The notes under the pieces are model-generated. The model saw nothing but the letters and a program-made list of their open reading frames with translations, was not told where the DNA came from and did not search any database. 64,000 nt of DNA from the NCBI GenBank assembly GCA_018816245.1, contig JAHIVW010000002.1, positions 18,314-82,313 of the forward strand, written 5' to 3'. The translations under genes were made by a program, and so were the position numbers. Source of the stretch: Nanobdellota archaeon. GTDB lineage: Archaea; Aenigmatarchaeota; Aenigmatarchaeia; QMZP01. Below are positions 1 to 64,000 of the stretch, piece after piece; the stretch's first letter is position 1; each line of letters opens with the position of its first letter.

Positions 1-624
1 CTGCGCCAGCATCGGGACGACGAGCGTTCATTCTACTCGAGCGACACCTGGGACGTTGAGTTTCTGTCAGATGAGTTCGGTGTCATCGAACTCGTTGGCA
101 TCGCGGACCGCACTGACTATGATTTAACGCGCCACCAGGACACAACAAAGACCGACATGAGCATAGATGTTGATGGCAAGAAGATTGTTCCGCAGGTAAT
201 CGAAATTGCCTACGGGATTGACCGGCCGCTGTATTGTGTTCTTGAATCCTGTTACAAGAAAGAGAAAGACCGCGGCGTTCTTATGCTTCCACCGGCCCTT
301 GCGCCGTACCAGGTTGCTGTCTTCCCTCTGGTCAAGAAGGACGGGCTCCCAAAAATCGCAAAAGACATAGTCAAGGAACTGAAAGAAGCTGGCTTCTACA
401 CCATCTACGACGAAGGCTTTATCGGAAAAGTGTACTACCGACAAGACGAAATCGGAACCCTGGCGGCTGTCACAATCGATTATAATACCAAGAAGGACAA
501 AACCATAACAGTCCGCGACCGGAACACGAAAGCGCAGGTCCGCGTTCCCCGTTCAAAAATCGTTTCCGTGATTACCAACCTGCTTGCAGGAGCAGATCTC
601 AAGAAACTAGGAAAGGCTGTATGA
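1..624 (+). CDS. glyS: glycyl-tRNA synthetase, C-terminal part (5' end outside window)
   Basis: Frame 1 is open from nt 1 and continuous with ORF 157..624. It reads ...FYSSDTWDVEFLSDEFGVIELVGIADRTDYDLTRH..., then a class-II anticodon-binding domain (PYQVAVFPLVKK, YYRQDEIGT). The TGA overlaps the next ATG (ATGA, 621-624). Confidence 0.8.
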   Translation: MRQHRDDERSFYSSDTWDVEFLSDEFGVIELVGIADRTDYDLTRHQDTTKTDMSIDVDGKKIVPQVIEIAYGIDRPLYCVLESCYKKEKDRGVLMLPPALAPYQVAVFPLVKKDGLPKIAKDIVKELKEAGFYTIYDEGFIGKVYYRQDEIGTLAAVTIDYNTKKDKTITVRDRNTKAQVRVPRSKIVSVITNLLAGADLKKLGKAV

Positions 625-2093
625 AGAAAGACAAGACCGTGGAGGCGCTCCACCCTCACGAGAAGAAGATCATTGCCGCATTGCACGAGTTGGGTAAAGC
701 AACCCCGGAGGAAATTGCGACAAAAACAAACCTCCCGGAAGCTTCGGTCCATAAGGCGGGGATGTGGTCGAAAATCAAAGGCTTGCTCTATCACGAAGAA
801 ACCGTGCACAAGAGAGTGACAATTACCGAAGAAGGAAAACAGTATGGTCGTGCCGGCCTCCCGGAAAAGAAACTTCTCGAACTTGTTCAATCAGGAACCA
901 CAACCATTCCCGACCTTCGCAAACAAGTGAAGAATATGGACATCGCCCTTGGGTGGGCAAAACGGAAAGGCTGGGTGACGATCAAAGGTGGTACCCTTAC
1001 ACTCACCAAGGACGGAAAACACACACTGACAACGATCACTGACGTTGAACACGCGCTCCGAGGAAAAGAACCCGATGAACAGACCTTGCGCGAACTCACC
1101 GCACGAAAACTCGTAACTGTTCAGGAAAAAACAACGAAACACATGCAGCTGACAGCTGCAGGAAAAACAGTTGCAACAAAGCTTCCTGCAATGATGATTG
1201 AGGATGTAGGACAACTCACCCCAAACGATTTGAAGAGCGGTGCTTGGAAAAAGAAACAGTACCGACCATATGCTGTCGATACTCCTGTTCCCACGGTTGT
1301 TGCAGGAAAGTTCCATCCATACATGACCTACCTGCAACGACTCCGCGAAAAACTCGTTGCCCAAGGGTTCGAAGAGCGTCGGGGACCCTGGGTGGAAACT
1401 GAGTTCTGGAATGCGGATGCCCTCTTCATGCCGCAGGATCACCCTGCGCGCAGCATCCATGATGTCTTCCATCTCAAAACTCCGAAACAAGGAGCTGTCA
1501 CTCATCCTTCTGCCCTGAAACTTGTCGGAAAGGTTCACCAAAACGGCTGGATTACTGGTTCACGCGGCTGGGGGTCGTTCGATCCGAAACGGTCACTTGG
1601 ATTGGTACTCCGGTCACAAACAACAGCGGTGTCTGCGCGCATCCTGGCGGAAAAACCAACAAATACAAAATACTTCATCATCGGGAGAAACTTCCGCGTT
1701 GACAAGCTTGATGCAACCCATTCATATGAATTCTATCAATGCGACTGCATTGTCATTGGTGATCACCTCAACATGCGTCATTTGTATGCGTACTTGACCC
1801 TGTTCGCCAAGGAAATCGCCGGCGCAGACAAGATCAGGTTCAGGCCGAGCTACTTCCCGTTCGTGGAGCCGGGTGTTGAAGTTGATGCCTTCATCAACGG
1901 GAAATGGATCGAGGTCGCTGGTGCAGGAATCTTCCGGCCGGAAATGACCAAACCACTCGGCGAAGATAGGACTGTGCTTGCTTGGGCGTTCGGCCTTGAT
2001 CGTCTAGCCATGCGTTCGCTCGATATCAAGGATATCCGACACTTGTATCAACCTGATCTCAACTGGCTGCGAAAAGCTCCTCTGGTGGTGTAA
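621..2093 (+). CDS. pheS: phenylalanyl-tRNA synthetase alpha subunit (archaeal type)
   Basis: 490 aa. N-terminal wHTH-like repeats, then class II core motifs FRVDKLDATHSYEFYQCD and GAGIFRPEM. pheT starts 1 nt downstream. Confidence 0.9.
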   Translation: MKKDKTVEALHPHEKKIIAALHELGKATPEEIATKTNLPEASVHKAGMWSKIKGLLYHEETVHKRVTITEEGKQYGRAGLPEKKLLELVQSGTTTIPDLRKQVKNMDIALGWAKRKGWVTIKGGTLTLTKDGKHTLTTITDVEHALRGKEPDEQTLRELTARKLVTVQEKTTKHMQLTAAGKTVATKLPAMMIEDVGQLTPNDLKSGAWKKKQYRPYAVDTPVPTVVAGKFHPYMTYLQRLREKLVAQGFEERRGPWVETEFWNADALFMPQDHPARSIHDVFHLKTPKQGAVTHPSALKLVGKVHQNGWITGSRGWGSFDPKRSLGLVLRSQTTAVSARILAEKPTNTKYFIIGRNFRVDKLDATHSYEFYQCDCIVIGDHLNMRHLYAYLTLFAKEIAGADKIRFRPSYFPFVEPGVEVDAFINGKWIEVAGAGIFRPEMTKPLGEDRTVLAWAFGLDRLAMRSLDIKDIRHLYQPDLNWLRKAPLVV

Positions 2094-2094
2094 G

Positions 2095-3738
2095 ATGCCT
2101 GTCATAACCATATCCCTCAACGATCTGAAATCACTTGTCCCCCACAAACTGACTGATACCCAGCTGCAAGATCTGCTTCCACAAATCAAAGTCGAGGTTG
2201 ATTCGTTTGGTCCTGAATTGGTACTTGAGGTGACCCCTGACCGGCCAGATCTCTTCTCTGCAGAAGGAATCGCCCGGCAGCTGATCCTCTGGCTTGGTTT
2301 ACAAAAAGGCCTGCCGCGCTACACTATCAAATCATCAGGGATTCGTATCACCACCAAACACCCAACTGTTCGTCCGTTCATGATCTCAGCAATCATTCGA
2401 GGACTTGACCTCACTGGCCCTGCCTTGGAATCTCTCCTGCGATTGCAGGCACAGCTTGATGCAACACTCGGAAGAAATCGCCGGACGGTTTCCATCGGTT
2501 TGCATGATTTCTCCAAAACAAAACCACCGTACATCTACCAGGACGTCGCCCCGACAGCGGTTTCCTTTGTCCCCCTAGATTCCAAGAAGGAGATGACACC
2601 TGCCGCCATTCTCATGGAGTACCCCAAAGGAAAGGAATATGCACATCTTGTTCCGCGGAACTGTCCTTTGCTTACCGATAAAAACGGTTCCGTGCTCTCG
2701 TTTCCCCCAATCATCAACGGAGAACTGACTCGGGTGAAAGAAACCACGAAAGACCTGCTCATTGACATCACCGGGACGGACCAGCTTGCCATGGAACAGT
2801 CCTTGAACATACTCGTCACTGCCCTTGCCATGCGTGGCGGGAAGATAGAATCTGTTGCTGTTGACAAGAAGTCCTTCCCAACGTTGGAACCGCAGCGCCT
2901 CACCATTAATAAACACACCATCATGCAGCAGCTTGGGATTGATCTCAAGAACAGCGAACTGAAAGAACTCTTACAGCGCATGGGTTATGCAGTCACCGCG
3001 GTCCAGGAAACGTTCACGGTGTTAGCGCCTCCCTACCGGGCAGATCTCTGGCACCCTGTTGACGTTACGGAAGACGTTGCTATTGCCTACGGCTACAATA
3101 ACTTGACGCCAGTACACCCGAACCTGTTCTCAGTTGGCCACGCACATCCACTTGAAACCTTTTGTCAGCGGCTCCGGGAACTTGCGGTGAGCATGGGTTT
3201 CATTGAAGTCAACACGTTTGCCTTAACCGGGAATGAACCACCATTGAATTCCTTGTCCGGGAAAGCAATCGACCTCGAAAACCCCATGTCATCCGAAACC
3301 AGTACAGTTCGGACAAATCTGCTAGGCAGCTTGGTTCAGGTCTTTGCTGTGAACAAACACAACAAATATCCCCAACGAATCTTCGAACTCGGCGATGTTG
3401 TCCAGCTCAACCAACAAGCAGAAACAAAAACCGATACCAAGCGCTACCTTGCAATCGGAATTGCTCATCAAACCGCCGGTTTTTCCGAGATGCTTTCCGT
3501 GCTCAATGGCCTGAACACAACACTAGGCAATCCCTGGAAAATTGGAACCACAACTGATCCTGGATTTCTTCCCGGTCGTGTTGGCGCGATCAAACTAGGC
3601 GGAACTGTGATTGGGCGGTTCGGTGAACTCCATCCTGCGATTTTGGCGGACCTCGGTCTTGAAGTTCCGGTTGTTGTATGTGAATTATTTGTTGAACCGT
3701 TAGTACCGCAGCCACGAAACCAGGCGGGAAAATCCTGA
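2095..3738 (+). CDS. pheT: phenylalanyl-tRNA synthetase beta subunit (archaeal type)
   Basis: 547 aa with B3/4-B5-type blocks (SIGLHDFSK, YRADLWHPVDVTEDVAIAYGYNNL). Sits directly after pheS. Confidence 0.9.
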   Translation: MPVITISLNDLKSLVPHKLTDTQLQDLLPQIKVEVDSFGPELVLEVTPDRPDLFSAEGIARQLILWLGLQKGLPRYTIKSSGIRITTKHPTVRPFMISAIIRGLDLTGPALESLLRLQAQLDATLGRNRRTVSIGLHDFSKTKPPYIYQDVAPTAVSFVPLDSKKEMTPAAILMEYPKGKEYAHLVPRNCPLLTDKNGSVLSFPPIINGELTRVKETTKDLLIDITGTDQLAMEQSLNILVTALAMRGGKIESVAVDKKSFPTLEPQRLTINKHTIMQQLGIDLKNSELKELLQRMGYAVTAVQETFTVLAPPYRADLWHPVDVTEDVAIAYGYNNLTPVHPNLFSVGHAHPLETFCQRLRELAVSMGFIEVNTFALTGNEPPLNSLSGKAIDLENPMSSETSTVRTNLLGSLVQVFAVNKHNKYPQRIFELGDVVQLNQQAETKTDTKRYLAIGIAHQTAGFSEMLSVLNGLNTTLGNPWKIGTTTDPGFLPGRVGAIKLGGTVIGRFGELHPAILADLGLEVPVVVCELFVEPLVPQPRNQAGKS

Positions 3739-4455
3739 TGGCAACGTGGCAGGAACGCCAGTTAATTGTGTTGCAATGTGGTGATAGCGCCGGCTTGCTT
3801 TGGCGTGCGGATGATACAAGACAACTGGCGTCTTGTTTGCGATTGCCCGCCGGACTGCAGGATCTTCTGGAATGCTCGAGATCACCGGAACGCCAAGGAA
3901 CTCTTCAACTTCTTCTTGAGAGTATTCATGACGCTCCTTTGCAACACGGTTGATAACAACACCGAGATTGATCGTAGAAAAGCGGTCAGCGAACTTGATG
4001 ACCTTGAGTGCATCAGTCAGCGCCGGCAGTTCTGGTGTTGTTACCGTGATTAATTCATCACCTGCTTCAACCGCGGCAAGCGCTTCCCGACCAAGGCCGG
4101 CAGCTGCATCGATTAAAACGAAATCTGCCTGATCAAGTCGTGACAAGACGTTCAGGAGCCGGCTTGCTCGCGGCACCATGATCTGTCTCATAGAAATGTC
4201 AGCAGGGAGCACTCGGAACCCAGCAGAGTGAGTATACAATGCCTTGCCTGGAGAGATTCTCCCTTTCAAGACGTCTTGAAGTGTATGTGGATACAACGGA
4301 ATCCCTAAATGGAGTCCGAGGTTCGAGGTGGTGAGATTGGAGTCGATCGCAATGACCCGCTTCCCCTGCTGGGCGAGCGCGGTCGCGAGATTGCTGACAA
4401 AGGTGGTCTTGCCAACCCCCCCTTTCGCCGATGCAATCGTGATAAACCGGGCCAT
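3700..4455 (-). CDS. minD: MinD/ParA-family P-loop ATPase
   Basis: 251 aa with the deviant Walker A ASAKGGVGKTT and MinD-like length and layout. Its 3' end overlaps the pheT 3' end (convergent). Confidence 0.8.
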   Translation of the reverse strand: MARFITIASAKGGVGKTTFVSNLATALAQQGKRVIAIDSNLTTSNLGLHLGIPLYPHTLQDVLKGRISPGKALYTHSAGFRVLPADISMRQIMVPRASRLLNVLSRLDQADFVLIDAAAGLGREALAAVEAGDELITVTTPELPALTDALKVIKFADRFSTINLGVVINRVAKERHEYSQEEVEEFLGVPVISSIPEDPAVRRAIANKTPVVLYHPHAKASRRYHHIATQLTGVPATLPSGFSRLVSWLRY

Positions 4456-4507
4456 CTACTCTTCCTTGACAATGAAGGGTTAAATTGTTTTGAGCTCAGA
4501 ATCTCGT

Positions 4508-4978
4508 ATGGAAGAGCAGACGTTTTCTGATTACCTCCGAGCGATCAAAGGATCACAACCGTTCACCCGTCAGGGGATCTATCGTGCTGCAATGCTATGG
4601 CTTGAAAAAACAGATCCACCTCGCCAGTTTTTCCATCCTGAAGAGGCACAAAAAATTGATTGCGATCGACTTCTTGTTTGTTCTCGAAATTCAACACACA
4701 ATGGGTTCATCCGTAATGGGAAAGGTCACCGTCGCTGCAGCTACCGACAACTTGTTCCGAGAGGGGACCTTACCGAAACCTATATCGATGACCTTTCCGG
4801 TCTTCGTTCAAACAAATACGATCCTGTGGGAGATGAACCGGTTGTTGATGCCTGTTTAGCATTTCCAAAACAAGTCACCATTGAAACTCTTGGAACAAGG
4901 CTTACAGAAGAAGAACGATCGTCCCCTGAAACCATTGCAAACTATGTCAAAGCTTTGAGTGCGCTCAATCAACTCTAG
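4508..4978 (+). CDS. hypothetical protein
   Basis: ORF 4490..4978. The first ATG (4508) lies ~25 nt after a TATA-like gttaaattg. No family recognised. Confidence 0.45.
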   Translation: MEEQTFSDYLRAIKGSQPFTRQGIYRAAMLWLEKTDPPRQFFHPEEAQKIDCDRLLVCSRNSTHNGFIRNGKGHRRCSYRQLVPRGDLTETYIDDLSGLRSNKYDPVGDEPVVDACLAFPKQVTIETLGTRLTEEERSSPETIANYVKALSALNQL

Positions 4979-4983
4979 TCGAA

Positions 4984-5057
4984 TGAGCCCGGGAGGATTC
5001 GAACCCCCGACCTTCGCCTTAGGACGGCGCCGCTCTATCCAGCTGAGCTACGGGCCC
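4984..5057 (-). tRNA. tRNA-Arg (anticodon CCT)
   Basis: Reverse complement GGGCCCGTAGCTCAGCTGGATAGAGCG-GCGCC-GTCCTAA-GGCGA-AGGTC-GGGGGTTCGAATCCTCC-CGGGCTCA folds as a cloverleaf with a 7-bp acceptor stem and a TTCGAAT T-loop. Confidence 0.9.
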
Positions 5058-5112
5058 AATGAATCTTTTGTGCTGACGCTTAAATGAACATCTCCGGAAT
5101 CAACTTCTTGTT

Positions 5113-6018
5113 GTGTTTTCAACAGGGAATATTTCCCATATGAATGCAAGGACAGTCATGCGTATCGCGTTCCTCCTCCCACTCATTTTGCTTGTTGCAG
5201 GCTGTACAGCATCAGGAGAGGTGGTCAATGACGAATCTCCTGATCTTGATACCCTCCTTGCAGAGGAACTAGCGAACGTTCCTGAGCCAAAACCAATGGA
5301 AGAGGAACTTCCAGAAGAACCAGAGGACCTGCCAAAGCCAGTGCCCGATCCTTGTTCTGGTGTGTACTGTCAAGCAAGAACGATGATCTGCCCGGACGGA
5401 ATCCTGTCCACCTGCCAGGAACAGTGTGAGAACAGCACCTGCGTTTCCTGCTTCCCAAGCTGCTCTGGCCACAATGCTCCCTGCCAGCCTGTCTGGAGCT
5501 GTTTGCCTTGGTCAGGTTGTCTTGACGGGATAAGCAAACGGACTTGCATTGACATCAACCGGTGCGATTCAACCAACGACAAACCTGCAGAACTTGCTGG
5601 CTGCACGATTCCTGAACCAGTTACCCCACCAACGAATACCACAGAAAATACTACATCACAGAACGAGACAAACGAAACCGTAAATGTTACCTTCGCAATA
5701 TTCCTCTCAGCAATCCAATGCGATGCACCAGGGAATGACGCGGTACGAGAAAACTGGCCTGGTGAATGGGTCGCCATTACAAACAACGGAACAGAACAGA
5801 ACCTGACAAATTGGACCGTGCACGATGCAGACGGGAACGTGTACAACTTGACGAACTTCACGTTTCCAGAAAACTGGACCATTCTTCTCCACTCAGGAAC
5901 CGGTGATGATAATGCAACCGATCTCTTCTGGGGGAAAGGACCAATCTGGAACAACGACGATGATACAGCGTTCCTCGTGAATGCAACAAACGAAACAGTC
6001 AGCGAATTGTCCTGTTAA
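5113..6018 (+). CDS. lipoprotein with a Cys-rich region and a C-terminal lamin-tail-domain (LTD)-like fold
   Basis: Lipobox LLVAGC|TASG, an acidic/Pro linker, a ~20-Cys segment, then an LTD-like block (CDAPGNDAVRENWPGEWVAITNNGTEQNLTNWTVHDADGNVY...FPENWTILLHSGTG). Dense N-x-S/T sequons. Confidence 0.65.
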   Translation: MFSTGNISHMNARTVMRIAFLLPLILLVAGCTASGEVVNDESPDLDTLLAEELANVPEPKPMEEELPEEPEDLPKPVPDPCSGVYCQARTMICPDGILSTCQEQCENSTCVSCFPSCSGHNAPCQPVWSCLPWSGCLDGISKRTCIDINRCDSTNDKPAELAGCTIPEPVTPPTNTTENTTSQNETNETVNVTFAIFLSAIQCDAPGNDAVRENWPGEWVAITNNGTEQNLTNWTVHDADGNVYNLTNFTFPENWTILLHSGTGDDNATDLFWGKGPIWNNDDDTAFLVNATNETVSELSC

Positions 6019-6563
6019 GTACGGCACGCATTGCATGCCCAACGACCGTTGACGTTCTTAAGTCCATCTGAATACTGTTCACACTGTTCGCAGATCCCAG
6101 AAATCGTTGCATGTGGCTGCACAACGCGTTCTGCACGGGCCTTAAGTTTTTCCGACAGGACTTCAATGAGTTCTGGAGCAGTAATCAAAAGCTCCTTGTC
6201 GGTGATAATCCCCTGAATTTGGTTGTTCCTGACGATCGGAATCCGTTTGATGCCGTGCTTGAGCATGAGCCGGGTGACTTTGAGCAAATCCTCGTCTGGA
6301 TCAGCAGTGATAAACTCCTTCCGGGGCTGGTCCCCCACGAGGACGTTCTTTGGATCATCACCCTGGGCAACGAGCCGGACCACGTCCTCTGTTGTGAAAA
6401 TGCCGATCGGCACATCATTCTTGCTGATGACAACGGAGCCAATTCGGTTGTTGCTCATGATCTTGGCAGCAGCGTCTGCAGTGATGTCAGGACCCACCGT
6501 GACCACATACTGACGCATAATTTCCTTGACCTTTACCATGTGTCTGTCTTTGTCCCAAGACAT
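6015..6563 (-). CDS. CBS-domain pair protein with a C-terminal zinc ribbon
   Basis: 182 aa. Two CBS repeats (IMRQYVVTV..., LMLKHGIKRIPIV...), then CEQCEQYS...WACNAC. Confidence 0.75.
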   Translation of the reverse strand: MSWDKDRHMVKVKEIMRQYVVTVGPDITADAAAKIMSNNRIGSVVISKNDVPIGIFTTEDVVRLVAQGDDPKNVLVGDQPRKEFITADPDEDLLKVTRLMLKHGIKRIPIVRNNQIQGIITDKELLITAPELIEVLSEKLKARAERVVQPHATISGICEQCEQYSDGLKNVNGRWACNACRT

Positions 6564-6569
6564 AAATAG

Positions 6570-6923
6570 CTAGAAATTGAGGTAGAGCAGGATTGCGAGA
6601 AGGAAGACAGCAACACCAATGAGGACCGTAATGAGATAAGCACGTCCCTGAACTCGTGGCGGTCTCCGATTTTCTTCCCACCTGTCGCGGTGACGGAGGC
6701 CGATTCCCATGAAGACGAGTCCCATAATAAAGAAGAAACTCATCGAGGAGTCAAATACAAAGAAGAACGGGATCCCGATAGCGAACCAGACCAGACCCAT
6801 GACGAACATGGAGTAATAATCAGGCTTGTGAGGCTCCTTTCCTCTCTTCACTTTCAACAGAAGAACAGCGCCGAAGAGAACGAAGAGTGCAACAATCCCG
6901 AGAAGAATCCATGCGATTTCCAT
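6570..6923 (-). CDS. small integral membrane protein
   Basis: ORF 6570..7049 trimmed to the internal ATG at 6923 (MEIAWILLGIV...), because its first 42 codons overlap tRNA-Ser. 3-4 hydrophobic helices. Confidence 0.6.
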   Translation of the reverse strand: MEIAWILLGIVALFVLFGAVLLLKVKRGKEPHKPDYYSMFVMGLVWFAIGIPFFFVFDSSMSFFFIMGLVFMGIGLRHRDRWEENRRPPRVQGRAYLITVLIGVAVFLLAILLYLNF

Positions 6924-6952
6924 GGGAATACTTGCTGCGGGTTGGTATAAAG

Positions 6953-7036
6953 CGATGGGGGAGGGATTTGAACCCTCGAGTGCAGATGCACACAGGTTTA
7001 GCAAACCTGCGCCTTGGACCGCTCGGCCACCCCATC
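6953..7036 (-). tRNA. tRNA-Ser (anticodon GCT)
   Basis: Reverse complement GATGGGGTGGCCGAGCGGTCCAAGGCG-CAGGT-TTGCTAA-ACCTG plus a long variable arm (TGTGCATCTGCACTC) plus GAGGGTTCAAATCCCTC-CCCCATC-G. A TATA-like cccattataagc lies ~25 nt upstream. Confidence 0.9.
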
Positions 7037-7257
7037 GTGAAGAATCCATTGGCTGCGGAGCTTATAATGGGTGCGTGTGAACCTTTTAAAAATACGCCCC
7101 CAACTCCTGATTCTCACACCGCGTTTGAAAAGCAACACGCCTCTATCCAGAGTCGTGAAACCATAGGTACCTGTATCAGCCGGCGCTTTCCTGATCGTGC
7201 AAATGTGATGGAGAGCGTCGGTCTTTTGTTTGTCTTTCGTGGAACGGTATTCTGAAA

Positions 7258-7542
7258 CTCCCCAGGATATCGGTGTGGCAATTGGGAGGGAAATCTATGA
7301 TGCGATATTAGTCCTCATGAGGAACCGCAAGGTGGTTGGACGGATTCGCGAGTGTAACGGCCAGCGCGAGATCGCAGATAGGAAGTGGAAGATCCATGAT
7401 CCCGGCGAGGGCGGTCCCGGTGCGCAGCCACTGAAGTCCGCCGAGGAGCAACGAACCTTTCACTGTCATGATGACATAGGAGGGTGGTGTGACTGATCAG
7501 TCACTGGGAATTACAATCACTGTTCCGAACTCTCCCGGGGAT
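7258..7542 (+). ncRNA. candidate structured RNA (weak SRP/7S-like motifs); alternative reading is a small CDS 7317..7496
   Basis: The ends can pair (CCCCAGGA 7260-7267 with TCCCGGGG 7533-7540). GGAGCAACG (7444-7452) matches my recollection of an archaeal SRP helix-8 motif, and GUGUAAC lies at 7351-7357. I cannot draw a GNAR tetraloop helix 8. An 88-codon ORF (7230..7496) covers the same DNA. Confidence 0.2.
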
Positions 7543-7543
7543 A

Positions 7544-8053
7544 GTGAAACAATTGGAGGGAGAAGAAATGAAGGTCGTTTTAGAAATGCAAGCAACAAAT
7601 CGAGGTCTCAAGAAGGAGATCTCCCTCGTCCTCTCGCAACGGACGGTTGGTGATCACAGAATGACTGCCAACACTCTCTGGCACGTGATAAAGGGAAGTG
7701 GTTTCCCTACCGTGTCACGGAAGTCCGTGGTCGAGGCCCTCAGGGATCTCCTCAAGGAGAAGGAAGATGTTCCTCCGTTGTTTGGAATGGAAACGGAGGG
7801 ATCACGTTGCGTCTACTTCAATCTCATTCAGGAGAAGACGTGGCGCCTTCAGCGACAAGGACAAGGCAGGACACCGGAGACTGACAGATTCGTTGCCGGT
7901 CTCTGTCAAACCGACGTTCCGCCGACGATGGGAACCAAGACCCTGGAGTCAGTTGGTTCTGAAGGAGTGGGCGCGGATACCAGCGGGTACCCGAAGGAGA
8001 TCAAACCGTCGAGCAATGCGGAGGCAGACGCCAACGCGCTCGACTCCTTCTGA
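7544..8053 (+). CDS. hypothetical protein (possible winged-helix segment)
   Basis: 169-aa ORF with a GTG start; the first ATG is at 7568. The segment TANTLWHVIKGSGFPTVSRKSVVEALRDLLKE looks wHTH-like. No family recognised. Confidence 0.45.
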   Translation: MKQLEGEEMKVVLEMQATNRGLKKEISLVLSQRTVGDHRMTANTLWHVIKGSGFPTVSRKSVVEALRDLLKEKEDVPPLFGMETEGSRCVYFNLIQEKTWRLQRQGQGRTPETDRFVAGLCQTDVPPTMGTKTLESVGSEGVGADTSGYPKEIKPSSNAEADANALDSF

Positions 8054-8135
8054 CGCTGGACAGTTGATGGCACGGCGTTCGGTGCGAACCGTTCGCCGTG
8101 CCCACTTTTAGGTAAACAACAACCCGGGAGGGGCT

Positions 8136-8396
8136 ATGGTTTCTGAATCTGTCATTGAACGAGTGGCCGCGTTCCTTGATCCAAACCAAGGGTACACGGC
8201 ACGAGCGATCGCCTCCCAACTTGCGCTCCCCTTGGCCGCTGTCACGTCTGCACTTGAGCATCTCAAGGCTGAGGGAAGAGCAGTTGAGGTGAAGAGACGT
8301 GAAAGGAGATCGCTATGGCTGAGACACAAGTTCGCGACGCATGACCCGAAGGTCGTTGTCGACAAACTTGGATTGTTTGGTGCGGAGGGATGCTGA
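8136..8396 (+). CDS. small winged-helix DNA-binding-like protein
   Basis: 86 aa. ...YTARAIASQLALPLAAVTSALEHLKAEGRAVEV... has an HTH-plus-wing pattern. Confidence 0.5.
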   Translation: MVSESVIERVAAFLDPNQGYTARAIASQLALPLAAVTSALEHLKAEGRAVEVKRRERRSLWLRHKFATHDPKVVVDKLGLFGAEGC

Positions 8397-8504
8397 ACTT
8401 CGTTCAAGGTCAGGGATTTCTAGATCCACTGCCGAACCTCCCCAAAGCGGCTGCCTGAGTACCCAAACCCATCGACTGTTCCGCGGTCCTTGGGTCTTGT
8501 TTTA

Positions 8505-8519
8505 TATAACAGCGTTATA
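8505..8519. repeat. 15-bp palindrome TATAACAGCGTTATA (motif family TAT[AC]ACA-N-TGT[TG]ATA), copy 1
   Basis: Read directly from the sequence. Lies between convergent genes 8136..8396(+) and 8588..8914(-). Confidence 0.8.
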
Positions 8520-8539
8520 CACCACAACCCCCATCCGCC

Positions 8540-8583
8540 TAGAAAAAGAAAAGAAAAACAAAGAGAGGGCTCACGAGGGAGCC
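8540..8583 (-). terminator. hairpin plus T-run terminator-like element after 8588..8914
   Basis: On the minus strand: GGCTC-cctcgt-GAGCC, then ctctctttgtttttcttttcttttt, immediately after the stop. Confidence 0.5.
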
Positions 8584-8587
8584 TGAT

Positions 8588-8914
8588 TTACGCGTTTTTG
8601 GTCACGACGAAGACTTCGCGCAGAGCGACTAGCAAGCCAGCCCCTGCGACAAAGGCCACAAAGTGATTCAGCATGGTTGAAGCAACAGCGCCGATGTACG
8701 GGATCTCACCAACAGTGAAACCCACCAACATCAAGGCAATGGTTGCCAACAGGAATGTGAGAACTTCCTCACCAGACACATTCAACAGGCCAACAATGAT
8801 CCCAAGGATCACGAGGGCTGGAATGGCCAACTCGCCAAGATTGGCGAATCCTGCAACCACCGAAATCACAAGGCCAATGATAAAGGCCACGCGACCGATT
8901 TTTGCGGTGTCCAT
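8588..8914 (-). CDS. small integral membrane protein
   Basis: 108 aa with three hydrophobic helices (VAFIIGLVISVVAGF, ALVILGIIVGLL, FLLATIALMLVGF...). Confidence 0.6.
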   Translation of the reverse strand: MDTAKIGRVAFIIGLVISVVAGFANLGELAIPALVILGIIVGLLNVSGEEVLTFLLATIALMLVGFTVGEIPYIGAVASTMLNHFVAFVAGAGLLVALREVFVVTKNA

Positions 8915-9010
8915 GCCAATCCTAGTGCGGGCCGACTATATAAGCCTTTTGGAATCTGAAAACCGATAGCAAGCGCCCCATTTTGACCATCCATATAAAA
9001 AGGGGGGTAT

Positions 9011-9727
9011 TTAAAGGTTTCGGCCGCTCCTGGCTGGGAAAAAACCAGTTGCTAAAGGGCTGGTCTTGGTCGCCCAGCGCGCAATCAGGAACGATAATGC
9101 AACAAGAACAGCTACCAACAGCTCGGTCAGCCAGATATTTTGCGTCACCGTGACCGCGCTCACCGCAGCCATGTTCACAAGGAAATGTAGGAACATCGCC
9201 AGCCAGAGATACTTCCGTCCCTTCGAGAAGGAACTGAATACAATCATGGTCAGCGCGAGGTGGAGGACGATCGCAAGATTCCGCTCGATTGCCCCAGGGA
9301 GGATATCCAAAAGCGAAGGAGCAATCTCCAACACGAGCGGCAATGCCAGGATATTCGGTACGTAGAGGAGGAGAGCCTCGCCAACACCCCATCCAAGACC
9401 GAAGGTGAGCAGGGTCTTCTGGTCAGCACTGATCTTCCGTTTCATAATGGTGTACCGGAAGCCTTCCTCGAACAAGCCTGCCATAGCAGAGGCATAGGCA
9501 CCGTAGATAATCAAGAACACCATACTCTCGAGAATTCCCGGTGCCAGGATAACCGGGAGCTGGACCGGAATCAGCCGAACCAGCAGGGCTGCCAACCAGC
9601 CACCCCATCCAAAGAAGAAGGCCTTCCACAAGCCCCGGTTCCCGCGGTTCACCCAGAAGCTCAGTGCCAGGAACGGTCCGATTGCAATAACACACCCAAC
9701 GAACGCTGCGGTGAGAAAGTCTGACAT
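9011..9727 (-). CDS. polytopic membrane protein, YhfC/CPBP-like intramembrane protease (putative)
   Basis: ORF 9011..9835 trimmed to the ATG at 9727 (MSDFLTAAF...), because upstream codons overlap tRNA-Gly/Val. Motifs LFEEGFRY and later HLALT/FLHFLVN resemble glutamic-type intramembrane proteases. Confidence 0.5.
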   Translation of the reverse strand: MSDFLTAAFVGCVIAIGPFLALSFWVNRGNRGLWKAFFFGWGGWLAALLVRLIPVQLPVILAPGILESMVFLIIYGAYASAMAGLFEEGFRYTIMKRKISADQKTLLTFGLGWGVGEALLLYVPNILALPLVLEIAPSLLDILPGAIERNLAIVLHLALTMIVFSSFSKGRKYLWLAMFLHFLVNMAAVSAVTVTQNIWLTELLVAVLVALSFLIARWATKTSPLATGFFPARSGRNL

Positions 9728-9729
9728 TA

Positions 9730-9800
9730 TGCGGCCACCGGGGATCGAACCCGGGCTAGAAGCTTGGGAAGCTCCTGTACTACCACTATACGATGGCCGC
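9730..9800 (-). tRNA. tRNA-Gly (anticodon CCC)
   Basis: Reverse complement GCGGCCATCGTATAGTGGTAGTACA-GGAGC-TTCCCAA-GCTTC-TAG-CCCGGGTTCGATCCCCGG-TGGCCGC-A. Confidence 0.9.
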
Positions 9801-9801
9801 G

Positions 9802-9874
9802 TGGGCCGGAGCGGATTCGAACCGCTGACATCCACCGTGTAAGGGTGGCGTCCTGACCACTGGACGACCGGCCC
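9802..9874 (-). tRNA. tRNA-Val (anticodon TAC)
   Basis: Reverse complement GGGCCGGTCGTCCAGTGGTCAGGACG-CCACC-CTTACAC-GGTGG-ATGTC-AGCGGTTCGAATCCGCT-CCGGCCC-A. Separated from tRNA-Gly by 1 nt. Confidence 0.9.
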
Positions 9875-9899
9875 GCAGCCACTTGTTAGTGCACTACCT

Positions 9900-10634
9900 T
9901 TAAGTTGAGGTCACATCCATGACCTTCAACCCAGTTTTCTCGATTGCGAACGGATGGATGAACACGGAATGATCGGTTCGCCTCATCTTGCGCACGTTCA
10001 AGGTGCGTTTGTAATCCTCAGCAACCGGAACGAAGTCCAGTTTAATGACAGAATCAACCAGGTACTCGACAATTCCGCCGCCAGATAGTGATTCCATGGT
10101 TTCCGGAATCGTACCAGTAAAGATGGCCGTGACCTTCATTGATTTCAGTTTTTCCATCAGTCCCATGAGCACGGCACGGGCAAGGTACTCGTCCCTGATG
10201 AACATCTCGATGATAGATACGGAATCAATGACAACGCGCGACGCCCTGACTGCCTTGATTCCCTTTTCGATTTTCTCCAGGAGATCGTACGTATAGATTT
10301 TAATGAAGCGGCTTGTATCCGTCTTGCTCTGTTCCGCAGACACGTTTGGCTTGATGGACAGGAACTTCAGCTTGCCCTTTTTTTCAAGGTCATCTAGGTC
10401 CCACCCGAACATGGCATCAACATCAGCCTTGATGTCCTCTTCGCTTTGTTCTGTGGTGACATAGAATCCGGTTTCCCCTTTGTGTGCACCGTCGTAGAGG
10501 AAGGACGCACAGAAGGCTGTTTTTCCCGTCCCCGTCTTCCCGGCGATTAGGTTCACGCTCCCTTGGAAAAAGCCGCCTTCGATCTTGTCATCCAATCCTT
10601 TGATACCTGTTGAGATGCGTTTGAGTTCCCCCAT
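9900..10634 (-). CDS. KaiC/RadA-like RecA-superfamily ATPase (single domain)
   Basis: 244 aa. GIKGLDDKIEGGFFQGSVNLIAGKTGTGKT (Walker A), VVIDSVS (Walker B-like). Paralog at 41551..42222. Confidence 0.8.
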   Translation of the reverse strand: MGELKRISTGIKGLDDKIEGGFFQGSVNLIAGKTGTGKTAFCASFLYDGAHKGETGFYVTTEQSEEDIKADVDAMFGWDLDDLEKKGKLKFLSIKPNVSAEQSKTDTSRFIKIYTYDLLEKIEKGIKAVRASRVVIDSVSIIEMFIRDEYLARAVLMGLMEKLKSMKVTAIFTGTIPETMESLSGGGIVEYLVDSVIKLDFVPVAEDYKRTLNVRKMRRTDHSVFIHPFAIEKTGLKVMDVTST

Positions 10635-10662
10635 ACAACGTTCTTATCGTTGGGGAGTTAAA

Positions 10663-11262
10663 TTAGTCTTTTGCTTTGCCGTGTTTCTTGAGGATGGTGT
10701 TCACATGCTCCGGAAGGTCTTCGGGTTTCACACCCGCTTTCTCGTAGCCACCGAACTGCTTCTTGTAAGCAGCCTCATTGTCCTTGAGTTTCTTGGCAAA
10801 CGCAGCGATGTGCGCACCAGTGACCCGGTCAACACTCGGAAGTACCTGTTCCCCGTGGGGAATGGCAAGGCCACCGTCGACGGCCCCCTTCAAGGCAGCG
10901 AACAACACTGACCCCTTTGTTGCGGACTGCAAGCCGATATCCAGAACAACATCCGTCACTTTTTTCTTCTTTACCTCAGCTGCGCAGAGAAAGCCGGTCA
11001 CGTATGCTGCCGGTGAATTCGCGCGATGACCTTTGTAGCCGGCCTTGGTAAGCTGCGCCGGGCCAATACTCACCAGCGTCTTGTCACCGCTTTTCTGGTG
11101 TTCAACGATCTGGCACATGATGCCATTGGTGCCGCGCCGAACAACAAACCTCGGTTTGTTTGACTTGAGCAACTTGAGACGTGCCCGGTAATCTGTCCGC
11201 TGTTCCCGGCGTCGCCGGTGCGGCACGGTGGTTGTTCGGGTATGTTTCTTCATGATCATCAC
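10663..11262 (-). CDS. rpl18: ribosomal protein uL18 (L18P/L5e)
   Basis: N-terminal RRRREQRTDYRARLKLLKS..PRFVVRRGTN is typical of archaeal L18. Confidence 0.9.
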   Translation of the reverse strand: MMIMKKHTRTTTVPHRRRREQRTDYRARLKLLKSNKPRFVVRRGTNGIMCQIVEHQKSGDKTLVSIGPAQLTKAGYKGHRANSPAAYVTGFLCAAEVKKKKVTDVVLDIGLQSATKGSVLFAALKGAVDGGLAIPHGEQVLPSVDRVTGAHIAAFAKKLKDNEAAYKKQFGGYEKAGVKPEDLPEHVNTILKKHGKAKD

Positions 11263-11708
11263 TTCTTCTTTATTCGCAGTTTGTTTTCTGCGATGTACGT
11301 AAGCAAGTGGCGCTTGCTTCGGAAGACCCCGCCCTTGACTCGCCGGTACAACAAACGGTAATCATCCATCGACAGTTCCTTTTTCACCTTCAGGTCGTTC
11401 AAGGATTTCCGCATGCCTCGAATCCGTCGAATGTGCCGTTCTTTCGGAGGCGCGCGAGCTCCCTGCTTCCCTTTCTTGGAACCGGTTCCGAAACGACGAC
11501 CGCGAGCTTTTTGCCTCTTGATTTTCTTGGACAGTGCTTTGGTTGTTCCCTTCTTCTGGACCTTGACAATCGAGCCGTTTTTAATCAGACCGCGAATGTC
11601 TTCACGTGTCAGTGCTTCTAACACAGCTTTCGCATCCATGATGCGCACGCGTGTGACACCACACTTCAGCAGGTTAGCGGCGACGCGCCGGTGGTTTTCG
11701 ATTGGCAT
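11259..11708 (-). CDS. rpl19e: ribosomal protein eL19
   Basis: RVAANLLKCGVTRVRI...IKNGSIVKVQKKGTT plus a basic C-terminus. Start placed at the internal ATG 11708 (the ORF extends to 11768). Confidence 0.85.
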   Translation of the reverse strand: MPIENHRRVAANLLKCGVTRVRIMDAKAVLEALTREDIRGLIKNGSIVKVQKKGTTKALSKKIKRQKARGRRFGTGSKKGKQGARAPPKERHIRRIRGMRKSLNDLKVKKELSMDDYRLLYRRVKGGVFRSKRHLLTYIAENKLRIKKK

Positions 11709-12327
11709 AGTCTCCTCGTCGTTTGTCGCGATGCCGGCCTGGCTGCGACTTCGGCTCGCGTTCATCAAGGAAGTCCTTTAATTCATAGGAGAAATCTTCC
11801 TTATTCCCGCGATGTTTGTGGATCTCGCGGGCGAGTAAAAAGAAAATGAGCGCAAGTGATTTCTTTCCGTTGTTGTTCACCGGCAGCACAAGGTCAACAT
11901 TCTTGGCGCTGTTAAAGGTGCCGCACAACGCGACAATAGGGATCCGTTTCTGTTTCGCTTCAACAATAACCTGTTCATCAATCAACGGGTCAACAACAAA
12001 CACAACATCAGGTTCCGTGAAATCGCGATAGGCAGGATTGGTGAGCGTGCCAGGGTTGAAGCGGCCGGAAATCGCTGTTGACTTGGTCGCCTTGGCAAAG
12101 GTCGTGATGGATTTTGCAGCAGTATCTTTCCGGGAGACCACCAGAATCTTCTCGAATGATGCAAGGAACGACGCCGCGATTGTGAGGCGTTCATCCACCT
12201 TCTGGAGGTTGAAGACCGCGAGCCCGTCCTCCCGGACCTTGTAGACGTATTCTTTCATGTACTGGTTGCACGTCTTCATGCCGATATGAATACCAGCGGT
12301 CAGATAATCGGTTTTCTCCGTCAACAT
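11674..12327 (-). CDS. rps2: ribosomal protein uS2
   Basis: LTAGIHIGMKTCNQYMKEYVYKVREDGLAVFNLQKVDERL..., then VVDPLIDEQVIVEAKQKRIPIVALC. Confidence 0.9.
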   Translation of the reverse strand: MLTEKTDYLTAGIHIGMKTCNQYMKEYVYKVREDGLAVFNLQKVDERLTIAASFLASFEKILVVSRKDTAAKSITTFAKATKSTAISGRFNPGTLTNPAYRDFTEPDVVFVVDPLIDEQVIVEAKQKRIPIVALCGTFNSAKNVDLVLPVNNNGKKSLALIFFLLAREIHKHRGNKEDFSYELKDFLDEREPKSQPGRHRDKRRGDYANRKPPARRR

Positions 12328-12373
12328 GGGTCCTCGAAGGTGTAGAATATAGGAAGGGTCCTTTTAAATACCC

Positions 12374-12586
12374 TCACTCGCGGCGCTTGACATCAATGGG
12401 AATGACCCCTTTGTTCCATTCGAATTGTGCAATTTCCAGAGGGGTATTGAGCGCACGTGGCACCTTGATGAACGGCGGCGATCCTTGGGCCAGCTGGAGC
12501 GCCCGGGCAGCGATAATTCTGGTCCGCTCGTAGCGAGTGTACTTGCGAGAAAGATCGACCATAGGCGCTCTATTCAACCCTTGCAC
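12374..12586 (-). CDS. rpoK: RNA polymerase subunit Rpo6 (RpoK/omega)
   Basis: 70 aa. TRYERTRIIAARALQLAQGSPP is the Rpo6 signature. Confidence 0.85.
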   Translation of the reverse strand: MQGLNRAPMVDLSRKYTRYERTRIIAARALQLAQGSPPFIKVPRALNTPLEIAQFEWNKGVIPIDVKRRE

Positions 12587-12595
12587 ATTTAAGCG

Positions 12596-13390
12596 TTACC
12601 CAATGTACCGGAGCTGCTCCTTTTCTTCCGGCGCTCCGTGCTCTTCCTTACTGAGTTGCTGAAGCGCTTTGCGTTGCAGGGTTTCGACTTTCTTAATGAA
12701 AGATTCCATTTCCTTGACGCGTTCATCGAGCCGGCTCATATTGACCTTGATCCCCAAAATCTTGATCAACACTTTCAACACCATCTCAGCAGCTCGCGGA
12801 TCAGTAACAATCGGGAAGCCGCTCGTTTCACCGAGCAAACAGATACCATCCATCCCACGTTCCCGGCCAAGACCAGGAAGCAGGCCAGCTGCACCAACAA
12901 TGTAGCCAACCTTTTCACCGGCGTTGAAGTCAATACCATATTTCTTATATTTCTTGAGAAGCGCCTCATCGTTGATTGCACCAAGTACGTGGGACGCGTC
13001 TTCAATCTCACCTGTTGCCAAGCCGCCAATTGTGATGATTTCCTTCACCTTGAAGGCGTCAGCCAGGTCAAGGATCTTTTCGCCGATTTCATAGTGGCCA
13101 TTTGGAGACAACGATTGAGAGTCACCAACAAGCAGAATCAGGTCGCGGGCCTTTGCTGTTTTTGCTTTGTAATAATAGAACTCGTTCTTTAGTAAGTGAA
13201 TTTTGTAATTATCCTGGAGCATGACGAAGGGAAAGAAGTGCTCAGAGTAGAGCTGGGCAAAGGATTTCGCTTTGAGCTCCTTAACGAGGTAGTCAACGGC
13301 CACGCGACCGATGTTTCCCACTCCCGGGAGGCCGACGAGGAGGATTGGCCGCCGGAGCTTGGGCTTGCTGAAGACAGTTACGGTAGTCAT
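12596..13390 (-). CDS. PAC2-family (proteasome assembly chaperone-like) protein
   Basis: Start at ATG 13390 (MTTVTVFSKPKLRRPILLVGLPGVGNIGRVAVDYLV...), an N-terminus typical of PAC2/COG1938. A TATA-like ctttatattc lies ~31 nt upstream. Confidence 0.6.
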   Translation of the reverse strand: MTTVTVFSKPKLRRPILLVGLPGVGNIGRVAVDYLVKELKAKSFAQLYSEHFFPFVMLQDNYKIHLLKNEFYYYKAKTAKARDLILLVGDSQSLSPNGHYEIGEKILDLADAFKVKEIITIGGLATGEIEDASHVLGAINDEALLKKYKKYGIDFNAGEKVGYIVGAAGLLPGLGRERGMDGICLLGETSGFPIVTDPRAAEMVLKVLIKILGIKVNMSRLDERVKEMESFIKKVETLQRKALQQLSKEEHGAPEEKEQLRYIG

Positions 13391-13431
13391 GAGAATGGTT
13401 GATATTAACGCGGGCGAATATAAAGGGGCGT

Positions 13432-13448
13432 GTATCACACTGTGATAC
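13432..13448. repeat. 17-bp perfect palindrome GTATCACACTGTGATAC (variant of the TAT[AC]ACA-N-TGT[TG]ATA motif), copy 2
   Basis: 8-nt arms are perfectly complementary. Its centre lies ~19 bp upstream of the TATA box of the PAC2-family gene. Confidence 0.8.
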
Positions 13449-13495
13449 AACGAGCAAAAAGGCACTTAAAACACCACCACACAACTAACCACGCT

Positions 13496-13568
13496 GCCCC
13501 CGTCGTCTAGTGGCCAAGGATACGGGCTTCTCGAGCCTGGGACCCGGGTTCAAATCCCGGCGGGGGCG
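13496..13568 (+). tRNA. tRNA-Glu (anticodon CTC)
   Basis: GCCCCCG...-CGGGC-TTCTCGA-GCCTG-GGAC-CCGGGTTCAAATCCCGG-CGGGGGC-G. Confidence 0.85.
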
Positions 13569-13621
13569 TCACCTCCTAGTGGCAACTTTATAAATCATTA
13601 GTCAAATTTCAATGAGATCCT

Positions 13622-14440
13622 ATGGTAATGGCCTTTATCTCTGATTTACATGGGAATCGTGAGGCAGCTGATGCTGTCTTCAATGATATTGCAGAAAGAG
13701 GCATCAACCAAGTCTACCATCTCGGGGATTTGATTGGATACGGGCCTGATTCTGTTTACGTGGCAAACGCAGTCTTTGATCGAGGAATCCCCGGAGTCCC
13801 GGGAAATCATGAAGTTGGTATTCTCAAAGACACGTACGATACTTGGAATGACCTTGCGGCGAATGCCGGGAGATACACTCGAAACCTCTTACTCAAAGAC
13901 GATAACATTGCAGTGACTAATCAACTCTGGGAATTAGTGCGAGGACCTCGCTACCGGCTTTTTGAAGTTCCTATGGACGGCGATAAAGAACCAGCAACTG
14001 GTTTGATCGTCCACGGCGCCCCACACAAAGGAGAGGAAGTCGATGACTATCTTAAATCCTATCATCTTGACGGGAGACCGTATGGATGGGGTTGGTCAGA
14101 CGAACTTAGAAAAGCAGAAGAGATTTGCGGTAAGGAAGTGCATGCACTGCTTCATGGTCATACACACAGACCTCTCATCAGAACCAGCGACCTCAACGGC
14201 TCGGGAGATTTCGAAGACCCGTACCTGTATGTTGTGAATGTTGGATCCGTTGGCCAACCAAGAGACGAAAACCCACGAGCATGCTACACCATCATCCACG
14301 ATGACGGATGTGTTGAGCATATTCGTGTTGACTACGATTTCAGAACAACCATGAAAAAAATTGAGCAGCTTGGGAAAACTGGAGAACTTATGTCAGAAAC
14401 AGCGGAACTTCTCTCAGGGCGTCTCGAATTCGGCCAGTAA
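13622..14440 (+). CDS. calcineurin-like metallophosphoesterase
   Basis: ISDLHGN, GDLIGYGPD, GNHE and LLHGHTH motifs in the canonical order. Confidence 0.8.
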   Translation: MVMAFISDLHGNREAADAVFNDIAERGINQVYHLGDLIGYGPDSVYVANAVFDRGIPGVPGNHEVGILKDTYDTWNDLAANAGRYTRNLLLKDDNIAVTNQLWELVRGPRYRLFEVPMDGDKEPATGLIVHGAPHKGEEVDDYLKSYHLDGRPYGWGWSDELRKAEEICGKEVHALLHGHTHRPLIRTSDLNGSGDFEDPYLYVVNVGSVGQPRDENPRACYTIIHDDGCVEHIRVDYDFRTTMKKIEQLGKTGELMSETAELLSGRLEFGQ

Positions 14441-14477
14441 CACCTTCTTAAACCTCACGCGCCAAACACAACCGCAC

Positions 14478-14551
14478 GGGCGGGTAGCTCAGCTGGTTAG
14501 AGCACTCGACTGATAATCGAGAGGTCGTGAGTTCGAATCTCATCCTGCCCA
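14478..14551 (+). tRNA. tRNA-Ile (anticodon GAT)
   Basis: GGGCGGGTAGCTCAGCTGGTTAGAGCA-CTCGA-CTGATAA-TCGAG-AGGTC-GTGAGTTCGAATCTCAT-CCTGCCC-A. Confidence 0.9.
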
Positions 14552-15103
14552 TCACCACGGGGTCTGTTTTACCTTCAGCTTGTAGCCGATGTAACATGCA
14601 GCCCAGTGGACGAGTGGTGTGATGATTAACAACAGAATCGCCCACTCAAGTTTCACGAGCACAACCAATGCCACAAACACCAGCGATCCGACAATGAAAT
14701 TGTCCTGATCCAAGACCGGTGCCGCTGCGCCGCGTATCAAGTTGATTCGCCGCTTGAAGAACGAACTTACCATATCACCACAGATTGCACCAAACCCGAG
14801 TACAGCACCAAGCACCGGCGACATTGGCACGATCGTCAACGGCACGTCAGAAATCCAGAATGGCACGTACGGAAACGCAAGCATCTGGATGGTCCCGATC
14901 ACAGCACCGATAAGCGTCCCAAAAATCCATCCTTCCCAGGTTTTTCCTGGCCCCAACAATGGTTTTCCCCGGAACAACAGTCCGCCGTCAACAGGGTGTT
15001 TCCCCCGGGCAAGCGGCACCAAGCCGTTCGCGGCATAGGCAGGGAGAATGATCCAGATCGCCTCGACGAGGGTGTAAATCGTAAAAACAGCCCCCCAATC
15101 CAT
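14552..15103 (-). CDS. carS: CDP-archaeol synthase (CDP-2,3-bis-O-geranylgeranyl-sn-glycerol synthase)
   Basis: 183-aa polytopic protein. PAYAANGLVPL...GKHPVDGG...GPGKTWEGWIFG matches the CarS (DUF46) pattern. Confidence 0.75.
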   Translation of the reverse strand: MDWGAVFTIYTLVEAIWIILPAYAANGLVPLARGKHPVDGGLLFRGKPLLGPGKTWEGWIFGTLIGAVIGTIQMLAFPYVPFWISDVPLTIVPMSPVLGAVLGFGAICGDMVSSFFKRRINLIRGAAAPVLDQDNFIVGSLVFVALVVLVKLEWAILLLIITPLVHWAACYIGYKLKVKQTPW

Positions 15104-15169
15104 AGGAATCCCTTATTGCGCGACGCTTATATCCGAACAAATATATAGGGACATCCCAATTGGGGTGCA

Positions 15170-15241
15170 GGGCCGGTAGATCAATGGTAGATCGCTGCCT
15201 TCGCAAGGCAGAGGCTCCGGGTTCAAGTCCCGGCCGGTCCA
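15170..15241 (+). tRNA. tRNA-Ala (anticodon CGC)
   Basis: GGGCCGGTAGATCAATGGTAGATCG-CTGCC-TTCGCAA-GGCAG-AGG-CTCCGGGTTCAAGTCCCGG-CCGGTCC-A. The G3:U70 identity pair is present. TATA-like aaatatatagg lies ~26 nt upstream. Confidence 0.9.
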
Positions 15242-15242
15242 T

Positions 15243-15956
15243 ATGACAGTCATAGCGTACGCTACCGATATCCACGGTGACGTCCACATCTTCGAGAAGC
15301 TCTTCCGGGAGGCAGAACAGAAACGCATTAAGGCGATCCTTATTGGTGGCGATGTGTTCCCGGAGTTTGATGTTGTTCTGCAGCGGGCATTCATCAGGGA
15401 ATATCTCATCCCCCGTCTCACGTCATTCCAAAAACGGATCCAGAAACCAGTCTACCTGATCCTCGGCAACGATGATTTCATGATTAATATCGATCTTCTC
15501 GAACAGGCACACAACAAGAAACTGCTCTTTTTCCTCCATAACAAGGTGACGACATTTGAAACACATTCACTTATTGGTTATGGGTTTGTCAACCGAACAC
15601 CGTTCCACTTCCCGGACTGGGAAAAGGATGACGATGTAATCTTCAAGGAGCTCATGACACTTGCAAAGAAACAACAGCCAGAAGAAACAATATTAGTTGC
15701 CCATGTCCCTCCAAGCAACTCAAAGCTTGATGTTCTCTACGATGGATCATTTGTCGGTTCTTCTGGTATACGACAATTCATCGAAACATGGGGACCACAC
15801 TTTGCATTCTTCGGACACATTCACGAATCACCTGAAATGAGCGGTGCCTGGAAAGAAAAAATTGGAAAAACTCTCTGTATCAATCCTGGCAATGGTAATA
15901 TTGTGATCGCCAATCTGCATGACCAGAATGATATCCGGCGCATCTCGAAGTTTTAA
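15243..15956 (+). CDS. calcineurin-like metallophosphoesterase
   Basis: YATDIHGD, GGDVFP, LGNDD, AHVPP and GHIHE motifs. The ATG starts 1 nt after the tRNA-Ala discriminator base. Confidence 0.8.
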   Translation: MTVIAYATDIHGDVHIFEKLFREAEQKRIKAILIGGDVFPEFDVVLQRAFIREYLIPRLTSFQKRIQKPVYLILGNDDFMINIDLLEQAHNKKLLFFLHNKVTTFETHSLIGYGFVNRTPFHFPDWEKDDDVIFKELMTLAKKQQPEETILVAHVPPSNSKLDVLYDGSFVGSSGIRQFIETWGPHFAFFGHIHESPEMSGAWKEKIGKTLCINPGNGNIVIANLHDQNDIRRISKF

Positions 15957-15977
15957 ACGGGGAAACAAATACTCGCT

Positions 15978-16589
15978 ATGATTAAGGCAATTTTCTTTGA
16001 TTGGGGAGGCACCCTGACCTACGGATCCATTTTCGGATTGGTTGCTGCACGGCTTGCTCATGTCCTTCCCGTCAGTAAGCGCAGGATTGCTGAGGCACTT
16101 GAAAAGAAAAATCACGACTACCTCACCGGAAAGGTGAGTTCACAGACCTTCTGGACAGCATTCGCCGATACACTGGGTATCCACCTCCAGCTCCAATTAT
16201 TCAATCGGATCCTGCTGGAAGCAGGTGAGGTTAACAAGGAGATGCTCACCCTTGTCGATGAAGTGAGGAAGCACTATCATGTTGGTCTGCTCTCCGATAA
16301 TTACAAAGAGCTCGCTGTTCACATCGTCAAGAAGTATCATCTCCACAAGCGTTTTGACGTGCTTGTCTTCTCCCAAGAACTCGGGTTCAAGAAACCGGAC
16401 CCGCGCATCTACCGGATTGCTTGCCGGAAACTCCGGATCAAACCAGAGGAATGTGTGTTTCTTGATGATAAACATAAGAATATTCTGGGAGCACGGCGCG
16501 TTGGAATGAAAGGAATCCATTTTAAGTCCGTCGGTCAGGCGCGACTCGCGTTGCGCCGGCTGAATATTCAGGTTGCGAGAAGCGTATGA
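15978..16589 (+). CDS. HAD-superfamily hydrolase (subfamily IA-like)
   Basis: IKAIFFDWGGTL (DxD-type motif I region), LLSDN (motif II) and FLDDKHKNILGARRVGM (motifs III/IV). Confidence 0.75.
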   Translation: MIKAIFFDWGGTLTYGSIFGLVAARLAHVLPVSKRRIAEALEKKNHDYLTGKVSSQTFWTAFADTLGIHLQLQLFNRILLEAGEVNKEMLTLVDEVRKHYHVGLLSDNYKELAVHIVKKYHLHKRFDVLVFSQELGFKKPDPRIYRIACRKLRIKPEECVFLDDKHKNILGARRVGMKGIHFKSVGQARLALRRLNIQVARSV

Positions 16590-17185
16590 TCAAGGCGATC
16601 CTTTTTGATTTCGGTGGAGTATTGGTCAACCCATCAACCTATATTTTCCGGCGGGCGGCCCGGGAGTTCAATCTCGATCGTGCACAATTACATGAACTGA
16701 TTGACAAGGTTGTTGCAAAGCTCGAGGTTGGATCGCCATTAAAAAAGGAACAGAAACGACTTGAAGACGTCGTCAGACACCCCATTCCCTTGAAAACCTT
16801 CCTTGACGTTTTTGTTGGCGAATACAGGCGACATCTAAAAGCGAACATCAACATGGCAAAGTTTGTACGATCTCTTGCGAAACATTACCAGGTCGGTGTC
16901 ATCTCCAATATCATTACCGAGCATGCGGCAATCAATCGTCGTCACGGTCTGTATAAGGGATTCGACGTTGTCGCCCTTTCAAATGAACTTGGAATCAGGA
17001 AACCGAATCCAGCAATCTATCGGTATGTCATGAAACGCCTGAAACGAAAGCCAGAAGAATGCGTCTTTACTGATGACCTCCCTGAGAACGTTGAGTCCGC
17101 AAGACAGCTCGACATGCATGCATTCCAGTTCCATAACATCATCCAACTCAAGAGGGACCTCAAGGAGCTTGGTGTTCACTTTTAA
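16586..17185 (+). CDS. HAD-superfamily hydrolase, tandem paralog
   Basis: IKAILFDFGGVL, VISNI and FTDDLPENVESARQLDM. 4-nt overlap with the upstream paralog. Confidence 0.75.
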   Translation: MIKAILFDFGGVLVNPSTYIFRRAAREFNLDRAQLHELIDKVVAKLEVGSPLKKEQKRLEDVVRHPIPLKTFLDVFVGEYRRHLKANINMAKFVRSLAKHYQVGVISNIITEHAAINRRHGLYKGFDVVALSNELGIRKPNPAIYRYVMKRLKRKPEECVFTDDLPENVESARQLDMHAFQFHNIIQLKRDLKELGVHF

Positions 17186-17236
17186 AGTCTTGATCGTCAA
17201 CCACAACCAGATGATGAGCCAGTGATGATGATCCGG

Positions 17237-17968
17237 CTATTCACCGGGATGATTATGACGGGCAATCTGATACCTCACTTGTTTTCGTACAAGTGGTGAT
17301 GGCGCTTCTTGTTCTTTCTCTTTCCCACCAGAAAACATTCGCTTCACCGTGAAGAGGAGCTTCAGCACAATTTCGAGAACCAATGTATAGATGATAAACC
17401 CGCCAATCTGGAACTGGAATGACGGAAGCGCGAGAATGCGTTCATAAAACAAATCCAGTGAGAAGAAATTCGGCTGGACAAGAAATACCCCAAGCAAAGC
17501 AAGCGGAATGAGCTTTGCAAGATCCCGTGCCAGATCCTCGTTATAATACGCTGCGATCCGTGTTGCCGAAATAACGGTGATCGAGATCAAGATGATCGTT
17601 TCAATTGCCTGTTCCTTTGCGAGGAGAAAGAGGAATGAGGACAAGATAACGAACAGGATAAACGTGATGATTGGAAACAGGATGAGGTACTTGAGAATGA
17701 ACAGAAACCCACCAAGCGCGTTTTCCGCAGCAACTTTAAATCCAGATCCCTGAATATGGTGATAGTGGAAGAAGTCCCGCTTGCTCAGAATCTGATAGTA
17801 ATGCCAGACAACAATGGCATAGATCGCCATGGCGATCGAGAATGTCGTAGCAGTGTAGGCATTCACGGCAAAGTTGGTGTAGATCAGTTCAAGAAAGGGA
17901 AATACAACATCGATCACCTTCTTTTCTTGGTTTCCTGACTTAAACCTTTTTGTTTCTTGTGTCTCCAA
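17237..17968 (-). CDS. polytopic membrane protein, unknown function
   Basis: 243 aa with ~6 hydrophobic helices and a basic C-terminal tail. Confidence 0.6.
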   Translation of the reverse strand: METQETKRFKSGNQEKKVIDVVFPFLELIYTNFAVNAYTATTFSIAMAIYAIVVWHYYQILSKRDFFHYHHIQGSGFKVAAENALGGFLFILKYLILFPIITFILFVILSSFLFLLAKEQAIETIILISITVISATRIAAYYNEDLARDLAKLIPLALLGVFLVQPNFFSLDLFYERILALPSFQFQIGGFIIYTLVLEIVLKLLFTVKRMFSGGKEKEQEAPSPLVRKQVRYQIARHNHPGE

Positions 17969-18462
17969 GAAGAAGCATGCGGGACGTCGAGATCTTCACT
18001 GACAGGATCGGAAAAGGGAACCAGCTCACCCATTGGCGGGAGGCACGGAGTTTCTGGCGCGTTTTCGTCAACGTTACGACAAGCGGGATCATTAGGCGCC
18101 TCCCGTGGATGGGGCTGAAAAACACCCTGTACCGGCAGCTCATGGGGGTGACAATCGGGAAGGATGTGAGCGTTGCCTATGGGGTCGTGTTCGATATGTT
18201 CTTCCCAGAACACATTTCCATTGGAAACCGGGTCATTATCGGTTTCAATTCTGTGCTGCTTACCCATGAATTTTTATTGAACGAATGGCGACGAGGATCA
18301 GTAACAATCGGGAATGACGTGGAAATTGGGGCCTGGTCCCTAATCATGCCTGGTGTCACGATCGGAGATGGCGCGCGAATCGCTGCATACTCTTTAGTAA
18401 ATAAAGACGTTCCTCCTAGAACATTTGTTGGCGGCGTTCCAGCAGTACCAATCAAACGGTAA
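17950..18462 (+). CDS. hexapeptide-repeat (LbH) acetyltransferase, WcaF-like
   Basis: N-terminal ...WRVFVNVTTSGIIRRLPWMGLKNTLYRQLMGVTIGKDV, then hexapeptide turns (IGNRVIIG, IGNDVEIG, IGDGARIA). The start codon is uncertain (17950 or ATG 17977). Confidence 0.7.
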   Translation: MFLVSPRRSMRDVEIFTDRIGKGNQLTHWREARSFWRVFVNVTTSGIIRRLPWMGLKNTLYRQLMGVTIGKDVSVAYGVVFDMFFPEHISIGNRVIIGFNSVLLTHEFLLNEWRRGSVTIGNDVEIGAWSLIMPGVTIGDGARIAAYSLVNKDVPPRTFVGGVPAVPIKR

Positions 18463-19696
18463 TCGTCGAGCCATCTTTCAGCGAAGTAGCGTTGTAGCCG
18501 TCCTTTTGAAGCTCAGCGGCGAATCCTTCAGCATTCGCAGAGTGACCGACGATGATTTTCTTTGGTCGCATCCTTTCAAAGAATGCGAGCAGTTCCGCTC
18601 GGTCGCAATGTGCAGAAAAATCCATGAATTGAACGTCACACTTCGGTTTCACATCAATACCCTCGTTGACGTAGCGTCCGGTTTCGAGGAGCACATGTCC
18701 GGGGGTAGCTTCAACTTGGAAGCCGTTGAGAATGACCGCGTTCTTTTCGTGTTTGTGAAGATGCTTCATGTAGTAATGAGACGGTCCGCCTTGCATCATA
18801 CCTGAGGTGCTCAGGATGACACCTGGTTCCCGGAGCGCATGCCGCCGCTGTCGCGGCTCCTCGATGATGCGCGCACGGGAGAACGCCTTGCGAAGATGCT
18901 TTCTGTCCTTTATTGCTTCGGGGTGGTCCATGATGATTCGTGAAGCAGTAATTCCCATTCCATCAATCGTCACCGGGATCTGTAATCGGTCAAGCTGCAG
19001 GAGCAGTTCCTGCGTCCGGCCGACAGCAAAACAGGGAATAAGGGCAATCCCTCCTTTGGCGATGATGTCCGTGACATACTCCCGGAGTTCGTTTCCAAGC
19101 TGTTCCCGTGGCGGATGATTCTTGTAGCTGTAGGTTGCTTCGGTAATGAGGATATCAAGGTCGGTTTTCGGAATCGCTGCACCGGCGAGGAGCCCCGTTT
19201 CCGAGAATTTGATGTCACCTGTGTACATGATTCTCCTGTCTTCTGTTTCCAACAAGGTTGCTGAACTCCCCGGGATGTGGCCGGCATCGAAAAGGGTAAG
19301 TTTCCCATGAGGAACATTCATTGATTTTTCATAATGGAGCTGGGTATAGGAATGCAACAACTGATCAATATCGTGACGTAAGAATTGCGGTGTTAACCCC
19401 CGACGATCCTGAACTTTCAAAGAATCAATGAGGAGGAGCTCAGCAAGGTCACCTGTTGCTGGTGTCAAGAAAGTCTTGCCGCGAAATCCCCGATGATAGA
19501 GGAGCGGGATCATTCCACAATGATCGAGATGCGCATGGCTCAACATAATACCGTCGATATCCCCAACAGGGAGCGGCCCTTCCATAGTTTTGACGTCAAG
19601 ACCGTAATCAAAAACAAACCGTGCTTTGTCTGTGTCGAGAAGAATACCCATTTTTCCAATTTCAGAGAATCCGCCGAGTGCGGTGATCGAAACCAT
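18452..19696 (-). CDS. metallo-beta-lactamase / beta-CASP ribonuclease (aCPSF2/RNase J-like)
   Basis: 414 aa. LSHAHLDHCG (HxHxDH), then the beta-CASP region and a C-terminal H motif (SAHCD). No KH domains. Confidence 0.75.
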   Translation of the reverse strand: MVSITALGGFSEIGKMGILLDTDKARFVFDYGLDVKTMEGPLPVGDIDGIMLSHAHLDHCGMIPLLYHRGFRGKTFLTPATGDLAELLLIDSLKVQDRRGLTPQFLRHDIDQLLHSYTQLHYEKSMNVPHGKLTLFDAGHIPGSSATLLETEDRRIMYTGDIKFSETGLLAGAAIPKTDLDILITEATYSYKNHPPREQLGNELREYVTDIIAKGGIALIPCFAVGRTQELLLQLDRLQIPVTIDGMGITASRIIMDHPEAIKDRKHLRKAFSRARIIEEPRQRRHALREPGVILSTSGMMQGGPSHYYMKHLHKHEKNAVILNGFQVEATPGHVLLETGRYVNEGIDVKPKCDVQFMDFSAHCDRAELLAFFERMRPKKIIVGHSANAEGFAAELQKDGYNATSLKDGSTITV

Positions 19697-19718
19697 AGGC
19701 TGATTGGTGACACCTGCT

Positions 19719-20021
19719 TTATAAGCGGGTCTGCGCTTGCTGCTTCTGGCGAAGTTGTGCTGCTTCCTCTGGCTTCAGTTTCAGGAGCTCTTTGATTTCT
19801 TCAAGAGTAATCTCTGTTTCCTTGGAGAGTCGTGCCCGCTCGATGCGGTTCAGATGTGATTCTTCAAGTGTCACAAGGTTTGTTGAAATCCCGTCGAGCC
19901 GCTTCAGTACCATCTGGCGGAGTGGCTGTTTCTTCATCAAAGCCTTTTCCCGTGCACGATCCCATTTCCTGCGAAGTTTGCGGATCTTTCGGTTCCACCC
20001 GAAAAGAAAATCAAGGATCAT
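19719..20021 (-). CDS. hypothetical basic coiled-coil protein
   Basis: 100 aa, K/R/E-rich and helical-looking. A TATA-like catttatgg lies ~28 nt upstream. Confidence 0.45.
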   Translation of the reverse strand: MILDFLFGWNRKIRKLRRKWDRAREKALMKKQPLRQMVLKRLDGISTNLVTLEESHLNRIERARLSKETEITLEEIKELLKLKPEEAAQLRQKQQAQTRL

Positions 20022-20051
20022 AGAGATTCTTTCGATCAGGATCCATAAATG

Positions 20052-20459
20052 TTACTGATCGAGGAGCTCCCATTTCATGCCGTATTGGAGGAGCCCGTCT
20101 TTGCCGTCGGTATACATCCTTCTGAACGTTGTCTTGACCTTCCTCCCTGTTTTGACTTGTTCCGGATCACCAACCACCTGTCCAGCGACGGTGACACCAG
20201 GCTCCAGTTCGATGATTGCAATGGCATAGGGAGCGAACTCAGCAAACCCCTCGGGAGCTATGCGGATGACCGTGTACGTCAGAATTTTTCCTGTCCCGGG
20301 AAACTTGTGCTTCTCGATCTTCCCTTTGTCCCGGCACGTCTGACATAATGACCGTGGCGGGAAGTAGCTTGTATTGCACTTCGTGCAAATGGTTCCAATT
20401 AACCGATACCTCGGTTGCTGCAACCGCCATGCAATGGGAACCGATGACATCTGCGGCAT
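20052..20459 (-). CDS. DUF35 OB-fold/zinc-ribbon protein (thiolase-HMGCS scaffold)
   Basis: Start at ATG 20459, 1 nt after the thiolase TAA. Zinc ribbon CTKCNTSYFPPRSLCQTC followed by an OB-fold region. Confidence 0.8.
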   Translation of the reverse strand: MPQMSSVPIAWRLQQPRYRLIGTICTKCNTSYFPPRSLCQTCRDKGKIEKHKFPGTGKILTYTVIRIAPEGFAEFAPYAIAIIELEPGVTVAGQVVGDPEQVKTGRKVKTTFRRMYTDGKDGLLQYGMKWELLDQ

Positions 20460-20460
20460 A

Positions 20461-21627
20461 TTACAATGCATTCTGGTTCGCAAGGATGTGTGTGACACCG
20501 GTTGCACCAGATCCTCCAATATTCAATGCAAGGCCAATCTTTGCGTCGTTCACCTGCAGCTTCCCTGCTTTCCCGCGAAGCTGCGTGACGAGGTCCGCAA
20601 GTTGACGAATGCCTGTTGCTCCAACCGGGTGGCCAATGGATTTCAAGCCACCCATGGTATTGATCGGTCGTTCACCGTCACGGGCAATCTTCCCAGCTTC
20701 AACGAACTTCCCGCCTTCACCTTTTTTACAAAAACCAAGATCTTCAATGGCGATGATTTCGTTGATGCTGAAGCAATCATGGACTTCTACAAGATCAACC
20801 TGTTCAGGACGGATGCCCGCTTGTTTATAGGCAACTCTGCTCGATACTATGGTCGCCTGAAGTTCAGTGAAACTCTTCCGATCGTGGAGCGCGATCGTAT
20901 CAGACGCCTGGCCACTGCCGATAACCCAGATCGGGTTTTCGAATCGCTTGGCCGCTTCCTCACTGGCAAGGACAACAGTTGCCGCGCCGTCAGTGATAGG
21001 CGAACAATCGAGGAGCCGAAGCGGATCTGCAATCAGAGGTGACTTCAGAACCTGCTCAACAGTGATCTCAAACGGATATTGTGCATTGGGATTGTGTACC
21101 CCGTTCTTGTGGTTGTTCACGGACACCAGTGCCAGCTGTTCTGATGTTGTTCCGTACTGCTGCATATGCGCACGTGTGATCAGTGCATACAAGCCAGTGA
21201 ACGTAAGACCAATCTGACTTTCCCACTCCTGATCTGCGGCACCCATCAGTGATGCAACAGCACTGTCGCCACCAACATCAGTCATCTTCTCAACACCACC
21301 GGCGACAACAATATCGTGCTGCCCGGACTGGATTGCCATCAGCGCCTTCCGGAAGGCGAGCGCGCCGCTTGCACATGCTGCTTCAATGCGCGTGGAGGGA
21401 ATAGGAGTAAGCCCCATCCGGTCAGCGGCAAGCGCAGAAAGGTGTTCTTGGCCGATGAACCGACCGGCTGTCATGTTGCCGACAAACAAGGCTTCGATGT
21501 CTTTTCCTTCGACCTGTGCATCAGCAAGCGCCCGCATGCCGGCTTCCTGGGCGAGCCGACGCAGCGACTTGTCCCAACATTCACCAAACTTGGTGTAGCC
21601 GGCGCCAACAATGGCAACACGTCTCAT
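20461..21627 (-). CDS. acetyl-CoA acetyltransferase (archaeal thiolase)
   Basis: 388 aa. RVAIVGAGYTKFGE, active-site region EAACASGALAF and C-terminal GGSGATG. Confidence 0.9.
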   Translation of the reverse strand: MRRVAIVGAGYTKFGECWDKSLRRLAQEAGMRALADAQVEGKDIEALFVGNMTAGRFIGQEHLSALAADRMGLTPIPSTRIEAACASGALAFRKALMAIQSGQHDIVVAGGVEKMTDVGGDSAVASLMGAADQEWESQIGLTFTGLYALITRAHMQQYGTTSEQLALVSVNNHKNGVHNPNAQYPFEITVEQVLKSPLIADPLRLLDCSPITDGAATVVLASEEAAKRFENPIWVIGSGQASDTIALHDRKSFTELQATIVSSRVAYKQAGIRPEQVDLVEVHDCFSINEIIAIEDLGFCKKGEGGKFVEAGKIARDGERPINTMGGLKSIGHPVGATGIRQLADLVTQLRGKAGKLQVNDAKIGLALNIGGSGATGVTHILANQNAL

Positions 21628-22664
21628 ACTTTCAACTTCCCCCGCAATCGTGCGTAGGTTGCGTAATCAATATTTTTTTTGTCAGCAAGGTACTGCTCTG
21701 TTTTCTTCGCCTTGTCGCGAACGGCAAGGATCTTGTCCGTGACGGTAAAAATGAAGGAATCGCTTCCTGCACCCGAACCATATGACGTCATAAATATTTT
21801 TTCTCCTGGCTGTGCGATATCAAGGACAGCGGTTAAGCCAACAGGACTCGATCCAGAGTAACAATTTCCCATTCGCGTGACTGTCAAGCCGGTTTTCAGT
21901 TGGTCTGGTGTGAAACCAAGCTTCTTTGACGCAACCGTCGGAAACTTCCCGTTCGGCATGTGCAGCACAACATATGCAAAGTCAGCTGGCTTGTAGCCCG
22001 TTTCATTCAGCAGTTGCTCGCTCGAAGAGACCACGTGCCTGAAGTAGGCTGGTTCTCCGGTAAACCGTGAACCGTGCCGTGGATAGTCTTGGCCTTCCCG
22101 GCGCCAGAAGTCAGTGGTGTCACTGGTGAAGGAAGCAGTGTGATCCAGTGTGACAACAGGATCCTTACCAATAATAAATGCGCCAGCACCGGCAGCAGCA
22201 GTGTATTCCAATGCATCACCAGGACGGCCTTGAGCTGTGTCAGCACCGATCGCCATGCCGTAGTCGATCACCCCGCCTTTGACAAAACCGTAACACACTT
22301 GCATGGCAGCTGTCCCTGCTTTACAGGCGAATTCAAAGTCCGCAAGCATCAATCGGTTCGGCAGGCCAAGAGCCTCAGCAACGACCGTGCCGGACGGCTT
22401 CACGGCATATGGATGGCTTTCTGAACCGATGTAAAGGGCGCCAATCTCTGTAGGATCAATACCAGCGCGCGCCAGTGCATTGCGACCTGCCTCGACACTC
22501 AAGGTGATAGTGTCCTCGTCCTTGTCAGGGACGGATTTTTCCTTGACCATGAGACCATTGGAAATTGTTTGTGCGTCCTGGTTCCAGACCCGGGCGATTT
22601 CCTCGACCGAGATTCTGAAGCGAGGAACATAGGCTCCGTATCCGACAATTCCAATACTTGACAT
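21624..22664 (-). CDS. hydroxymethylglutaryl-CoA synthase (archaeal)
   Basis: 346 aa. IVGYGAYVPRFRI, SESHPYAVKP and FEFACKAGT (catalytic Cys region). ATGA overlap with the thiolase gene. Confidence 0.9.
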   Translation of the reverse strand: MSSIGIVGYGAYVPRFRISVEEIARVWNQDAQTISNGLMVKEKSVPDKDEDTITLSVEAGRNALARAGIDPTEIGALYIGSESHPYAVKPSGTVVAEALGLPNRLMLADFEFACKAGTAAMQVCYGFVKGGVIDYGMAIGADTAQGRPGDALEYTAAAGAGAFIIGKDPVVTLDHTASFTSDTTDFWRREGQDYPRHGSRFTGEPAYFRHVVSSSEQLLNETGYKPADFAYVVLHMPNGKFPTVASKKLGFTPDQLKTGLTVTRMGNCYSGSSPVGLTAVLDIAQPGEKIFMTSYGSGAGSDSFIFTVTDKILAVRDKAKKTEQYLADKKNIDYATYARLRGKLKV

Positions 22665-22755
22665 GCAATCACATCGGCAATCAGCGTCAGCGGCGTAGAC
22701 CTACTACTGGATCTACCTTTTTTAAGGATATCATTGTGAGTTCGACAGATCGTTG

Positions 22756-22770
22756 TATAACAGTGTTATC
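22756..22770. repeat. palindrome TATAACAGTGTTATc, copy 3 (14 nt identical to copy 4)
   Basis: Read directly from the sequence. Lies 92 nt upstream of the HMGCS start and 150 nt upstream of ATG 22920. Confidence 0.8.
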
Positions 22771-22919
22771 CGACGAATATGACCTTTTATACTTTCGGTT
22801 TCCAGAAATCATCCCTGACCACTACTCTACAAGTACACAAGATCCAAAAGATCTTAGAGTTAAGAAGTACGCAGGAGTAGTGTGATAAATTCTGGGTTCT
22901 TGACGGAAAGGAGAATGTC

Positions 22920-24626
22920 ATGAGGAACCCGATAATTGTCTTTTGCCTTTGTCTCGCGATCATGATCGCATGTGGGGTCGTGATCCTTTCACTCGGAAAC
23001 GCAGATCCACGTCCGGCTGCGATTCCAGTCCAACCTAGCACAGCCCCAGAACTGGCGGTGCCGACTCCTGCTGTCCACGAGGTCGTCGGTCCCAGTGGTC
23101 TGGAGCTGCGCTTCTCGTATCGGGGCGAGCCGCTCCCGGACGTCAAGGCGACGGTCCTTGGTGACAAGGAGCAGGCATTGACGTCGAACGCTGATGGTGT
23201 GGCGTGCGTCGAACTCGATCCTGGAACTTACCAGTGGCGGCTGGACTCGGATCTCCCAATTTCAATGAAGCCGCAGGATACGAAGACTGAGACCGAGACG
23301 GGTATCGTCAACGTGTCCGCACCATTTACCATCGAGGAGGGCAAGACCACCATCATTGAGCTCGAACAGAGTTCAACGAGGGTCTTCGGGAGAGTTCTCG
23401 CGCCGGATGGGTCGCCGGCCTCTGATGCGACCCTCAGGCTCTCGAACCAGATCGTGGACGTCGTATCGGACAACAACTTCAACGATCGGTTGAAGCTCGA
23501 ACGGCAAGAAGAGCAGACCGATGCTGATGGTCGGTTCTGTTTCGAGGACGTCTTGCCGAGCAAGCCGTGGACATTCCAAGGTCAAGACCGTCTGACCCAG
23601 AAGAAGATCTGGATCAGGTGGACGAAGAGGAATGATGTCTACTTCACGACAGCGATCTTCACCATCAACAACGGCGAGCAGAAGAACCTCGGCGACATCA
23701 CGTTCATTGAGCGACACCAGCTCACGGTGCATGTCCCACTCACGGACGTTGCCGGGAACCCGCTTCGGTTGGACGATGTCTTTATCGAACCGTCGGAAGA
23801 GGAACAGCCGATGGAGGTGATGCTCACCGTCTACGACAAGATCCCGTTTGACGGTTCGTCTGACCTGAAGCATCAAGTGAGGGATACGTTCCAAATCCCA
23901 TTCGGCGGGGAGATTGTTCTTAACAATCTCCCGGGAGGACCGTATGAACTCATGATCGAGCAAGGGACGAAATGGTGGCCGTCCTTGAAGGAGGGGTGGC
24001 GCCTCACTGACAACATTGCTCTGGGGGAAGCATACATCCCCTCTGACACGGTTGTAACCATGCCACTTGTTGTGGAGCATGGTGTGCTGTTGCGGGTCAT
24101 TGTTCCGACAGAAGGGAAGGTCACCGGTCCGTTAACTGTGTACCTACAACCAGACGGAGGAACCGTGTCGCAGAAGCAATCAGTGCAGGGGATGTATATC
24201 AACAAGGAGCCGGCCGGCATCACCGACTTCTTGACTCCTCCGGGGAACTACACTTTGTATGTCACCAACAACTATATCAAGGCTCCCCAAGATGCACTGA
24301 GCTTCTGGTCCACAACGAATGTCACGCTCCCCGAAGGCGGCACCACGGTTACCGTTCCGCTTGATACTGGTTCTTCGATTCAAGGAATCTATCTAACTCG
24401 GAACAACATGCCGTTCAAGAAGGAGTTCATCAAGTTCACGGACGAGTCCGGAACGTTCATGTTCAGCACGTTTACCGACGAGACGGGGAAGTTTGTATTG
24501 AACGGCGTCCCGCCGGGCTGGACGTTACTCGCGTTCAGCAAGCTTCCGGTCACCGTCGGTAGTAATATCACTATCCGCAAGGATGGGTTCCGTCAGTACA
24601 CTCTTCTCGGGAGACCAAAGCGATGA
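22920..24626 (+). CDS. secreted/anchored protein with repeated carboxypeptidase-regulatory-like beta-sandwich segments
   Basis: 568 aa. N-terminal hydrophobic helix (IIVFCLCLAIMIACGVVILSL). Segments such as GRVLAPDGSPASDATLRL...TDADGRFCFEDV fit the CarboxypepD_reg pattern. SD-like AGGAGA lies 5 nt before the ATG. Confidence 0.6.
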   Translation: MRNPIIVFCLCLAIMIACGVVILSLGNADPRPAAIPVQPSTAPELAVPTPAVHEVVGPSGLELRFSYRGEPLPDVKATVLGDKEQALTSNADGVACVELDPGTYQWRLDSDLPISMKPQDTKTETETGIVNVSAPFTIEEGKTTIIELEQSSTRVFGRVLAPDGSPASDATLRLSNQIVDVVSDNNFNDRLKLERQEEQTDADGRFCFEDVLPSKPWTFQGQDRLTQKKIWIRWTKRNDVYFTTAIFTINNGEQKNLGDITFIERHQLTVHVPLTDVAGNPLRLDDVFIEPSEEEQPMEVMLTVYDKIPFDGSSDLKHQVRDTFQIPFGGEIVLNNLPGGPYELMIEQGTKWWPSLKEGWRLTDNIALGEAYIPSDTVVTMPLVVEHGVLLRVIVPTEGKVTGPLTVYLQPDGGTVSQKQSVQGMYINKEPAGITDFLTPPGNYTLYVTNNYIKAPQDALSFWSTTNVTLPEGGTTVTVPLDTGSSIQGIYLTRNNMPFKKEFIKFTDESGTFMFSTFTDETGKFVLNGVPPGWTLLAFSKLPVTVGSNITIRKDGFRQYTLLGRPKR

Positions 24627-25381
24627 AGAAATTCCTGATAGTCTCATTGATCGTGGCCTTTGCCGCGGTCTTTACCACCCCACTGGCCACTGCCGGCTGG
24701 CGATGCACGGAAGCGATCGGCATCGGTCAGATCGCTGTCGACGCTGACCGGAGCAGTGCTCCTCCGTTCGGCGGCTGGGCGCAAGCCAGGCTCACTGCAG
24801 CAGGCAAGGTCATCAAAGGGAGCGGGCATGCCTACGAGTATGCCCTCCTCGTTGGGCCCATCAAGGCGAATGTTGCTGCAATGGGCTTCTACCACGAGAT
24901 CTGGGAATGGACACCAGAGCCGGGAATAGACTCATACGCGGAGTTCCGCCTTGAATCGACGTTTGAGGCGAAAGGGCATCTCGTCTCAGCTGATTCCAGT
25001 CTCTATGCCTGGGGAGAAGCAGAATGCTTCGTACGCTGCAATGACACTTACAGAGTGTTCACGCACGTCAACATGAACGGCTCCACTAATTCAGGCGGAA
25101 TCTGGGTAAGCGGTAGCGTTCCTGGGGGAGTCAGTCTCGGCGGTCCTGTTGCCGGCCTCGGCGGCGGGGCTGGGCCAGTGCCAGAGCCAGATGACATTGC
25201 AATGGACCAGGGGGATGTCTGCGGGGCATCTTCCTTCTTCCAGTCCAACAAGACCAGAGGGAAGATCACCGTGACAGCTGACGGTGGCATGGGCGGTGCT
25301 GCTGAATGCTACATCTCCAAGTATGATGGGCAGGCAGACCTCACCGTGAAGAGCTTGGGTGGGATTCCCAACTGCGAATAG
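24623..25381 (+). CDS. secreted protein, unknown function
   Basis: 252 aa. Signal peptide MKKFLIVSLIVAFAAVFTTPLATA and a Gly-rich stretch. ATGA overlap with the upstream gene. Confidence 0.6.
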   Translation: MKKFLIVSLIVAFAAVFTTPLATAGWRCTEAIGIGQIAVDADRSSAPPFGGWAQARLTAAGKVIKGSGHAYEYALLVGPIKANVAAMGFYHEIWEWTPEPGIDSYAEFRLESTFEAKGHLVSADSSLYAWGEAECFVRCNDTYRVFTHVNMNGSTNSGGIWVSGSVPGGVSLGGPVAGLGGGAGPVPEPDDIAMDQGDVCGASSFFQSNKTRGKITVTADGGMGGAAECYISKYDGQADLTVKSLGGIPNCE

Positions 25382-25404
25382 CCTTCCGGCGCCCCGTTTG
25401 AATA

Positions 25405-25440
25405 GGCGGTCCCCTCTTTTGAGAAGGACCGCCTGTTCTT
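25405..25440 (+). terminator. hairpin plus T-run terminator-like element
   Basis: GGCGGTCC-cctcttttgagaa-GGACCGCC followed by tgttctttcc, 24 nt after the stop of 24623..25381. Confidence 0.55.
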
Positions 25441-25447
25441 TCCTTAA

Positions 25448-25462
25448 TATAACAGTGTTATT
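25448..25462. repeat. palindrome TATAACAGTGTTATt, copy 4
   Basis: Read directly from the sequence. Overlaps the TAA stop (25458-25460) of the convergent giant gene. Confidence 0.8.
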
Positions 25463-28400
25463 TATATCCATCAACGCGCCCTGCGAAAAAGCTCCCTTGA
25501 ATCGAGAATGGTGAAGATGTAAGGACAGAAGAAACTCCTTCTCCATCGCTCGCACGGCAGCGCACCTGAACTCCCCGCTGGCTCGGGAGCGACGTAATAT
25601 CCCAGTGGACGTGCGGCTGGTTCGCCCCTGATCCCTGTTCATGACTTCCCAGCGGATACCACTGCTTCCCCACGCGGGTTTCTTCGGTGCCAAGAAGACT
25701 CTCAAGAACCCTAATCTCCCACACCTCAAGTTCCTCGGACATCGGCGATCCTGCACTCATGTCCGTTACGAAAAGGAGCACGTGTTGCACATCAACATCG
25801 GGAATATCAAACGTAGTGATTTGCGACCGAGGTGCTGACGGCACAACCTCAAGCCACGGTCCGTCAGTACTGTTCGCAACAGAAATGTTGTAGGTGTTTG
25901 TTCGTGAGTCGTTGTATACACTTTGAGAAAGTGCAGATATCCGGGAAACGGTTTCGAGATCCAATCGCACCCAGCCAACATGCTGGGAGCCGTCAACGGT
26001 CCAGTACTCGCTTCCAAGAGGTCGCGGATCAGTTCCTGATGTTGCAAAATCTCCAGACGCTCCGCCTGTCCCGGTCAAGGAAATCCAATCATGGGATATC
26101 ATATCGTCCCAGCAATGCTGTCCACCATTCCGACAAGTGCTCGCAATACCATTCTGGAACGTGTGGACAATCCTGAACGATTCCTCGTCAAGTGTCGTCT
26201 CAGTTGTTTGTGTATTCACATTTCCATAATACAGGTAGAATGACGTGCCTTCAGAATCAAGTGTTACAGCAACCACAGCCACGTTCCCGCGAAGATCGTA
26301 CGGCAATTCTCCTCCATCCTTGACAAAGCGGATATCCGACTTGTCAACATTTGCATGGAGAAGAAGGTCAGGATCATTCAGAGAAACACGAACCGTTGTG
26401 GTTCCTGACCCGTTCCCCTGGACCGTGACCTCTTTTCGGTACGAGAAATGGTCATCCCACCACGAACCACTATTTATTGGATCGGCAAAAAACCCCTCAA
26501 TCTCGTATGCAAGCTCGTCACCATCTGGGTCATCCGAACCATTGCACGCGAGCTCGATTGTGTTTTTGTAGACACCTCCACATGCCTGATTGTTACAATC
26601 GAGGGTCCTTGGTGTTGTTGGGGGGCTGTTCGTATAGACAAACCGGACAACAGCTGGGGAGGGCGCCCAGGCTTCATGGTTGTCCGGATCGTATGCCTGG
26701 CAATTCCAGACAATATCACAGATGCCCTCGGGTGCTGTTGCATGCTGCAGCACCGCTTCCTGTTGAGTCGTGTCGAGGGTAGCAAGCGCAACGTACGCTC
26801 CTGTCACGTTCGTGAAGAGCGTAATGTTCTTGAGTTGTTGTGCGTCATTCGCAGAGCATGAAAAAACGAGCTGCGATCCGTGGACGGTGTCTCCCGGACC
26901 GGGATCATCGAGCGTAACTGAGGGATAATTACCACAAACGTTCTCATCGTCGATATAGCCGTCGCAGTCATTATCCAGCCCGTCGCAGAGCTCGGTCGCC
27001 GGGGGAACGTATCCTGAACCACCACACGTTCCCCAGACGCCATTCGTGCAGGTTTGTGTCCCGGGGTGGCAGATCCCGATGTCAGAACCGCAACTCTGTG
27101 ATGCGAGATTATCGACGATGCCATCACAGTTATCATCAACGTTATTGCAGGTTTCTGGTTGCGTGTTTCCTACTGTTGAGCAGGAACTCCATTGCCCATT
27201 TATGCAGACCTGAACCCCTCCGGCACATAATCCTGTTCCACACCCTTCCGGTGGAATACCTTCGTCAATGCTGCCGTCAAGGTCATCATCAATGCCATTG
27301 CAGGTCTCTGGCTGCAGCGTTGAGCAGCCGCTGTTCTCAAGATCACAGACAGAACCGTACGGACAACAGTACGTGGATCCGTCTGGTTTGCAGCAAAGGA
27401 AGTTGTTTTCGTTTCCGGCGTTGCATTTCCAACATGTCCCACCACAAGTATAGGGATAGTCACCTCCACAGTTCGTACACGCGCCAGTTTGAGTATTGCA
27501 ATATGGGCCGTTATTCGGACAACACCACTGTGGTTGGACGCCCGCCTGCGGGCAGCACAGCGTGTACATGTCATTGCCGCCGTTACACATCCAGCATGCT
27601 CCTTGGCACGAGTACGGGTAGTCCGGATTCGTGCAGCTTGCGGACCCGCCGCATTCCCCGTTGGAACAGCTGCCACTCGTGCACTGTTGTTTCAGCTGTT
27701 GCTGGTCGCTGCTCGCGCACGAGGCACTCTGCGTCCCGGGGTTGTTGCATGTATAGGTTCTCCAGACCTGCCAAACATCGTTCCCGTTACAGAACGGCGC
27801 ATTGACCCACCCATCCACGCCGCAATCTGTGTCCTGGTAACAGGCAACAGCGCCGTTGCATTGGTTTGTTGTCGGGTCGCACCCGTATTGGCACACCTCA
27901 ACGAGGGTATTATCAACATAGGGGATAGTGCTGTCGCAGAACGTGGTTGGATCAATGATACCAGGGACGTTTGTCGGACAGAAGAAATCAATGTAGTGGC
28001 GATGCTTCCAGCGCTGGTCACCATCACAGTAGTATTCCCACTGGCTGTTATAGTACCCGTCTTTTGCGTTGCAGTCTTCAAAACACGGATACCAAGCGCA
28101 TACGTCAGTCAAGCAAGAGCCGGAACACCATCCAACAAGGGCTGCCGCACACGTTGCGCAGCCGACGCATGCTGGAGAATAGAAGACAGTTGCACTTTCA
28201 AGGCAGGTTGTGCAGACCGGCCCGCAGATATCATTGTAGACTGAGTTCTGTTCAATGTTCCAGGCTGCACAGAGGTAGAAACATTCACCGCTGTCGCAAC
28301 CGGCGCCGCTCTTCCCGAAATCACCCCACGAATGGTGGACAGTCCGGTCTGAGAGGTTGAAGCTCATGCCGCCGGTCTTGGTGAAGAGGGTCAGCGAGTT

Positions 28401-28727
28401 CTCCTCTGAAAAATTCAAGAGAATTGTTCCGAATGGGGAGACACGTGCCGCAAAGATCTTGCCTGTTCCTTGTAACTGAAAAAGGGTAATTGTCCCGTTT
28501 GTTGTGGTGACCTCACGTGTTTCGCCGACGGTATACCCAAGTGACAGAGCGAATTCCAACTGTTCCGCAAGATCGTTATCTGTTGCGATTCGGAATGCTA
28601 TGTCTGATTGCGTTAACATTGTTTGTGAAATGATCATTGGAGGCGAGTATGTGACATTCTGGGCAGCAGCGATTGTGGGAAGCAAAAGCAAGCCGAGCAA
28701 CAACAACCATTTCATTCTCCAGAACAC
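25458..28727 (-). CDS. giant secreted Cys-rich multidomain protein (MopE-like metal-binding motifs, DUF2341-like and discoidin-like regions)
   Basis: 1089 aa. Signal peptide ...LLLLPTIAAA|Q. Tandem Cys-rich repeats (DYPY[ST]C.G.CW.CN.GN). Three CxxxDxDCDG motifs (ETCNGIDDDLDGSIDEG, ETCNNVDDNCDGIVDN, ELCDGLDNDCDGYIDDE). WWDDHFSYRKEVTV...DIRFVKDGGELPYD is DUF2341-like. C-terminal F5/8-type-C-like block. Confidence 0.8.
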   Translation of the reverse strand: MFWRMKWLLLLGLLLLPTIAAAQNVTYSPPMIISQTMLTQSDIAFRIATDNDLAEQLEFALSLGYTVGETREVTTTNGTITLFQLQGTGKIFAARVSPFGTILLNFSEENSLTLFTKTGGMSFNLSDRTVHHSWGDFGKSGAGCDSGECFYLCAAWNIEQNSVYNDICGPVCTTCLESATVFYSPACVGCATCAAALVGWCSGSCLTDVCAWYPCFEDCNAKDGYYNSQWEYYCDGDQRWKHRHYIDFFCPTNVPGIIDPTTFCDSTIPYVDNTLVEVCQYGCDPTTNQCNGAVACYQDTDCGVDGWVNAPFCNGNDVWQVWRTYTCNNPGTQSASCASSDQQQLKQQCTSGSCSNGECGGSASCTNPDYPYSCQGACWMCNGGNDMYTLCCPQAGVQPQWCCPNNGPYCNTQTGACTNCGGDYPYTCGGTCWKCNAGNENNFLCCKPDGSTYCCPYGSVCDLENSGCSTLQPETCNGIDDDLDGSIDEGIPPEGCGTGLCAGGVQVCINGQWSSCSTVGNTQPETCNNVDDNCDGIVDNLASQSCGSDIGICHPGTQTCTNGVWGTCGGSGYVPPATELCDGLDNDCDGYIDDENVCGNYPSVTLDDPGPGDTVHGSQLVFSCSANDAQQLKNITLFTNVTGAYVALATLDTTQQEAVLQHATAPEGICDIVWNCQAYDPDNHEAWAPSPAVVRFVYTNSPPTTPRTLDCNNQACGGVYKNTIELACNGSDDPDGDELAYEIEGFFADPINSGSWWDDHFSYRKEVTVQGNGSGTTTVRVSLNDPDLLLHANVDKSDIRFVKDGGELPYDLRGNVAVVAVTLDSEGTSFYLYYGNVNTQTTETTLDEESFRIVHTFQNGIASTCRNGGQHCWDDMISHDWISLTGTGGASGDFATSGTDPRPLGSEYWTVDGSQHVGWVRLDLETVSRISALSQSVYNDSRTNTYNISVANSTDGPWLEVVPSAPRSQITTFDIPDVDVQHVLLFVTDMSAGSPMSEELEVWEIRVLESLLGTEETRVGKQWYPLGSHEQGSGANQPHVHWDITSLPSQRGVQVRCRASDGEGVSSVLTSSPFSIQGSFFAGRVDGYK

Positions 28728-28820
28728 ACCGTGCCGTCAGAAATAGGGGCTGTTGTTCGTACAACAAACTGGAGAGGAAATCAACCATAGGTTTTTAGGA
28801 AGGGATTCAAAGAAGCTGTC

Positions 28821-29138
28821 ATGAAGCCTGAAACGTACATCAATGCTGTCTTTTTCCTGGTCTTCCTGAACCTTCTTGGTGTCCTCTCCGAACAAACAAC
28901 CTGGAATGTCATTGGGCTCGCGGGGGCCCTTGTATTTGGTTTTCTCTTACTTGTGTACGGGATCCGGGCATCATGGGACTGGAAAAGCGCACGAAAATAT
29001 GGTGCTATTGGTATCATTGCATTTGGGATTGGACTGCTCAGTCAGCTGACCCACTGGGCTGCTCCGGTGACGTGGTTCTTCGTGAGCTACATCCTCCTCA
29101 TCACACTCTCTCGAAGGTACATAAAGCCAAGTGCATAA
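28821..29138 (+). CDS. small integral membrane protein
   Basis: 105 aa with four hydrophobic helices. Confidence 0.55.
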   Translation: MKPETYINAVFFLVFLNLLGVLSEQTTWNVIGLAGALVFGFLLLVYGIRASWDWKSARKYGAIGIIAFGIGLLSQLTHWAAPVTWFFVSYILLITLSRRYIKPSA

Positions 29139-29146
29139 TCCCACCC

Positions 29147-30334
29147 ATGCACTTCCTGATCCAGTACGGCAAGAACCCGGTCCTCTCCCTCGCAGAGATC
29201 GTCACCTATCTCGCAACGAGATCGATCCGGTTTACGTTGCTCAAGCACACTGACCGCTACTGTCTGCTCGATGCAGCAGCACTTCCATCAACCACAATTG
29301 ACGATCTCGGTGGCTCCTTGATGATCGTCCATCTTTTCGATCCAATCGAAGAACTCACGTTTGAAACATTCGACAATCTCAATTTCTTTCACGAAGCAAT
29401 CAAAGGGACCAAAACAGACAAGATCTCCTTCGCGTTTGTTGGATTCGGTGACACCGACCTCGCACTTTCAGTGTTGCAGGACTATGTCAAGGAACGAGCC
29501 AAACAAGAACGTATCCGTTATTTGTGGATCAACAAAAGCAAGGGCGAAAGTTTTCATGGCAGTTTCTCCCGGGCAGCATCACGGAAAGAAAGCGTCCAGA
29601 TTGTTGCATACGAAGAAAGGGGAGCAGTCCGAATCGGGTATGCAACTGGTGTTCATGATCCGTTTGCATTTCGCCATCGTGACTTAGGAAGACCAGAACA
29701 GCGATCAATTTACTCAATTCCTCCGCGGCTTGCACGCATTCTCCTGAACTTGGCACGCATCCAACCGACCAGTACAATTGTTGACCCGTTCTGCGGCATT
29801 GGCGGTATTCTCCAAGAGGCAGCACTCCTTGGCGCACGCGCCTATGGATTTGATGTAAACGGAAAAATTATCCCGAAGGCACAGGCAAACATCGACTGGC
29901 TTGCCAAGGAAGTAGGTATTGACAGAAATCAGGTGAAACTCGCGCAAAGTGAAGTGAACGACCTTTCGAAAAAATGCAAGCTAGGAACGATTGACGCAGT
30001 CGTGACCGAACCATACATGGGGCCACCACTCCGAGGAAGACCGAACCGAGAACAATCGAATGCCATTCTTGACGAGCTCAAGCCGCTCTATGCAGCACTT
30101 ATTCGGGAGGCTGGGAAGATCCTCAGACAAGGCGGCCGTGCCGTGATCGTTGGTCCCAGCTTTATGTTGAAGAAGAAATTGGTCGGCCTTCCCTTTGACC
30201 ACTTCGCGAAGCAGGCAGGAATGAAGGTCGTAAACCCTCTAGCTGGCCAGCCCGTGGATGCGAGTGTCCCATTCGCTGACTTCACGGACCGCCACCGGAC
30301 GATCCGGCAGATCTGGGTGCTCGAGAAGCAGTAA
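29147..30334 (+). CDS. SAM-dependent RNA (guanine-N2) methyltransferase, Trm11/TrmG10-like (UPF0020 family)
   Basis: Start moved to ATG 29147 (MHFLIQYGKNPVLSLAEI...). Motif I VDPFCGIGGILQEAALLG and motif IV-like VVTEPYMGPP. Confidence 0.6.
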   Translation: MHFLIQYGKNPVLSLAEIVTYLATRSIRFTLLKHTDRYCLLDAAALPSTTIDDLGGSLMIVHLFDPIEELTFETFDNLNFFHEAIKGTKTDKISFAFVGFGDTDLALSVLQDYVKERAKQERIRYLWINKSKGESFHGSFSRAASRKESVQIVAYEERGAVRIGYATGVHDPFAFRHRDLGRPEQRSIYSIPPRLARILLNLARIQPTSTIVDPFCGIGGILQEAALLGARAYGFDVNGKIIPKAQANIDWLAKEVGIDRNQVKLAQSEVNDLSKKCKLGTIDAVVTEPYMGPPLRGRPNREQSNAILDELKPLYAALIREAGKILRQGGRAVIVGPSFMLKKKLVGLPFDHFAKQAGMKVVNPLAGQPVDASVPFADFTDRHRTIRQIWVLEKQ

Positions 30335-30375
30335 TATAAGCTTTGGTTCCCACAGATACTCCGGAGGAGTGTGGT

Positions 30376-30672
30376 ATGGCGATTCAAGTTGCAAGTGTTT
30401 CTGAAACCTGGATGAAAGACGTCTTCACGACTAAGGGTCTCTACTGCGGCAAGGTCGAGGATGTTGAATGCGACCTTCGGCGCTTCAAGATGAAGGCCAT
30501 CGTGATCAAGGCGGTCAAGGGCTCCTACCTCACTGAGATGCTCGGCGGCAAGAAGGGACTGATTGTTCCGTTCCCCATGGTCGACGCAATCGGTGACGTG
30601 ATCCTGATCAAGCACATCAGCACCCCGGTGCACGAAGGCTCAGGCGAAGGCGCAGAACCAACGAACGACTGA
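30376..30672 (+). CDS. PRC-barrel-like small protein (tentative)
   Basis: Start at ATG 30376 (MAIQVASVSETWMKDVFTTKGLYCGKVEDVECD...). The layout resembles PRC-barrel proteins; the assignment is weak. Confidence 0.4.
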   Translation: MAIQVASVSETWMKDVFTTKGLYCGKVEDVECDLRRFKMKAIVIKAVKGSYLTEMLGGKKGLIVPFPMVDAIGDVILIKHISTPVHEGSGEGAEPTND

Positions 30673-30673
30673 T

Positions 30674-31645
30674 TTACGCGGGAATCTTCCGGGTGAGTAT
30701 TTCCTTTCCCCTGTTCTTCATGAGGATCATATCTTCGTAGCGGCAGCCACCGAATTTTTTCACGTAGATGCCCGGTTCGACGGTGACGACATTCCCTGGC
30801 TTCAGTTCGGTAAACGATTCGTGGACACTCAATCCAATACCATGCCCAAAGGCGTGCTGGACAGAATATCGTTTCCTCTTAGCGAGCTGCTCGTAGAATG
30901 CCTGGATATCGTTGAACGTTTTCCCAATCTCAAGAACATCAATGATTTGTTGTTGAATGTTGGAGACATCCTCAAGCAACTGGTTTTCTCTTTTCCCCGG
31001 CTTGGTGCACCACATTCTCGTTGTATCTGAACAGTAGCCGTGTACCTTTGCCCCGAAATCGAAGATAACCAAATCCGTCTTTTTGGGACGATAGGATCCC
31101 GGCGTGTGGTGAATAAAGTTCCCACTGTTCGTTCCGCCTGCAACAATTGTTTGGAATGCAGGAACAGCGCCTTGCCTGAAGACCTGCTGATCAAATTGCT
31201 GTGCGATCATTGCTTCTGTTCCACTAAGCCGTGTTTTCTTGTATGCCTTTGCAGCGATTCGAATTGTTTGTCTAATCAATTCAATTTCCTTTGCTGACTT
31301 TATTTCTCGCGGTTTTTTTATCGATCCAGCAGCCTTCACGAGTTTTGTTTTCTTTTTCAGGAGAAGGAACGTGCTCGTTCTCAATGTCGTCTCATCAAAC
31401 GCGACCGTTTTCTCGGAAAGTGTTTTCAAGAGTGTGCCGACAGGTTTGACACGTACAGCAGCACGGACTTTTCCAACAAGCGGAGAAACAAAAAGCGCCG
31501 GTTTTCCGTGCGAAACCACCAAGAAATACTGCTCATCGTCAGTGGGTTGGTAGCCGGTATAATAGAAAACATCTTCCGGTGACGAGAGGAGTATCGTTCC
31601 TGCGTCAACGGATTTCCTGAGCGCTGCAACGCGCGCTGCAAACAT
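30674..31645 (-). CDS. M24-family Xaa-Pro aminopeptidase/dipeptidase
   Basis: 323 aa. Pita-bread fold metal ligands in context (VIFDFGAKVHGYCSDTTR, HAFGHGIGLSVHE, TVEPGIY, YEDMIL). Confidence 0.8.
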   Translation of the reverse strand: MFAARVAALRKSVDAGTILLSSPEDVFYYTGYQPTDDEQYFLVVSHGKPALFVSPLVGKVRAAVRVKPVGTLLKTLSEKTVAFDETTLRTSTFLLLKKKTKLVKAAGSIKKPREIKSAKEIELIRQTIRIAAKAYKKTRLSGTEAMIAQQFDQQVFRQGAVPAFQTIVAGGTNSGNFIHHTPGSYRPKKTDLVIFDFGAKVHGYCSDTTRMWCTKPGKRENQLLEDVSNIQQQIIDVLEIGKTFNDIQAFYEQLAKRKRYSVQHAFGHGIGLSVHESFTELKPGNVVTVEPGIYVKKFGGCRYEDMILMKNRGKEILTRKIPA

Positions 31646-31672
31646 GATCTTCTTATACCAATCTGGGAATAA

Positions 31673-32338
31673 ATGTTCATGCTTCGGATAGGCCTTGCGT
31701 CGCTGCTCAGGAATGCGCGCCTTCAGAAATCAGTTGTCTCGCTTATCCAGCGTGGCGGCGTGGTCATTTATCCGACAGATACTGTGTATGGTATCGGCTG
31801 TGATGCAACAAATGCTGAGGCTGTCCAGAGGCTCCATAAAACAAAAGAATCGCCCAGAACGAAGCCGCTCTCGGTCATTGCTCCTTCAAAGTCATGGATC
31901 ATCAAAAATACGAAGGCCAAGGCCGCTGATCTCCGCCTGCTTCCTGGGCCCTACACCCTTCTCCTTCATAAGAAACGGCCAGCATTCCTGAAACATGTTG
32001 CTCCTGGAACAACGCTTGGGGTGCGTATTCCAGACCATCCAATTTCTCGGCTGGTGAAACTGATCGGTGTCCCTCTCATCACAACAAGCGCGAACAAATC
32101 AAATCAATCGCTGATGACAAACATGAAAACCATTCCCTTTGAGAAGGGCGTCCAGATCGTGATCAACGGCGGATCGCTGAAGAAGAAGCCGAGCACGATC
32201 ATTGACTTGACGGGGAAGGAACCGGTTGTGATCGAGCGAACCAATAAAAAGCAGCAGGTAAAGAAGAGGCATGCGACTCGTGCTCGGACTGCTCGCGCTC
32301 ATCGTGTTCATCGCCGGGTGCACCGCAAGCGGAGGTGA
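31673..32338 (+). CDS. tsaC: L-threonylcarbamoyladenylate synthase (TsaC/Sua5 YrdC domain)
   Basis: [25 protein letters not shown] and LITTSANKS. The Arg-rich tail overlaps the next gene by 68 nt. Confidence 0.8.
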
Positions 32339-32804
32339 CGGCATGACGACAGCAACGTTTGAAACAACCAAGGGAACATTTACCGTAGAATTGTTTACAG
32401 ACAAAGCACCGAATACGACGGCAAACTTCATCAAACTTGCGAAAGATGGATTTTATGACGGGACAATCTTCCACCGCGTGATCGATGGTTTTATGATTCA
32501 AGGTGGTGATCCGACGGGCACCGGCATGGGTGGCCCGGGATACATGATTCAGGACGAATTCCACCCAGACTTGAAGCACGACGGACCAGGGACCCTCTCC
32601 ATGGCGAATGCTGGCCCGAACACCGGTGGATCGCAATTCTTCATTACTGTTGCCGCGACACCGTGGCTGGACGGGAAGCATGCGGTGTTCGGTAAGGTGA
32701 CCGACGGGTTGGACGTCGTCATGGAGATCAGCAAGGTGCAGACAGACGCGAACGACCGGCCGGTTGAAGAAGTGAAAATCACGAAGCTGACTGTCAAAGA
32801 GTAG
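32271..32804 (+). CDS. cyclophilin-type peptidyl-prolyl isomerase, lipoprotein form
   Basis: Lipobox VFIAGC|TASG, then [15 protein letters not shown] and [16 protein letters not shown]. Confidence 0.85.
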
Positions 32805-32892
32805 CTATGGCATGGAAACGGATCCTCATCTACATCATTGTACTCTTGATTATCTTTTTCGTTGTGCTGCCGTTGATGCAGGTGGTATAGGA

Positions 32893-33058
32893 CGCCGGCG
32901 GCAGGAGTCGAACCTACACGTCCTTTCGGACACCAGATATCCAGATGGTTGCTCTTCACGTCCGCCGTTATCCGAGTCAAGCCAAGCGATCATCGAGCCG
33001 AAGCCCTCGCCATATCTGATTCTCAAGTCTGGCGCGTTAGCCATTCCGCCACGCCGGC
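32893..33058 (-). tRNA. tRNA-Ser (anticodon TGA) with a ~83-nt intron at the canonical 37/38 position
   Basis: Exon 1 is 33058-33022 (GCCGGCG TG GCG GAATGGCTAA CGC G CCAGA CTTGAG). Exon 2 is 32938-32893 (A TCTGG + variable arm TGTCCGAAAGGACGT + GTAGGTTCGACTCCTGC + CGCCGGC + G73). The intron is 33021-32939. The exact junction is ambiguous because ATCTGG is duplicated. Confidence 0.75.
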
Positions 33059-33110
33059 TGTGCACACGTTTTGGGCGTTGCTATTTAAGTGTGCACCGGA
33101 GAGTCTGTCC

Positions 33111-33767
33111 ATGGGACGAATTATCCTCATTTCAACATCGCACGTTGCACAGGACAGCGCGAAGGCCGTCAAACTCATGGTCGAGCGCGAGCAACCACAG
33201 TGCATTGCTGTCGAACTCGACCCGCTCCGCTATCAAGCCATGGAGGCAGGTATCGAAGCACCCAAACGGGAGGTGCTCCGCTCCTTTGGACCTGCGGTCG
33301 GTTCCCTCCTCCTGATCCTTCGCTATGCCCAAAAAAAGATCGGACGAAAACTTGGTGTCCTTGCAGGCATTGACATGCGCGCCGGTGTGGACGCTGCCCG
33401 AGAGGCGAAGATCCCGGTCGCATTTATCGATCAGGACATTCGCTTGACAGCACTCAGATTGCGAACCCTTCCGCGGAGGGAATTTCTCAGGATCTTTGGC
33501 TATCTCTTGTTTGGGTTGCCGGCGGCATTGATAATGAAAGAAAATATCATTGAGCAGGTTCCCGACCAACCAACGGTTGCCGAGGCCATGGCCTTCATGA
33601 AACTGAAGCTCCCGAACTTGCATCGGGTCTTGGTGGAAGAGCGGAATAGGACCATGGCGCAACGATTGGCAAAACTTTCGTTGCGGTACGATCCTCTTGT
33701 TGCTGTTGTTGGAGCCGGACACACCGAAGGGATTAAGAAACTGCTTGCGCAACCGATTGTTGCTTAA
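33111..33767 (+). CDS. TraB/GumN-family protein
   Basis: Start moved to ATG 33111, because ORF 32949.. overlaps the tRNA. IILISTSHVAQDSAKAVKLMVEREQPQCIAVELD and AVVGAGHTEGI are TraB-family blocks. Confidence 0.7.
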   Translation: MGRIILISTSHVAQDSAKAVKLMVEREQPQCIAVELDPLRYQAMEAGIEAPKREVLRSFGPAVGSLLLILRYAQKKIGRKLGVLAGIDMRAGVDAAREAKIPVAFIDQDIRLTALRLRTLPRREFLRIFGYLLFGLPAALIMKENIIEQVPDQPTVAEAMAFMKLKLPNLHRVLVEERNRTMAQRLAKLSLRYDPLVAVVGAGHTEGIKKLLAQPIVA

Positions 33768-34429
33768 TTTCCAAACCGCCGCTTCTGTTCCTTGTACCAC
33801 ACTAAGATTTCGTCGAACTCTTTCTTCGTGAACTCCGGCCACATGCTTTTCGAGAACCAGATCTCCGCATAGCTTGACTGGTACAGCATGAAGTTCGACA
33901 ACCGGTGTTGGTCTCCGGTCCGGATCAGCAAGTCAACCGGCTCCCGAACGAGCAGGAACTTGTCCAACTGTTCCAACGGTCGCTTGGCAACCTTCTTGAC
34001 CGCGCTCGCAATCTCAAACTTCGAACCATAAGCAATGAGTACGTTCAACAAAATTTTACTGTACTGTTTTGTTGAATTGATAGCGTGCTTGACTGCCTCG
34101 TTCAAGTCAGGATGCCACATATTCTTGTCTCCCAATACCCGGATCCGGATCTGCTTCTCCTTGACCTTGGGATCTCGGGCAAACTCATTAATCGTTTGTG
34201 TGTACAGATCCCAAAGATTCTCGACCTCTTCATCAGATCGATGGAGATTTTCAGTTGAAAGTCCGTAAATCGTGACCGTCTTGATCTCCGGATATTCGAG
34301 ACACCAATCGAGGAACTCAGAAATTTTCTTCTTCCCTTCCCAGTGTCCGACTGCAACCGGCAGGCCTTTTTGCTTGGCGTATCGCCGGTTTCCGTCAGGG
34401 ATTAAACCTATGTGAATTCCTTTAGCCAT
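33764..34429 (-). CDS. uppS: cis-prenyltransferase (undecaprenyl/di-trans,poly-cis-polyprenyl diphosphate synthase)
   Basis: IGLIPDGNRRYA and IRTGDQHRLSNFMLYQSSYAEIWF. Confidence 0.85.
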   Translation of the reverse strand: MAKGIHIGLIPDGNRRYAKQKGLPVAVGHWEGKKKISEFLDWCLEYPEIKTVTIYGLSTENLHRSDEEVENLWDLYTQTINEFARDPKVKEKQIRIRVLGDKNMWHPDLNEAVKHAINSTKQYSKILLNVLIAYGSKFEIASAVKKVAKRPLEQLDKFLLVREPVDLLIRTGDQHRLSNFMLYQSSYAEIWFSKSMWPEFTKKEFDEILVWYKEQKRRFGN

Positions 34430-34463
34430 ATGTCCGCTCTAGAGAGTATAGGTAGATATACCT

Positions 34464-35303
34464 TTAGTCATAGAAGAGCATGAGCTCGTCGATCCGATTG
34501 TCTGCAGAAGGATGCACAACAAAAAACTGATTGAACCAGCTCCTCCCAAAGGGATTGGCAAACCACATATGCGCATTTGCGTTTCCACCAGCACTCGGTT
34601 GCTCAAGAATTTTCTTGTTGATCTTCCGGATCGCAGATGCAAGCGAATCAGGATATTGTAGCACAAGCATGGCACGATAATCTGCCTTGAATGTGTCCTT
34701 CGGTGAGATTGTGATATGCACGAGGATCGCTGCAAACGGGACAATCAGCAACGCGGCAATCGCGCTCAGAAGCCCTTTCTGTTTGTTGGTATTCCTATAT
34801 TTGAGATACCCGTATACAAAAGCACGGCTTGCGATCGCAGAGAGTGGTGCAGTGAGAAATGCGACCACGTTGCGTGCAACTGTCGTACAGGTGGCGATGT
34901 GCTCTATTTCGTGGGCAAGCACCGCCTCGATCTCATGATCATCAAGCTGTTCCATGAGCCCGGTCGTGAGCGCAATCGAGCTCCGGTCCCTGCTCCAAGC
35001 AACAGAAAACGCATTAGGAAGGTTGCTGTCCATGAAGTAGAGTCGCGGAACCTCGATATGGCGATTCAGGGCCTGTCGCGCAGCGAGTTCTGTGATCACT
35101 GGATCATCAAGGGGAACTGCCTTGGAGGTCCAGAGCAAGTATCGAGGACCAGCAACATACGCGAGGACGAGGAGTCCTGCAGTCATCCCTGCTGCTGCGA
35201 GGAGGCCGATGGTCCCGGCAAGGAAAAAGCCGACTGCTCCGAACATGAGCCAGAGTGTGAGTCCTAGCGTCATGACCGTAAACGCGTTCATGGTCTTCAT
35301 CAC
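34464..35303 (-). CDS. htpX: M48-family zinc metalloprotease HtpX
   Basis: N-terminal TM helices, the HEIEH zinc motif (AVLAHEIEHI) and further TM helices. Confidence 0.8.
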   Translation of the reverse strand: MMKTMNAFTVMTLGLTLWLMFGAVGFFLAGTIGLLAAAGMTAGLLVLAYVAGPRYLLWTSKAVPLDDPVITELAARQALNRHIEVPRLYFMDSNLPNAFSVAWSRDRSSIALTTGLMEQLDDHEIEAVLAHEIEHIATCTTVARNVVAFLTAPLSAIASRAFVYGYLKYRNTNKQKGLLSAIAALLIVPFAAILVHITISPKDTFKADYRAMLVLQYPDSLASAIRKINKKILEQPSAGGNANAHMWFANPFGRSWFNQFFVVHPSADNRIDELMLFYD

Positions 35304-35346
35304 AGGGGAGTAGCATTTAAACGTTTGCCCTAACCTCGCAGAAGCG

Positions 35347-35964
35347 TTATGCGTCGGATGCTGGCTCGCACTTCGCTGCAGAGACCGTAATGCTGTTTAG
35401 GAGGTCATACCACTTGTTCCAATCCCTGCTCGCATCTTCATCGAACGAGTATGATGTGAGGCCCGAACCAGGACCAATTTGTATATCAACAAGTGAAGCT
35501 GAAAGACAAATAGTTACAATATCATGACCAATAGGCAGCGTTTCATGCTGTATCCCCTGATTGGAACATTGGACAGGTGGTTGGTAATAGTTCGCAGTCT
35601 CGTCGATGCATCCAGCAGAACTGAGTGTTGCGGTCGTTGTGCTTCCTGATGAACCACCCTCCCCTTTCCTTGACGGGGTTGTGTGGGCTATCCCAGAATC
35701 TACGACGACGAAGCAGGTGGTTAGTCCGTTATAGGTAAACGAGGATATCGCGTATGATGCTGTCCTTGGGTTCAATCCATCATCGAAATCTACACAATGT
35801 CGTATAGACCTCTGGGTAGGTTGATCAGAAGGGACTGCCTGTTTCCCAGCAGTCACATCAAACCCAGCCAACCCAAACTGGAATGCAAGAAACAGGATCC
35901 CGACGACTGCTGCAAAAAGAACGAGAGAGACTGTACCTCTTGGTTCACGTTTCCGCGCTCTCAT
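35347..35964 (-). CDS. hypothetical exported protein with a possible class III (pilin-like) signal
   Basis: 205 aa. N-terminus MRARKREPRG|TVSLVLFAAVVGILFLAF resembles the RG|Q[VL]EF... N-termini at 60703 and 54465. Confidence 0.5.
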   Translation of the reverse strand: MRARKREPRGTVSLVLFAAVVGILFLAFQFGLAGFDVTAGKQAVPSDQPTQRSIRHCVDFDDGLNPRTASYAISSFTYNGLTTCFVVVDSGIAHTTPSRKGEGGSSGSTTTATLSSAGCIDETANYYQPPVQCSNQGIQHETLPIGHDIVTICLSASLVDIQIGPGSGLTSYSFDEDASRDWNKWYDLLNSITVSAAKCEPASDA

Positions 35965-36049
35965 TGTATTTTATTTACTCCGTATTGCTTATAAACCCAG
36001 GATGGCAGCAGATACGTGCTTTTCAAGGCGGTGCTCCTACTTAGAGCAC

Positions 36050-36121
36050 GGGCCGGTAGATCAATGGTAGATCGCCACCTTGGCATGGTGGAGGCTCCGG
36101 GTTCAAGTCCCGGCCGGTCCA
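36050..36121 (+). tRNA. tRNA-Ala (anticodon GGC)
   Basis: Identical to the tRNA at 15170 except for the anticodon arm (CCACC-TTGGCAT-GGTGG). G3:U70 is present. Confidence 0.9.
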
Positions 36122-36585
36122 TCAAAAGAGCGTTTTATCCACGATACGATCTTCTGGACCGTTGTTTTAGCATTGGTTGTTTCAACGTCGAGGAGGGGGA
36201 GATTCCGTTCATATGCCTCAGCAAGGATCACTTCCATGATCTCTGCCTCAAGGTTTTCTGCGATCTTCTTTTCCGGCCAGTTCCGCTGCTCCATCCGGGA
36301 GCGGAGTTCCTTCTGGTCACAGCGCAGGACAACAATCCCGTTGCAGGGCATGTCGTGTGCGTAATGCGATTCAATGATAAGGTTCCTAGAGCGTTTTTTG
36401 ATTTCGTTTGCGAGTTTCTCAAGGTCAACAATTTTCGAATCTCGGTCCTTGTCAGTACCAAGGTAGAAATTCTTTTCTGCAGCAAGGTCGTTCAGGGAGA
36501 CATACTCCCAGCCGAGTTCCTTCGCGACCACCTTCGCAGTCTCCGTCTTTCCCGTGCAGGGCGTGCCCGTTATTGCGATGATCAT
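36103..36585 (-). CDS. Fap7/AK6-type adenylate kinase-like NTPase
   Basis: Start at ATG 36585 (MIIAITGTPCTGKTETAK...). The size and P-loop are typical of archaeal Fap7. The 3' end overlaps the tRNA-Ala 3' end by 19 nt (convergent). Confidence 0.7.
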   Translation of the reverse strand: MIIAITGTPCTGKTETAKVVAKELGWEYVSLNDLAAEKNFYLGTDKDRDSKIVDLEKLANEIKKRSRNLIIESHYAHDMPCNGIVVLRCDQKELRSRMEQRNWPEKKIAENLEAEIMEVILAEAYERNLPLLDVETTNAKTTVQKIVSWIKRSFDGPAGT

Positions 36586-36605
36586 GACCTCCCTTTTAAA
36601 GTTGG

Positions 36606-37562
36606 GTGTATAAGAACCACTGCATGACCACCGTGTGGACAGAGACGTATCGGCCACGAAAACTCGACGAGATTATCGGCCAGCAGCATATTATTTCCCG
36701 GCTCAAGGCCTGGGTTAAGGAGAAGACGATTCCCAATATGCTCTTTGCCGGTCCTGCGGGCGTTGGGAAGACAACAACGGCACTCGCGCTTGCACGAGAG
36801 CTGTTCGGCGATCACTGGCGAGACAATTTCCAGGAGACAAATGCGAGCGACGACCGCGGGATCAATGTGGTGCGCGGGCGGATCAAGGAGTTCGCATCCA
36901 CCAAACCAATCGGTGCTGGTTTCAAGATTGTATTCCTCGACGAAAGCGATGCTCTGACATCAGAAGCGCAGCAGGCCCTGCGCCGCACCATTGAAAAACA
37001 TGCAGGGGTGTGCCGGTTCATTCTTTCCTGTAACTATTCAAATCGAATTATCGAACCCATTCAGTCGCGGACGGCTGTTTTCCGGTTCAAGCGACTTGAT
37101 CAGAAAGACGTTGAAACGTACCTGCAACGGATCGTTGCTGGAGAGAAATTGAAAGCAGCAAAGGAAGGATTGCAGGCAATTATTAATGTGACCGAAGGCG
37201 ACCTTCGGAAGGCAACCAATCTGCTGCAAGCAGCCGCGGCAGTCGGGTCTGTCGACAAGAGCACGGTGCTTGACGTTGCTGCCCGGGCAGAACCAGAAGA
37301 CGTCAAGAAGATGATGGAACTCGCGCGCGACGGGAAATTCACTGAAGCGCGGAAACGATTGCATGACCTCCTCATTGTGCAAGGATTCTCCGGAGAGGAC
37401 ATCGTGAAGGAAGTGCATCGGTCTTTGCTCACGATTACGTGTCCTGAGGAGAAGCGACTCGACCTGCTTGCGGTTCTCGGTGAAACTGAGTTCCGGTTGA
37501 CGCAGGGCAGCTCGCCGGACATCCAGCTGGAAGCGTTTCTGGCGCAGATGGGGAAGAAGTAA
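36606..37562 (+). CDS. rfcS: replication factor C small subunit
   Basis: WTETYRPRKLDEIIGQQHI, FAGPAGVGKTT, FLDESDALT and QSRTAVFRF. No intein. Confidence 0.9.
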   Translation: MYKNHCMTTVWTETYRPRKLDEIIGQQHIISRLKAWVKEKTIPNMLFAGPAGVGKTTTALALARELFGDHWRDNFQETNASDDRGINVVRGRIKEFASTKPIGAGFKIVFLDESDALTSEAQQALRRTIEKHAGVCRFILSCNYSNRIIEPIQSRTAVFRFKRLDQKDVETYLQRIVAGEKLKAAKEGLQAIINVTEGDLRKATNLLQAAAAVGSVDKSTVLDVAARAEPEDVKKMMELARDGKFTEARKRLHDLLIVQGFSGEDIVKEVHRSLLTITCPEEKRLDLLAVLGETEFRLTQGSSPDIQLEAFLAQMGKK

Positions 37563-37593
37563 TACATTTAACTGTTCTTTATAATAGGTCCTC

Positions 37594-38223
37594 ATGCGTC
37601 TGCTTGTCTTCGGCCAGCAAGGTTCGGGAAAGGGAACCCAGGCCAAGCTCCTTGCCGAGCATTTGAAAATTCCCCACATTTCGACCGGCGATCTTGTCCG
37701 GGAAGAGATCATGAAGGATACGGATCTCGGAAACAAGATCAGTAGCCTCGTCGAACGGGGTGTCCTCGTTCCAGATGCATTGATTCTTGAACTGCTGAGA
37801 CAGCGACTCTCCAAACCTGATGCGCTCAAAGGATTCATCCTTGACGGCTTCCCGAGAAACGAACAACAACAGCAGACGCTCGACAAGCTCACCCAGATTG
37901 ATGTTGCACTCTTCCTTCATATTCCAGAAACAGTTGCAACTGAGCGACTTTCCGCCCGGCGTACCTGCCGGGGCTGCGGGAAGATCTACGGGAAGGATCG
38001 GCCACCGAAATTACCGGGCCGCTGCGACGCGTGCGGCAACGAACTCTACCAACGTGCGGACGACTGGCCAGATGCTATCAAGCAACGCTTCAAAATCTTC
38101 CGGGAAGAAACTATGCCGGTCATCCGGGCATATCAATCACAAGGAAAGCTCGTTCAGATCAACGCTGACCAAAGCGTTGAATCGGTCTTTATGCAAATCA
38201 AACAAGCATTGAAGCTCGGGTGA
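37594..38223 (+). CDS. adk: adenylate kinase (zinc-lid type)
   Basis: VFGQQGSGKGTQ, GFILDGFPR and lid CRGCGKIY...CDACGNELYQRADD. Confidence 0.9.
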   Translation: MRLLVFGQQGSGKGTQAKLLAEHLKIPHISTGDLVREEIMKDTDLGNKISSLVERGVLVPDALILELLRQRLSKPDALKGFILDGFPRNEQQQQTLDKLTQIDVALFLHIPETVATERLSARRTCRGCGKIYGKDRPPKLPGRCDACGNELYQRADDWPDAIKQRFKIFREETMPVIRAYQSQGKLVQINADQSVESVFMQIKQALKLG

Positions 38224-38774
38224 CTATGTTCATTCTGTGTGTGATTGGAAAAATCGGATCAGGCAAGGACGAGGTTGCAAAGTATCTCGCGAAACGCCAC
38301 GGGTTTTTCCATATCGATCTCGGCGACATCACACGAGACATTACACGAGAGTACAACCGGACACCGACACGGGAAAACCTTCAGCTGTCACAGAAAGAAT
38401 ATCGCGAAGCGCACGGAAGACACTCATTGGCTGAACGTGCAGTCAAGAAAATCAAGGAACAAGGGAGCGAGCATATTGTCGTGAGCGCCCTTCGCATCCC
38501 CGAAGATGCAGAGGTAATCAAACACGCATTTGGTGACACTTGCCTTTTCGTTGAAGTTGTTGCTGACCGTGCTGTGCGGCTCACCCGATTGAAAGCGCGA
38601 AAAAGTGACCGCGACCCGACGACCGAAGCCGAGTTCATCGAACACGAGCGGACAGAAGAGGAGCACTTCCCCTCAGAAGCAATGAAACCATTCATTCAGA
38701 AAACCATTTCAAATAACGGGACACTGGAAGAGTTACATAAGATCGTTGACCGGCTCCTTCGGGACATCCTTTAA
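38220..38774 (+). CDS. P-loop nucleotide kinase-like protein (dephospho-CoA kinase / dNMP kinase-like fold)
   Basis: VIGKIGSGKDEVAKYL P-loop, 184 aa. The exact substrate is not assignable. ATGA-type overlap with adk. Confidence 0.5.
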   Translation: MTMFILCVIGKIGSGKDEVAKYLAKRHGFFHIDLGDITRDITREYNRTPTRENLQLSQKEYREAHGRHSLAERAVKKIKEQGSEHIVVSALRIPEDAEVIKHAFGDTCLFVEVVADRAVRLTRLKARKSDRDPTTEAEFIEHERTEEEHFPSEAMKPFIQKTISNNGTLEELHKIVDRLLRDIL

Positions 38775-38800
38775 ATAGCATCCCATCAATTACACCCAAC

Positions 38801-39355
38801 GTGGTGATTCCCATGGAACGAACCTTCCTCTTGATCAAGCCGGATGGCGTTACCAGAGGCCTCGTTGGCGATATTCTTTCCCGTTTCGAGAAGGCAGAGC
38901 TCAGGATCGTTGGCATGAAGCTGCTCGTGCCGACCGCGGATCTCATCAGGAAGCACTACCCTTCTTCAGATGAATGGCTCGGGACCGCAGGAAACAAGAC
39001 CCTGCGTGATTATGAAAAGAACAGAATCGATCCCAAGAAGGAACTGGGCACCAACGATCCCATCAAGATCGGGAAGATGATCAAGGAATGGCTCATCACC
39101 TACCTAACCAGCGGCCCGGTGGTTGCCATGGTCTTGGAAGGCAACCATGCAATCGAGAACGTCCGGCGATTAGTCGGCCCGACCCTCCCGATTCTTGCAG
39201 GACCAGGAACCATCCGCGGCGACTATTCCTGTGAATCACCTGACCTGTCAAACAAGGAACGCCGCCCGGTCAAAAACCTTGTCCACGCAAGCGGGGACGC
39301 GAGCGAAGCAAAGAACGAGATCGCTCTCTGGTTCAAGAAGCACGAGCTGCTCTAA
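38801..39355 (+). CDS. ndk: nucleoside diphosphate kinase
   Basis: ERTFLLIKPDGV, GPVVAMVLEG and NLVHASGDASEAKNEIALWF. Longer than usual because of an internal insertion. Confidence 0.85.
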   Translation: MVIPMERTFLLIKPDGVTRGLVGDILSRFEKAELRIVGMKLLVPTADLIRKHYPSSDEWLGTAGNKTLRDYEKNRIDPKKELGTNDPIKIGKMIKEWLITYLTSGPVVAMVLEGNHAIENVRRLVGPTLPILAGPGTIRGDYSCESPDLSNKERRPVKNLVHASGDASEAKNEIALWFKKHELL

Positions 39356-39378
39356 TTTATACCTGAACGTCTAACGGG

Positions 39379-39993
39379 GTGTTCATGCCGAAGGGGAAAT
39401 TCATTGTTTTTGAGGGAATTGACGGTTCGGGGACCGAGACGCAGTCCAAGCGGCTGTTCGAGTATCTGCTTGCTCACAAGACACCGGCAAATAAAGTGAG
39501 CTATCCTGATTATGAAGGACCGTTCACATCCCTGTTTGAAGATTATTTGTACAAGAAGATCGACCTCAACCCAGAGACGCAGCTCCTTATCTATGCAACC
39601 GATATGGCAAAGGACAGGGAACAGATTGCAACGTGGCTTTCCGAGGGACGTATTGTGATCGCTGATCGTTACCTGACGTCTGCGCTTGCGTATCAAGGTG
39701 CGAATGGACTTCCAGTTGAGTTTGGGTTGAAGTTTGCTCGATTACTGAAACTTCCGAAACCAGATGTTGTGTTTTTCCTGAATGTGAGCCCGGCGACGTC
39801 GATTTCCCGGAAGCTTCGTGAGAAAACGAACCTTGATCGACATGAATCAAACGAGCGGTACCTGAAAGATGTCAACAGTCTGTACAAAAAACTGGCAACA
39901 GGAAAGGTCTTCGGGGAGTGGAAAACGATTAACGCTGAAATATCCGCGGACGACGTGTTCCAGAAAATAAAAGATCATCTCGGGTTAGTTTGA
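39379..39993 (+). CDS. tmk: thymidylate kinase
   Basis: FIVFEGIDGSGTETQ and IADRYLTSALAYQ. Confidence 0.85.
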   Translation: MFMPKGKFIVFEGIDGSGTETQSKRLFEYLLAHKTPANKVSYPDYEGPFTSLFEDYLYKKIDLNPETQLLIYATDMAKDREQIATWLSEGRIVIADRYLTSALAYQGANGLPVEFGLKFARLLKLPKPDVVFFLNVSPATSISRKLREKTNLDRHESNERYLKDVNSLYKKLATGKVFGEWKTINAEISADDVFQKIKDHLGLV

Positions 39994-39995
39994 AC

Positions 39996-40559
39996 TCATT
40001 CTACAATTTCACCGGTGGTGAGATTTCGATACTGTCCCGATCGGTCAAGAGCGATTGTTGCGCCTCCGTTGTTCGTCCACGCCGGCGATTCTACATCATC
40101 CGGAATCCCAAACACGGTTACATATCTTTCCCAGGTTGCAAAGCCAACAGCAGCAAGTTCCTGATAGACACCCTGGAGATCTGGGTGGAAAGCGGAATAC
40201 TCCGGATTGATAACAAGTATTTCGTTAACTGCTTGGCGTGCTCGCCAGACATCGCCTTCTCGTAAATACGCTTCAGCAACGTGAGTGAGCGCCCTTGCTC
40301 GTTCTATATCATCTAGTGCCCAGTTCGCTGCCTCCTCGAGCTTGGTGATTCCTTCTGTCGTTCTTCCTCGACCAAGGTCAATACACCCATCTTGAAAAAG
40401 TGTCTTCACAGCATCGTCTGGTGTCTCGTACGAGCCGCGATCTGAATTGAATGAATAAACAGGTCTTGACACAACCTGCCCATAAGGACACGAAATAGTT
40501 TGCGGGACGCAGGGTCCTTCTTCCAGCGTGCCGCGTGGGGCATGGCGCGGATAGGCCAT
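39996..40559 (-). CDS. hypothetical protein
   Basis: 187 aa. A helical-repeat-looking middle segment (LEEAANWALDDIERARALTHVAEAYLREGDVWRARQAVNE). A TATA-like gatatatagg lies ~27 nt upstream. Confidence 0.5.
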   Translation of the reverse strand: MAYPRHAPRGTLEEGPCVPQTISCPYGQVVSRPVYSFNSDRGSYETPDDAVKTLFQDGCIDLGRGRTTEGITKLEEAANWALDDIERARALTHVAEAYLREGDVWRARQAVNEILVINPEYSAFHPDLQGVYQELAAVGFATWERYVTVFGIPDDVESPAWTNNGGATIALDRSGQYRNLTTGEIVE

Positions 40560-40611
40560 AGCATCTGATGGTGGTTCCCCCTATATATCACCTCGTCCTG
40601 AAAACATTCTC

Positions 40612-41472
40612 TTAGGAATATTCTGTCAGCTTCGTATTCTTTGCAACCGGGACGTCAGCAGCAAGCACCTGTCGGAGATGATCAAGCTTCTGTTTCGCGA
40701 GGGCCTCGTTCCGAACCAATACCACATCAACAGCGCACGCTTTGAACAAGACATCGTAGAGCTGCGCGACACCCGTCGTTGCTGATCCCAAGTTCAAAAA
40801 TGCGGCATCGAGCTCCTGAACTACGTCGTGAGGATAGTAGACCTCGACAACGAGGCCGTCGGTAACGAAGATATCAGCGCCGCCAGGAAAACCTACTGTC
40901 CGAACCGTTGCACGACACTCAGCATAGAGCTGCGCAAGCGCCTGATCTCCTGGTGTTTGCCGGGCAACGGCAAACACCGTCGGCACTCGAAGCAACTCGC
41001 GGAACTGAACATAACTCTGTGAATGCTGGATGAACGGCCACCATAAATGGCGGACCAGTCCAGCCTGCAACGACACGTCCCGTTGTTTCACGTACGCACC
41101 AATCGTCCCAAAGAAGTAGCCCAGAAATTCAGCAATCGATCCAAACTGTTTGGTGAAGGTTTGTCCTGTCGCCTTCAGGAGCGGGGCATTTGATCCATCA
41201 ACACCGTAGACATGGTCGACGCGTTTCCCAAAGGACCGGAGGCGGAGCATCCAATCCCGGTCAAGGAGATAGCCGGTGTCCGAACGGACGAGCACACGTT
41301 GCACCACCAACCATTTCACTGTTTTGTGGACAGCTTGATAGGTCACTGCCAATCCCAATCGGCGGATCTCGTTGTAGATCTTCTTTGCGGTGAGTGGACA
41401 CTGATCACCAAGAATCATGATAACCGCATCACGTGTTGTTCGTGGGGTGTTCGAGAGCAAGGGGTACAGCAT
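40612..41472 (-). CDS. putative transcriptional regulator (N-terminal wHTH plus unknown C-terminal domain)
   Basis: TRDAVIMILGDQCPLTAKKIYNEIRRLGLAVTYQAVHKTVKWLVVQRVLV is a wHTH pattern. 286 aa. Confidence 0.5.
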   Translation of the reverse strand: MLYPLLSNTPRTTRDAVIMILGDQCPLTAKKIYNEIRRLGLAVTYQAVHKTVKWLVVQRVLVRSDTGYLLDRDWMLRLRSFGKRVDHVYGVDGSNAPLLKATGQTFTKQFGSIAEFLGYFFGTIGAYVKQRDVSLQAGLVRHLWWPFIQHSQSYVQFRELLRVPTVFAVARQTPGDQALAQLYAECRATVRTVGFPGGADIFVTDGLVVEVYYPHDVVQELDAAFLNLGSATTGVAQLYDVLFKACAVDVVLVRNEALAKQKLDHLRQVLAADVPVAKNTKLTEYS

Positions 41473-41550
41473 AACCAGATCAAGACAGCATGCATCTCTT
41501 CAAAACAAGAAAACTAATAAAATCATCTTGAGAACTTTTTCGTAAGAGAA

Positions 41551-42222
41551 CTATTTTTTGACAACAAGTCCTTTGGTGTCAATGAGCAGCGGATAGATAT
41601 CTTTTCCGTGGTTCGTTCGGCGCATCTTCCTGACTTGTAGTGTCCGTCCGGTTGCTTCTCCAGCACCAACATACGTGATCAGAATGACAGCATCGGCAAC
41701 ATATTCTTCCACACCAAACAATGATAGATGCTTTGTTCCTTCAGGAACCTCTGATGTCAGAATCGCTGTTATACCCTTTCTCCGTTTGATTGTGTTGATG
41801 ATGTTGATGAGTCGCCGACGAATCTCGGCTTTCGAATCCATTGTCATACCAAGCACGGTTGCAGAATCGATCACCAGTCGCTTGGCCTTCAAATCAGAGA
41901 TCTCATTTACAATTGTAGAGGAGAGATTCGATACCTGCGACGGATCATGATAGATGATTCGGAAGAGGTTTTTCTTCTCGTATTTTTCGAAGTCCCATCC
42001 AAAGGCCAACGCATCCCCTTTGATATCCTCGGGGCGCTCTTCAAGCGTGATAAAGAGACCACTCTCTCCATTCTGGACCCCTTCCCAAAGGAACTGGGCG
42101 CCGAAGAGTGTCTTGCCAGAACCTGTTCCTCCTGACATGAGAACAACAGAACCTTCGACAAATCCCCCACCGACAAGCGAGTCCAAGCCAGGAATGCCTG
42201 TCTTAATACGCTTCTGGAGCAT
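41551..42222 (-). CDS. KaiC/RadA-like RecA-superfamily ATPase (single domain), second paralog
   Basis: GIPGLDSLVGGGFVEGSVVLMSGGTGSGKT and LVIDSAT. Confidence 0.8.
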   Translation of the reverse strand: MLQKRIKTGIPGLDSLVGGGFVEGSVVLMSGGTGSGKTLFGAQFLWEGVQNGESGLFITLEERPEDIKGDALAFGWDFEKYEKKNLFRIIYHDPSQVSNLSSTIVNEISDLKAKRLVIDSATVLGMTMDSKAEIRRRLINIINTIKRRKGITAILTSEVPEGTKHLSLFGVEEYVADAVILITYVGAGEATGRTLQVRKMRRTNHGKDIYPLLIDTKGLVVKK

Positions 42223-42289
42223 GCTCTCTAGTATTGGTGAGGCGTCTTATATAGGGGACGCTTAAAAGTCTCTCCCCACAGAAAACCGT

Positions 42290-43351
42290 ATGGACATTGC
42301 ATCGGTCTTTACTAAATATAAGCCAATCGTGGAGCGGGCACTTGAGAAATACTTGCCCCGGACGGTGACGAATGACTATCTCGCTTGGCTCCTCGGCAAG
42401 CCACGCTTCGCGTATGACGTTGACGCCTTTCAGAAGGCGATTACCAATCCGATCTGGGATTTCTTGGACCGGGGTGGCAAGCGATGGAGGCCAATTTTCA
42501 TGTTCATCACTGCCAAAGCATTTGGCGCAGATGTCGAAAAGCTCAAGGATTTTTCGGTCATCCCTGAATTTGCACACAACGGTTCCATAATCGTCGACGA
42601 CATTGAAGATCAGGGACAACTCCGCCGAGGCAAACCGTGCATGCACCATTTGTTTGGAACGGACATCGCAATCAATGCAGGAAACTTCTTGTACTTCTTA
42701 CCGTCGATTGTTCTCTCAAAGAACAAGGACATTCCCGAAGAACAACGCTTGCGCGCATACGAGCTGTTCTGTCAAGAGATGACAAACATACATCTGGGAC
42801 AAGGGACAGACATCCACTGGCACAAAGGGCAGGCAGAAACCATTGAAGAGAAACAGTACCTGCAGATGTGCTCATACAAGACCGGTTGCTTGGCACGCAT
42901 GGCGGCTCGGCTCGGCGTCATCCTCGCTGGTGGCACACCAGAACAGGAAGCTGCAATGGGACGCATCGGTGAAGCTGTCGGGGTTGCGTTCCAGATTCAG
43001 GATGATATTCTTTCAGCAAGCGCGACTGGTGAGTTTGCCAAACGGAAAGGCTATGGTGATGATATTACTGAAGGCAAGCGGACGCTGATCGTCCTGCAGA
43101 CGTTGAAAAAGGCACCAGAAACAGAAAAGAAGCGGCTGCTCGAGATCCTGAACAAGCACACAACCGACGAACCATTGATCACCGAAGCATTGACGATTCT
43201 TCAGAAACACGGCGGAATCGAGTATTCCCGTGAAAAAGCCAAGGCGCTTGTTGATGAGGCACTCAAAGAGGCGATCCCACTGATTCCGAACAAGGATGCT
43301 GCGGAGGAATACGAGGCCTTCATCCGCTACATGATCGAGCGGAAGATTTAA
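42290..43351 (+). CDS. trans-polyprenyl diphosphate synthase (GGPP synthase-type)
   Basis: First Asp-rich motif IVDDIEDQGQLRRGKP and second Asp-rich motif FQIQDDILS. Confidence 0.85.
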   Translation: MDIASVFTKYKPIVERALEKYLPRTVTNDYLAWLLGKPRFAYDVDAFQKAITNPIWDFLDRGGKRWRPIFMFITAKAFGADVEKLKDFSVIPEFAHNGSIIVDDIEDQGQLRRGKPCMHHLFGTDIAINAGNFLYFLPSIVLSKNKDIPEEQRLRAYELFCQEMTNIHLGQGTDIHWHKGQAETIEEKQYLQMCSYKTGCLARMAARLGVILAGGTPEQEAAMGRIGEAVGVAFQIQDDILSASATGEFAKRKGYGDDITEGKRTLIVLQTLKKAPETEKKRLLEILNKHTTDEPLITEALTILQKHGGIEYSREKAKALVDEALKEAIPLIPNKDAAEEYEAFIRYMIERKI

Positions 43352-43408
43352 CGTTTATAAACACAACCACGAAAAAGGAGATACCGGAAAGAGCTGAATT
43401 GTGGTTTT

Positions 43409-43576
43409 ATGAAAATAATCAGTAAGTTGCGCGAATACATTCGCGTGGTCCAGATTGCGCGGAAGCCGAACAAAGAGGAATATTTCATGGCGACGAAGGT
43501 CTCCGCCATTGGCATCGCCATTATCGGTGTCATTGGCTTTGCGATCTTCCTTGTCTATATCCTCACAGGAATCTGA
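43409..43576 (+). CDS. secE: preprotein translocase subunit SecE (Sec61-gamma)
   Basis: 55-aa ORF absent from the supplied track because it is under 60 aa. My translation is MKIISKLREYIRVVQIARKPNKEEYFMATKVSAIGIAIIGVIGFAIFLVYILTGI*. It sits directly before spt5, as in most archaea. Confidence 0.8.
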   Translation: MKIISKLREYIRVVQIARKPNKEEYFMATKVSAIGIAIIGVIGFAIFLVYILTGI

Positions 43577-43577
43577 T

Positions 43578-44030
43578 ATGAATCTCTACACGATCCGAAC
43601 AACCACTGGACGAGAAGACATTGTTATCGATCTCTTGCAGACCAAGCTCCGAACTGAACAGCTGGACATCAAGAGCGTGTTCCATCCCGCGGAGATCAAG
43701 GGGTATATCTTCGCTGAAGGCAGCCTGGGTGCGATCCACAAGGCAGTCTCCGGCATGCTCCATGTCCGGGGCGTGATGGACAACCCTGTGAAGCTCTCGG
43801 AGATCGAGCACTTCCTCAAGTACGAGAAGGACCGCGTGAAGGTCGAGATCGGTGATATCGTTGAGATCATCGGTGGGCCGTTCAAGGGCGAGAAGGGGAA
43901 GATCTCTCGCGTGGACAAGGTCAAGGATGAGGTCACGATCGAGCTCCTTGAAGCGAGTATCCCAATTCCCGTCACGATCGCTACGGAATTTGTCAAGGTC
44001 ATCAAGCTCGCGCCAAAGAACGATGACTAA
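43578..44030 (+). CDS. spt5: transcription elongation factor Spt5 (NusG)
   Basis: Start at ATG 43578 (MNLYTIRTTTGRE...). NGN domain plus KOW motif GDIVEIIGGPFKGEKGKISRVD. Confidence 0.9.
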   Translation: MNLYTIRTTTGREDIVIDLLQTKLRTEQLDIKSVFHPAEIKGYIFAEGSLGAIHKAVSGMLHVRGVMDNPVKLSEIEHFLKYEKDRVKVEIGDIVEIIGGPFKGEKGKISRVDKVKDEVTIELLEASIPIPVTIATEFVKVIKLAPKNDD

Positions 44031-44059
44031 TTTAAGCTTCTCTTCCTGAGGGATACCCT

Positions 44060-44650
44060 ATGGCCAAGCAAACTATCAACGCGCTCGTGGAAGGCGGCAA
44101 GGCAAGCGCAGGCCCGCCACTGGGACCGACCTTGGGAGCATTGAAGGCACCTGTCCCACAGATCATCCAGGTCATCAATGAGAAGACCAAGGATATGAAA
44201 GGGATGCAGGTTCCTATCACCATCCAGTATGATACTGACACGAAGAAGTTCGAGATTGAGGTTGGGACACCCCCGGTTTCTGCCCTCATTAAGAAGGAGC
44301 TCAACCTCAAGAAGGCCTCTGGTGAGGCTGGGAAGCAGCGAGTCGGTGACCTCTCTGAAGACCAGGTCGCCAAGGTCGCCAAGATCAAGTTCGGAACAGA
44401 TACTGATGCCTTCAAAAATCAGGTCAAGGGAACGGCCCGGAGCATGGGTGTATCCATTGGCAAGGGAGCCGTGACCCAGGAAGAGATCGCTGCCTACGAA
44501 GAGCAGAAGAAGGCAGAAGAGGCTGCTGAGACAGAGAAGAAGGAAGCCAAGGTCGCCAAGGAAGGCGAGAAGAAGCCTGAAGAGAAGAAGGACGAGAAAA
44601 AGGAAGCCCCCAAAAAAGAAGAGAAAAAGCCCGAAAAGAAGGGAAAGTAA
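44060..44650 (+). CDS. rpl11: ribosomal protein uL11 with a K/E-rich C-terminal extension
   Basis: GGKASAGPPLGPTLG core, then a ~55-aa tail EEQKKAEEAAETEKKEAKVAKEGEKKPEEKKDEKKEAPKKEEKKPEKKGK. Confidence 0.9.
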   Translation: MAKQTINALVEGGKASAGPPLGPTLGALKAPVPQIIQVINEKTKDMKGMQVPITIQYDTDTKKFEIEVGTPPVSALIKKELNLKKASGEAGKQRVGDLSEDQVAKVAKIKFGTDTDAFKNQVKGTARSMGVSIGKGAVTQEEIAAYEEQKKAEEAAETEKKEAKVAKEGEKKPEEKKDEKKEAPKKEEKKPEKKGK

Positions 44651-44681
44651 GCCTCAGTCAAAATCCGATAGCTATTTAAAA

Positions 44682-45140
44682 ATGAGTCCCTCCTTGGTAG
44701 TTATGAAGCGCGTTGTTGTCTCGTTTTGGATCAGTATTGTGATCGCTGCAATGCTCTTACTCCTAATTCTCGGCGGGATCTTTGGAATCCTGTATTTTGA
44801 CCTATTACTCGCAGTGGTTGCGCTGGGTCTTGCCATTGAGATGTTGTTCCTTGAGGTCATGAGCCTGCGGAACGCCAAGGAGAACCACAAGCTGCGGACA
44901 GACATGGCCTTGCTGACCCAGTGGATGGAAGAGACACAGGCAGAATCCCATCAACGGAAGAGCGTGGCGGACAACCGGATCGTCCGGCTGGACGCGCGCC
45001 GGGCAGCGCTTGAGCGGAAGCTGAGCAAACAGATTGCGGAAACCAAGAAGCAGATCAAGGCCACGGACAAGAAGCTGACTGACCTGAACAAGAAGGTGCG
45101 GCCGCACCTGCGGCATCTGATTGTGCGGAAGCGGCGGTAG
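44682..45140 (+). CDS. membrane-anchored coiled-coil protein, unknown function
   Basis: Two N-terminal TM helices, then a basic coiled-coil segment. A TATA-like tatttaaaaa at ~44673-44682 suggests a leaderless start at ATG 44703. Confidence 0.55.
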   Translation: MSPSLVVMKRVVVSFWISIVIAAMLLLLILGGIFGILYFDLLLAVVALGLAIEMLFLEVMSLRNAKENHKLRTDMALLTQWMEETQAESHQRKSVADNRIVRLDARRAALERKLSKQIAETKKQIKATDKKLTDLNKKVRPHLRHLIVRKRR

Positions 45141-45172
45141 GCGCTTTTTAGGAATAGCATCAATATCTTATC

Positions 45173-45466
45173 GTGGAAACGAGATTGTTGGTTGCGCTCG
45201 GAATAATTGTGATTTTTTTCCTTGTTGTTTTATTATCTGTTTCAGGATACGTGAAACCAGAGAAGTTCTGTAATACAGATGCTGATTGCACAACAAGCTG
45301 TGGAAAAGAAATAGGTCGAGGTGATTGTTTTAATAAAGGTTTTGTATTACCCGACAATCCTCCAGACGGCATCTGTTGTCTCTGTGAGGATTGTAGATCG
45401 TGTATAACATGTGAGTGTATATCAAATACCTGTGTCTCGAAAAGCACCGGCGGCCGTTGCTGTTGA
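45173..45466 (+). CDS. small membrane-anchored Cys-rich protein
   Basis: 97 aa, GTG start. N-terminal helix LLVALGIIVIFFLVVLLSV, then 14 Cys in ~65 residues (ends ...CLCEDCRSCITCECISNTCVSKSTGGRCC). Confidence 0.5.
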   Translation: METRLLVALGIIVIFFLVVLLSVSGYVKPEKFCNTDADCTTSCGKEIGRGDCFNKGFVLPDNPPDGICCLCEDCRSCITCECISNTCVSKSTGGRCC

Positions 45467-45507
45467 TTATTTGGTATACAGCTTCTATTTGCAAGTATGG
45501 AAAGATC

Positions 45508-45741
45508 TTAGCCGTTTCTCAATAGCTTCTCAAAGGCGGTTTTTATCTGAACTTCTGCCGGAGATGCCGCTTGATGATGTCTTTGTCCCTTTGTGTCGGT
45601 CGCCAGCCATTTGGCTTCCGGAACGTTGTTGACAGCAGGATACTTTCTCACGTGGCCGAGGAGCATGAAGATTTCCCGGTACTCAGCGACGAGATGCTGG
45701 TCAGCCAGCACACGAGGGGGTAGGAGATTGACGCGGACCAA
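45508..45741 (-). CDS. T4 endonuclease V (pyrimidine-dimer DNA glycosylase) family, N-terminal homology only; possibly truncated or decaying
   Basis: From TTG 45741, M-VRVNLLPPRVLADQHLVAEYREIFMLLGHVRKY aligns without gaps to T4 DenV [34 protein letters not shown] (from memory). The remaining ~43 aa do not align, and the product is 77 aa versus 138 aa. Confidence 0.5.
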   Translation of the reverse strand: MVRVNLLPPRVLADQHLVAEYREIFMLLGHVRKYPAVNNVPEAKWLATDTKGQRHHQAASPAEVQIKTAFEKLLRNG

Positions 45742-45773
45742 AGAAAGCGTTGACCGCATCGCTTTTGTATCTT

Positions 45774-46199
45774 TTACCAATTCGATCTACTCTTTCCCGA
45801 AAACCTGAGCATGTCGATATTCGTGAAAACATTCACTTGCTGCTGATCGTTGAAATGAGGATCATGCGTCCAGATTCCATGTGCCTTGCTTACAAGACAG
45901 CAAGCTAAATAAGCGATATCGTCTGAATCGTGTATATCACCTTGGAGCGACTCAATGAACTCATTGTATTCTCGTTCAGGGATAATCTCTATTTGGTCGA
46001 AAATGATCTTCAGGAAGACGCCAAATCCATTCTCGGTGAGACCCGTTGCCTGGAGAACCCTTTCTTTTTGTTTCCGGACTTCTGTCAAGATGAAATCCGG
46101 TGCAATGAACGCGAAGAACGAATCAAGGAGGATCTCCCGGGTTGTGCTGTCTTTTATCATCGCTGCGAGGACTCTGTTCGAATCAATGACGATCCTCAT
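45774..46199 (-). CDS. PIN-domain ribonuclease (VapC-like toxin)
   Basis: Start at ATG 46199 (MRIVIDSNRVLAAM...), with later acidic residues in PIN-like spacing (...EV..., DSDDIAYLA, WTHDPHF). 4-nt overlap with the upstream small gene. Confidence 0.7.
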   Translation of the reverse strand: MRIVIDSNRVLAAMIKDSTTREILLDSFFAFIAPDFILTEVRKQKERVLQATGLTENGFGVFLKIIFDQIEIIPEREYNEFIESLQGDIHDSDDIAYLACCLVSKAHGIWTHDPHFNDQQQVNVFTNIDMLRFSGKSRSNW

Positions 46200-46432
46200 T
46201 TGTGAAGACCGTGTCGCTCTGCAATACCCTTGTTGATCTTCCTGCCAAGTTCCAGCGCATCCTGTTCGGTAAGGGTACTCTTTACCAGAAGCTTGTCCAG
46301 AAGCTCGAGTGTTCTCGCCTTTTCCCACATCGCTTGCCGTGCCACTTCTGTCCATTTGACGTCCTTGTGCTTTTCCATGAGCTTGTGGAGTTCTACTGGA
46401 ACCGCGAGTGTCATGTTAGTCATATTTACCAC
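46196..46432 (-). CDS. putative antitoxin partner of the PIN protein
   Basis: 78 aa, MTLAVPVELHKLMEKHKDVKWTEVARQAMWEKA... The stop overlaps the PIN start (ATGA). Confidence 0.6.
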   Translation of the reverse strand: MVNMTNMTLAVPVELHKLMEKHKDVKWTEVARQAMWEKARTLELLDKLLVKSTLTEQDALELGRKINKGIAERHGLHK

Positions 46433-46552
46433 CTTACTTATGTGAAGTATTTATTCCACATATTTATAAGGTTCGCAAAGTGGGTCTTCTTGAACTCCAT
46501 GGTTGACTGGTCATGTGTTGAAATAAAATGGAGGTTGATTTCTGCCCAATAT

Positions 46553-46567
46553 TATAACATTGTTATA
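46553..46567. repeat. perfect 7+1+7 palindrome TATAACATTGTTATA, copy 5
   Basis: Read directly from the sequence. Its centre lies ~18 bp upstream of the TATA-like tcttataaac preceding uL1. Confidence 0.8.
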
Positions 46568-46638
46568 CTCAATCTTATAAACTTACACCCCTCATCATAA
46601 TTCCTATCCGTTACACTGCTTCGGCAGGAGGATGCGTT

Positions 46639-47280
46639 ATGGCAGAAAATGTCTGGCTCGCCAGCGTCAGGGACGCCCGGCAAAAAAGCAAGGATCGCAA
46701 GTTCTCCCAGACCTGGGACCTGATGATCAATGTCAAGGGCCTTGATCTGAAACGTCCTGAAAATCGTCTCAACACGGAATTCGTCCTCCCTCAGGGCCGC
46801 GGCAAGGCAATCAAGGTTGTTGTGATTGCTGACAGCATCGGCAACCAGGCACGCGAGGTTGCTGATCTGGTTATTGAAAAAGAACAGATTCTTGTCCTTG
46901 CCAAAGACAAGAAGAAACTGAAACAGATCGCAGACGAGTATGATTACTTCCTCGGCGAAGTCACGCTGATGGCACAAATCGGAAAAACCCTCGGGACCAT
47001 CCTTGGTCCACGGGGAAAGATTCCCAAACCGCTCCCACCAAAGGTTCCGGTGAAACCGTTGGTTGAACGCGCCCGCCGGACCGTCCGCATCTCACTGAAA
47101 GACACACCAGTGATCCACACTATTGTCGGCACTGACACCATGGAGGATGAAAAGATCGCGCAGAATGCAGAAGCACTGTTCAACTTCGTTCGCGACAAAC
47201 TTCCGAAAGGCCTGAACAGCATCAGGTCTGTCTACCTCAAACGAACCATGGGAGCGCCTGTGAAAGTGAATGCGAAGTGA
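46639..47280 (+). CDS. rpl1: ribosomal protein uL1
   Basis: 213 aa. FSQTWDLMINVKGLDLKRPENR... is a typical L1 N-terminus. SD-like GGAGG lies upstream. Confidence 0.9.
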   Translation: MAENVWLASVRDARQKSKDRKFSQTWDLMINVKGLDLKRPENRLNTEFVLPQGRGKAIKVVVIADSIGNQAREVADLVIEKEQILVLAKDKKKLKQIADEYDYFLGEVTLMAQIGKTLGTILGPRGKIPKPLPPKVPVKPLVERARRTVRISLKDTPVIHTIVGTDTMEDEKIAQNAEALFNFVRDKLPKGLNSIRSVYLKRTMGAPVKVNAK

Positions 47281-48197
47281 TGATTATGGTCTCCAAGAAA
47301 AACGTCGCCATGTTGCAGCACACCCAAACCCAGATCAAGGACTATCCGGTGGTTGGTATTCTGAATATGCACAACCTCCCCGGAAAACAACTGTTCCAGA
47401 TCCGGAACAGTTTGCACGGGACAGCGGTCATTCGCATGGTCCGGAAGTGTGTCCTGGAGCGCGCGCTCAAGGCTGATCCGCGAAAGGAACTCGACCAGCT
47501 TATCAAGTATATCCAAGGCGAACCAGCGCTCCTGCTTTCCAACGAAGATCCTTTCAAACTTGCGCGCATGATCGCAGACGCAAAGTCGCCTGCAAAGGCG
47601 AAAGAAGGTGACATCGCACCGCATGATATTGAAGTCAAGGCAGGCCCGACACCGCTTGCTCCTGGCCCTGCTATTGGCGAACTCCAGAAAGTGAAGCTCT
47701 CCGTTGGTGTGGAAGGCGACAAGATCGCCGTGAAGAAGGACACCGTGGTTGCAAAACAAGGGGATGTCATCACCAAGCAGCTCGCTAGTGTCCTTGCAAA
47801 ACTGAATATTGAACCCATGGAAATCGGTCTCACCCTGGTCGCGGCTGCAGAAAAAGGTATGATATACACGAGCGACGTGCTCTTCGTGTCACAGCAAGAG
47901 TACCTTGACAAGATCATGGCAGGCGGTACTGCCGCACTGAACCTGTCCGTCGTCATCGGCTACGTCACCAAGGAAAATATTGAAGTCTTCATCAGCAAGG
48001 CAAGCCGCGAGGCAAAAGCCTTGGCAATCGAAGCAGGCATCCTCACCAGCGAAACCGTTGGCCCGTTGCTCGCAAAGGGCGATGCCCAGGCACAGGAGCT
48101 CAAGAAGCATGTAAAGGAACCAGAGAAAAAGGAAGAAGTAAAAGACGAGAAGTCTGACGAAAAGAAACCAGCTGAAGAAGCTGAGGAGAAATCATAG
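47277..48197 (+). CDS. rpl10: ribosomal stalk protein uL10 (P0)
   Basis: 306 aa. Sits between uL1 and P1, with a P0-like N-domain and a K/E-rich tail. It lacks the terminal GLxxLFG peptide. Confidence 0.85.
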   Translation: MMIMVSKKNVAMLQHTQTQIKDYPVVGILNMHNLPGKQLFQIRNSLHGTAVIRMVRKCVLERALKADPRKELDQLIKYIQGEPALLLSNEDPFKLARMIADAKSPAKAKEGDIAPHDIEVKAGPTPLAPGPAIGELQKVKLSVGVEGDKIAVKKDTVVAKQGDVITKQLASVLAKLNIEPMEIGLTLVAAAEKGMIYTSDVLFVSQQEYLDKIMAGGTAALNLSVVIGYVTKENIEVFISKASREAKALAIEAGILTSETVGPLLAKGDAQAQELKKHVKEPEKKEEVKDEKSDEKKPAEEAEEKS

Positions 48198-48224
48198 TCA
48201 TTATTGACAAAGGAGGTATGAAAT

Positions 48225-48521
48225 ATGGAATACATCTACGCAGCACTCCTCCTGCACGCAGCAAAGAAGGACATCACTGAAGCAGCAGTCACGAAGGTGC
48301 TCGACGCAACTGGCACGAAATCAGACGCAGCCCGCGTCAAGGCGTTGGTTGCATCACTCGATGGCGTGAACATTGAGGAAGCGATCAAAAAGGCCGCCGC
48401 ACCGGTTGCCGCTGCTCCGGCTGCATCTGCCCCGTCAGAAGCAAAGAAGGAAGAGAAGAAAGAAGACGAGGGCAAGAAGGCAGAAGAAGCTGCAGCAGGA
48501 CTGTCGAGTCTGTTCGGATAA
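48225..48521 (+). CDS. rpl12: ribosomal stalk protein P1 (aL12)
   Basis: [15 protein letters not shown]..., an Ala/Pro hinge, a K/E linker and the terminal [10 protein letters not shown]. Confidence 0.9.
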
Positions 48522-48524
48522 TGT

Positions 48525-48556
48525 CTCCCCGGTTCCCGGGGAACCTTCTTTTCTTT
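48525..48556 (+). terminator. GC hairpin plus T-run after the stalk operon
   Basis: CCCCGG-ttc-CCGGGG (or GGTTCC-cgg-GGAACC) followed by ttcttttcttt. The TAA of the convergent giant gene (48555-48557) lies in the T-run. Confidence 0.55.
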
Positions 48557-51500
48557 AGGTTTTTGTTGTTGCAGGGACGCTCTTGTGATCATTACTCATG
48601 TGACTGGTGAAGAAATCATAAAGTGGGCCCCTCCCAGACGATGATCCGGATGTTCCGGACGACCCAGATGCCACTGATGTTGCGGCTTTTGCAGTGGCCT
48701 TTGTGTTTCCGACAAGACCGCCGCCAGCTTCCCCACCACCAAAGAAGTCAACAACCGTGCCCCCGAAATCACCGATCGGCTGCGTAAACCAGGCCGTGAC
48801 CCCGAACAGGCAGATCACGCCGGTTCCTATTGCGGCAATGTTCTCCCAATGATCGAAGATGCTGTCGTCTTCCTCGTCGTCATCGTCTTCGTTCTTCCCT
48901 TCGAGTTCGTCGATTTCCTTCTCGATATCCTCGGCCTCGTCCTTGTGATCGGCGATTGCGGGAAGCGCCCAGGTCGCGTAGCACGCGGCAATGGTCAGGG
49001 CAGCGCCGAAGAGCGTGCACCAGTTCTTTCCGGCGACGCTAGTTGCAGTGGACGTTCCTGTAGCGGCGCCGGTTGCACCTGCATCTTGGAAGGAGAGTAT
49101 TTGTTGAGGTTCAAGCGGTGCAAGATTAGGAATTAAACCTCCTTGATTATCCCCAATATTTGGAACGGTCCCATCTGGGAGGCTTCCTGGATTTCCTGGC
49201 GGTTTTGCACTAAAAGGAATACTCGGATCCTCAGCAGGTGGAATACTTGGCGCAGCCTTCCCAGCCGCTTCATCAGCAGGCGACGCCTTCCCGGTTGTCT
49301 TCTCCTTGTAACACGCAATCCCGAGTCCAACAACGATAATCCCTGCGATAATCAGTTGCGTTGTCAGACAATTCGCTGCGTGTTCCTCTTCTGCGAGATC
49401 ATCTTCCAGCTCTTCCTTTTCTTCAAGAAGCGAATTCAGGACATCTTCGCCGTCCCGGAAGAGGGTTACGTCCTGCTTGGCCGTCACCGCAACGAGCTCG
49501 CTCTTTTGGGGAAGCTTCAGTTCCATGTCAATCTGCAAGGTCGTGTCAATGTCCCCGACATCATCTTCCGTGGTTGACACGCCTTCAAGTGGCTTTGGAG
49601 AAATATGACAGATGTACTTCTCGCCATCCGGTTCACACCCAATGAACGTCTCTTTCCCGAAGAGTTTCGCAGTTACGCTGTCGATGGTCGTTCCTGCAGG
49701 CACCTTGGTCAGCTTCACCGAAATGTCAAACCCTTTCAGGAAAATACACATTGCCCCCCGTTCCTGGACCTTGCACTCCGGCTTCTCAGGATCAACGCTG
49801 AGAATGGCAAGACTAATTTTGGACTGGGGAACGCACACACTATCAAGATCATCCCCACCCGGGACACAGGAGTACTCCGGTCCGAAGGATGGATTGAGTT
49901 CACAGGCACAGTCGAGACACGAATTCTTTGCAGACTCACCCAGATCCGCCTGGCATACCCCATCATGTTCAAGATACGAGAACGAAATGTCAAACCTCGG
50001 AAGATCCAGAGCAAGATCCTTGATCTGCTCGCCTGCGCCGTCCGGGAACTGGGCAATCACGAAAATAGTCGGCTCAAGGGACGCAGTTAAGGCACCCTCA
50101 TCAAAACTGGCCAGATCATGATAATTGGAAATTTGAGGAACCGTAAGCGTGCACGTTAGGTGATTGGCATTCAATAGGTCACAGGTAACGGAACAAGGGA
50201 CATCCTCATCAAAGAAGCAGCCAATTCCACTGAGAATCACCCCAGTCGGTGGTTTCACGAGATGGAATTCGACGAGTGCGTCATTCTCCTGCGTCGCAAC
50301 AAAGGCTGTGTCAGAAACTGCATCCAGATCCAGCTTCACTACATCAAGAACGCGGCAGATGTCGTTTGGTCCTGGTGTCCCTGTTGAATCGCAGTACTCT
50401 CCTGCTCCGCAGCCGGTATCGATGCAACAAATCTCACCAAGGGATGCAATGCCGTCACCGCAGTAGTTTGTTCCAATCCCGGTTGCAAAGCTGAGGTCAA
50501 GCGTCTCCCCGACGGTGACACCACTACACGTTGTGACCGTTGTCGGGAAGCTCAAGGTGGTGTAGTGGGTGTAGCTCTTTGTTGGAGCACCATTCACGAT
50601 CGTGAACGGCACCGTGCAGGTAAGTGGCAAGACTCCATTGACGACTGTTCCTTTCGTACATGTTGCACTGCATGTGGACTGGCAGGCACTCCCTTCACTC
50701 TCCGTGCAACTCGAGGTGCAGGTTGGTGCCCCGACGCTGTAACCGCCAGGAATATTATCAAGTTCAATGCTTGTTGTGACCTCAACACTCCCGTCTGCTG
50801 CGGTTCCGCTCACCCCGGTTGGGTTTGTTGTAATGAGGTGAATATTCGATCCTGTTGGCAGTGTTGTACAGACACCGGGGTCATCAGGATTCGAGGGATT
50901 CACAAAGGTACACACCGTTCCTGAGGCACAAGCATCAGAACAATCCTTGGCACAATTCTGAACATTCTCTCCGAGGCCGCTTTCGCAGACCGTGTTCCCA
51001 CAGGTCCATGACCCAACCGTGATCTGCGGGAAATTCGTGGAAATGGTTTTCGTGAGCGTTCCCTGCTTGGTCGCATCACTATACACCATCACAAAGGTCA
51101 TGGTATTTGGTGACAGAACATAATTCTCGCCAGAACAGGCAGGATCAGCAGGCACCACAACAGCACACTGGTAGGTATCATTACTCACCGGCGTGCAGGC
51201 AGCCATCGTTTCCGGGCCCCCGCCAAGCGAATAACGCGCTTGACTGAGTGATGCACCAGGAAGCATGTTGACAACCTTGAATTGGAGCTGTAGAGTATTC
51301 GCTACCTGGCAATTGCTGATTGCGGTGTTCGGTGTCCCGGCATTCACCAGTGCCATGGTTTCCTGATAACATGAAAAGGTCCCGTCGTCGAGGACGCACA
51401 CCATCTGATTCGGGCATCCGCCACAGTCAATGCAAGCAGTGATGGGTGTTTCTCCGGATTCGCAAATCCCATTCCCAATTGAGCCAGAAGCCGCAGTATA

Positions 51501-52337
51501 TTTCTCAAGCTGGATTCCAGAACCAATTGCTGTTGCGAGCTTCGGAAAGAGGAATCCCCACTTGGTGTCAAGGCCGGTGAACAGGTTCGTCCCAACAACG
51601 AGCGGCACGAATCCTGCAGGCGGTGCATCAGCCTTCAAAACATAGAGCTTGTCAGCGTTCGGTGCTTGGATGCTTGTCACCCAATCAGCACTGACCGGAA
51701 CTGCCTTGTTCTGTTCAATATAATGTTTGATGTCGTTCACGACATCAACACTCTTCGCGTTGACCACAAGTTCGTTAATTGCCGTTGATTTGTGTTCGAA
51801 TATGTTTGTTCCTGTTCGGACAACCTGGTCCCAGTACGCGGCAACGAGCTGATCACCAGCCCGGTTCAGGCGCGTCACAATGAGAAAGCGCGCCACTTGC
51901 GGGTTGCTTGAAGAAGGGGGCGGCGACAGATGATTGGCAACTTGAGACCATGTTGTTGTGTGCGTTGCAACCCCGCCGCTGGCAATCACGGTTGCAAAGG
52001 ACGGAGTACTCGAACCAATACAATCCGTTGGTGTTGCTGCGTTCTTACATGGGATAATGTATGCGGTGTCAAGCGTAAAGGTTGTTCCGGAAATCATCAT
52101 CGACACTTGTGGATCAGTTCCCGGCGTCACGGTTATCACACGGTCTGCTTGTTCCGGAAGATACACTTGCTGATCAGGAAACGCTGGTGTCCCCAAATTC
52201 ACAATCTTCACGTTGGTTGTGTGGAGTGCCGAGACAACGCTGATACTCATGACAAGATAGACCGCTGCTGCCACACTCGCTAACACAACCATTGCTCGAA
52301 GATTCATCCTAGCACGCTCCTGTAATCGCTGCATCAC
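48555..52337 (-). CDS. giant Cys-rich membrane-anchored surface protein, type B (B2)
   Basis: 1260 aa. Signal/TM MNLRAMVVLASVAAAVYLVMSISVVSA. Four Cys modules (GNGICESGETPITACIDCGGC, TCGNTVCESGLGENVQNCAKDC, YCGDGIASLGEICCIDTGCGAGEYC, DGVCQADLGESAKNSCLDCAC). An acidic linker, then several C-terminal TM helices and a D/E run. The in-frame ATG 52307 is 1 nt after the upstream stop, so that may be the true start. Confidence 0.8.
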   Translation of the reverse strand: MMQRLQERARMNLRAMVVLASVAAAVYLVMSISVVSALHTTNVKIVNLGTPAFPDQQVYLPEQADRVITVTPGTDPQVSMMISGTTFTLDTAYIIPCKNAATPTDCIGSSTPSFATVIASGGVATHTTTWSQVANHLSPPPSSSNPQVARFLIVTRLNRAGDQLVAAYWDQVVRTGTNIFEHKSTAINELVVNAKSVDVVNDIKHYIEQNKAVPVSADWVTSIQAPNADKLYVLKADAPPAGFVPLVVGTNLFTGLDTKWGFLFPKLATAIGSGIQLEKYTAASGSIGNGICESGETPITACIDCGGCPNQMVCVLDDGTFSCYQETMALVNAGTPNTAISNCQVANTLQLQFKVVNMLPGASLSQARYSLGGGPETMAACTPVSNDTYQCAVVVPADPACSGENYVLSPNTMTFVMVYSDATKQGTLTKTISTNFPQITVGSWTCGNTVCESGLGENVQNCAKDCSDACASGTVCTFVNPSNPDDPGVCTTLPTGSNIHLITTNPTGVSGTAADGSVEVTTSIELDNIPGGYSVGAPTCTSSCTESEGSACQSTCSATCTKGTVVNGVLPLTCTVPFTIVNGAPTKSYTHYTTLSFPTTVTTCSGVTVGETLDLSFATGIGTNYCGDGIASLGEICCIDTGCGAGEYCDSTGTPGPNDICRVLDVVKLDLDAVSDTAFVATQENDALVEFHLVKPPTGVILSGIGCFFDEDVPCSVTCDLLNANHLTCTLTVPQISNYHDLASFDEGALTASLEPTIFVIAQFPDGAGEQIKDLALDLPRFDISFSYLEHDGVCQADLGESAKNSCLDCACELNPSFGPEYSCVPGGDDLDSVCVPQSKISLAILSVDPEKPECKVQERGAMCIFLKGFDISVKLTKVPAGTTIDSVTAKLFGKETFIGCEPDGEKYICHISPKPLEGVSTTEDDVGDIDTTLQIDMELKLPQKSELVAVTAKQDVTLFRDGEDVLNSLLEEKEELEDDLAEEEHAANCLTTQLIIAGIIVVGLGIACYKEKTTGKASPADEAAGKAAPSIPPAEDPSIPFSAKPPGNPGSLPDGTVPNIGDNQGGLIPNLAPLEPQQILSFQDAGATGAATGTSTATSVAGKNWCTLFGAALTIAACYATWALPAIADHKDEAEDIEKEIDELEGKNEDDDDEEDDSIFDHWENIAAIGTGVICLFGVTAWFTQPIGDFGGTVVDFFGGGEAGGGLVGNTKATAKAATSVASGSSGTSGSSSGRGPLYDFFTSHMSNDHKSVPATTKT

Positions 52338-54465
52338 ATGAGGAACTGATCATTGCTTTGACATTCTCAGGGGAACAGGTACTCGCAAAGGCGCCGGCAA
52401 CCTGTTGCGCCGTGAGGCAACCAGTTCCCTGCAGCATTGTTGCGATCGCTTGCAGATCGCTGCATGTACAGACTTGATTGAAATGATAAATGGTTGAAGC
52501 ATACGGCCCCCCAACGCGGAAGGTATCCATCCCACAGCTGTTCTTCAGGTCCATGGTTGCCTGCTGTTTGCTTGCTGTTGTTGTTCCTCCAGGAACAGGA
52601 AGTGACACCGCAAGCGGATCAGGGGTCGTCGGGACTGCCCCAGTGATCTGGAAGCCCGAGACAGGCTCCAGACCAAACGGCGACTCGGCTGAGAGGAAGT
52701 TCCCCTCGACAGTATACGTTCCGCTGACGAGTGTATCAAGCGGAGAACCACCGATTCCTGGAACTAAATGAAGGCTTGAAGGAACCGTAATCGAGCTGGC
52801 ATACTCGATACAGCTATTCACACAATCAGTGCATGTCGGATCAGTGACTGCTGCATCCCCATTCTCCGCGACAGCAACCTTGCACGCCGCGCAGGTTGGG
52901 GTGGGGTTATCATAACATCCTGATAGGTCAGTATTCAGGAAGGAATGGATCGTTTCTCCTGCTGTCAGCTTCACACTTACTGGTCCGTCAGGGACCACGG
53001 ACGTGCAGGTCGTGTATGGTGTTCCCGTTGCGACCGTCACCTCCCGGAAGGACATGGTATGAGGAACATTCACTCCAATCGTGACATCATAGCCGTTTAC
53101 GAGCTCTGCTGTAGCAACGGTTTGACTCAGGACATTGTGATCCGGTTCATAGACATGAAGGGTATCGCTTCCCGTACAGGCAACTGGTCCTGTCAGGACA
53201 CCATTTGTGTCGGTCATCCCGGAGAAGCAATCCCCGTAGATGACTGCTGCACCTGGTACTGGTGTCCCTTCGTTGTCCCGCACCCGCACGGTTCCTGTGC
53301 AGAGCAGATCAGGACAGTGTGCTGATACATCAAGTGGTGTCGCACTGTCACAACTCGCGACCTTCATCTCCTCAACAGAGACAAATCCAGCGAATCGGAA
53401 GGCATTCCCCGTGAACTCGTCTTCAACTTCAATGATGTAGGGATAGGTGAATGAGGGAGCAAAGAGGAAGGAGCTGTGGCAAATCGGCAGCGCCAAGCCT
53501 AGGATCGCCAGCGGCGGATAGTTCAGCAGCTGCTTGTTCGCATACGCGACCATGGGGGCGCTTGCGGTGAAATCAAGCCCATCAGGGAGTCGCTGTTGAA
53601 TTGTGAGATCATGATAGGAGACCCCATTAACTGTGGTAATGTCGAAGACCATTTGTTTATCGTCCTCCTTGGGGATATCCACGAACCAGTAGGTGTTCGC
53701 AAGGACGTACTCGACCACATCACTGAGCGCTTCACCGAGATCCTCGGGGGACCGGGTGAATCCTGTCCCGCACTCGTAAATCATCCCGCCGACCGGGATT
53801 CTCGAAAATCCGTCATCAGCATCTTTGACGAGGTAGAGCGAGGTAATTGTGTTGTGATCGAACTGCCGGGTGTTTGCGAAGGACGTTGCTACATCCTGAG
53901 CAAAGGAAATAATTCGGCCCAATGAGGTCGGCGTCATTGCCTGATACACAGGATTCGCTGTTGTTCCCTTAATTTTTGTTGGGATTGTTGCCGTTGCTTC
54001 GACCCTGCTGTCGAAGATTGTGATCTCAATAGAGAGTTTTGAAAGATCAAAAGTAACGTCCTTCCCCGGAAGCGGGTTGATGTTCATGTTTTCTGTAAGG
54101 TACTTCTTCAAGGCAAAAGCAAAATCAGTCTTGATCTGGTTCATGCTCGGGGCGAGATTGGTGTCGCACACCTGCCAGTAGGGGACGCCGTCACCAAGAT
54201 AGGTCGTGAATGCCGGGATCGTGCCGTCTTCATTCCCGAGCTGTTCGAGGGAAAGATAGCCGCCGTGACGTTCCATCTCGTCCACGACATGGATAATTCC
54301 ATCAGCGAGGATACCGTTCACACTGTTATGAACAAGCTGTTCGTCGCTTGAAAGGGCAGCAGGACCAATTGACGGGAGATAGTCCTGATATGCAATTGCA
54401 ATGACAACGAGTGCAACAAGAACAATACCGACCAGTGCAACGAATTCGACCTGCCCCCGTCGCAT
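52309..54465 (-). CDS. large exported protein with a class III (type IV pilin-like) signal, type A (A2)
   Basis: 718 aa. MRRG|QVEFVALVGIVLVALVVIAIA. Blocks shared with 58589..60703: HGGYLSL, GDGVPYWQVC, GFTRSP, a CarboxypepD_reg-like CTGTVRVRDNEGTPVPGAAVIYG, VPHTMSFREV and C-terminal CTCSDLQAIATML..TGCLTAQQ. Confidence 0.8.
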   Translation of the reverse strand: MRRGQVEFVALVGIVLVALVVIAIAYQDYLPSIGPAALSSDEQLVHNSVNGILADGIIHVVDEMERHGGYLSLEQLGNEDGTIPAFTTYLGDGVPYWQVCDTNLAPSMNQIKTDFAFALKKYLTENMNINPLPGKDVTFDLSKLSIEITIFDSRVEATATIPTKIKGTTANPVYQAMTPTSLGRIISFAQDVATSFANTRQFDHNTITSLYLVKDADDGFSRIPVGGMIYECGTGFTRSPEDLGEALSDVVEYVLANTYWFVDIPKEDDKQMVFDITTVNGVSYHDLTIQQRLPDGLDFTASAPMVAYANKQLLNYPPLAILGLALPICHSSFLFAPSFTYPYIIEVEDEFTGNAFRFAGFVSVEEMKVASCDSATPLDVSAHCPDLLCTGTVRVRDNEGTPVPGAAVIYGDCFSGMTDTNGVLTGPVACTGSDTLHVYEPDHNVLSQTVATAELVNGYDVTIGVNVPHTMSFREVTVATGTPYTTCTSVVPDGPVSVKLTAGETIHSFLNTDLSGCYDNPTPTCAACKVAVAENGDAAVTDPTCTDCVNSCIEYASSITVPSSLHLVPGIGGSPLDTLVSGTYTVEGNFLSAESPFGLEPVSGFQITGAVPTTPDPLAVSLPVPGGTTTASKQQATMDLKNSCGMDTFRVGGPYASTIYHFNQVCTCSDLQAIATMLQGTGCLTAQQVAGAFASTCSPENVKAMISSSCDAAITGAC

Positions 54466-54486
54466 GGTATTATTTTCTATTCAAGA

Positions 54487-54497
54487 GTATATATAAC
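54487..54497 (-). promoter_or_regulatory. TATA-like box for A2
   Basis: Minus strand gttatatatac, centred ~27 nt upstream of ATG 54465 (leaderless geometry). Overlaps a half-site TATAACAGC of the palindrome family. Confidence 0.45.
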
Positions 54498-54524
54498 AGC
54501 AAAAAGGCCACCCCTGGTTCCTCT

Positions 54525-55139
54525 TTAAATGAGTGATTCACTCTGTGCTATGCTTCCAGTTCCCTGGTTGCTCGTTGTTGGACCAGACGTTACTGGTGTT
54601 GACCCTGTCCTTTGACAGATTTCCCATGCCTGTCCAGCACATGAAACTTCACATTGGTAGCACTCCACTTCTGACGGAAGAGGGAAAAAGATGGTCCATG
54701 GAAAATGCTCTCCCCAGTATTGCCGACGTTGCGCATCTGTCCGGTGTTCCTTCCATTGCCGGCATCGTGCATCTGAAAATGCACCCGCACCCGCACCATA
54801 ATCCGCAGTCATGCAATTTGGGTCATCCCAACATCGGTTGGGAGGAGGTGCCATGCTAATCAATGCATCGGCGCATGTTGCTTCTGCATCTGCAACAGCA
54901 ATTCGTCTCGCGTCGCTTGCGGTTCGAGCACAAACCGAATCACCATGACCGTCAGCAGGGCCCAATTGCGTGATATACCACGTGCACTCGCCACCGGTAC
55001 TCCCGCCCGCCTGCTGCCCGCTCGGTGCCAATAACATCGGCAGTCTCGGGTCAAGCGCAACCGAACCAACCATGAGCGCAAGAAAAACAACAAGAACAAA
55101 ATACGCCAGATATTTTTGTTGCACGATCTTCACCTTCAT
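54525..55139 (-). CDS. membrane-anchored Cys-rich protein, unknown function
   Basis: 204 aa. N-terminal anchor YLAYFVLVVFLALMVGSVAL and 12 Cys in the ectodomain. Confidence 0.55.
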   Translation of the reverse strand: MKVKIVQQKYLAYFVLVVFLALMVGSVALDPRLPMLLAPSGQQAGGSTGGECTWYITQLGPADGHGDSVCARTASDARRIAVADAEATCADALISMAPPPNRCWDDPNCMTADYGAGAGAFSDARCRQWKEHRTDAQRRQYWGEHFPWTIFFPLPSEVECYQCEVSCAGQAWEICQRTGSTPVTSGPTTSNQGTGSIAQSESLI

Positions 55140-55194
55140 GGGTTCCCTGCCGTTTGGAATCGAGATGCCCTACCTCTCTTTTTTCTTTCCTTTC

Positions 55195-55527
55195 TTATAT
55201 AGGCCAAGTTGCCGGAATCTTACTCGCGAGTCCAGGTTCTGCAAGGATATCATACCCGATGCCCACACTCTTTCCCTTCTTGCTTACATTATAATATTTT
55301 CCGAAACCAAGAAGCAGCCCCCCTTGCGTTCCGTAGCCTTCGATTGGGCTGTTTTCCAGCAGCCCGATGGCATTGGACGCATCCTGATAGGCCTTGTTGA
55401 TTGCCTTGATTGTTTCAATGAACGGATGTGTCCCAGCGGCACGTGCCCCGGAAATTCCTGCCACAAGAAGAAGCAACACAATAACTATCATGACCCCGTA
55501 CACCGTTCCATAGTTCTTCATGCTCAT
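55195..55527 (-). CDS. small pilin-sized exported protein
   Basis: 110 aa. MSMKNYG|TVYGVMIVIVLLLLVAGI N-terminus. The start overlaps the B1 stop (ATGA, 55524-55527). Confidence 0.55.
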   Translation of the reverse strand: MSMKNYGTVYGVMIVIVLLLLVAGISGARAAGTHPFIETIKAINKAYQDASNAIGLLENSPIEGYGTQGGLLLGFGKYYNVSKKGKSVGIGYDILAEPGLASKIPATWPI

Positions 55528-58500
55528 AACGCCAGACTCCCGACATTGAGGACAAGCCCAACAACTGGGTTAAAGTATCCTACAATCGCACCAATGAATG
55601 CAAGGACATTCCCTTGCATCGCTGCTGAGGCTAATCCTCCAATTAATGCAAGAACGCAGCAAGGAGTACAAAACCAGTAACAGAGGATAGACATGATTGC
55701 TGTAATGATTTGGAAAACCATGTTTGTTGCTCCCCCTTCCTCCCCCTGATCCTCGGTATCACCAGTTTCCTCCAACAAGTCGTTTGCCAACTCGTCCCCT
55801 GACTTGATATCGTCCTCAATCCCCTTGATCTGCAGTGCGTGAGTAGCCTCCATGGTGACGAGCGCCGCGCCAGTAACAATCTCATCACTCGTCGGGATGA
55901 GCGCAGTCACAGCAAACCGGAGCGGTTCCGTCTGGCCCCCGAGCTTTGCCTTCTCAAGCGGTGGCAACCCGAGAATACAACTCAACGAATTCGAGCTGTC
56001 ACCGGCAGCACAATTCGCTTTGTGCTCATTCCCCTGGAACGTATAGGAAACATCCTGAACCTGGAGCGCTGTTGCCAAGCCGACAATTTTCAAATCAACT
56101 TTGATGCTCTTGAGGAAGTGGCACGTCTTGTCAGACATGCTCAAGGTGCATTTCACGGGTTCCGGCGTCACATGATAGACAATGAGTCCGATCAACCCTT
56201 CCTTGACGCAGAGACTCTGCGGATCGCTGCCGCCCGGCACACAAAGGAAGCCTTCTCCAAAGGCAGCGTCCTCAATACAGGAACAATCAAGGCAACAGGT
56301 GGCGGCACTCTCCCCGGTCCCGCACACCCCGTCACCACAAACGGGAACAGCGCCAACGAGCAGTTCCGGTGTTGCTGTTGAGAGGGTCACGGCAACATTC
56401 TGCGGTCCGTCATGATAGGTCGCGTGAACATCAAGATCAGCAAAGACACGATATGCTTCTTGGTCACGATCGAAAATGGGACTTGTTGGATCATCAGGAA
56501 ACACCGGCAGCGTCAAGGTGCAGGAAAGAATGTTTCCCTGCAGGAAGCAATCATCCAGCGAACAGACAAGCTCAGTATCCTGGATTCCGCAGTCTGTACG
56601 CTCAATGGTGAGACTCGTCGGGGCTTCCTTAATTTTTCCAATTATCGTCGCCTTATTCTGGATCGAACTGTCTTCAAACATCCCGGGAGAAACACTGAGC
56701 AGATACAACGAAAGCTCTGGATCTGGCTGGCAGGTATCTGCAAGTGTTGCATACTCGTTCACCGCTTCGCAGTATTCTCCTGTTCCGCAAGGGCAGTCAT
56801 AGCAGCAGCTCCCCCTTGACTCCGTCGGATCGCAGAGACCATTGCCGCAGGTCACCTGTCCAAAACCGACAGGGGGCACGGCGAGGCTGATGAGCTTGTT
56901 CGTTGTTCCGGTTGCCGTTGTGTAGGAAAATGGAAGCGCAAGCGTTTGGCTCACAGTGTAGCCGTTCCCGGATTGGTAATTCAGAATCTTGAGATTCAAT
57001 GCACACGTTAACGACGTGGCGTTCGCGCCGAGCGAACAGGTTCCGGTGCAGCTTGCCGTGCAACTCCCGTCTGTTGTCTGGCACGCTGCAGCACAACCTG
57101 CAACGCCGAGCGTCAAGGCCTCGGGCGGATTGAGGACACTTGCCGAGACCGTTAACCCTGTCCCGGCCACAGGATCGTGAGTCAGTAATGATTGTGGTGT
57201 CACGGTGACTGCAACAAGGTTCGATGTCCCAAACGGCTGGACACACTGCCCGTTGGTTGTTCCCTGTAATTGGCATTCGAACCCGCCCGTGCAACCGCAA
57301 TCAAGGCAGCAGGTTGCATCCTCACCAGTGTCACAGATTCCATTTCCACACACCCCGGTTTGGATTGTTGGGATCGCGGTCAGCAAGGAGGTTGTGTATT
57401 GTTTTCCGGATCCTGTCTGATGGGTAAAGGTCGCGGTGAGGGTGTTCCCGGAAATAACTGTTCCTGACCCGCATGATGCAGGCGGCGTCACAACCAACGT
57501 GCATCGGTACAACTCATTCCCTTGAAACACGCAGACAGGTTGTTGTGGTATCCCACCAAGCACCGCGGAAAACGAGGGCGTGCTCGCTCCGACAGGAAGA
57601 TTCTTCAGTCGAACAGTAATGGGCAGCGAGGAAGTGCTGTCACAGGTGGGGAGAACAAGCGTTGTAGGAGAAACATACTCCAGTTCATAGTCAATAAGCG
57701 AACAGGTTTCTGCATACGTGCAATAGGAACCAGAATCACAGGGACAGTCACTGCAACAATTCCCTTTCTCACCGTTTCCACACTGATTGTCGCCGCACAC
57801 TTCTCCTGAACTGCTTTGCACAACAGCAACCGGTGCATTCCGGAATCCGCTGACAAACGGAAACAAGAGAACATAATTCGATCCTGTGCTCACAATCTCA
57901 TTCCCCACAACCTGCGACACAAGGTTGTACGGCGGTGTATTCGAGAGCAGGGTCGTGATCGAGGAAGCGCTCTGAATGACGATCTTGCTGACACGCGCAG
58001 GATCCAAGGGAAGCTGCCGATAGGAGGTAATGTAGGAAGAGAGCTGCGTTGCCGCGTCCACAGACGCGGCATGGACAGCAACGGCATCGACATCAAGAAG
58101 AGTTTGATGGGTAAACTGGACAGACGCGCTTGTTCGGACAACCTTATGGATCTTCGTTGCCCACATTGTTGTTCCGTCGGGATGTTGGAGCCGCGCTCCC
58201 ACAAGGATGTACGCTGTCTGTGGGTAACTGCCTGTTGTATCGGCAACCAGGCTCCACGACTTGGTTACGGTAGCAATCCCGTCAATCAGCGGCATTGGTT
58301 CGAATGATTGGAGGGTACAGGTTGCTGGATCAGGATCCCCCTTGCACCACCAGACATAGGCAGCAATGAGCGGGTACGCTGGGGTTCCTGCTGCAGTTAC
58401 ATTGACACGAAGATCATAACTGAATGCAGTAACCTTTGTTTCTTTCGATGTCACAGAAACCAGCGGCTGGTATGTTGGTGTGAGATCAGGGCCAGAGCTG

Positions 58501-58607
58501 ACAATCCTGATTTGCATGGCGCTTGCAACCGGCATCAGCAGCACAAGACAGATGCTAATCATCGTTGCGCTGAGGAGGACCGATTTCATCATGAGCTCAC
58601 CCCACAC
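55524..58607 (-). CDS. giant Cys-rich membrane-anchored surface protein, type B (B1)
   Basis: 1027 aa. Signal peptide MMKSVLLSATMISICLVLLMPVASA. Four modules (VCGDNQCGNGEKGNCCSDCPC, VCGNGICDTGEDATCCLDCGC, TCGNGLCDPTESRGSCCYDCPC, VCGDGVCGTGESAATCCLDCSC). An acidic linker, then C-terminal TM helices. The likely true start is ATG 58592, which overlaps the A1 TGA. Confidence 0.8.
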   Translation of the reverse strand: MWGELMMKSVLLSATMISICLVLLMPVASAMQIRIVSSGPDLTPTYQPLVSVTSKETKVTAFSYDLRVNVTAAGTPAYPLIAAYVWWCKGDPDPATCTLQSFEPMPLIDGIATVTKSWSLVADTTGSYPQTAYILVGARLQHPDGTTMWATKIHKVVRTSASVQFTHQTLLDVDAVAVHAASVDAATQLSSYITSYRQLPLDPARVSKIVIQSASSITTLLSNTPPYNLVSQVVGNEIVSTGSNYVLLFPFVSGFRNAPVAVVQSSSGEVCGDNQCGNGEKGNCCSDCPCDSGSYCTYAETCSLIDYELEYVSPTTLVLPTCDSTSSLPITVRLKNLPVGASTPSFSAVLGGIPQQPVCVFQGNELYRCTLVVTPPASCGSGTVISGNTLTATFTHQTGSGKQYTTSLLTAIPTIQTGVCGNGICDTGEDATCCLDCGCTGGFECQLQGTTNGQCVQPFGTSNLVAVTVTPQSLLTHDPVAGTGLTVSASVLNPPEALTLGVAGCAAACQTTDGSCTASCTGTCSLGANATSLTCALNLKILNYQSGNGYTVSQTLALPFSYTTATGTTNKLISLAVPPVGFGQVTCGNGLCDPTESRGSCCYDCPCGTGEYCEAVNEYATLADTCQPDPELSLYLLSVSPGMFEDSSIQNKATIIGKIKEAPTSLTIERTDCGIQDTELVCSLDDCFLQGNILSCTLTLPVFPDDPTSPIFDRDQEAYRVFADLDVHATYHDGPQNVAVTLSTATPELLVGAVPVCGDGVCGTGESAATCCLDCSCIEDAAFGEGFLCVPGGSDPQSLCVKEGLIGLIVYHVTPEPVKCTLSMSDKTCHFLKSIKVDLKIVGLATALQVQDVSYTFQGNEHKANCAAGDSSNSLSCILGLPPLEKAKLGGQTEPLRFAVTALIPTSDEIVTGAALVTMEATHALQIKGIEDDIKSGDELANDLLEETGDTEDQGEEGGATNMVFQIITAIMSILCYWFCTPCCVLALIGGLASAAMQGNVLAFIGAIVGYFNPVVGLVLNVGSLAL

Positions 58608-60703
58608 GACCCTACGAACTGGGCGTCACATAATGTAATAATCGTGTTGATACCATCATTTAGTGTACAGCCACTCTCCGGGATGGAGGCCGCCTGGCTC
58701 GCGGTCAGACACCCTGTTGTTGCGAGCTCTGTTGCAATGGCATGCAGGTCGCTGCAGGTGCATGCCTGGCCGAACGAGAATGTCCAGGTTGGATAAGGAA
58801 CGCCGATCTTGAACGGCTTGATTGCACACACGTTTGTTGCCTTGACTGCAAGATCGTGCAGTTCCTGTTCTGTCAACTGCGGTACTGCAGTCGCAGCAAG
58901 CGGCACCGTGACCGTCAAGGCATCAGGTGTCGCGGGAATCGTCCCTTCGGTGATGAAGCCACCAAGGACAGAGGTTGCATACTTGATCGCCGTTGCTTCA
59001 ACAGGGAACGTCCCGGTCGGGAGATTGAAATTGAACTTCCCCGAAGGATACGTGACGCTCGGCAGTGCTGTAATGCACGCATCGATGCACGCATCGCATG
59101 CAGCCTTGATCTGTTCTATGGCACTCCCCAATACATCTGCATTGGCACAGGTGACACACGCCGGGTTTTCAGTGTAACAATCAGTTTCTGTTTCCAAGTT
59201 AAAGATAGTCATTGCTGAACTCCCCTCCCCACCGATGCGCACGATCACTGGATCGTCTCCTGTATTGACATGGCAGGTGGTGTAGCTTCCTTTCGGTTCA
59301 ATTGCAACGGTCCGGAAATGAACGGTATGCGGAACCGGCGACTGAAGGGTAACGAGAATTGGTTGCGCAGGATCCGCGTAGGAAATGTACGGCAAGTACG
59401 CATCTGCGAAGACGTCGATTTGTTGCGTGCCGCATGATGCTGTTCCTGTTGCTGTTCCGTGAACATTCGTGGTTGCGGTGAAACATTCGCCGAGGGTCAC
59501 CAGCGCGCCGATCACCGGATTCCCGAGATGATCAGTGACAGACACATTCACCGGGCACACCGGTTCGCCGCATGCTGTTGACACGACCAAGGAGACCGGC
59601 TCGGAACACGGCGCTGTTTCCATGTCCTTCACGTTCACGAATCCTGCAATGTGGTAGGGATAGTTTGAGAGTTTGTCAAAGATGCGCACAACGAAGGGGT
59701 AGGTAACAGCATAGCGGATGTTATATACTCCTGTACATCGGGCAAACACGTAGATATCAGCATCCATGAGAATCTGGCTGTTGGAGCCCGAGAAGCCCTG
59801 CGTTGTCTTGAAAGAGAAATCATCAGAATAGAACAGCTGCGGCTCCAGCTCAGAGAACGTTTTCCCGAGCACTGTCGGAATCGCGAAGCTCCGCGCTTCC
59901 GAGGAATCAGGTGTAGAAGAACCCCACCACACAAGATGGGATAAGACGTAGTTCGCTGCAAGCGTCAGGCCTGCGGAAACCTGTTTCGGTGTTCGCGTAA
60001 AGCCGTCGCCACAATCATTCATGACACCGCCCGTTGGCAGCATCGGGTGGCCATCATCCATGTCCGGGGAAAAGAGGATCGCGTACACCGTGAACCAGTC
60101 AAGCCAGCGCATTGTCGAGAACTCACCGGCAAGCGCCTGAGAAAATTGAACCAACCGGCCGAATTCCGTTGGGACGCTCAGCGAATAGCGCTCTGCTGCC
60201 TCGTACTCTTGGAGACTGATCGGCACGATGATCTCAAGATCGATCTTGTTGTCGAGAATGTTCGCATCCACCATAATCTTTGTTGTATCGACAACGACCG
60301 TTTTTCCCGGAACCGTGATTTCACTGCTGTGCTCGATTAGATAGTTTTGGATACCACGTTCATAGTCCCTTGTGATATCAGCGAGAGAACGGCTCAGGTC
60401 GTTTTGGCACACCTGCCAGTAAGGGACACCCTCTCCCTCGAAAATGGTGTGGGTTGGAACAATTGCCCCTGGTCCGATCTTGTCAAGTGTCAGGTAGCCG
60501 CCATGGAGCTCCATGAGCTGGAGCGTCTCGTCTGCGCCGTTCCGGATGAGCTGCTCGGTCACATCACGCAGCAGGCTTTCTTCAGTCCCAAGAACCGACG
60601 GCAGACTATCCGGGGTCGTCGGCTGCCGGACCATGATCGCGACGATGACTACCACAAGGAAAATCAACCCGAAAATGACAATGAATTCCAGTTGCCCCCG
60701 CAT
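58589..60703 (-). CDS. large exported protein with a class III (type IV pilin-like) signal, type A (A1)
   Basis: 704 aa. MRG|QLEFIVIFGLIFLVVVIVAIMV. HGGYLTL, GEGVPYWQVC, GFTRTP, a CarboxypepD_reg-like VCPVNVSVTDHLGNPVIGALVTLG, VPHTVHFRTV and C-terminal CTCSDLHAIATEL..TGCLTASQ. Confidence 0.8.
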   Translation of the reverse strand: MRGQLEFIVIFGLIFLVVVIVAIMVRQPTTPDSLPSVLGTEESLLRDVTEQLIRNGADETLQLMELHGGYLTLDKIGPGAIVPTHTIFEGEGVPYWQVCQNDLSRSLADITRDYERGIQNYLIEHSSEITVPGKTVVVDTTKIMVDANILDNKIDLEIIVPISLQEYEAAERYSLSVPTEFGRLVQFSQALAGEFSTMRWLDWFTVYAILFSPDMDDGHPMLPTGGVMNDCGDGFTRTPKQVSAGLTLAANYVLSHLVWWGSSTPDSSEARSFAIPTVLGKTFSELEPQLFYSDDFSFKTTQGFSGSNSQILMDADIYVFARCTGVYNIRYAVTYPFVVRIFDKLSNYPYHIAGFVNVKDMETAPCSEPVSLVVSTACGEPVCPVNVSVTDHLGNPVIGALVTLGECFTATTNVHGTATGTASCGTQQIDVFADAYLPYISYADPAQPILVTLQSPVPHTVHFRTVAIEPKGSYTTCHVNTGDDPVIVRIGGEGSSAMTIFNLETETDCYTENPACVTCANADVLGSAIEQIKAACDACIDACITALPSVTYPSGKFNFNLPTGTFPVEATAIKYATSVLGGFITEGTIPATPDALTVTVPLAATAVPQLTEQELHDLAVKATNVCAIKPFKIGVPYPTWTFSFGQACTCSDLHAIATELATTGCLTASQAASIPESGCTLNDGINTIITLCDAQFVGSCGVSS

Positions 60704-60726
60704 GTCCCTTACTCATTGTTCCTGTG

Positions 60727-60735
60727 TATTATAAG
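60727..60735 (-). promoter_or_regulatory. TATA-like box for the A1-B1 operon
   Basis: Minus strand cttataata, centred ~28 nt upstream of ATG 60703. Confidence 0.5.
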
Positions 60736-60750
60736 CACGGAGAGCAGCAC

Positions 60751-60761
60751 GTTTTTAAATC
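60751..60761 (+). promoter_or_regulatory. TATA-like box for the divergent CxxC gene
   Basis: gtttttaaatc, centred ~25 nt upstream of ATG 60781. Confidence 0.5.
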
Positions 60762-60780
60762 TCCCCAAGTATGGTCTCCT

Positions 60781-61227
60781 ATGCGAAAAGAGCGGAGCTT
60801 TGCCCTGTTCCTGGTTGCTTTGATGCTGCTCTCAGCAGCAGGATTTGCCGTGAGTTTTACTCCAGTAACACAATCTTCCAGCGAAGAGCCGGAGATTATC
60901 TTACCACCGCCGATTGTTGAACGGGCACTGACAACCGAAGAAGTGCTCTCAGCGCTTCGCACCGGCCGGCTTATCTATACCTATACCACACCAGAAGCCT
61001 GCGAATCCTGTGAGGCGATGAAGACAACCTTATCCGACTTTGTCACCACCTACCCCGCTTTCGCAATCATCGTTTTTCTGGAAGGAGAGCAGGAAGAATT
61101 GACTGTGCTCCTCCCTTCAGGCGAGTTCGTGCCAATCGAGACACCAATTGATGTGGACGAATTACTGGAAACCTATTGCGAAAACAGTTATATCAAACCA
61201 AAGGAATGTCTCTTGCTGCAGATCTAA
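60781..61227 (+). CDS. membrane-anchored thioredoxin-fold-like protein with a CxxC motif (tentative)
   Basis: Start at ATG 60781 (MRKERSFALFLVALMLLSAAGFAV anchor). LIYTYTTPEACESCEAMKTTLSDFV fits a beta-strand, CxxC, helix layout. The fold is assigned by eye only. Confidence 0.4.
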   Translation: MRKERSFALFLVALMLLSAAGFAVSFTPVTQSSSEEPEIILPPPIVERALTTEEVLSALRTGRLIYTYTTPEACESCEAMKTTLSDFVTTYPAFAIIVFLEGEQEELTVLLPSGEFVPIETPIDVDELLETYCENSYIKPKECLLLQI

Positions 61228-64000
61228 AGCAGGTGCTTGAGTTTCTTGGGATCGGCTTTTCCTTGTCCGACCGTTGGTTTTCCCCCGCCGGCCCCGCCTG
61301 CTCGTTTGGCAAGCGTTTGCACGAGCTTCCCAGCATCTTGTGTTTTGCTCATGGCAACGAGTTCGCCTTGGTTGTTTGCGAGGACAATGGTCCAGTCAGG
61401 ATGGCGTTTCAACAAATCATCCGCAACCGTGATCAGCTCTTTCCGTGTCAGATCAAGAATTGTTCGGATCTGGTTATTTTTGGCAGCCTGTTCGAGTGTT
61501 TCAACAACTGACGAAGCACTCTTGGTTCGTTCCCGGACGGTTTGTTTTCGGGATTGTTTCCATAACTGGAATACCGTTTCAGCAAGCTGTGGTAGTGTCT
61601 TGACCTTTGTCAAGGCTGATGCATCGCCAGTAAGCTGTGACGCAAATTTCTCAAGTGTCTTGGGAATCATTTGCTGATCGCACGAAAGGATCGTGCTTGT
61701 TTCCCGGAGTTCCCGGAGTATATCAGCCTCCTGTAACGCGATCGGAACATCGAGATGCTTCGTGACCGTGGCAACTGCCTCTTTGTATTTCTGTTCTTGT
61801 TTGTGTACGAACTGCTCTGCAGCAGCCCCACAGGTGAACTCGATCCGGTTCACCCCATCTGCGATGCGTTCTGTTTTCATAATCACGAACCGGCCGATTT
61901 CACTCGTGTTCCGGAGGTGCGTTCCGCCGCACGCTTCCGTGTCAACGTCCCCGATATTCACAACACGGATCGTTTTCCCGGGAGACGCGCCACCTTGATA
62001 CAAGACGAACCCGTACCGCTGTTCTGCGGCACCGCGGTCGTGCTCGTGCATCCCCACCTGTTGCTTCCCTTTCACAATGTTGTTCACTCCATCTTCCAGC
62101 TTCTTGAGGTCCTGGGGTGTGAACGGCTGATAATGAGTTACATCAAGGCGAGAAGACGTGACTCCTTTCTTGGCACCTGCCTGCCAGATCTGCGGTCCCA
62201 GTAACTTCCTGGCAACGCCACCAAGGACGTGCGTTGCCGTATGCATTTGCATCAGCTGATACCGCCGATCCCAATCAATCGTTCCTGTGATTTTTCCTTT
62301 TGTTTTGGGAACAGGCACCACTTTGTGAAACACCACATTCTGTACCTTCTGCACATCGGTAACATGATGAGTTTTGCCCCTGAATTCAATCGTTCCGTGA
62401 TCAGCAGGCTGGCCGCCGCCTTCAGAATAGAACAATGTCCGGTCGAACGCAACCCATCCACGGTGCACGCTAACAATGGTTGCTGAAAAGGTTTTCGCAT
62501 ATGGTTGCTGGTAATACAATAATTTTGTTGATGCAGTTCCCGAAACATTGATCTTCAGTTCTGTTTCTAGTTCTTTTTTCCCTGTTTCGGTGTGCTCGGT
62601 GAGTTTGCTATAGAAATCATCCGGCACCGTGAACGGCACTCCTTCCTGCTTTGCAATGGTGTCCACAATTTCCGGGGTAATCCCGTTTGACACGTACATG
62701 GTAACGAGTTTCTTGGTGGTAAGCTTGCCTTTCTTTAGCTCGGTTTTCGCGAGCTTCATACCGCGATCCATGGTCTTTATGTAACGGTCAGTCTCAACTG
62801 AGATATTCTCATTGAAGATGGGGAGTGCACGCTTGAGTTCAGGGAACAGTGGTTTGAGAAAGGTTGCATGACGTGAGGCAACATCTTGTATCGTGAATGG
62901 GAATTCAAACTCCTTCATGAACGAAAGCGCCCGCCGCAAGATCACGCGAAGGTTGTAACCGCCCCCAATGTTACTAGGGATGCCGCCGTCAGCAATCGCG
63001 AACAGGAGGGACTTTGTATGGTCTGCAACCGCATACAACGCCTGCATTGGAGCGACCGTTCTCCTGAGTTCTGTTGGTGTGACAGCGAGCTGTTTCGCCA
63101 GCTGCTCACGAGCCCGCTGCATATTGCGACCATCTTCGACATCGAGTCCGCCGGCAAGAACAGCATAGCGATCAAAAAGAGCAGTGTCGTGCTGCCCGCT
63201 TTGTTGTTTCATCCAGGTGATGACCGGACCGAATACCGCGTCGTATCCCGTCGGTGTCCCTTGGGAAAACCAGACAAGACGTTCATGTCCCCAGCCGACA
63301 TCAATGACTTTTCTGGGAAGTTCGGTGTACCCCGTTCCTTTTGCCGTGAACTGCGAAAACACAGAATTGACAAGTTCAAGGCCGCGGGAAAAGGTTTCAA
63401 CCGACGGACCAAATTGTGAGAAGTCCGGCATGCTCCAGACATCTTCGACGTACGTCAGTTCTGTTTCCGGGATGCCGAGTGTTTTCGTGAGGAACTCGAA
63501 ATTCAATTCAATGCAGCGTTCCTTCCAGTAGTTCCCAAAGCTGTGCTGCCCACCCATAATAAAGCCTGTGTGATGGCGGCCGGTTACTCCCACATTCGGG
63601 ATGTCGTTGAATCGCAAACACACCTGCGGAACCACGAGCGGATCAGCGGGATACTCCATGACAACACGCCCATGTTCAATGCGCTGAAAGTCCTGGATGC
63701 TGGCGATCGTAAAATACAAATCAGGGCGCCAGCGGTCAATGACCGGATACCGATTCACGACCGCATGCTTGTGTTTCTTGAAGAATGTAGCGAATTCGTG
63801 CCACATGGCAAGGTAATCGAGGTTCTTCTTCGTGATGGGCTTCCCAAGAAATCCGTACGGATCACATGGAGGATCACCGCAGGTTGTTCGTTCAGCGGCA
63901 AGGGTCCAGAAATGCTTCCCGCAGGCGCACGTCTTCCGGACAAATCCCTTTGTTTTGAAAAGCGGAACTTCGTAATGGTGCTTCCAGTCCTTGGCAAACT
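61224..64000 (-). CDS. alaS: alanyl-tRNA synthetase (N-terminus outside window)
   Basis: ORF 61224..63806 stays open in the same frame to the window edge. The upstream codons read ...FKTKGFVRKTCACGKHFWTLAAERTTCGDPPCDPYGFLGKPI..., the archaeal AlaRS N-terminus. Editing-domain HxxxH (MHTATHVL) and CGGTH are present. Confidence 0.9.
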   Translation of the reverse strand, partial: FAKDWKHHYEVPLFKTKGFVRKTCACGKHFWTLAAERTTCGDPPCDPYGFLGKPITKKNLDYLAMWHEFATFFKKHKHAVVNRYPVIDRWRPDLYFTIASIQDFQRIEHGRVVMEYPADPLVVPQVCLRFNDIPNVGVTGRHHTGFIMGGQHSFGNYWKERCIELNFEFLTKTLGIPETELTYVEDVWSMPDFSQFGPSVETFSRGLELVNSVFSQFTAKGTGYTELPRKVIDVGWGHERLVWFSQGTPTGYDAVFGPVITWMKQQSGQHDTALFDRYAVLAGGLDVEDGRNMQRAREQLAKQLAVTPTELRRTVAPMQALYAVADHTKSLLFAIADGGIPSNIGGGYNLRVILRRALSFMKEFEFPFTIQDVASRHATFLKPLFPELKRALPIFNENISVETDRYIKTMDRGMKLAKTELKKGKLTTKKLVTMYVSNGITPEIVDTIAKQEGVPFTVPDDFYSKLTEHTETGKKELETELKINVSGTASTKLLYYQQPYAKTFSATIVSVHRGWVAFDRTLFYSEGGGQPADHGTIEFRGKTHHVTDVQKVQNVVFHKVVPVPKTKGKITGTIDWDRRYQLMQMHTATHVLGGVARKLLGPQIWQAGAKKGVTSSRLDVTHYQPFTPQDLKKLEDGVNNIVKGKQQVGMHEHDRGAAEQRYGFVLYQGGASPGKTIRVVNIGDVDTEACGGTHLRNTSEIGRFVIMKTERIADGVNRIEFTCGAAAEQFVHKQEQKYKEAVATVTKHLDVPIALQEADILRELRETSTILSCDQQMIPKTLEKFASQLTGDASALTKVKTLPQLAETVFQLWKQSRKQTVRERTKSASSVVETLEQAAKNNQIRTILDLTRKELITVADDLLKRHPDWTIVLANNQGELVAMSKTQDAGKLVQTLAKRAGGAGGGKPTVGQGKADPKKLKHLL

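Follow-up and report, generated by a model that had tools for sequence, protein, structure and literature searches.

Does a pair of large archaeal genes that occurs twice in a row on the same strand encode two parts of a single cell-surface assembly, and what might such an assembly do? The question arises from a contig of a Nanobdellota archaeon (JAHIVW010000002.1, positions 18,314 to 82,313), of which we analysed this whole stretch of 64,000 nucleotides, hereafter the window. The two genes of the pair are called A and B.

Gene layout and tandem duplication

Between 48555 and 60703, six minus-strand ORFs lie in a row, and the ORF listing places all of them where an earlier note on this DNA had put them. 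A1 (58589-60703, 704 aa, 22 Cys) is followed by B1 (57 Cys), which spans 55524-58607 when read from a GTG (1027 aa) or 55524-58592 when read from an ATG (1022 aa), and then by a 110-aa ORF (55195-55527) and a 204-aa ORF (54525-55139). The block ends with A2 (52309-54465, 718 aa, 22 Cys), a paralog of A1 with the signal MRRG|QVEF, and B2 (51 Cys; 48555-52337 from a GTG, 1260 aa, or 48555-52307 from an ATG, 1250 aa). The composition of the A/B block is native, its GC content (0.51-0.54) being like that of the remaining window.

At the first junction, the A1 stop TGA (58591-58589) is overlapped by an ATG at 58592-58590 (ATGA), with a second ATG directly after. The fusion within ATGATGA that the earlier note described is thus present, but it spans 58592-58586 and not 58587-58593, an error of one base. 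Because this first ATG overlaps the A1 stop, B1 most likely starts at 58592 and has 1022 aa, in agreement with NCBI MBU0952891. Reading the second junction bore out the short spacing claimed for it: the A2 stop TAG (52311-52309) is separated by 1 nt from the in-frame B2 ATG at 52307, and the same 1-nt gap is found in an orthologous A-B pair (locus L001). Since the start of B overlaps or abuts the stop of A, the two proteins are probably made together. The B1 stop also overlaps the start of the 110-aa ORF, as had been noticed, with ATGA (55527-55524) common to both.

The two small ORFs each have an N-terminal hydrophobic segment, and the 204-aa ORF has 10 Cys. Both are singletons: sequence and profile searches found no homologs of the 110-aa ORF, and no relative of the 204-aa ORF was detected in L001 ahead of its A2-like gene. 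A TATA-like box, TTATAATA (60727-60734, minus strand), lies 23 nt ahead of the ATG of A1 and is a putative archaeal promoter. A second one, TTATATATA (54488-54496, minus strand), lies 22 nt ahead of the ATG of A2, and a T-run stands between it and the 204-aa ORF; together, box and T-run suggest that A2-B2 may form its own transcription unit.

The paralogy proposed for the two pairs is far above chance. A1 and A2 share 31% identity over their full length (E 5e-119), and their alignment contains the motifs HGGYL[TS]L, G[ED]GVPYWQVC, GFTR[TS]P, VPHT..FR, YTTC and CTCSDL.AIAT listed beforehand; B1 and B2 share 27% identity over about 940 aa (E 5e-70), with CLDC.C…CVPGG.D..S.CV and C.FLK. The nearest relatives of A2 and B2 are the A and B genes of L001 (about 44-46% and 53% identity, respectively). 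A and B were duplicated jointly, and an ancient tandem duplication in the genome, with the copies since diverged to about 30% identity, would account for the present arrangement.

A large family with conserved pairing

Neither A nor B matched any entry in Pfam, NCBIfam or the PDB sequences, in keeping with the earlier view that no named family covers them. Nevertheless, the family is large and not peculiar to the source genome: an exhaustive profile search returned 485 clusters of A at 50% identity, and the labelled members of the A/B family are DPANN (Nanoarchaeota, Aenigmarchaeota). The survey of relatives that had been called for showed a B homolog next to A in every one of the 14 independent related loci whose sequence extends past A. 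The order is A→B in 12 of these, A-A-B in one (L006) and B→A in one (L017), and the stop and start codons overlap in most. Even distant Aenigmarchaeota-type pairs, at 24-26% identity, are still adjacent. The pair usually lies in a housekeeping block, alaS … A-B … rpl12/rpl10/rpl1, a position kept across genomes whose A proteins are just 29-38% identical, and is not an accessory island.

It might be argued that A and B are neighbours merely through shared regulation or common export and folding needs, and that each has its own function, outside any common complex. The divergence of A covaries with that of B over 9 pairs (Pearson 0.91, Spearman 0.70), which is merely supportive of pairing because such covariation is expected for any co-inherited neighbours. 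Moreover, since the entire syntenic block is conserved, some of the adjacency could be historical. Against independent action, the overlapping stop and start persist at pairwise identities of 24-30%, the genes stay neighbours both where their order is swapped (L017) and where they have left the ribosomal block (L002, L006), and the duplication in the window carried A and B jointly. We therefore regard independent action as very improbable. The adjacency in 14/14 loci lends strong support to the suggestion that the two proteins act together, and makes them a strong candidate for a complex at the cell surface or in contact with a host.

Protein A and the question of a pilus

The first 25 residues of A1 (60629-60703, minus strand) form a class III (prepilin-type) signal with a hydrophobic helix, M-R-G|Q-L-E-F-IVIFGLIFLVVVIVAIMV. 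In the alignment, M-R-(x)-G-Q-x-E and the hydrophobic helix are invariant in A1, A2 and the relative P0001; an N-terminal [K/R]-[G/A]-Q-x-E with such a helix occurs in 129 of 151 sampled family members; the median position of its G/A is 5, and its Q and E are each conserved above 90%. The pilin signal previously ascribed to A is thus real as a motif. The AF2 model of A1 is confident (pLDDT 91.5, pTM 0.80). It has a pilin-like N-terminal helix (residues 2-25), a long helix (36-66) and an α/β core of about 325 aa that extends to about residue 360 and has no match in fold searches. A CarboxypepD_reg-like β-sandwich (382-452), a second β-sandwich carrying a Cys-rich helical insert (459-607) and a Cys-rich C-terminal domain (612-698) follow. 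The CarboxypepD_reg assignment, already made by eye, stays below the Pfam cut-off (26.1 against 32.3 bits) and is confirmed by structure, through a match to the SusC NTE 9hfj (target TM 0.82, rmsd 1.9 Å). Across the family, the profile is conserved over about positions 1-480 and variable in its C-terminal part, and 2 of 30 members carry an additional VWA domain.

Pfam scans of 37 window ORFs and a TM/Walker-A screen of all window ORFs of at least 100 aa gave no pilus ATPase, platform protein, prepilin peptidase or additional pilus-machinery candidate, as the earlier note had stated for pilus and archaellum machinery in the window, and none of the three was present in the 10 kb upstream (74 kb covered in all). 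Processing of A by a prepilin peptidase would therefore depend on an enzyme encoded elsewhere.

Given this signal, A could belong to a type IV filament (Epd- or 'system 1'-like) as a modular pilin, either a minor one or one at the tip, which machinery encoded elsewhere would pull out of the membrane and assemble into the pilus; B would then be a membrane accessory (priming, docking or an envelope-spanning collar) and not a stoichiometric tip partner. The near-invariant [K/R][G/A]|Q-x-E and hydrophobic helix speak for this; a Gln at +1 is reportedly typical of EppA-type pilins, and the conserved Glu parallels Glu5 near the mature N-terminus of bacterial pilins. In L002 (Aenigmarchaeota), A-B closes an operon with at least three small genes directly upstream whose pilin-like products have a class III-like N-terminus (G|x-x-E), and TFF system 1 has been reported from DPANN (bioRxiv 10.64898/2026.04.22.720090). 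However, these small proteins have no pilin-family match, and no type IV pilin was among the fold-search matches of A1. In classic pilins α1 is continuous, whereas in A1 a low-confidence Pro-rich linker (residues 27-30) splits the hydrophobic helix from the next one. In most loci no gene other than A is class III-like, the surroundings of A are housekeeping genes, and pilus genes are absent from the 10 kb on either side. Tip pilins are not known to be strictly coupled to polytopic membrane proteins. We consider a tip pilin unlikely.

Protein B, the proposed pair and known systems

B1 has a conserved N-terminal domain, four repeats of a CGxGxC…CCxDCxC knot and a β-sandwich, an acidic linker and C-terminal TM helices, of which about 3 are predicted (a hydropathy scan gives three partly overlapping segments). 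In B2 the C-terminal region is longer, with two TM segments predicted by the scan and a third by eye, spaced by low-complexity and acidic loops. B and its homologs have a Sec-type signal, 51-62 Cys and 2-4 C-terminal TM helices; the description of B as Cys-rich and C-terminally anchored agrees with the 51-57 Cys and predicted TM segments of B1 and B2. The B1 model is unreliable (pLDDT 49.7) and coarsely suggests an all-β protein with C-terminal helices. A conserved neighbour, orf167 (60781-61227, plus strand), encodes a membrane-anchored CxxC protein that is thioredoxin/DsbA-like by weak profile matches. It is possibly an oxidative-folding helper for the Cys-rich A/B pair, as such a neighbour fits the need for extracytoplasmic disulfide formation.

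This anatomy also brings to mind an S-layer-like envelope lattice of the SlaA/SlaB type, with a structural role, in which B would serve as the stalk anchored in the membrane and A as the second, helix-anchored layer component. The two-gene layout recalls slaAB, a co-transcribed two-gene arrangement. B resembles SlaB in its Sec signal, string of β-sandwiches and C-terminal anchor, and the core-genome behaviour of the pair by alaS and the rpl1/10/12 operon would suit a lattice. A structural part in the envelope agrees with the housekeeping synteny and the conserved architecture no less well than adhesion does. The Foldseek matches of A1 include SlaB (8qox_B), but at TM ~0.1 and through generic β-sandwiches, and no solved S-layer protein shows sequence or profile similarity. 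N-glycosylation sequons are few in A and B (0-2 in each), which is not typical of archaeal S-layer glycoproteins, and their codon usage is unremarkable and carries no expression signal. It would be odd for a lattice protein to occur as two diverged copies in the same genome and to have a variable C-terminal module that a VWA domain accompanies in some members, and a class III signal serves no known need there. A lattice thus appears distinctly improbable.

We favour, at roughly even chances, the reading that A and B are the subunits of a two-part module on the cell surface, spread across DPANN and passed on vertically, that likely serves adhesion or host contact. A would be exported via its class III signal and cut after the G/A of [K/R]-[G/A]|Q-x-E, keeping a hydrophobic N-terminal helix with the conserved Glu at +3. 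This helix would carry a 70-kDa ectodomain made of the α/β core, the two β-sandwiches and, at the C-terminus, the variable Cys-rich module, to which some relatives add a VWA domain. B would be Sec-exported as a long, disulfide-stabilised stalk of N-terminal domain and four Cys-knot/β-sandwich repeats, held in the cell's own membrane by its 2-4 TM helices. The two would probably form a heteromeric complex on the external face of the membrane, in which the variable distal module of A would bind a ligand or partner and B would be the anchoring stalk. Surface adhesion or cell-cell (host) contact would be the most likely role, close to the adhesin or anchor complex that the earlier note gave as an example.

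Several known systems share parts of this design. In the Sulfolobus bindosome, class III signals are found on surface substrate-binding proteins that do not form filaments, a precedent for an archaeal class III signal sending a large globular protein to a surface assembly other than a classical pilus. The bindosome proteins are ABC-transporter solute-binding proteins with dedicated Bas assembly genes, whereas A has no solute-binding-protein fold match. Plexins (PDB 5l5k, 5l56) head the Foldseek list of the B1 model, and their ectodomains alternate PSI Cys-knots with IPT Ig-like domains, as B alternates four Cys-rich knots with β-sandwiches before its membrane anchor; with a pLDDT of 49.7 and TM ~0.1, this likeness is an architectural analogy only, and there is no evidence of homology. 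The Sulfolobales SlaA/SlaB (PDB 8qox) are encoded by adjacent, co-expressed genes; A differs from them in its prepilin-type signal and own membrane helix.

Among pilins, CofB and TcpB are large tip minor pilins. Modular type IV pilins such as the bimodular PilB of S. sanguinis, which has a vWA module (PMC8179133), resemble A in their class III-type leader, hydrophobic N-terminal helix, conserved Glu and large grafted extracellular modules; the VWA of some A members and the conserved N-terminal and variable distal parts extend the parallel. A differs in having Glu at +3 and Gln at +1, in its core without pilin fold match and in mostly not being encoded with pilus machinery, and in its strict coupling to a giant protein anchored in the membrane, which is not known for any modular pilin described. 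Finally, clade 4G type IV pilus loci of Thermoproteales encode a large 'S-layer-like' protein with a C-terminal TM and a large signal-peptide 'adhesin or minor pilin', each with many conserved cysteines (Makarova et al. 2016; PMC4858521). The name given to the first of the two would also suit a lattice. These genes sit with an ATPase and a platform protein, in contrast to the DPANN setting of A-B. Likened by description only, the two clade 4G proteins follow the same two-part logic as A and B.

A tandemly duplicated gene pair and its conserved adjacency

The six consecutive minus-strand ORFs that an earlier note had placed in 48555-60703 match these coordinates exactly: A1 (58589-60703, 704 aa), B1, a 110-aa ORF (55195-55527), a 204-aa ORF (54525-55139), A2 (52309-54465, 718 aa) and B2 (48555-52307, 1250 aa). 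The A proteins align end to end (31% identity, E 5e-119) and the Cys-rich, membrane-anchored B proteins over about 940 residues (27% identity, E 5e-70), and all motifs quoted for these two sets of paralogs are seen in their alignments. The A-B pair is tandemly duplicated in the window, A and B having been copied together. The proposed fusion of each A stop to a B start was borne out by reading of the sequence. Indeed, the TGA of A1 (58591-58589) is overlapped by an ATG (58592-58590) to form ATGA, so that ATG 58592 is most likely the start of B1 (1022 aa, as in the public annotation), and the TAG of A2 (52311-52309) is separated by one base from the in-frame ATG at 52307. Another ATGA joins B1 to the 110-aa ORF, holding the stop codon of the former and the start codon of the latter. 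A TATA-like box lies 22-23 nt upstream of the ATG of both A1 and A2, which suggests two separate transcription units, A1-B1-(110-aa ORF) and A2-B2. A sigma-70 promoter/terminator scan, a model not applicable to archaea, gave the same counts as shuffled sequences, and a codon-adaptation proxy gave no expression signal. The GC content of the block (0.51-0.54) is the same as that of the remaining window. Five of the six proteins are on record (MBU0952888-92), all labelled 'hypothetical protein', and the B2 sequence as read is without a record. In the 33-nt gap between B2 and the convergent rpl12, a GC-rich hairpin followed by a T-run (48526-48545) might be a bidirectional terminator.

In related genomes, B stands directly beside A in all 14 independent loci that extend beyond A, a count that leaves out L007 (a duplicate of L004) and in which the neighbour in L016, a 148-kb JGI contig where A is followed by an overlapping 1115-aa gene, was assigned by position and not itself compared with B. 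A short MAG contig (L001) has an A-B gap of 1 nt, and its A (about 44-46% identical to A2) and B (53% identical to B2) are probably orthologs of A2 and B2; the Cys-rich ORF upstream of A in this contig is unrelated to the 204-aa ORF. The genes overlap by 11 nt in an Aenigmarchaeota-type contig (L002; A 611 aa, recognized by hhalign at 99.9%, E 8.5e-38; B 1259 aa) and, by the collection's gene calls, by 4 nt in a JGI metagenome contig with a truncated B (L003). B was recognized by hhalign (E 6.5e-95) in another JGI metagenome contig (L004) and by BLASTP (E 4e-75) in MAG GCA_015520105.1 (L005), and A is directly followed by B in the metagenome contigs L009-L013 and L015. An Aenigmarchaeota contig (L006, 7500-16171) carries tandem A paralogs (1102 aa with a C-terminal VWA domain, and 642 aa) and then B; an 833-aa gene overlapping the first A start from upstream, tried as an A-like gene, is unrelated to A. 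In a Logan contig (L017, 5087-12142) B precedes A, the two being 8 nt apart (hhalign 100%, E 1.2e-78), and a LAGLIDADG homing-endonuclease gene (379 aa) adjoins alaS. Adjacency is kept despite this swapped order and also after relocation away from the ribosomal neighbourhood (L002, L006), and stop and start codons still overlap or nearly do so at 24-30% identity. The pairwise identities of A and B also co-vary over nine pairs (Pearson 0.91, Spearman 0.70), which is expected for co-inherited neighbours and is weakly informative next to these points and the joint duplication. The linkage of A and B is strict and ancient and comes with translational coupling, and it seems very improbable that the two are independent proteins, merely co-regulated.

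The window flanks consist of archaeal housekeeping genes, with rpl1/rpl10/rpl12 convergent to B2 and alaS upstream of A1; pheS/pheT, other ribosomal proteins, thiolase/HMG-CoA synthase, polyprenyl synthase, CDP-archaeol synthase and RFC are also encoded in the window. When flanks are assigned on whichever side the available sequence reaches, the window and L004, L005, L009, L010, L014, L016 and L017 have A-B flanked by alaS and, on the opposite side, by a convergent rpl12-rpl10-rpl1 operon; the alaS end alone is seen in L003, L008 and L013. Longer sequences show rpl11, Spt5, polyprenyl synthase and a KaiC-like gene as the next members of the rpl operon. Usually alaS is accompanied by orf167, a gene for a CxxC membrane protein, and sometimes by purC/purE. 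This conserved alaS/rpl setting indicates that A-B is a vertically inherited core-genome feature of the lineage and no mobile island. A long syntenic block (42290-63806 in the window; also L004, L005, L016 and L017) recurs across divergent DPANN genomes in the order thiolase/HMGCS … orf167/alaS – (purC/purE) – A – B – rpl12 – rpl10 – rpl1 – x – rpl11 – Spt5 – small gene – polyprenyl synthase – KaiC-like, the orf167/alaS segment of the window being inverted relative to the other loci. The KaiC-like gene adjoins polyprenyl synthase in the block of L005, and stand-alone KaiC-family ATPases are encoded in the window at 9900-10634 (-) (244 aa) and 41551-42222 (-) (223 aa). Two tRNA calls differ between methods: a 166-nt tRNA at 32893-33058 (-), found by Rfam and missed by ARAGORN, probably contains an intron, and a 93-nt tRNA-Ile(tat) at 19687-19779 (+), found by ARAGORN, is absent from the Rfam calls.

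The prepilin-type N-terminus of the A family

An exhaustive HMMER search with the A profile against 1.84 billion representatives gave 485 clusters (50% identity) at E ≤ 1e-3, 177 of them at E ≤ 1e-30, mostly of 600-800 aa and with most matches spanning profile positions about 1-480. Word-indexed protein searches with A1, B1 and the B profile had returned only 1-2 relatives, and the extreme rarity that this implied for A was overturned. Degenerate-pattern scans of genome contigs, with patterns that were probably too narrow, found no match, and a 14-sequence alignment was used for the metagenome scan for A relatives. Where the sources name these proteins, it is as 'hypothetical protein' or, for one longer member, 'VWA domain-containing protein [Candidatus Aenigmarchaeota archaeon]'.

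The pilin signal claimed for A1 and A2 is present in both (A1 MRG↓QLEFIVIFGLIFLVVVIVAIMV, A2 MRRG↓QVEF…; the arrow marks the predicted cleavage site), with a short basic leader, G at -1 and then a hydrophobic stretch. A basic residue followed by G/A/S, Q, any residue and E/S/G/T begins 129 of 151 sampled members (exactly [K/R][G/A]Q.E in 108), preceded by a short basic leader and ahead of a hydrophobic stretch of about 20 residues; the median position of the G/A is 5, and most of the other members seem to lack their N-terminal end. Across 100 aligned sequences, Q4 and E6 (A1 numbering) are conserved in more than 90%, and G68-G69, W96, R199, C231-G232, C323, P336, D343 and several later Cys are conserved as well. 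Archaeal class III (prepilin-type) signal peptides have K/R at -2 and G/A at -1, and EppA-type pilins typically carry Gln at +1. The conserved acidic residue of bacterial pilins near the mature N-terminus is Glu5, whereas the conserved Glu of A is at +3. The prepilin-type motif is a hallmark of the A family by its sequences, and since membrane anchoring alone would not require a conserved G/A-Q-x-E, the motif is most economically read as a site of prepilin-peptidase processing. The sole other ORF in the window with a class III-like N-terminus (…PRG↓TVSLVLFAAVVGILFL) encodes 205 aa at 35347-35964 (-) and has no family match.

Neither the 64-kb window nor the 10 kb upstream of it yielded an A24-family prepilin peptidase (PibD/FlaK/EppA); a 243-aa ORF at 17237-17968, with five TM segments in a hydropathy scan, was considered as the peptidase and has no significant Pfam match and no visible GxGD motif. 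In agreement with the earlier note, ORF scans of the window found no pilus ATPase, platform protein or A24 prepilin peptidase, and the search was equally negative in the 10 kb of native contig further upstream and in the Pfam-annotated flanks of L004, L005, L016 and L017. This absence weakens, but by itself would not overturn, the case for A as a component of a type IV filament (TFF) locus, stand-alone pilin genes being common in archaea. L002 alone differs: here A-B ends an operon of six small genes (4141-8117), at least three of which encode class III-like N-termini (KG↓AIELS…, KG↓QSEIMEY…, KA↓QSSML…), two of the small pilin-like proteins having Glu at +3 as in A, and none matches Pfam or NCBIfam pilin families. 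A might be a true minor or tip pilin whose filament is assembled by genes located elsewhere, B being an accessory; the N-terminal motif and the L002 operon favour this, the absence of neighbouring pilus genes and the tie of A to a membrane protein speak against it, and we consider it unlikely.

Domain content of A and B and a candidate disulfide helper

The earlier note had recognized no named family for either protein, and in fact none of the six ORFs reaches the Pfam threshold or matches NCBIfam. Profile comparison of A and B with PDB sequences gave nothing beyond the small β-sandwich of A, and the 110-aa and 204-aa ORFs, like the small L002 proteins, match no Pfam, NCBIfam or PDB profile. 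Pfam detected neither DUF2341 nor a PilY1 β-propeller in A1, A2, B1 and B2 (E ≤ 1) or in 30 A-family members (E ≤ 0.001). A and B are two new protein families.

The AlphaFold2 model of A1, built from the 100-sequence alignment, is confident (mean pLDDT 91.5, pTM 0.80). It opens with a hydrophobic helix (residues 2-25), which a brief Pro-rich linker of low confidence (27-30) separates from a long helix (36-66) that passes into an α/β core; the core reaches about residue 360 and is followed by a transthyretin/CarboxypepD_reg-like β-sandwich (382-452), a second β-sandwich with a Cys-rich helical insert (459-607) and a small Cys-rich C-terminal domain (612-698). For comparison, a pilin fold has a long N-terminal α-helix whose C-terminal half packs on a β-sheet or sandwich; the break at 27-30 in the A1 model is of low confidence. 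CarboxypepD_reg (PF13620) scores 26.1 bits in A against a cut-off of 32.3, and residues about 382-452 superpose on the SusC NTE 9hfj (target TM 0.82, rmsd 1.9 Å) as well as on carboxypeptidase D/M/N domains. With the whole-chain model as query, Foldseek against PDB and BFVD matched only β-sandwiches, as strings in SlaB, RrgB, SpaC and phage baseplate/tail proteins (TM about 0.1); the conserved α/β core had no fold match there and no type IV pilin was among the matches. Some A relatives carry a VWA domain by Pfam.

The B sequence starts with a Sec-type signal (…VSA↓) and a conserved N-terminal domain (about 240 aa), continues with four CGxGxC…CCxDCxC knots interleaved with β-rich segments, and ends with an acidic linker, 2-4 predicted TM segments and variable tails; B homologs have 51-62 Cys. 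The B1 model, built from an alignment of four sequences only, is poor (pLDDT 49.7) and supports just an all-β ectodomain with C-terminal helices; plexins head its Foldseek list (TM about 0.1), with immunoglobulin matches too, and Pfam PSI/TIG domains have no hits in B. The signals, many Cys, β-sandwiches and TM anchors of A and B are extracytoplasmic features. A further large Cys-rich surface protein of the same genome, a 1089-aa secreted protein at 25458-28727 (-) with 71 Cys and MopE-type metal-binding motifs (Pfam 30.5 bits), was tried as a B relative and is unrelated by BLASTP.

A and B together carry about 75-80 cysteines. The neighbouring orf167 (60781-61227, +), kept beside alaS and A-B in six other loci (L004, L009, L010, L011, L012, L014), encodes a protein anchored in the membrane by its N-terminus, in which a CxxC is invariant and another Cys pair is conserved. 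In PDB the orf167 profile matches almost solely thioredoxins, DsbA and related thiol-disulfide oxidoreductases, with weak E-values (best 0.0068) but a consistent direction, and Thioredoxin is the top Pfam family in two of seven members. It is plausible that orf167 is a dedicated extracytoplasmic thiol-disulfide oxidoreductase serving the Cys-rich A-B, and its conservation hints at such a disulfide-forming helper.

A possible surface complex and its closest known counterparts

We infer, at about an even chance, that A-B is a prepilin-peptidase-processed heteromeric surface complex for adhesion or cell-cell (host) contact. A would be cut by prepilin peptidase and assemble with B on the outer face of the membrane, B might serve as an anchoring stalk, and the variable distal part of A, with VWA in some relatives, might be the binding end. 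A two-component S-layer-like envelope would fit the core-genome behaviour of A-B but agrees poorly with the class III signal, the variable C-terminus, the two diverged copies and the near absence of glycosylation sequons, and is distinctly improbable. Indeed, there are 0-2 N-X-S/T sequons per A or B protein, whereas a SlaA/SlaB-type lattice is heavily N-glycosylated. No PDB sequence-profile match links A or B to the SlaA/SlaB S-layer, and SlaB (8qox_B) matches A1 merely as a generic β-sandwich string (TM 0.10-0.15). At 5113-6018 (+) and 22920-24626 (+), the window also encodes a 301-aa lamin-tail-domain protein, likely a glycoprotein judging from its 16 N-X-S/T sequons, with 17 Cys, and a 568-aa protein with CarboxypepD_reg.

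DPANN archaea are ultrasmall and mostly obligate episymbionts, and an A-B pair takes up about 5-6 kb of a genome that is very small (the two copies in this window occupy 12 kb). The pair is widespread, strictly adjacent and translationally coupled across deep divergence, has no Pfam/NCBIfam annotation or PDB relative, and joins export by the prepilin route with a giant, disulfide-rich protein anchored in the membrane. Given their breadth, strict coupling and absent annotation, A and B are specific candidates, open to testing, for the machinery that DPANN archaea use at their surface or in host contact, and two protein families are newly defined, including a confidently modelled core domain without match in PDB/BFVD by whole-chain search. 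Beyond a surface complex, A-B might be the conserved core of a DPANN-specific host-contact apparatus, which we regard as unlikely; cryo-ET of Nanobdellota YN1 has revealed an attachment organelle whose component proteins are stated as unknown (PMC11420986). A would then be a new prepilin-processed 70-kDa subunit with an unseen α/β core fold, delivered via the type IV filament pathway, B a plexin-like disulfide-rich stalk coupling A to the symbiont membrane, and the tandem A1B1/A2B2 copies two contact specificities.

Recent surveys report a TFF 'system 1' in DPANN (including bioRxiv 10.64898/2026.04.22.720090) without describing the A-B pair, and a full-text literature search found no description of it either. 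The finding is classed as a class III-signal surface system with a PDB/BFVD-unmatched core domain and an unprecedented obligate partner. Plexin ectodomains, in which PSI knots alternate with IPT domains, are an architectural analogy to B only. The closest concept to A is the modular type IV pilin, such as PilB of S. sanguinis, which like some A relatives carries a vWA module (PMC8179133). The closest described gene arrangement to A-B, likened by description only, is that of Thermoproteales T4P loci, with two large Cys-rich proteins, one C-terminally anchored and 'S-layer-like' and the other an 'adhesin or minor pilin' (PMC4858521).

Follow-up and report, generated by a model that had tools for sequence, protein, structure and literature searches.

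In the stretch of archaeal DNA analyzed here (64,000 nucleotides in all, hereafter the window), which comes from a tiny DPANN archaeon of symbiotic type, two genes named A1 and A2 encode large proteins that begin with a few basic residues, a Gly, a Gln, an early Glu, and a hydrophobic helix. This layout raises the question of whether these N-termini are class III (prepilin-type) signals and, if so, whether the proteins are pilins or carry the pilin-type helix only as an anchor. DPANN archaea rely on physical contact with host cells, but little is known, to our knowledge, of the proteins that make up their envelopes and the sites of contact. The reading preferred here, which has about an even chance of being right, is that A is no filament pilin but a protein that is processed, stays anchored by its helix, and works in a DPANN surface module made of two proteins.

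Two paralogous cysteine-rich proteins

The first-pass annotation had described A1 and A2 as proteins of about 700 residues with many Cys, and the ORF list bears this out: A1 comprises 704 amino acids (N-terminus MRGQLEFIVIFGLIFLVVVIVAIMV, MRG↓QLEF, where the arrow marks the putative cleavage site) and A2 718 (N-terminus MRRGQVEFVALVGIVLVALVVIAIA, MRRG↓QVEF), each with 22 Cys and one or more transthyretin-like beta-sandwiches. They align end to end with 31% identity (E 5e-119). Since each ATG is the first possible start past the upstream stop, the leader can be no longer than three residues in A1 and four in A2. TATA-like boxes lie 5' of both genes. In A1 (Table 1), the head domain is marked by the motifs HGGYL and VPYWQxC and by invariant W96, C231, and C323. 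Residues 453-704 hold 14 of the 22 Cys and are more variable across the family; in profile searches, the C-terminal part was matched in only some members.

Table 1. Genes and A1 segments discussed in the text, with positions in the window.
Feature	Position	Strand	Remarks
A1	58589..60703	(-)	GenBank MBU0952892.1, KKA90_00510, 'hypothetical protein', Nanoarchaeota archaeon MAG
A1 residues 1-6, MRG↓QLE	60686..60703	(-)	3-residue basic leader; putative class III site after Gly3; Gln +1, Glu +3
A1 residues 4-25, hydrophobic helix	60629..60694	(-)	hydropathy 3.5; AF2 helix 3-25; conserved Gly +9
A1 residues 26-35, linker	60599..60628	(-)	variable, Pro-rich; pLDDT below 50-65; without secondary structure; poorly conserved columns
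A1 residues 36-370, conserved alpha/beta head domain	59594..60598	(-)	best-conserved part of family A
A1 residues 378-452, transthyretin-like / CarboxypepD_reg-like beta-sandwich	59348..59572	(-)	profile and Foldseek matches
A1 residues 453-704, further beta-sandwich modules and Cys-rich helical segments	58592..59347	(-)	AF2 secondary structure
A2, paralogue of A1	52309..54465	(-)	MBU0952888.1, KKA90_00490
B1, ~1022 aa	55524..58592	(-)	ATG overlaps A1 stop (ATGA)
B2, ~1250 aa, B1 paralogue	48555..52334	(-)	likely start ATG 52307, one base after A2 stop
110-aa secreted protein	55195..55527	(-)	ATG overlaps B1 stop (ATGA); Sec-like N-terminus
204-aa N-terminally anchored protein, 10 Cys	54525..55139	(-)	between both A-B modules; no family match
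148-aa N-terminally anchored protein, invariant CxxC	60781..61227	(+)	alignment of four orthologues; no significant Pfam match
205-aa protein, MRARKREPRG↓TVSLVLF	35347..35964	(-)	K/R-G and hydrophobic helix only; adjoins M48 peptidase gene

A large family with a conserved N-terminus

A homologue search that started from A1 alone, or from an alignment of 102 sequences, gave a single relative, probably as a result of hydrophobic words swamping the candidates; an exhaustive profile search of cluster representatives exposed a family (family A) of 485 clusters, all annotated 'hypothetical', that is widespread within DPANN. A profile scan of genome contigs gave no match, and a scan of metagenome contigs with a narrow family alignment yielded four loci (L001, L002, L004, and L005). 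A viral origin was rejected, as a scan of viral contigs was negative and there were no PHROG matches.

Among the best 150 of the 485 cluster representatives, from which the motif counts are drawn, 134 carry [GAS]Q at the start. In these motif-bearing members, position -2 is Lys or Arg in 119, position -1 is Gly or Ala in 132, position +3 is Glu in 120, and position +9 is Gly or Ala in 124. The leaders are basic and mostly 3-6 residues long. About 20 hydrophobic residues follow the motif, and an aromatic pair and a Gln stand at +19 to +23, which would suit a bilayer-spanning anchor. In the 102-sequence alignment, from which column conservation is drawn, Gln +1 is present in 101 sequences (4.6 bits), which puts it level with the conserved Trp and Cys positions found across all 700 residues, and outside the motif the members are just 20-30% identical. 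Judged by these alignments, the N-terminus is a family signature far beyond a chance match. A QASF subgroup has Ser instead of Glu at +3; the acidic residue is therefore not essential.

Does the N-terminus carry a class III signal?

In Methanococcus, EppA is required for the processing of DUF361 substrates, which are defined by Gln at +1 with an early Glu and whose conserved features are +1 Q and +5 E (PMC3875500; PMC2910488); pilin leaders in this genus have 5-13 residues (PMC3875500). The first-pass annotation had recognized in A1 and A2 the layout cut by prepilin peptidases, with a QxSxE motif shortened by two residues. Both points extend to the family as a whole: the basic leader, K/R at -2, G/A at -1, Gln at +1, early Glu, and hydrophobic helix are all conserved, and the Glu stands at +3, not +5, in 120 of 134 members. 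In A1 (MRG↓) and A2 (MRRG↓), the leader and the -2 and -1 residues agree with the class III rule, and a hydrophobic stretch of about 20 residues directly follows the putative cleavage site, as seen in hydropathy (3.1-3.6 over 19 residues) and, for A1, in AF2 helix 3-25. When every ORF start in the window was scanned for K/R-G/A/S followed by a hydrophobic 16-mer, the only real genes matched were A1, A2, and the 205-aa gene, as the first-pass annotation had listed. The last of these had been put forward as a third similar N-terminus; it does have K/R-G and a hydrophobic helix, but it lacks Gln +1 and Glu +3, so that the similarity is only generic, and the protein is unrelated to family A. The large size of A1 and A2 is not unusual: it is established that large archaeal proteins other than pilins can bear class III signals.

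Profile models respond poorly to this N-terminus. PF04021 (Class_IIIsignal) matched neither A1 nor A2, nor six of seven other family A N-termini; its lone match (E 0.085, 13.3 bits vs a cut-off of 23.7) starts at E-Y, with the family A E-Y laid on the E-Y of the model, two positions off register with the Gln. Among the PF04021 features, Gln +1 is present in family A and Ser +3, Glu +5, and Leu +9 are absent; likewise, no NCBIfam model recognizes the N-terminus. Genes for Peptidase_A24, PilB/FlaI, or TadC/FlaJ were found neither among the window ORFs checked nor among those of the four related loci for which flanking sequence is available. Two ORFs considered as prepilin peptidases were discarded: 34464-35303 encodes an M48 metalloprotease, and 17237-17968 is without any family match. 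In ~100 kb of related sequence, the Q+1/E+3 motif turned up in no further protein, small major pilins included, that could mark it as a signal general to the lineage. In archaea, pilin genes may be distant from machinery genes (PMC3875500), DPANN archaea are reported to possess Epd-type 'system 1' pilus machinery (bioRxiv 10.64898/2026.04.22.720090), and genes for type IV pilus systems have been reported from Nanoarchaeota (PMC6142677).

On balance, the N-terminus of family A is consistent, as far as sequence can tell, with an archaeal class III signal of the EppA/DUF361 type whose Glu comes two residues early. Counted against this reading are the blindness of PF04021 and NCBIfam models to the motif, the lack of a peptidase gene in the ORFs checked, leaders of 3-4 residues, shorter than those of Methanococcus pilins, a dispensable E+3, and the occurrence of the motif in no other protein of the ~100 kb scanned. 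Other export signals fare worse: a Tat signal was rejected because RR is found in a minority of members only, a lipobox because there is no Cys, and signal peptidase I cleavage because it would, like the former two, fail to explain why residues ahead of the hydrophobic segment are conserved.

The main competitor is an uncleaved type II signal anchor whose Gln and Glu would serve helix packing with the C-terminal helices of the partner protein B (see below) or topology control. This is possible, if somewhat doubtful. A single hydrophobic segment of 19-22 residues with positive charges before it, an aromatic belt behind it, and a flexible linker after the helix is what such an anchor would look like; the very short leaders, the silence of class III HMMs, and the lack of pilus or peptidase genes nearby point the same way. 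Moreover, the N-terminal anchor of the neighboring CxxC protein is conserved too, and thus anchors can be conserved without cleavage. However, the conserved positions are exactly -2, -1, and +1 of the class III rule, and a generic anchor needs neither a -1 position limited to Gly or Ala nor a Gln +1 that is nearly invariant over 485 clusters. That these three positions persist in a family of 20-30% identity is unlike what is expected of a plain signal anchor. A processed N-terminus of A is therefore preferred.

Partner protein B and the gene neighborhood

A-B pairs were found in five of five loci with downstream sequence, with B homologues following A in L001, L002, and L004. The reading frames are joined either by an ATGA overlap (A1/B1, L002, and L004) or across a 1-nt gap (A2/B2 and L001), and the A and B genes are translationally coupled. 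B proteins comprise 1000-1260 residues with 51-62 Cys. B1 consists of a Sec-type signal peptide, four CGxGxC...CCxDC modules, an acidic segment, and 2-3 C-terminal membrane helices, and contains 57 Cys; B2 (51 Cys) has three C-terminal membrane helices and a long acidic/low-complexity tail, and is 27% identical to B1 over ~940 residues. The 110-aa secreted protein is probably encoded by the third gene of the A1-B1 operon; no counterpart follows B in L002. Whether the 204-aa protein is a member of the A-B modules is uncertain, and a Cys-rich small ORF 5' of A in L001 proved not to be its homologue.

The 148-aa CxxC protein adjoins the AlaRS gene and A in all loci with enough flank. It is a candidate extracytoplasmic disulfide oxidoreductase that may act on the Cys-rich A and B proteins, an association suggested by its position. 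The 22 Cys of A, the 51-62 Cys of B, and this CxxC neighbor together point to an extracytoplasmic, oxidized location. In the window and in L001, L002, L004, and L005, the neighbors of A are B, AlaRS, the CxxC protein, and ribosomal protein genes; the A-B pair thus recurs beside AlaRS in unrelated metagenomes, with ribosomal L10/L12 nearby, in genomes of 39-61% GC. Genes for a pilus assembly ATPase, platform protein, or pilin never stand beside A in these five loci, which is weak evidence against a pilin, given that archaeal pilin genes may be distant from those of the machinery. No substrate-binding protein (SBP) family in Pfam or NCBIfam matched A, and no transporter genes adjoin it.

Such an arrangement could also belong to a two-component S-layer, in which A and B would form lattice and stalk, like Sulfolobus SlaA/SlaB, and the pilin-type N-terminus would be the anchor of A only. 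In favor of this are two large co-transcribed secreted proteins, one of them with C-terminal membrane helices, the wide distribution of the family within DPANN, and the fixed place beside AlaRS and L10/L12 across that range of GC content, which suggests a vertically inherited core function. Against it, searches with Pfam, NCBIfam, profiles, and Foldseek brought up nothing that resembles a known S-layer protein or domain, two diverged A-B copies in the window suit variable contact or adhesion proteins better, and it is B, not A, that is larger and itself membrane-anchored. An S-layer thus appears unlikely, and a processed, helix-anchored A working with B is retained as the preferred explanation.

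Predicted structure of A1

A1 was modelled with AF2 at full length (pLDDT 88.7, pTM 0.74) and as a domain covering the head (pLDDT 88.5, pTM 0.80). The A1 model has a 23-residue helix (3-25), a low-confidence coil (26-35), a separate helix from residue 36, and a confident globular ectodomain. The head domain has no Pfam, NCBIfam, or PHROG match, and Foldseek comparison of residues 1-372 with the PDB gave a best E of 0.07 with TM <=0.16 and no pilin among the matches.

The beta-sandwich domain noted in the first-pass annotation was recovered by both Foldseek and the family profile. With Foldseek, the sandwich matched transthyretin-like domains, which are seven-stranded and about 80 residues long (5aq0, 9hfj, and carboxypeptidase D domains), at probability 1.00, with a target TM of 0.77-0.79 and an rmsd of 1.8-2.6 over 73-78 columns; judged by the positions of the family-profile match, they would fall on residues 378-452. 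In the PDB, that profile picked out 9hfj, the N-terminal domain of SusC (E 4e-4), and Pfam CarboxypepD_reg gave a sub-threshold match to residues 549-581 (26.1 bits, cut-off 32.3). According to Foldseek, A1 has such modules in common with phage tail and cell-wall anchor proteins.

These models bear on whether A is a true pilin, i.e., a processed protein polymerized as a tip-located or minor 'modular' pilin with the large head as adhesin. The first-pass annotation had left this option beside that of a helix used only as an anchor, and the predicted helix-linker-head arrangement favors the anchor; for the pilin option, no pilin-like match was obtained. The class III-type motif is conserved, as is the Gly at +9 inside the helix, and the head bears adhesin-like beta-sandwich modules; there are precedents for modular pilins (PMC8179133) and for large class III proteins encoded in pilus loci, and type IV pilus systems have been reported in Nanoarchaeota (PMC6142677). 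Nevertheless, the model predicts a short helix and a disordered linker to the head instead of a continuous helix packed on a globular domain, an observation that, being a prediction, is not decisive. Neither A1 model matches a pilin-like fold in the PDB, the full-length one matching beta-sandwich modules only; A is never seen beside pilus assembly genes and, in the loci covered, always beside B, AlaRS, and ribosomal protein genes; and ~100 kb of related sequence holds no small major pilin with the same motif. A role of A as filament pilin is thus quite improbable, and an anchor at the membrane is favored instead.

A proposed two-protein surface module

A1 and A2 are best explained as members of a large DPANN-archaeal family, as yet unnamed, whose products are surface proteins rich in disulfides. 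In favor of the mechanism proposed here, the -2/-1/+1/+3 pattern matches the positions read by a class III peptidase, and AF2 predicts helix 3-25, a disordered linker at 26-35, and a globular ectodomain. A would be made with a basic leader of 3-6 residues and inserted so that its N-terminus faces the cytoplasm. Cleavage after the conserved Gly or Ala by a class III signal peptidase (prepilin-type, EppA/PibD-like) would then leave Gln as the new N-terminus. The hydrophobic helix of ~22 residues would stay and hold the protein at the membrane or in a base structure, as in Sulfolobus binding proteins with class III signals, instead of forming the core of a long filament. Behind it, the flexible linker would bear an ectodomain of ~670 residues, predicted to comprise a novel alpha/beta head, transthyretin-like beta-sandwiches, and Cys-rich helices. 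A is presumed to be co-translated with B, a Sec-exported Cys-rich protein anchored by C-terminal helices; gene order suggests that the two may be in physical contact, and together they may form a two-component cell-surface module, either an envelope or a contact structure.

A more far-reaching version, to which only a small chance is given, holds that Q+1/E+3 defines a separate class III subclass with a dedicated DPANN peptidase and that A-B is the conserved apparatus by which Nanoarchaeota/Aenigmatarchaeota-type archaea contact their hosts or form their envelope. Through its pilin-like helix, A would be loaded onto a minimal type IV filament base, B would be the membrane-anchored stalk, and the duplicated and diverged A-B pairs would be alternative host-recognition cassettes.

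Family A comprises at least 485 sequence clusters with a head domain that has no Pfam, NCBIfam, or PDB relative, and A and B are a conserved gene pair, a putative surface module, with a fixed place in the genome. The N-terminal motif is a clear, testable candidate processing signal missed by current class III HMMs, and the CxxC neighbor is a candidate disulfide-forming partner. If A is cleaved, the recognized sequence range of archaeal prepilin-type peptidases widens, and class III prediction rules for DPANN need an E+3 form. If it is not, a named and structurally modelled envelope protein pair is still gained for an understudied group.

Comparison with known systems

The closest parallel to the N-terminus is DUF361/PF04021, the EppA substrates of Methanococcus and Thermococcales (G↓QxSxExxxL). 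In both families, a short basic leader has Gly as its last residue, Gln stands at +1, an aromatic or hydrophobic residue comes after the Glu, and a hydrophobic helix follows; DUF361, too, includes proteins far larger than the major pilin. In contrast to DUF361, family A has Glu at +3 instead of +5, no Ser at +3, and Gly instead of Leu at +9; its leaders are mostly 3-6 rather than 5-13 residues long, and the mature part is an unrelated Cys-rich ectodomain of 670 residues.

The sugar-binding proteins GlcS, AraS, and TreS of the Sulfolobus 'bindosome', which PibD processes along with further archaeal non-pilins bearing class III signals, are likewise large globular extracellular proteins held by an N-terminal helix at the membrane or a short base, and their genes, as those of family A, lie apart from the pilus machinery. 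Unlike them, family A proteins have no substrate-binding domain or ABC transporter neighbors; they carry the Q+1/E+3 motif, have an obligatory giant partner, B, and occur in DPANN lineages.

Modular bacterial type IV pilins and large minor pseudopilins also place a pilin-type N-terminus on a large functional module; Streptococcus sanguinis PilB is described as a bimodular pilin that takes part directly in adhesion (PMC8179133). In these proteins, a canonical pilin module separates the helix from the extra domain, and their genes belong to pilus loci, whereas A has a linker and a novel head and no pilus locus. Finally, the S-layer of Sulfolobales consists of SlaA and SlaB, two large envelope proteins that are secreted and share an operon; a C-terminal helix anchors one of them in the membrane. 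Compared with SlaA/SlaB, to which no similarity in sequence or fold was detected, both A and B carry membrane helices, and the pair has been duplicated and has diverged.

A1 and A2 belong to an uncharacterised DPANN family

The two open reading frames (ORFs) that the first-pass annotation singled out, encoding the Cys-rich paralogues A1 and A2, are present as it described them. A full-length alignment of the two proteins gives 31% identity (E 5e-119), and each contains 22 Cys at matching positions. They are identical to GenBank entries MBU0952892.1 (A1) and MBU0952888.1 (A2), which are both annotated as 'hypothetical protein' and lie on a 127-kb contig of a 'Nanoarchaeota archaeon' MAG, and TATA-like boxes lie 25-30 nt 5' of both start codons. 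Inspection of the ORFs showed that each ATG is the earliest start codon past the upstream stop; thus, the leader preceding the Gly is no longer than three residues in A1 and four in A2.

Apart from one sub-threshold CarboxypepD_reg hit, A has no match in Pfam, NCBIfam or PHROGs, and a scan of the genome collection for the family (family A) gave no match. When 1.84 billion cluster representatives were searched exhaustively with a profile, 485 clusters were recovered at E<=0.001, 177 of them at <=1e-30. Members are mostly 600-800 aa long, and the conserved part comprises the first ~480 residues. Every named member is a 'hypothetical protein', and one comes from a Candidatus Aenigmatarchaeota MAG; family A is thus DPANN-wide and uncharacterised.

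Features of the A-B region, related loci and the A1 model
Feature	Location	Strand	Description
A1	58589-60703	minus	704 aa; N-terminus MRGQLEFIVIFGLIFLVVVIVAIMV
B1	55524-58592	minus	~1022 aa, 57 Cys
110-aa ORF	55195-55527	minus	secreted; ATGA overlap with B1 stop; between A-B modules
204-aa ORF	54525-55139	minus	small, secreted or anchored, 10 Cys; between A-B modules
A2	52309-54465	minus	718 aa; N-terminus MRRGQVEFVALVGIVLVALVVIAIA
B2	48555-52334	minus	~1250 aa, 51 Cys
CxxC protein, window	60781-61227	plus	~148 aa, N-terminally anchored
CxxC protein, L002	5398-5856		~148 aa, N-terminally anchored
CxxC protein, L004	6571-7011		~148 aa, N-terminally anchored
CxxC protein, L005	1572-2018		~148 aa, N-terminally anchored
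A1 helix	residues 3-25		AlphaFold2 prediction
A1 coil	residues 26-35		AlphaFold2 prediction, low confidence
A1 alpha/beta domain	from helix at residue 36 to ~370		AlphaFold2 prediction
A1 beta-sandwich	residues ~378-452		AlphaFold2 prediction
A1 further beta modules, then Cys-rich helices	beyond residue ~452 to C-terminus		AlphaFold2 prediction

A conserved N-terminal motif

The pilin-like N-termini noticed on A1 and A2 are real and non-random, and the motif is kept family-wide. [GAS]Q stands at the start of 134 of the 150 best representatives, and several of the remaining 16 resemble truncated or mis-started gene calls. In the 134 sequences, where Gln at +1 of the putative cleavage site is present by construction, position -2 is K/R in 119, -1 is G/A in 132, +3 is E in 120, +4 is F/I/L in 112 and +9 is G/A in 124. 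Most leaders have 3-6 residues, and positions +19 to +23 often carry an aromatic pair and a Gln. In an alignment of 102 sequences, Gln+1 occurs in 101 and carries 4.6 bits, on par with the protein-wide invariant Trp/Cys columns. Residues inside the hydrophobic helix are free to vary. A subgroup, comprising the A homologues of three related metagenome loci (L003, L004 and L005), has Ser in place of Glu at +3 (MRG/QASF, RKA/QASF; the slash marks the putative cut). Since this subgroup retains Gln+1, sequence comparison points to Gln as the essential residue of the motif and to the acidic residue as dispensable.

The main rival explanation is that the N-terminus of A is an uncleaved signal anchor. 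However, there is conservation on the cytoplasmic flank of the helix, at the positions that an archaeal prepilin-type peptidase reads, and this is the main argument for a processing site rather than a plain anchor.

The first-pass annotation also listed a third similar N-terminus, that of the product of 35347-35964. When every ORF start in the window was screened with the rule K/R-G/A/S and then a strongly hydrophobic 16-mer, the only real genes to pass were A1, A2 and this one. Its product begins MRARKREPRG/TVSLVLF; it lacks Gln+1 and Glu+3 and is otherwise unrelated to A1/A2, so that the likeness is only generic.

Predicted structure of A1

The AlphaFold2 model of A1, built with the 102-sequence alignment, is confident (pLDDT 88.7, pTM 0.74), and it predicts a helix of membrane length that is tethered to a large, novel head. 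When residues 1-372 were modelled separately (pLDDT 88.5, pTM 0.80), no significant neighbour was found in the PDB (best E 0.07, TM <=0.16). The beta-sandwich is transthyretin/CarboxypepD_reg-like: the family A profile matches the SusC N-terminal domain (E 4e-4), and Foldseek matches carboxypeptidase D and SusC domains with probability 1.00. In a viral structure library, matches were confined to generic beta-sandwich modules of tail/anchor proteins.

The partner protein B and its neighbourhood

Downstream of each A gene, in the same orientation, lies a gene for a giant Cys-rich protein, B. B1 and B2 are 27% identical and share a Sec-type signal peptide, an acidic segment and, at the C-terminus, two or three membrane helices; B1 contains four CGxGxC...CCxDC modules. 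The A1 stop overlaps the B1 start codon in the sequence ATGA, and one base separates the A2 stop from the likely B2 start. The 110-aa ORF is probably co-translated with B1, given its overlap with the B1 stop codon. The other loci that were compared contain no relative of this ORF or of the 204-aa ORF.

Among related loci from other assemblies, which differ in GC content (61% in L001; 41-43% in L002, L004 and L005), B follows A wherever downstream sequence is present, and A is adjoined by AlaRS and by a small membrane protein with a CxxC wherever upstream sequence is present. In L002, ribosomal L10/L12 ORFs, assigned by eye, lie after B, in agreement with the L10-like ORF beside B2 in the window. 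The ~148-aa CxxC protein is always convergent with AlaRS and near the A gene; its CxxC is invariant and a second Cys pair is conserved. It has no significant Pfam match and looks like a candidate extracytoplasmic thiol-disulfide oxidoreductase, which may serve the numerous Cys-rich proteins of the surface. In the 61%-GC locus, the A homologue is preceded by the tail of a further Cys-rich ORF (L001 2-427, plus strand), which has 12 Cys in 141 residues and is no homologue of the 204-aa ORF.

Other features of the window

The gene content of the window looks like that of an archaeal chromosome, with genes for PheRS, AlaRS, CDP-archaeol synthase, a PAC2 proteasome chaperone, KaiC-like ATPases and ribosomal proteins, and an intron-containing tRNA; the ribosomal protein and AlaRS calls were made by eye from translations. 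The tRNA at 32893-33058 (minus; 44 bits in Rfam, not reported by ARAGORN) is 166 nt long, which implies a long intron; such introns are typical of archaea. The tRNA-Ile(tat) at 19687-19779 (93 nt by ARAGORN) is missing from the Rfam list. Single-domain KaiC/RecA-like ATPases are encoded at 9900-10634 (minus; Pfam KaiC, 1.6e-62) and 41551-42222 (minus; assigned by its similar N-terminus), and neither gene adjoins a pilus/archaellum gene. The longest ORF of a YhfC-like membrane protease (9011-9835, minus) extends into tRNA-Gly/tRNA-Val genes (9730-9874, minus); therefore, its true start lies downstream of the first in-frame start codon.

Several further secreted proteins with very many Cys are encoded at 25458-28727 (minus), 5113-6018 (plus), 45173-45466 (plus) and 22920-24626 (plus). 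They are a 1089-aa protein (71 Cys) that has a weak F5/8 type C match besides a MopE-type metal-binding motif, one with a lamin-tail domain and 17 Cys, a 97-aa protein with 14 Cys, and a 568-aa protein with a CarboxypepD_reg domain. Surface proteins rich in disulfides are a heavy investment for the organism.

A proposed two-component surface module and its precedents

According to the best-supported reading, A is a surface protein bearing a class III signal and working with B. It would probably be cut after G/A, exposing Gln, and be held by its retained hydrophobic helix; together with the co-translated, C-terminally anchored B, it would form a two-component DPANN surface module. Beyond the motif itself, we infer the cleavage, the peptidase, the A-B contact and a role in envelope or host contact. 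A two-component S-layer is another possible form of A-B. A might also be a modular pilin built into a filament, but neither structure nor context favours this: the model lacks the continuous helix-on-head arrangement of classical pilins, and no pilus ATPase, platform protein, small pilin or A24 peptidase was seen among the ~28 of 73 called window ORFs taken through Pfam or, by N-termini only, in the related loci. The class III signal proposed at first pass is plausible and partly supported by motif layout and conservation; the 'pilin' part of that proposal is not supported.

The nearest described motif to the family A N-terminus is that of DUF361 (QxSxExxxL), which has its Q at +1 relative to the cut and requires the pilin-specific peptidase EppA (PMC2910488). 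Pilin-like proteins of Methanococcus have Gly-ended leaders of 5-13 residues, and both Q at +1 and E at +5 are conserved in them (PMC3875500). In family A, the Glu lies two residues earlier, and the shift from +5 to +3 noted at first pass is correct. The Pfam Class_IIIsignal model matches neither A1, A2 nor most relatives; the sole weak match in the family (E 0.085) begins at E-Y, a register that confirms the two-residue shift.

Class III signals have been described on large archaeal proteins other than pilins, Sulfolobus binding proteins among them (PMC2910488; bioRxiv 10.64898/2026.04.22.720090), and Epd-type 'system 1' machinery has been reported from DPANN (bioRxiv 10.64898/2026.04.22.720090); hence, both halves of the surface-module reading have precedent. 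Moreover, Nanoarchaeota have been reported to encode type IV pilus systems (PMC6142677). A would be a variant of this known kind, an archaeal surface protein that carries a prepilin-type signal without being a pilin; its DPANN family lacks annotation and has a conserved partner.
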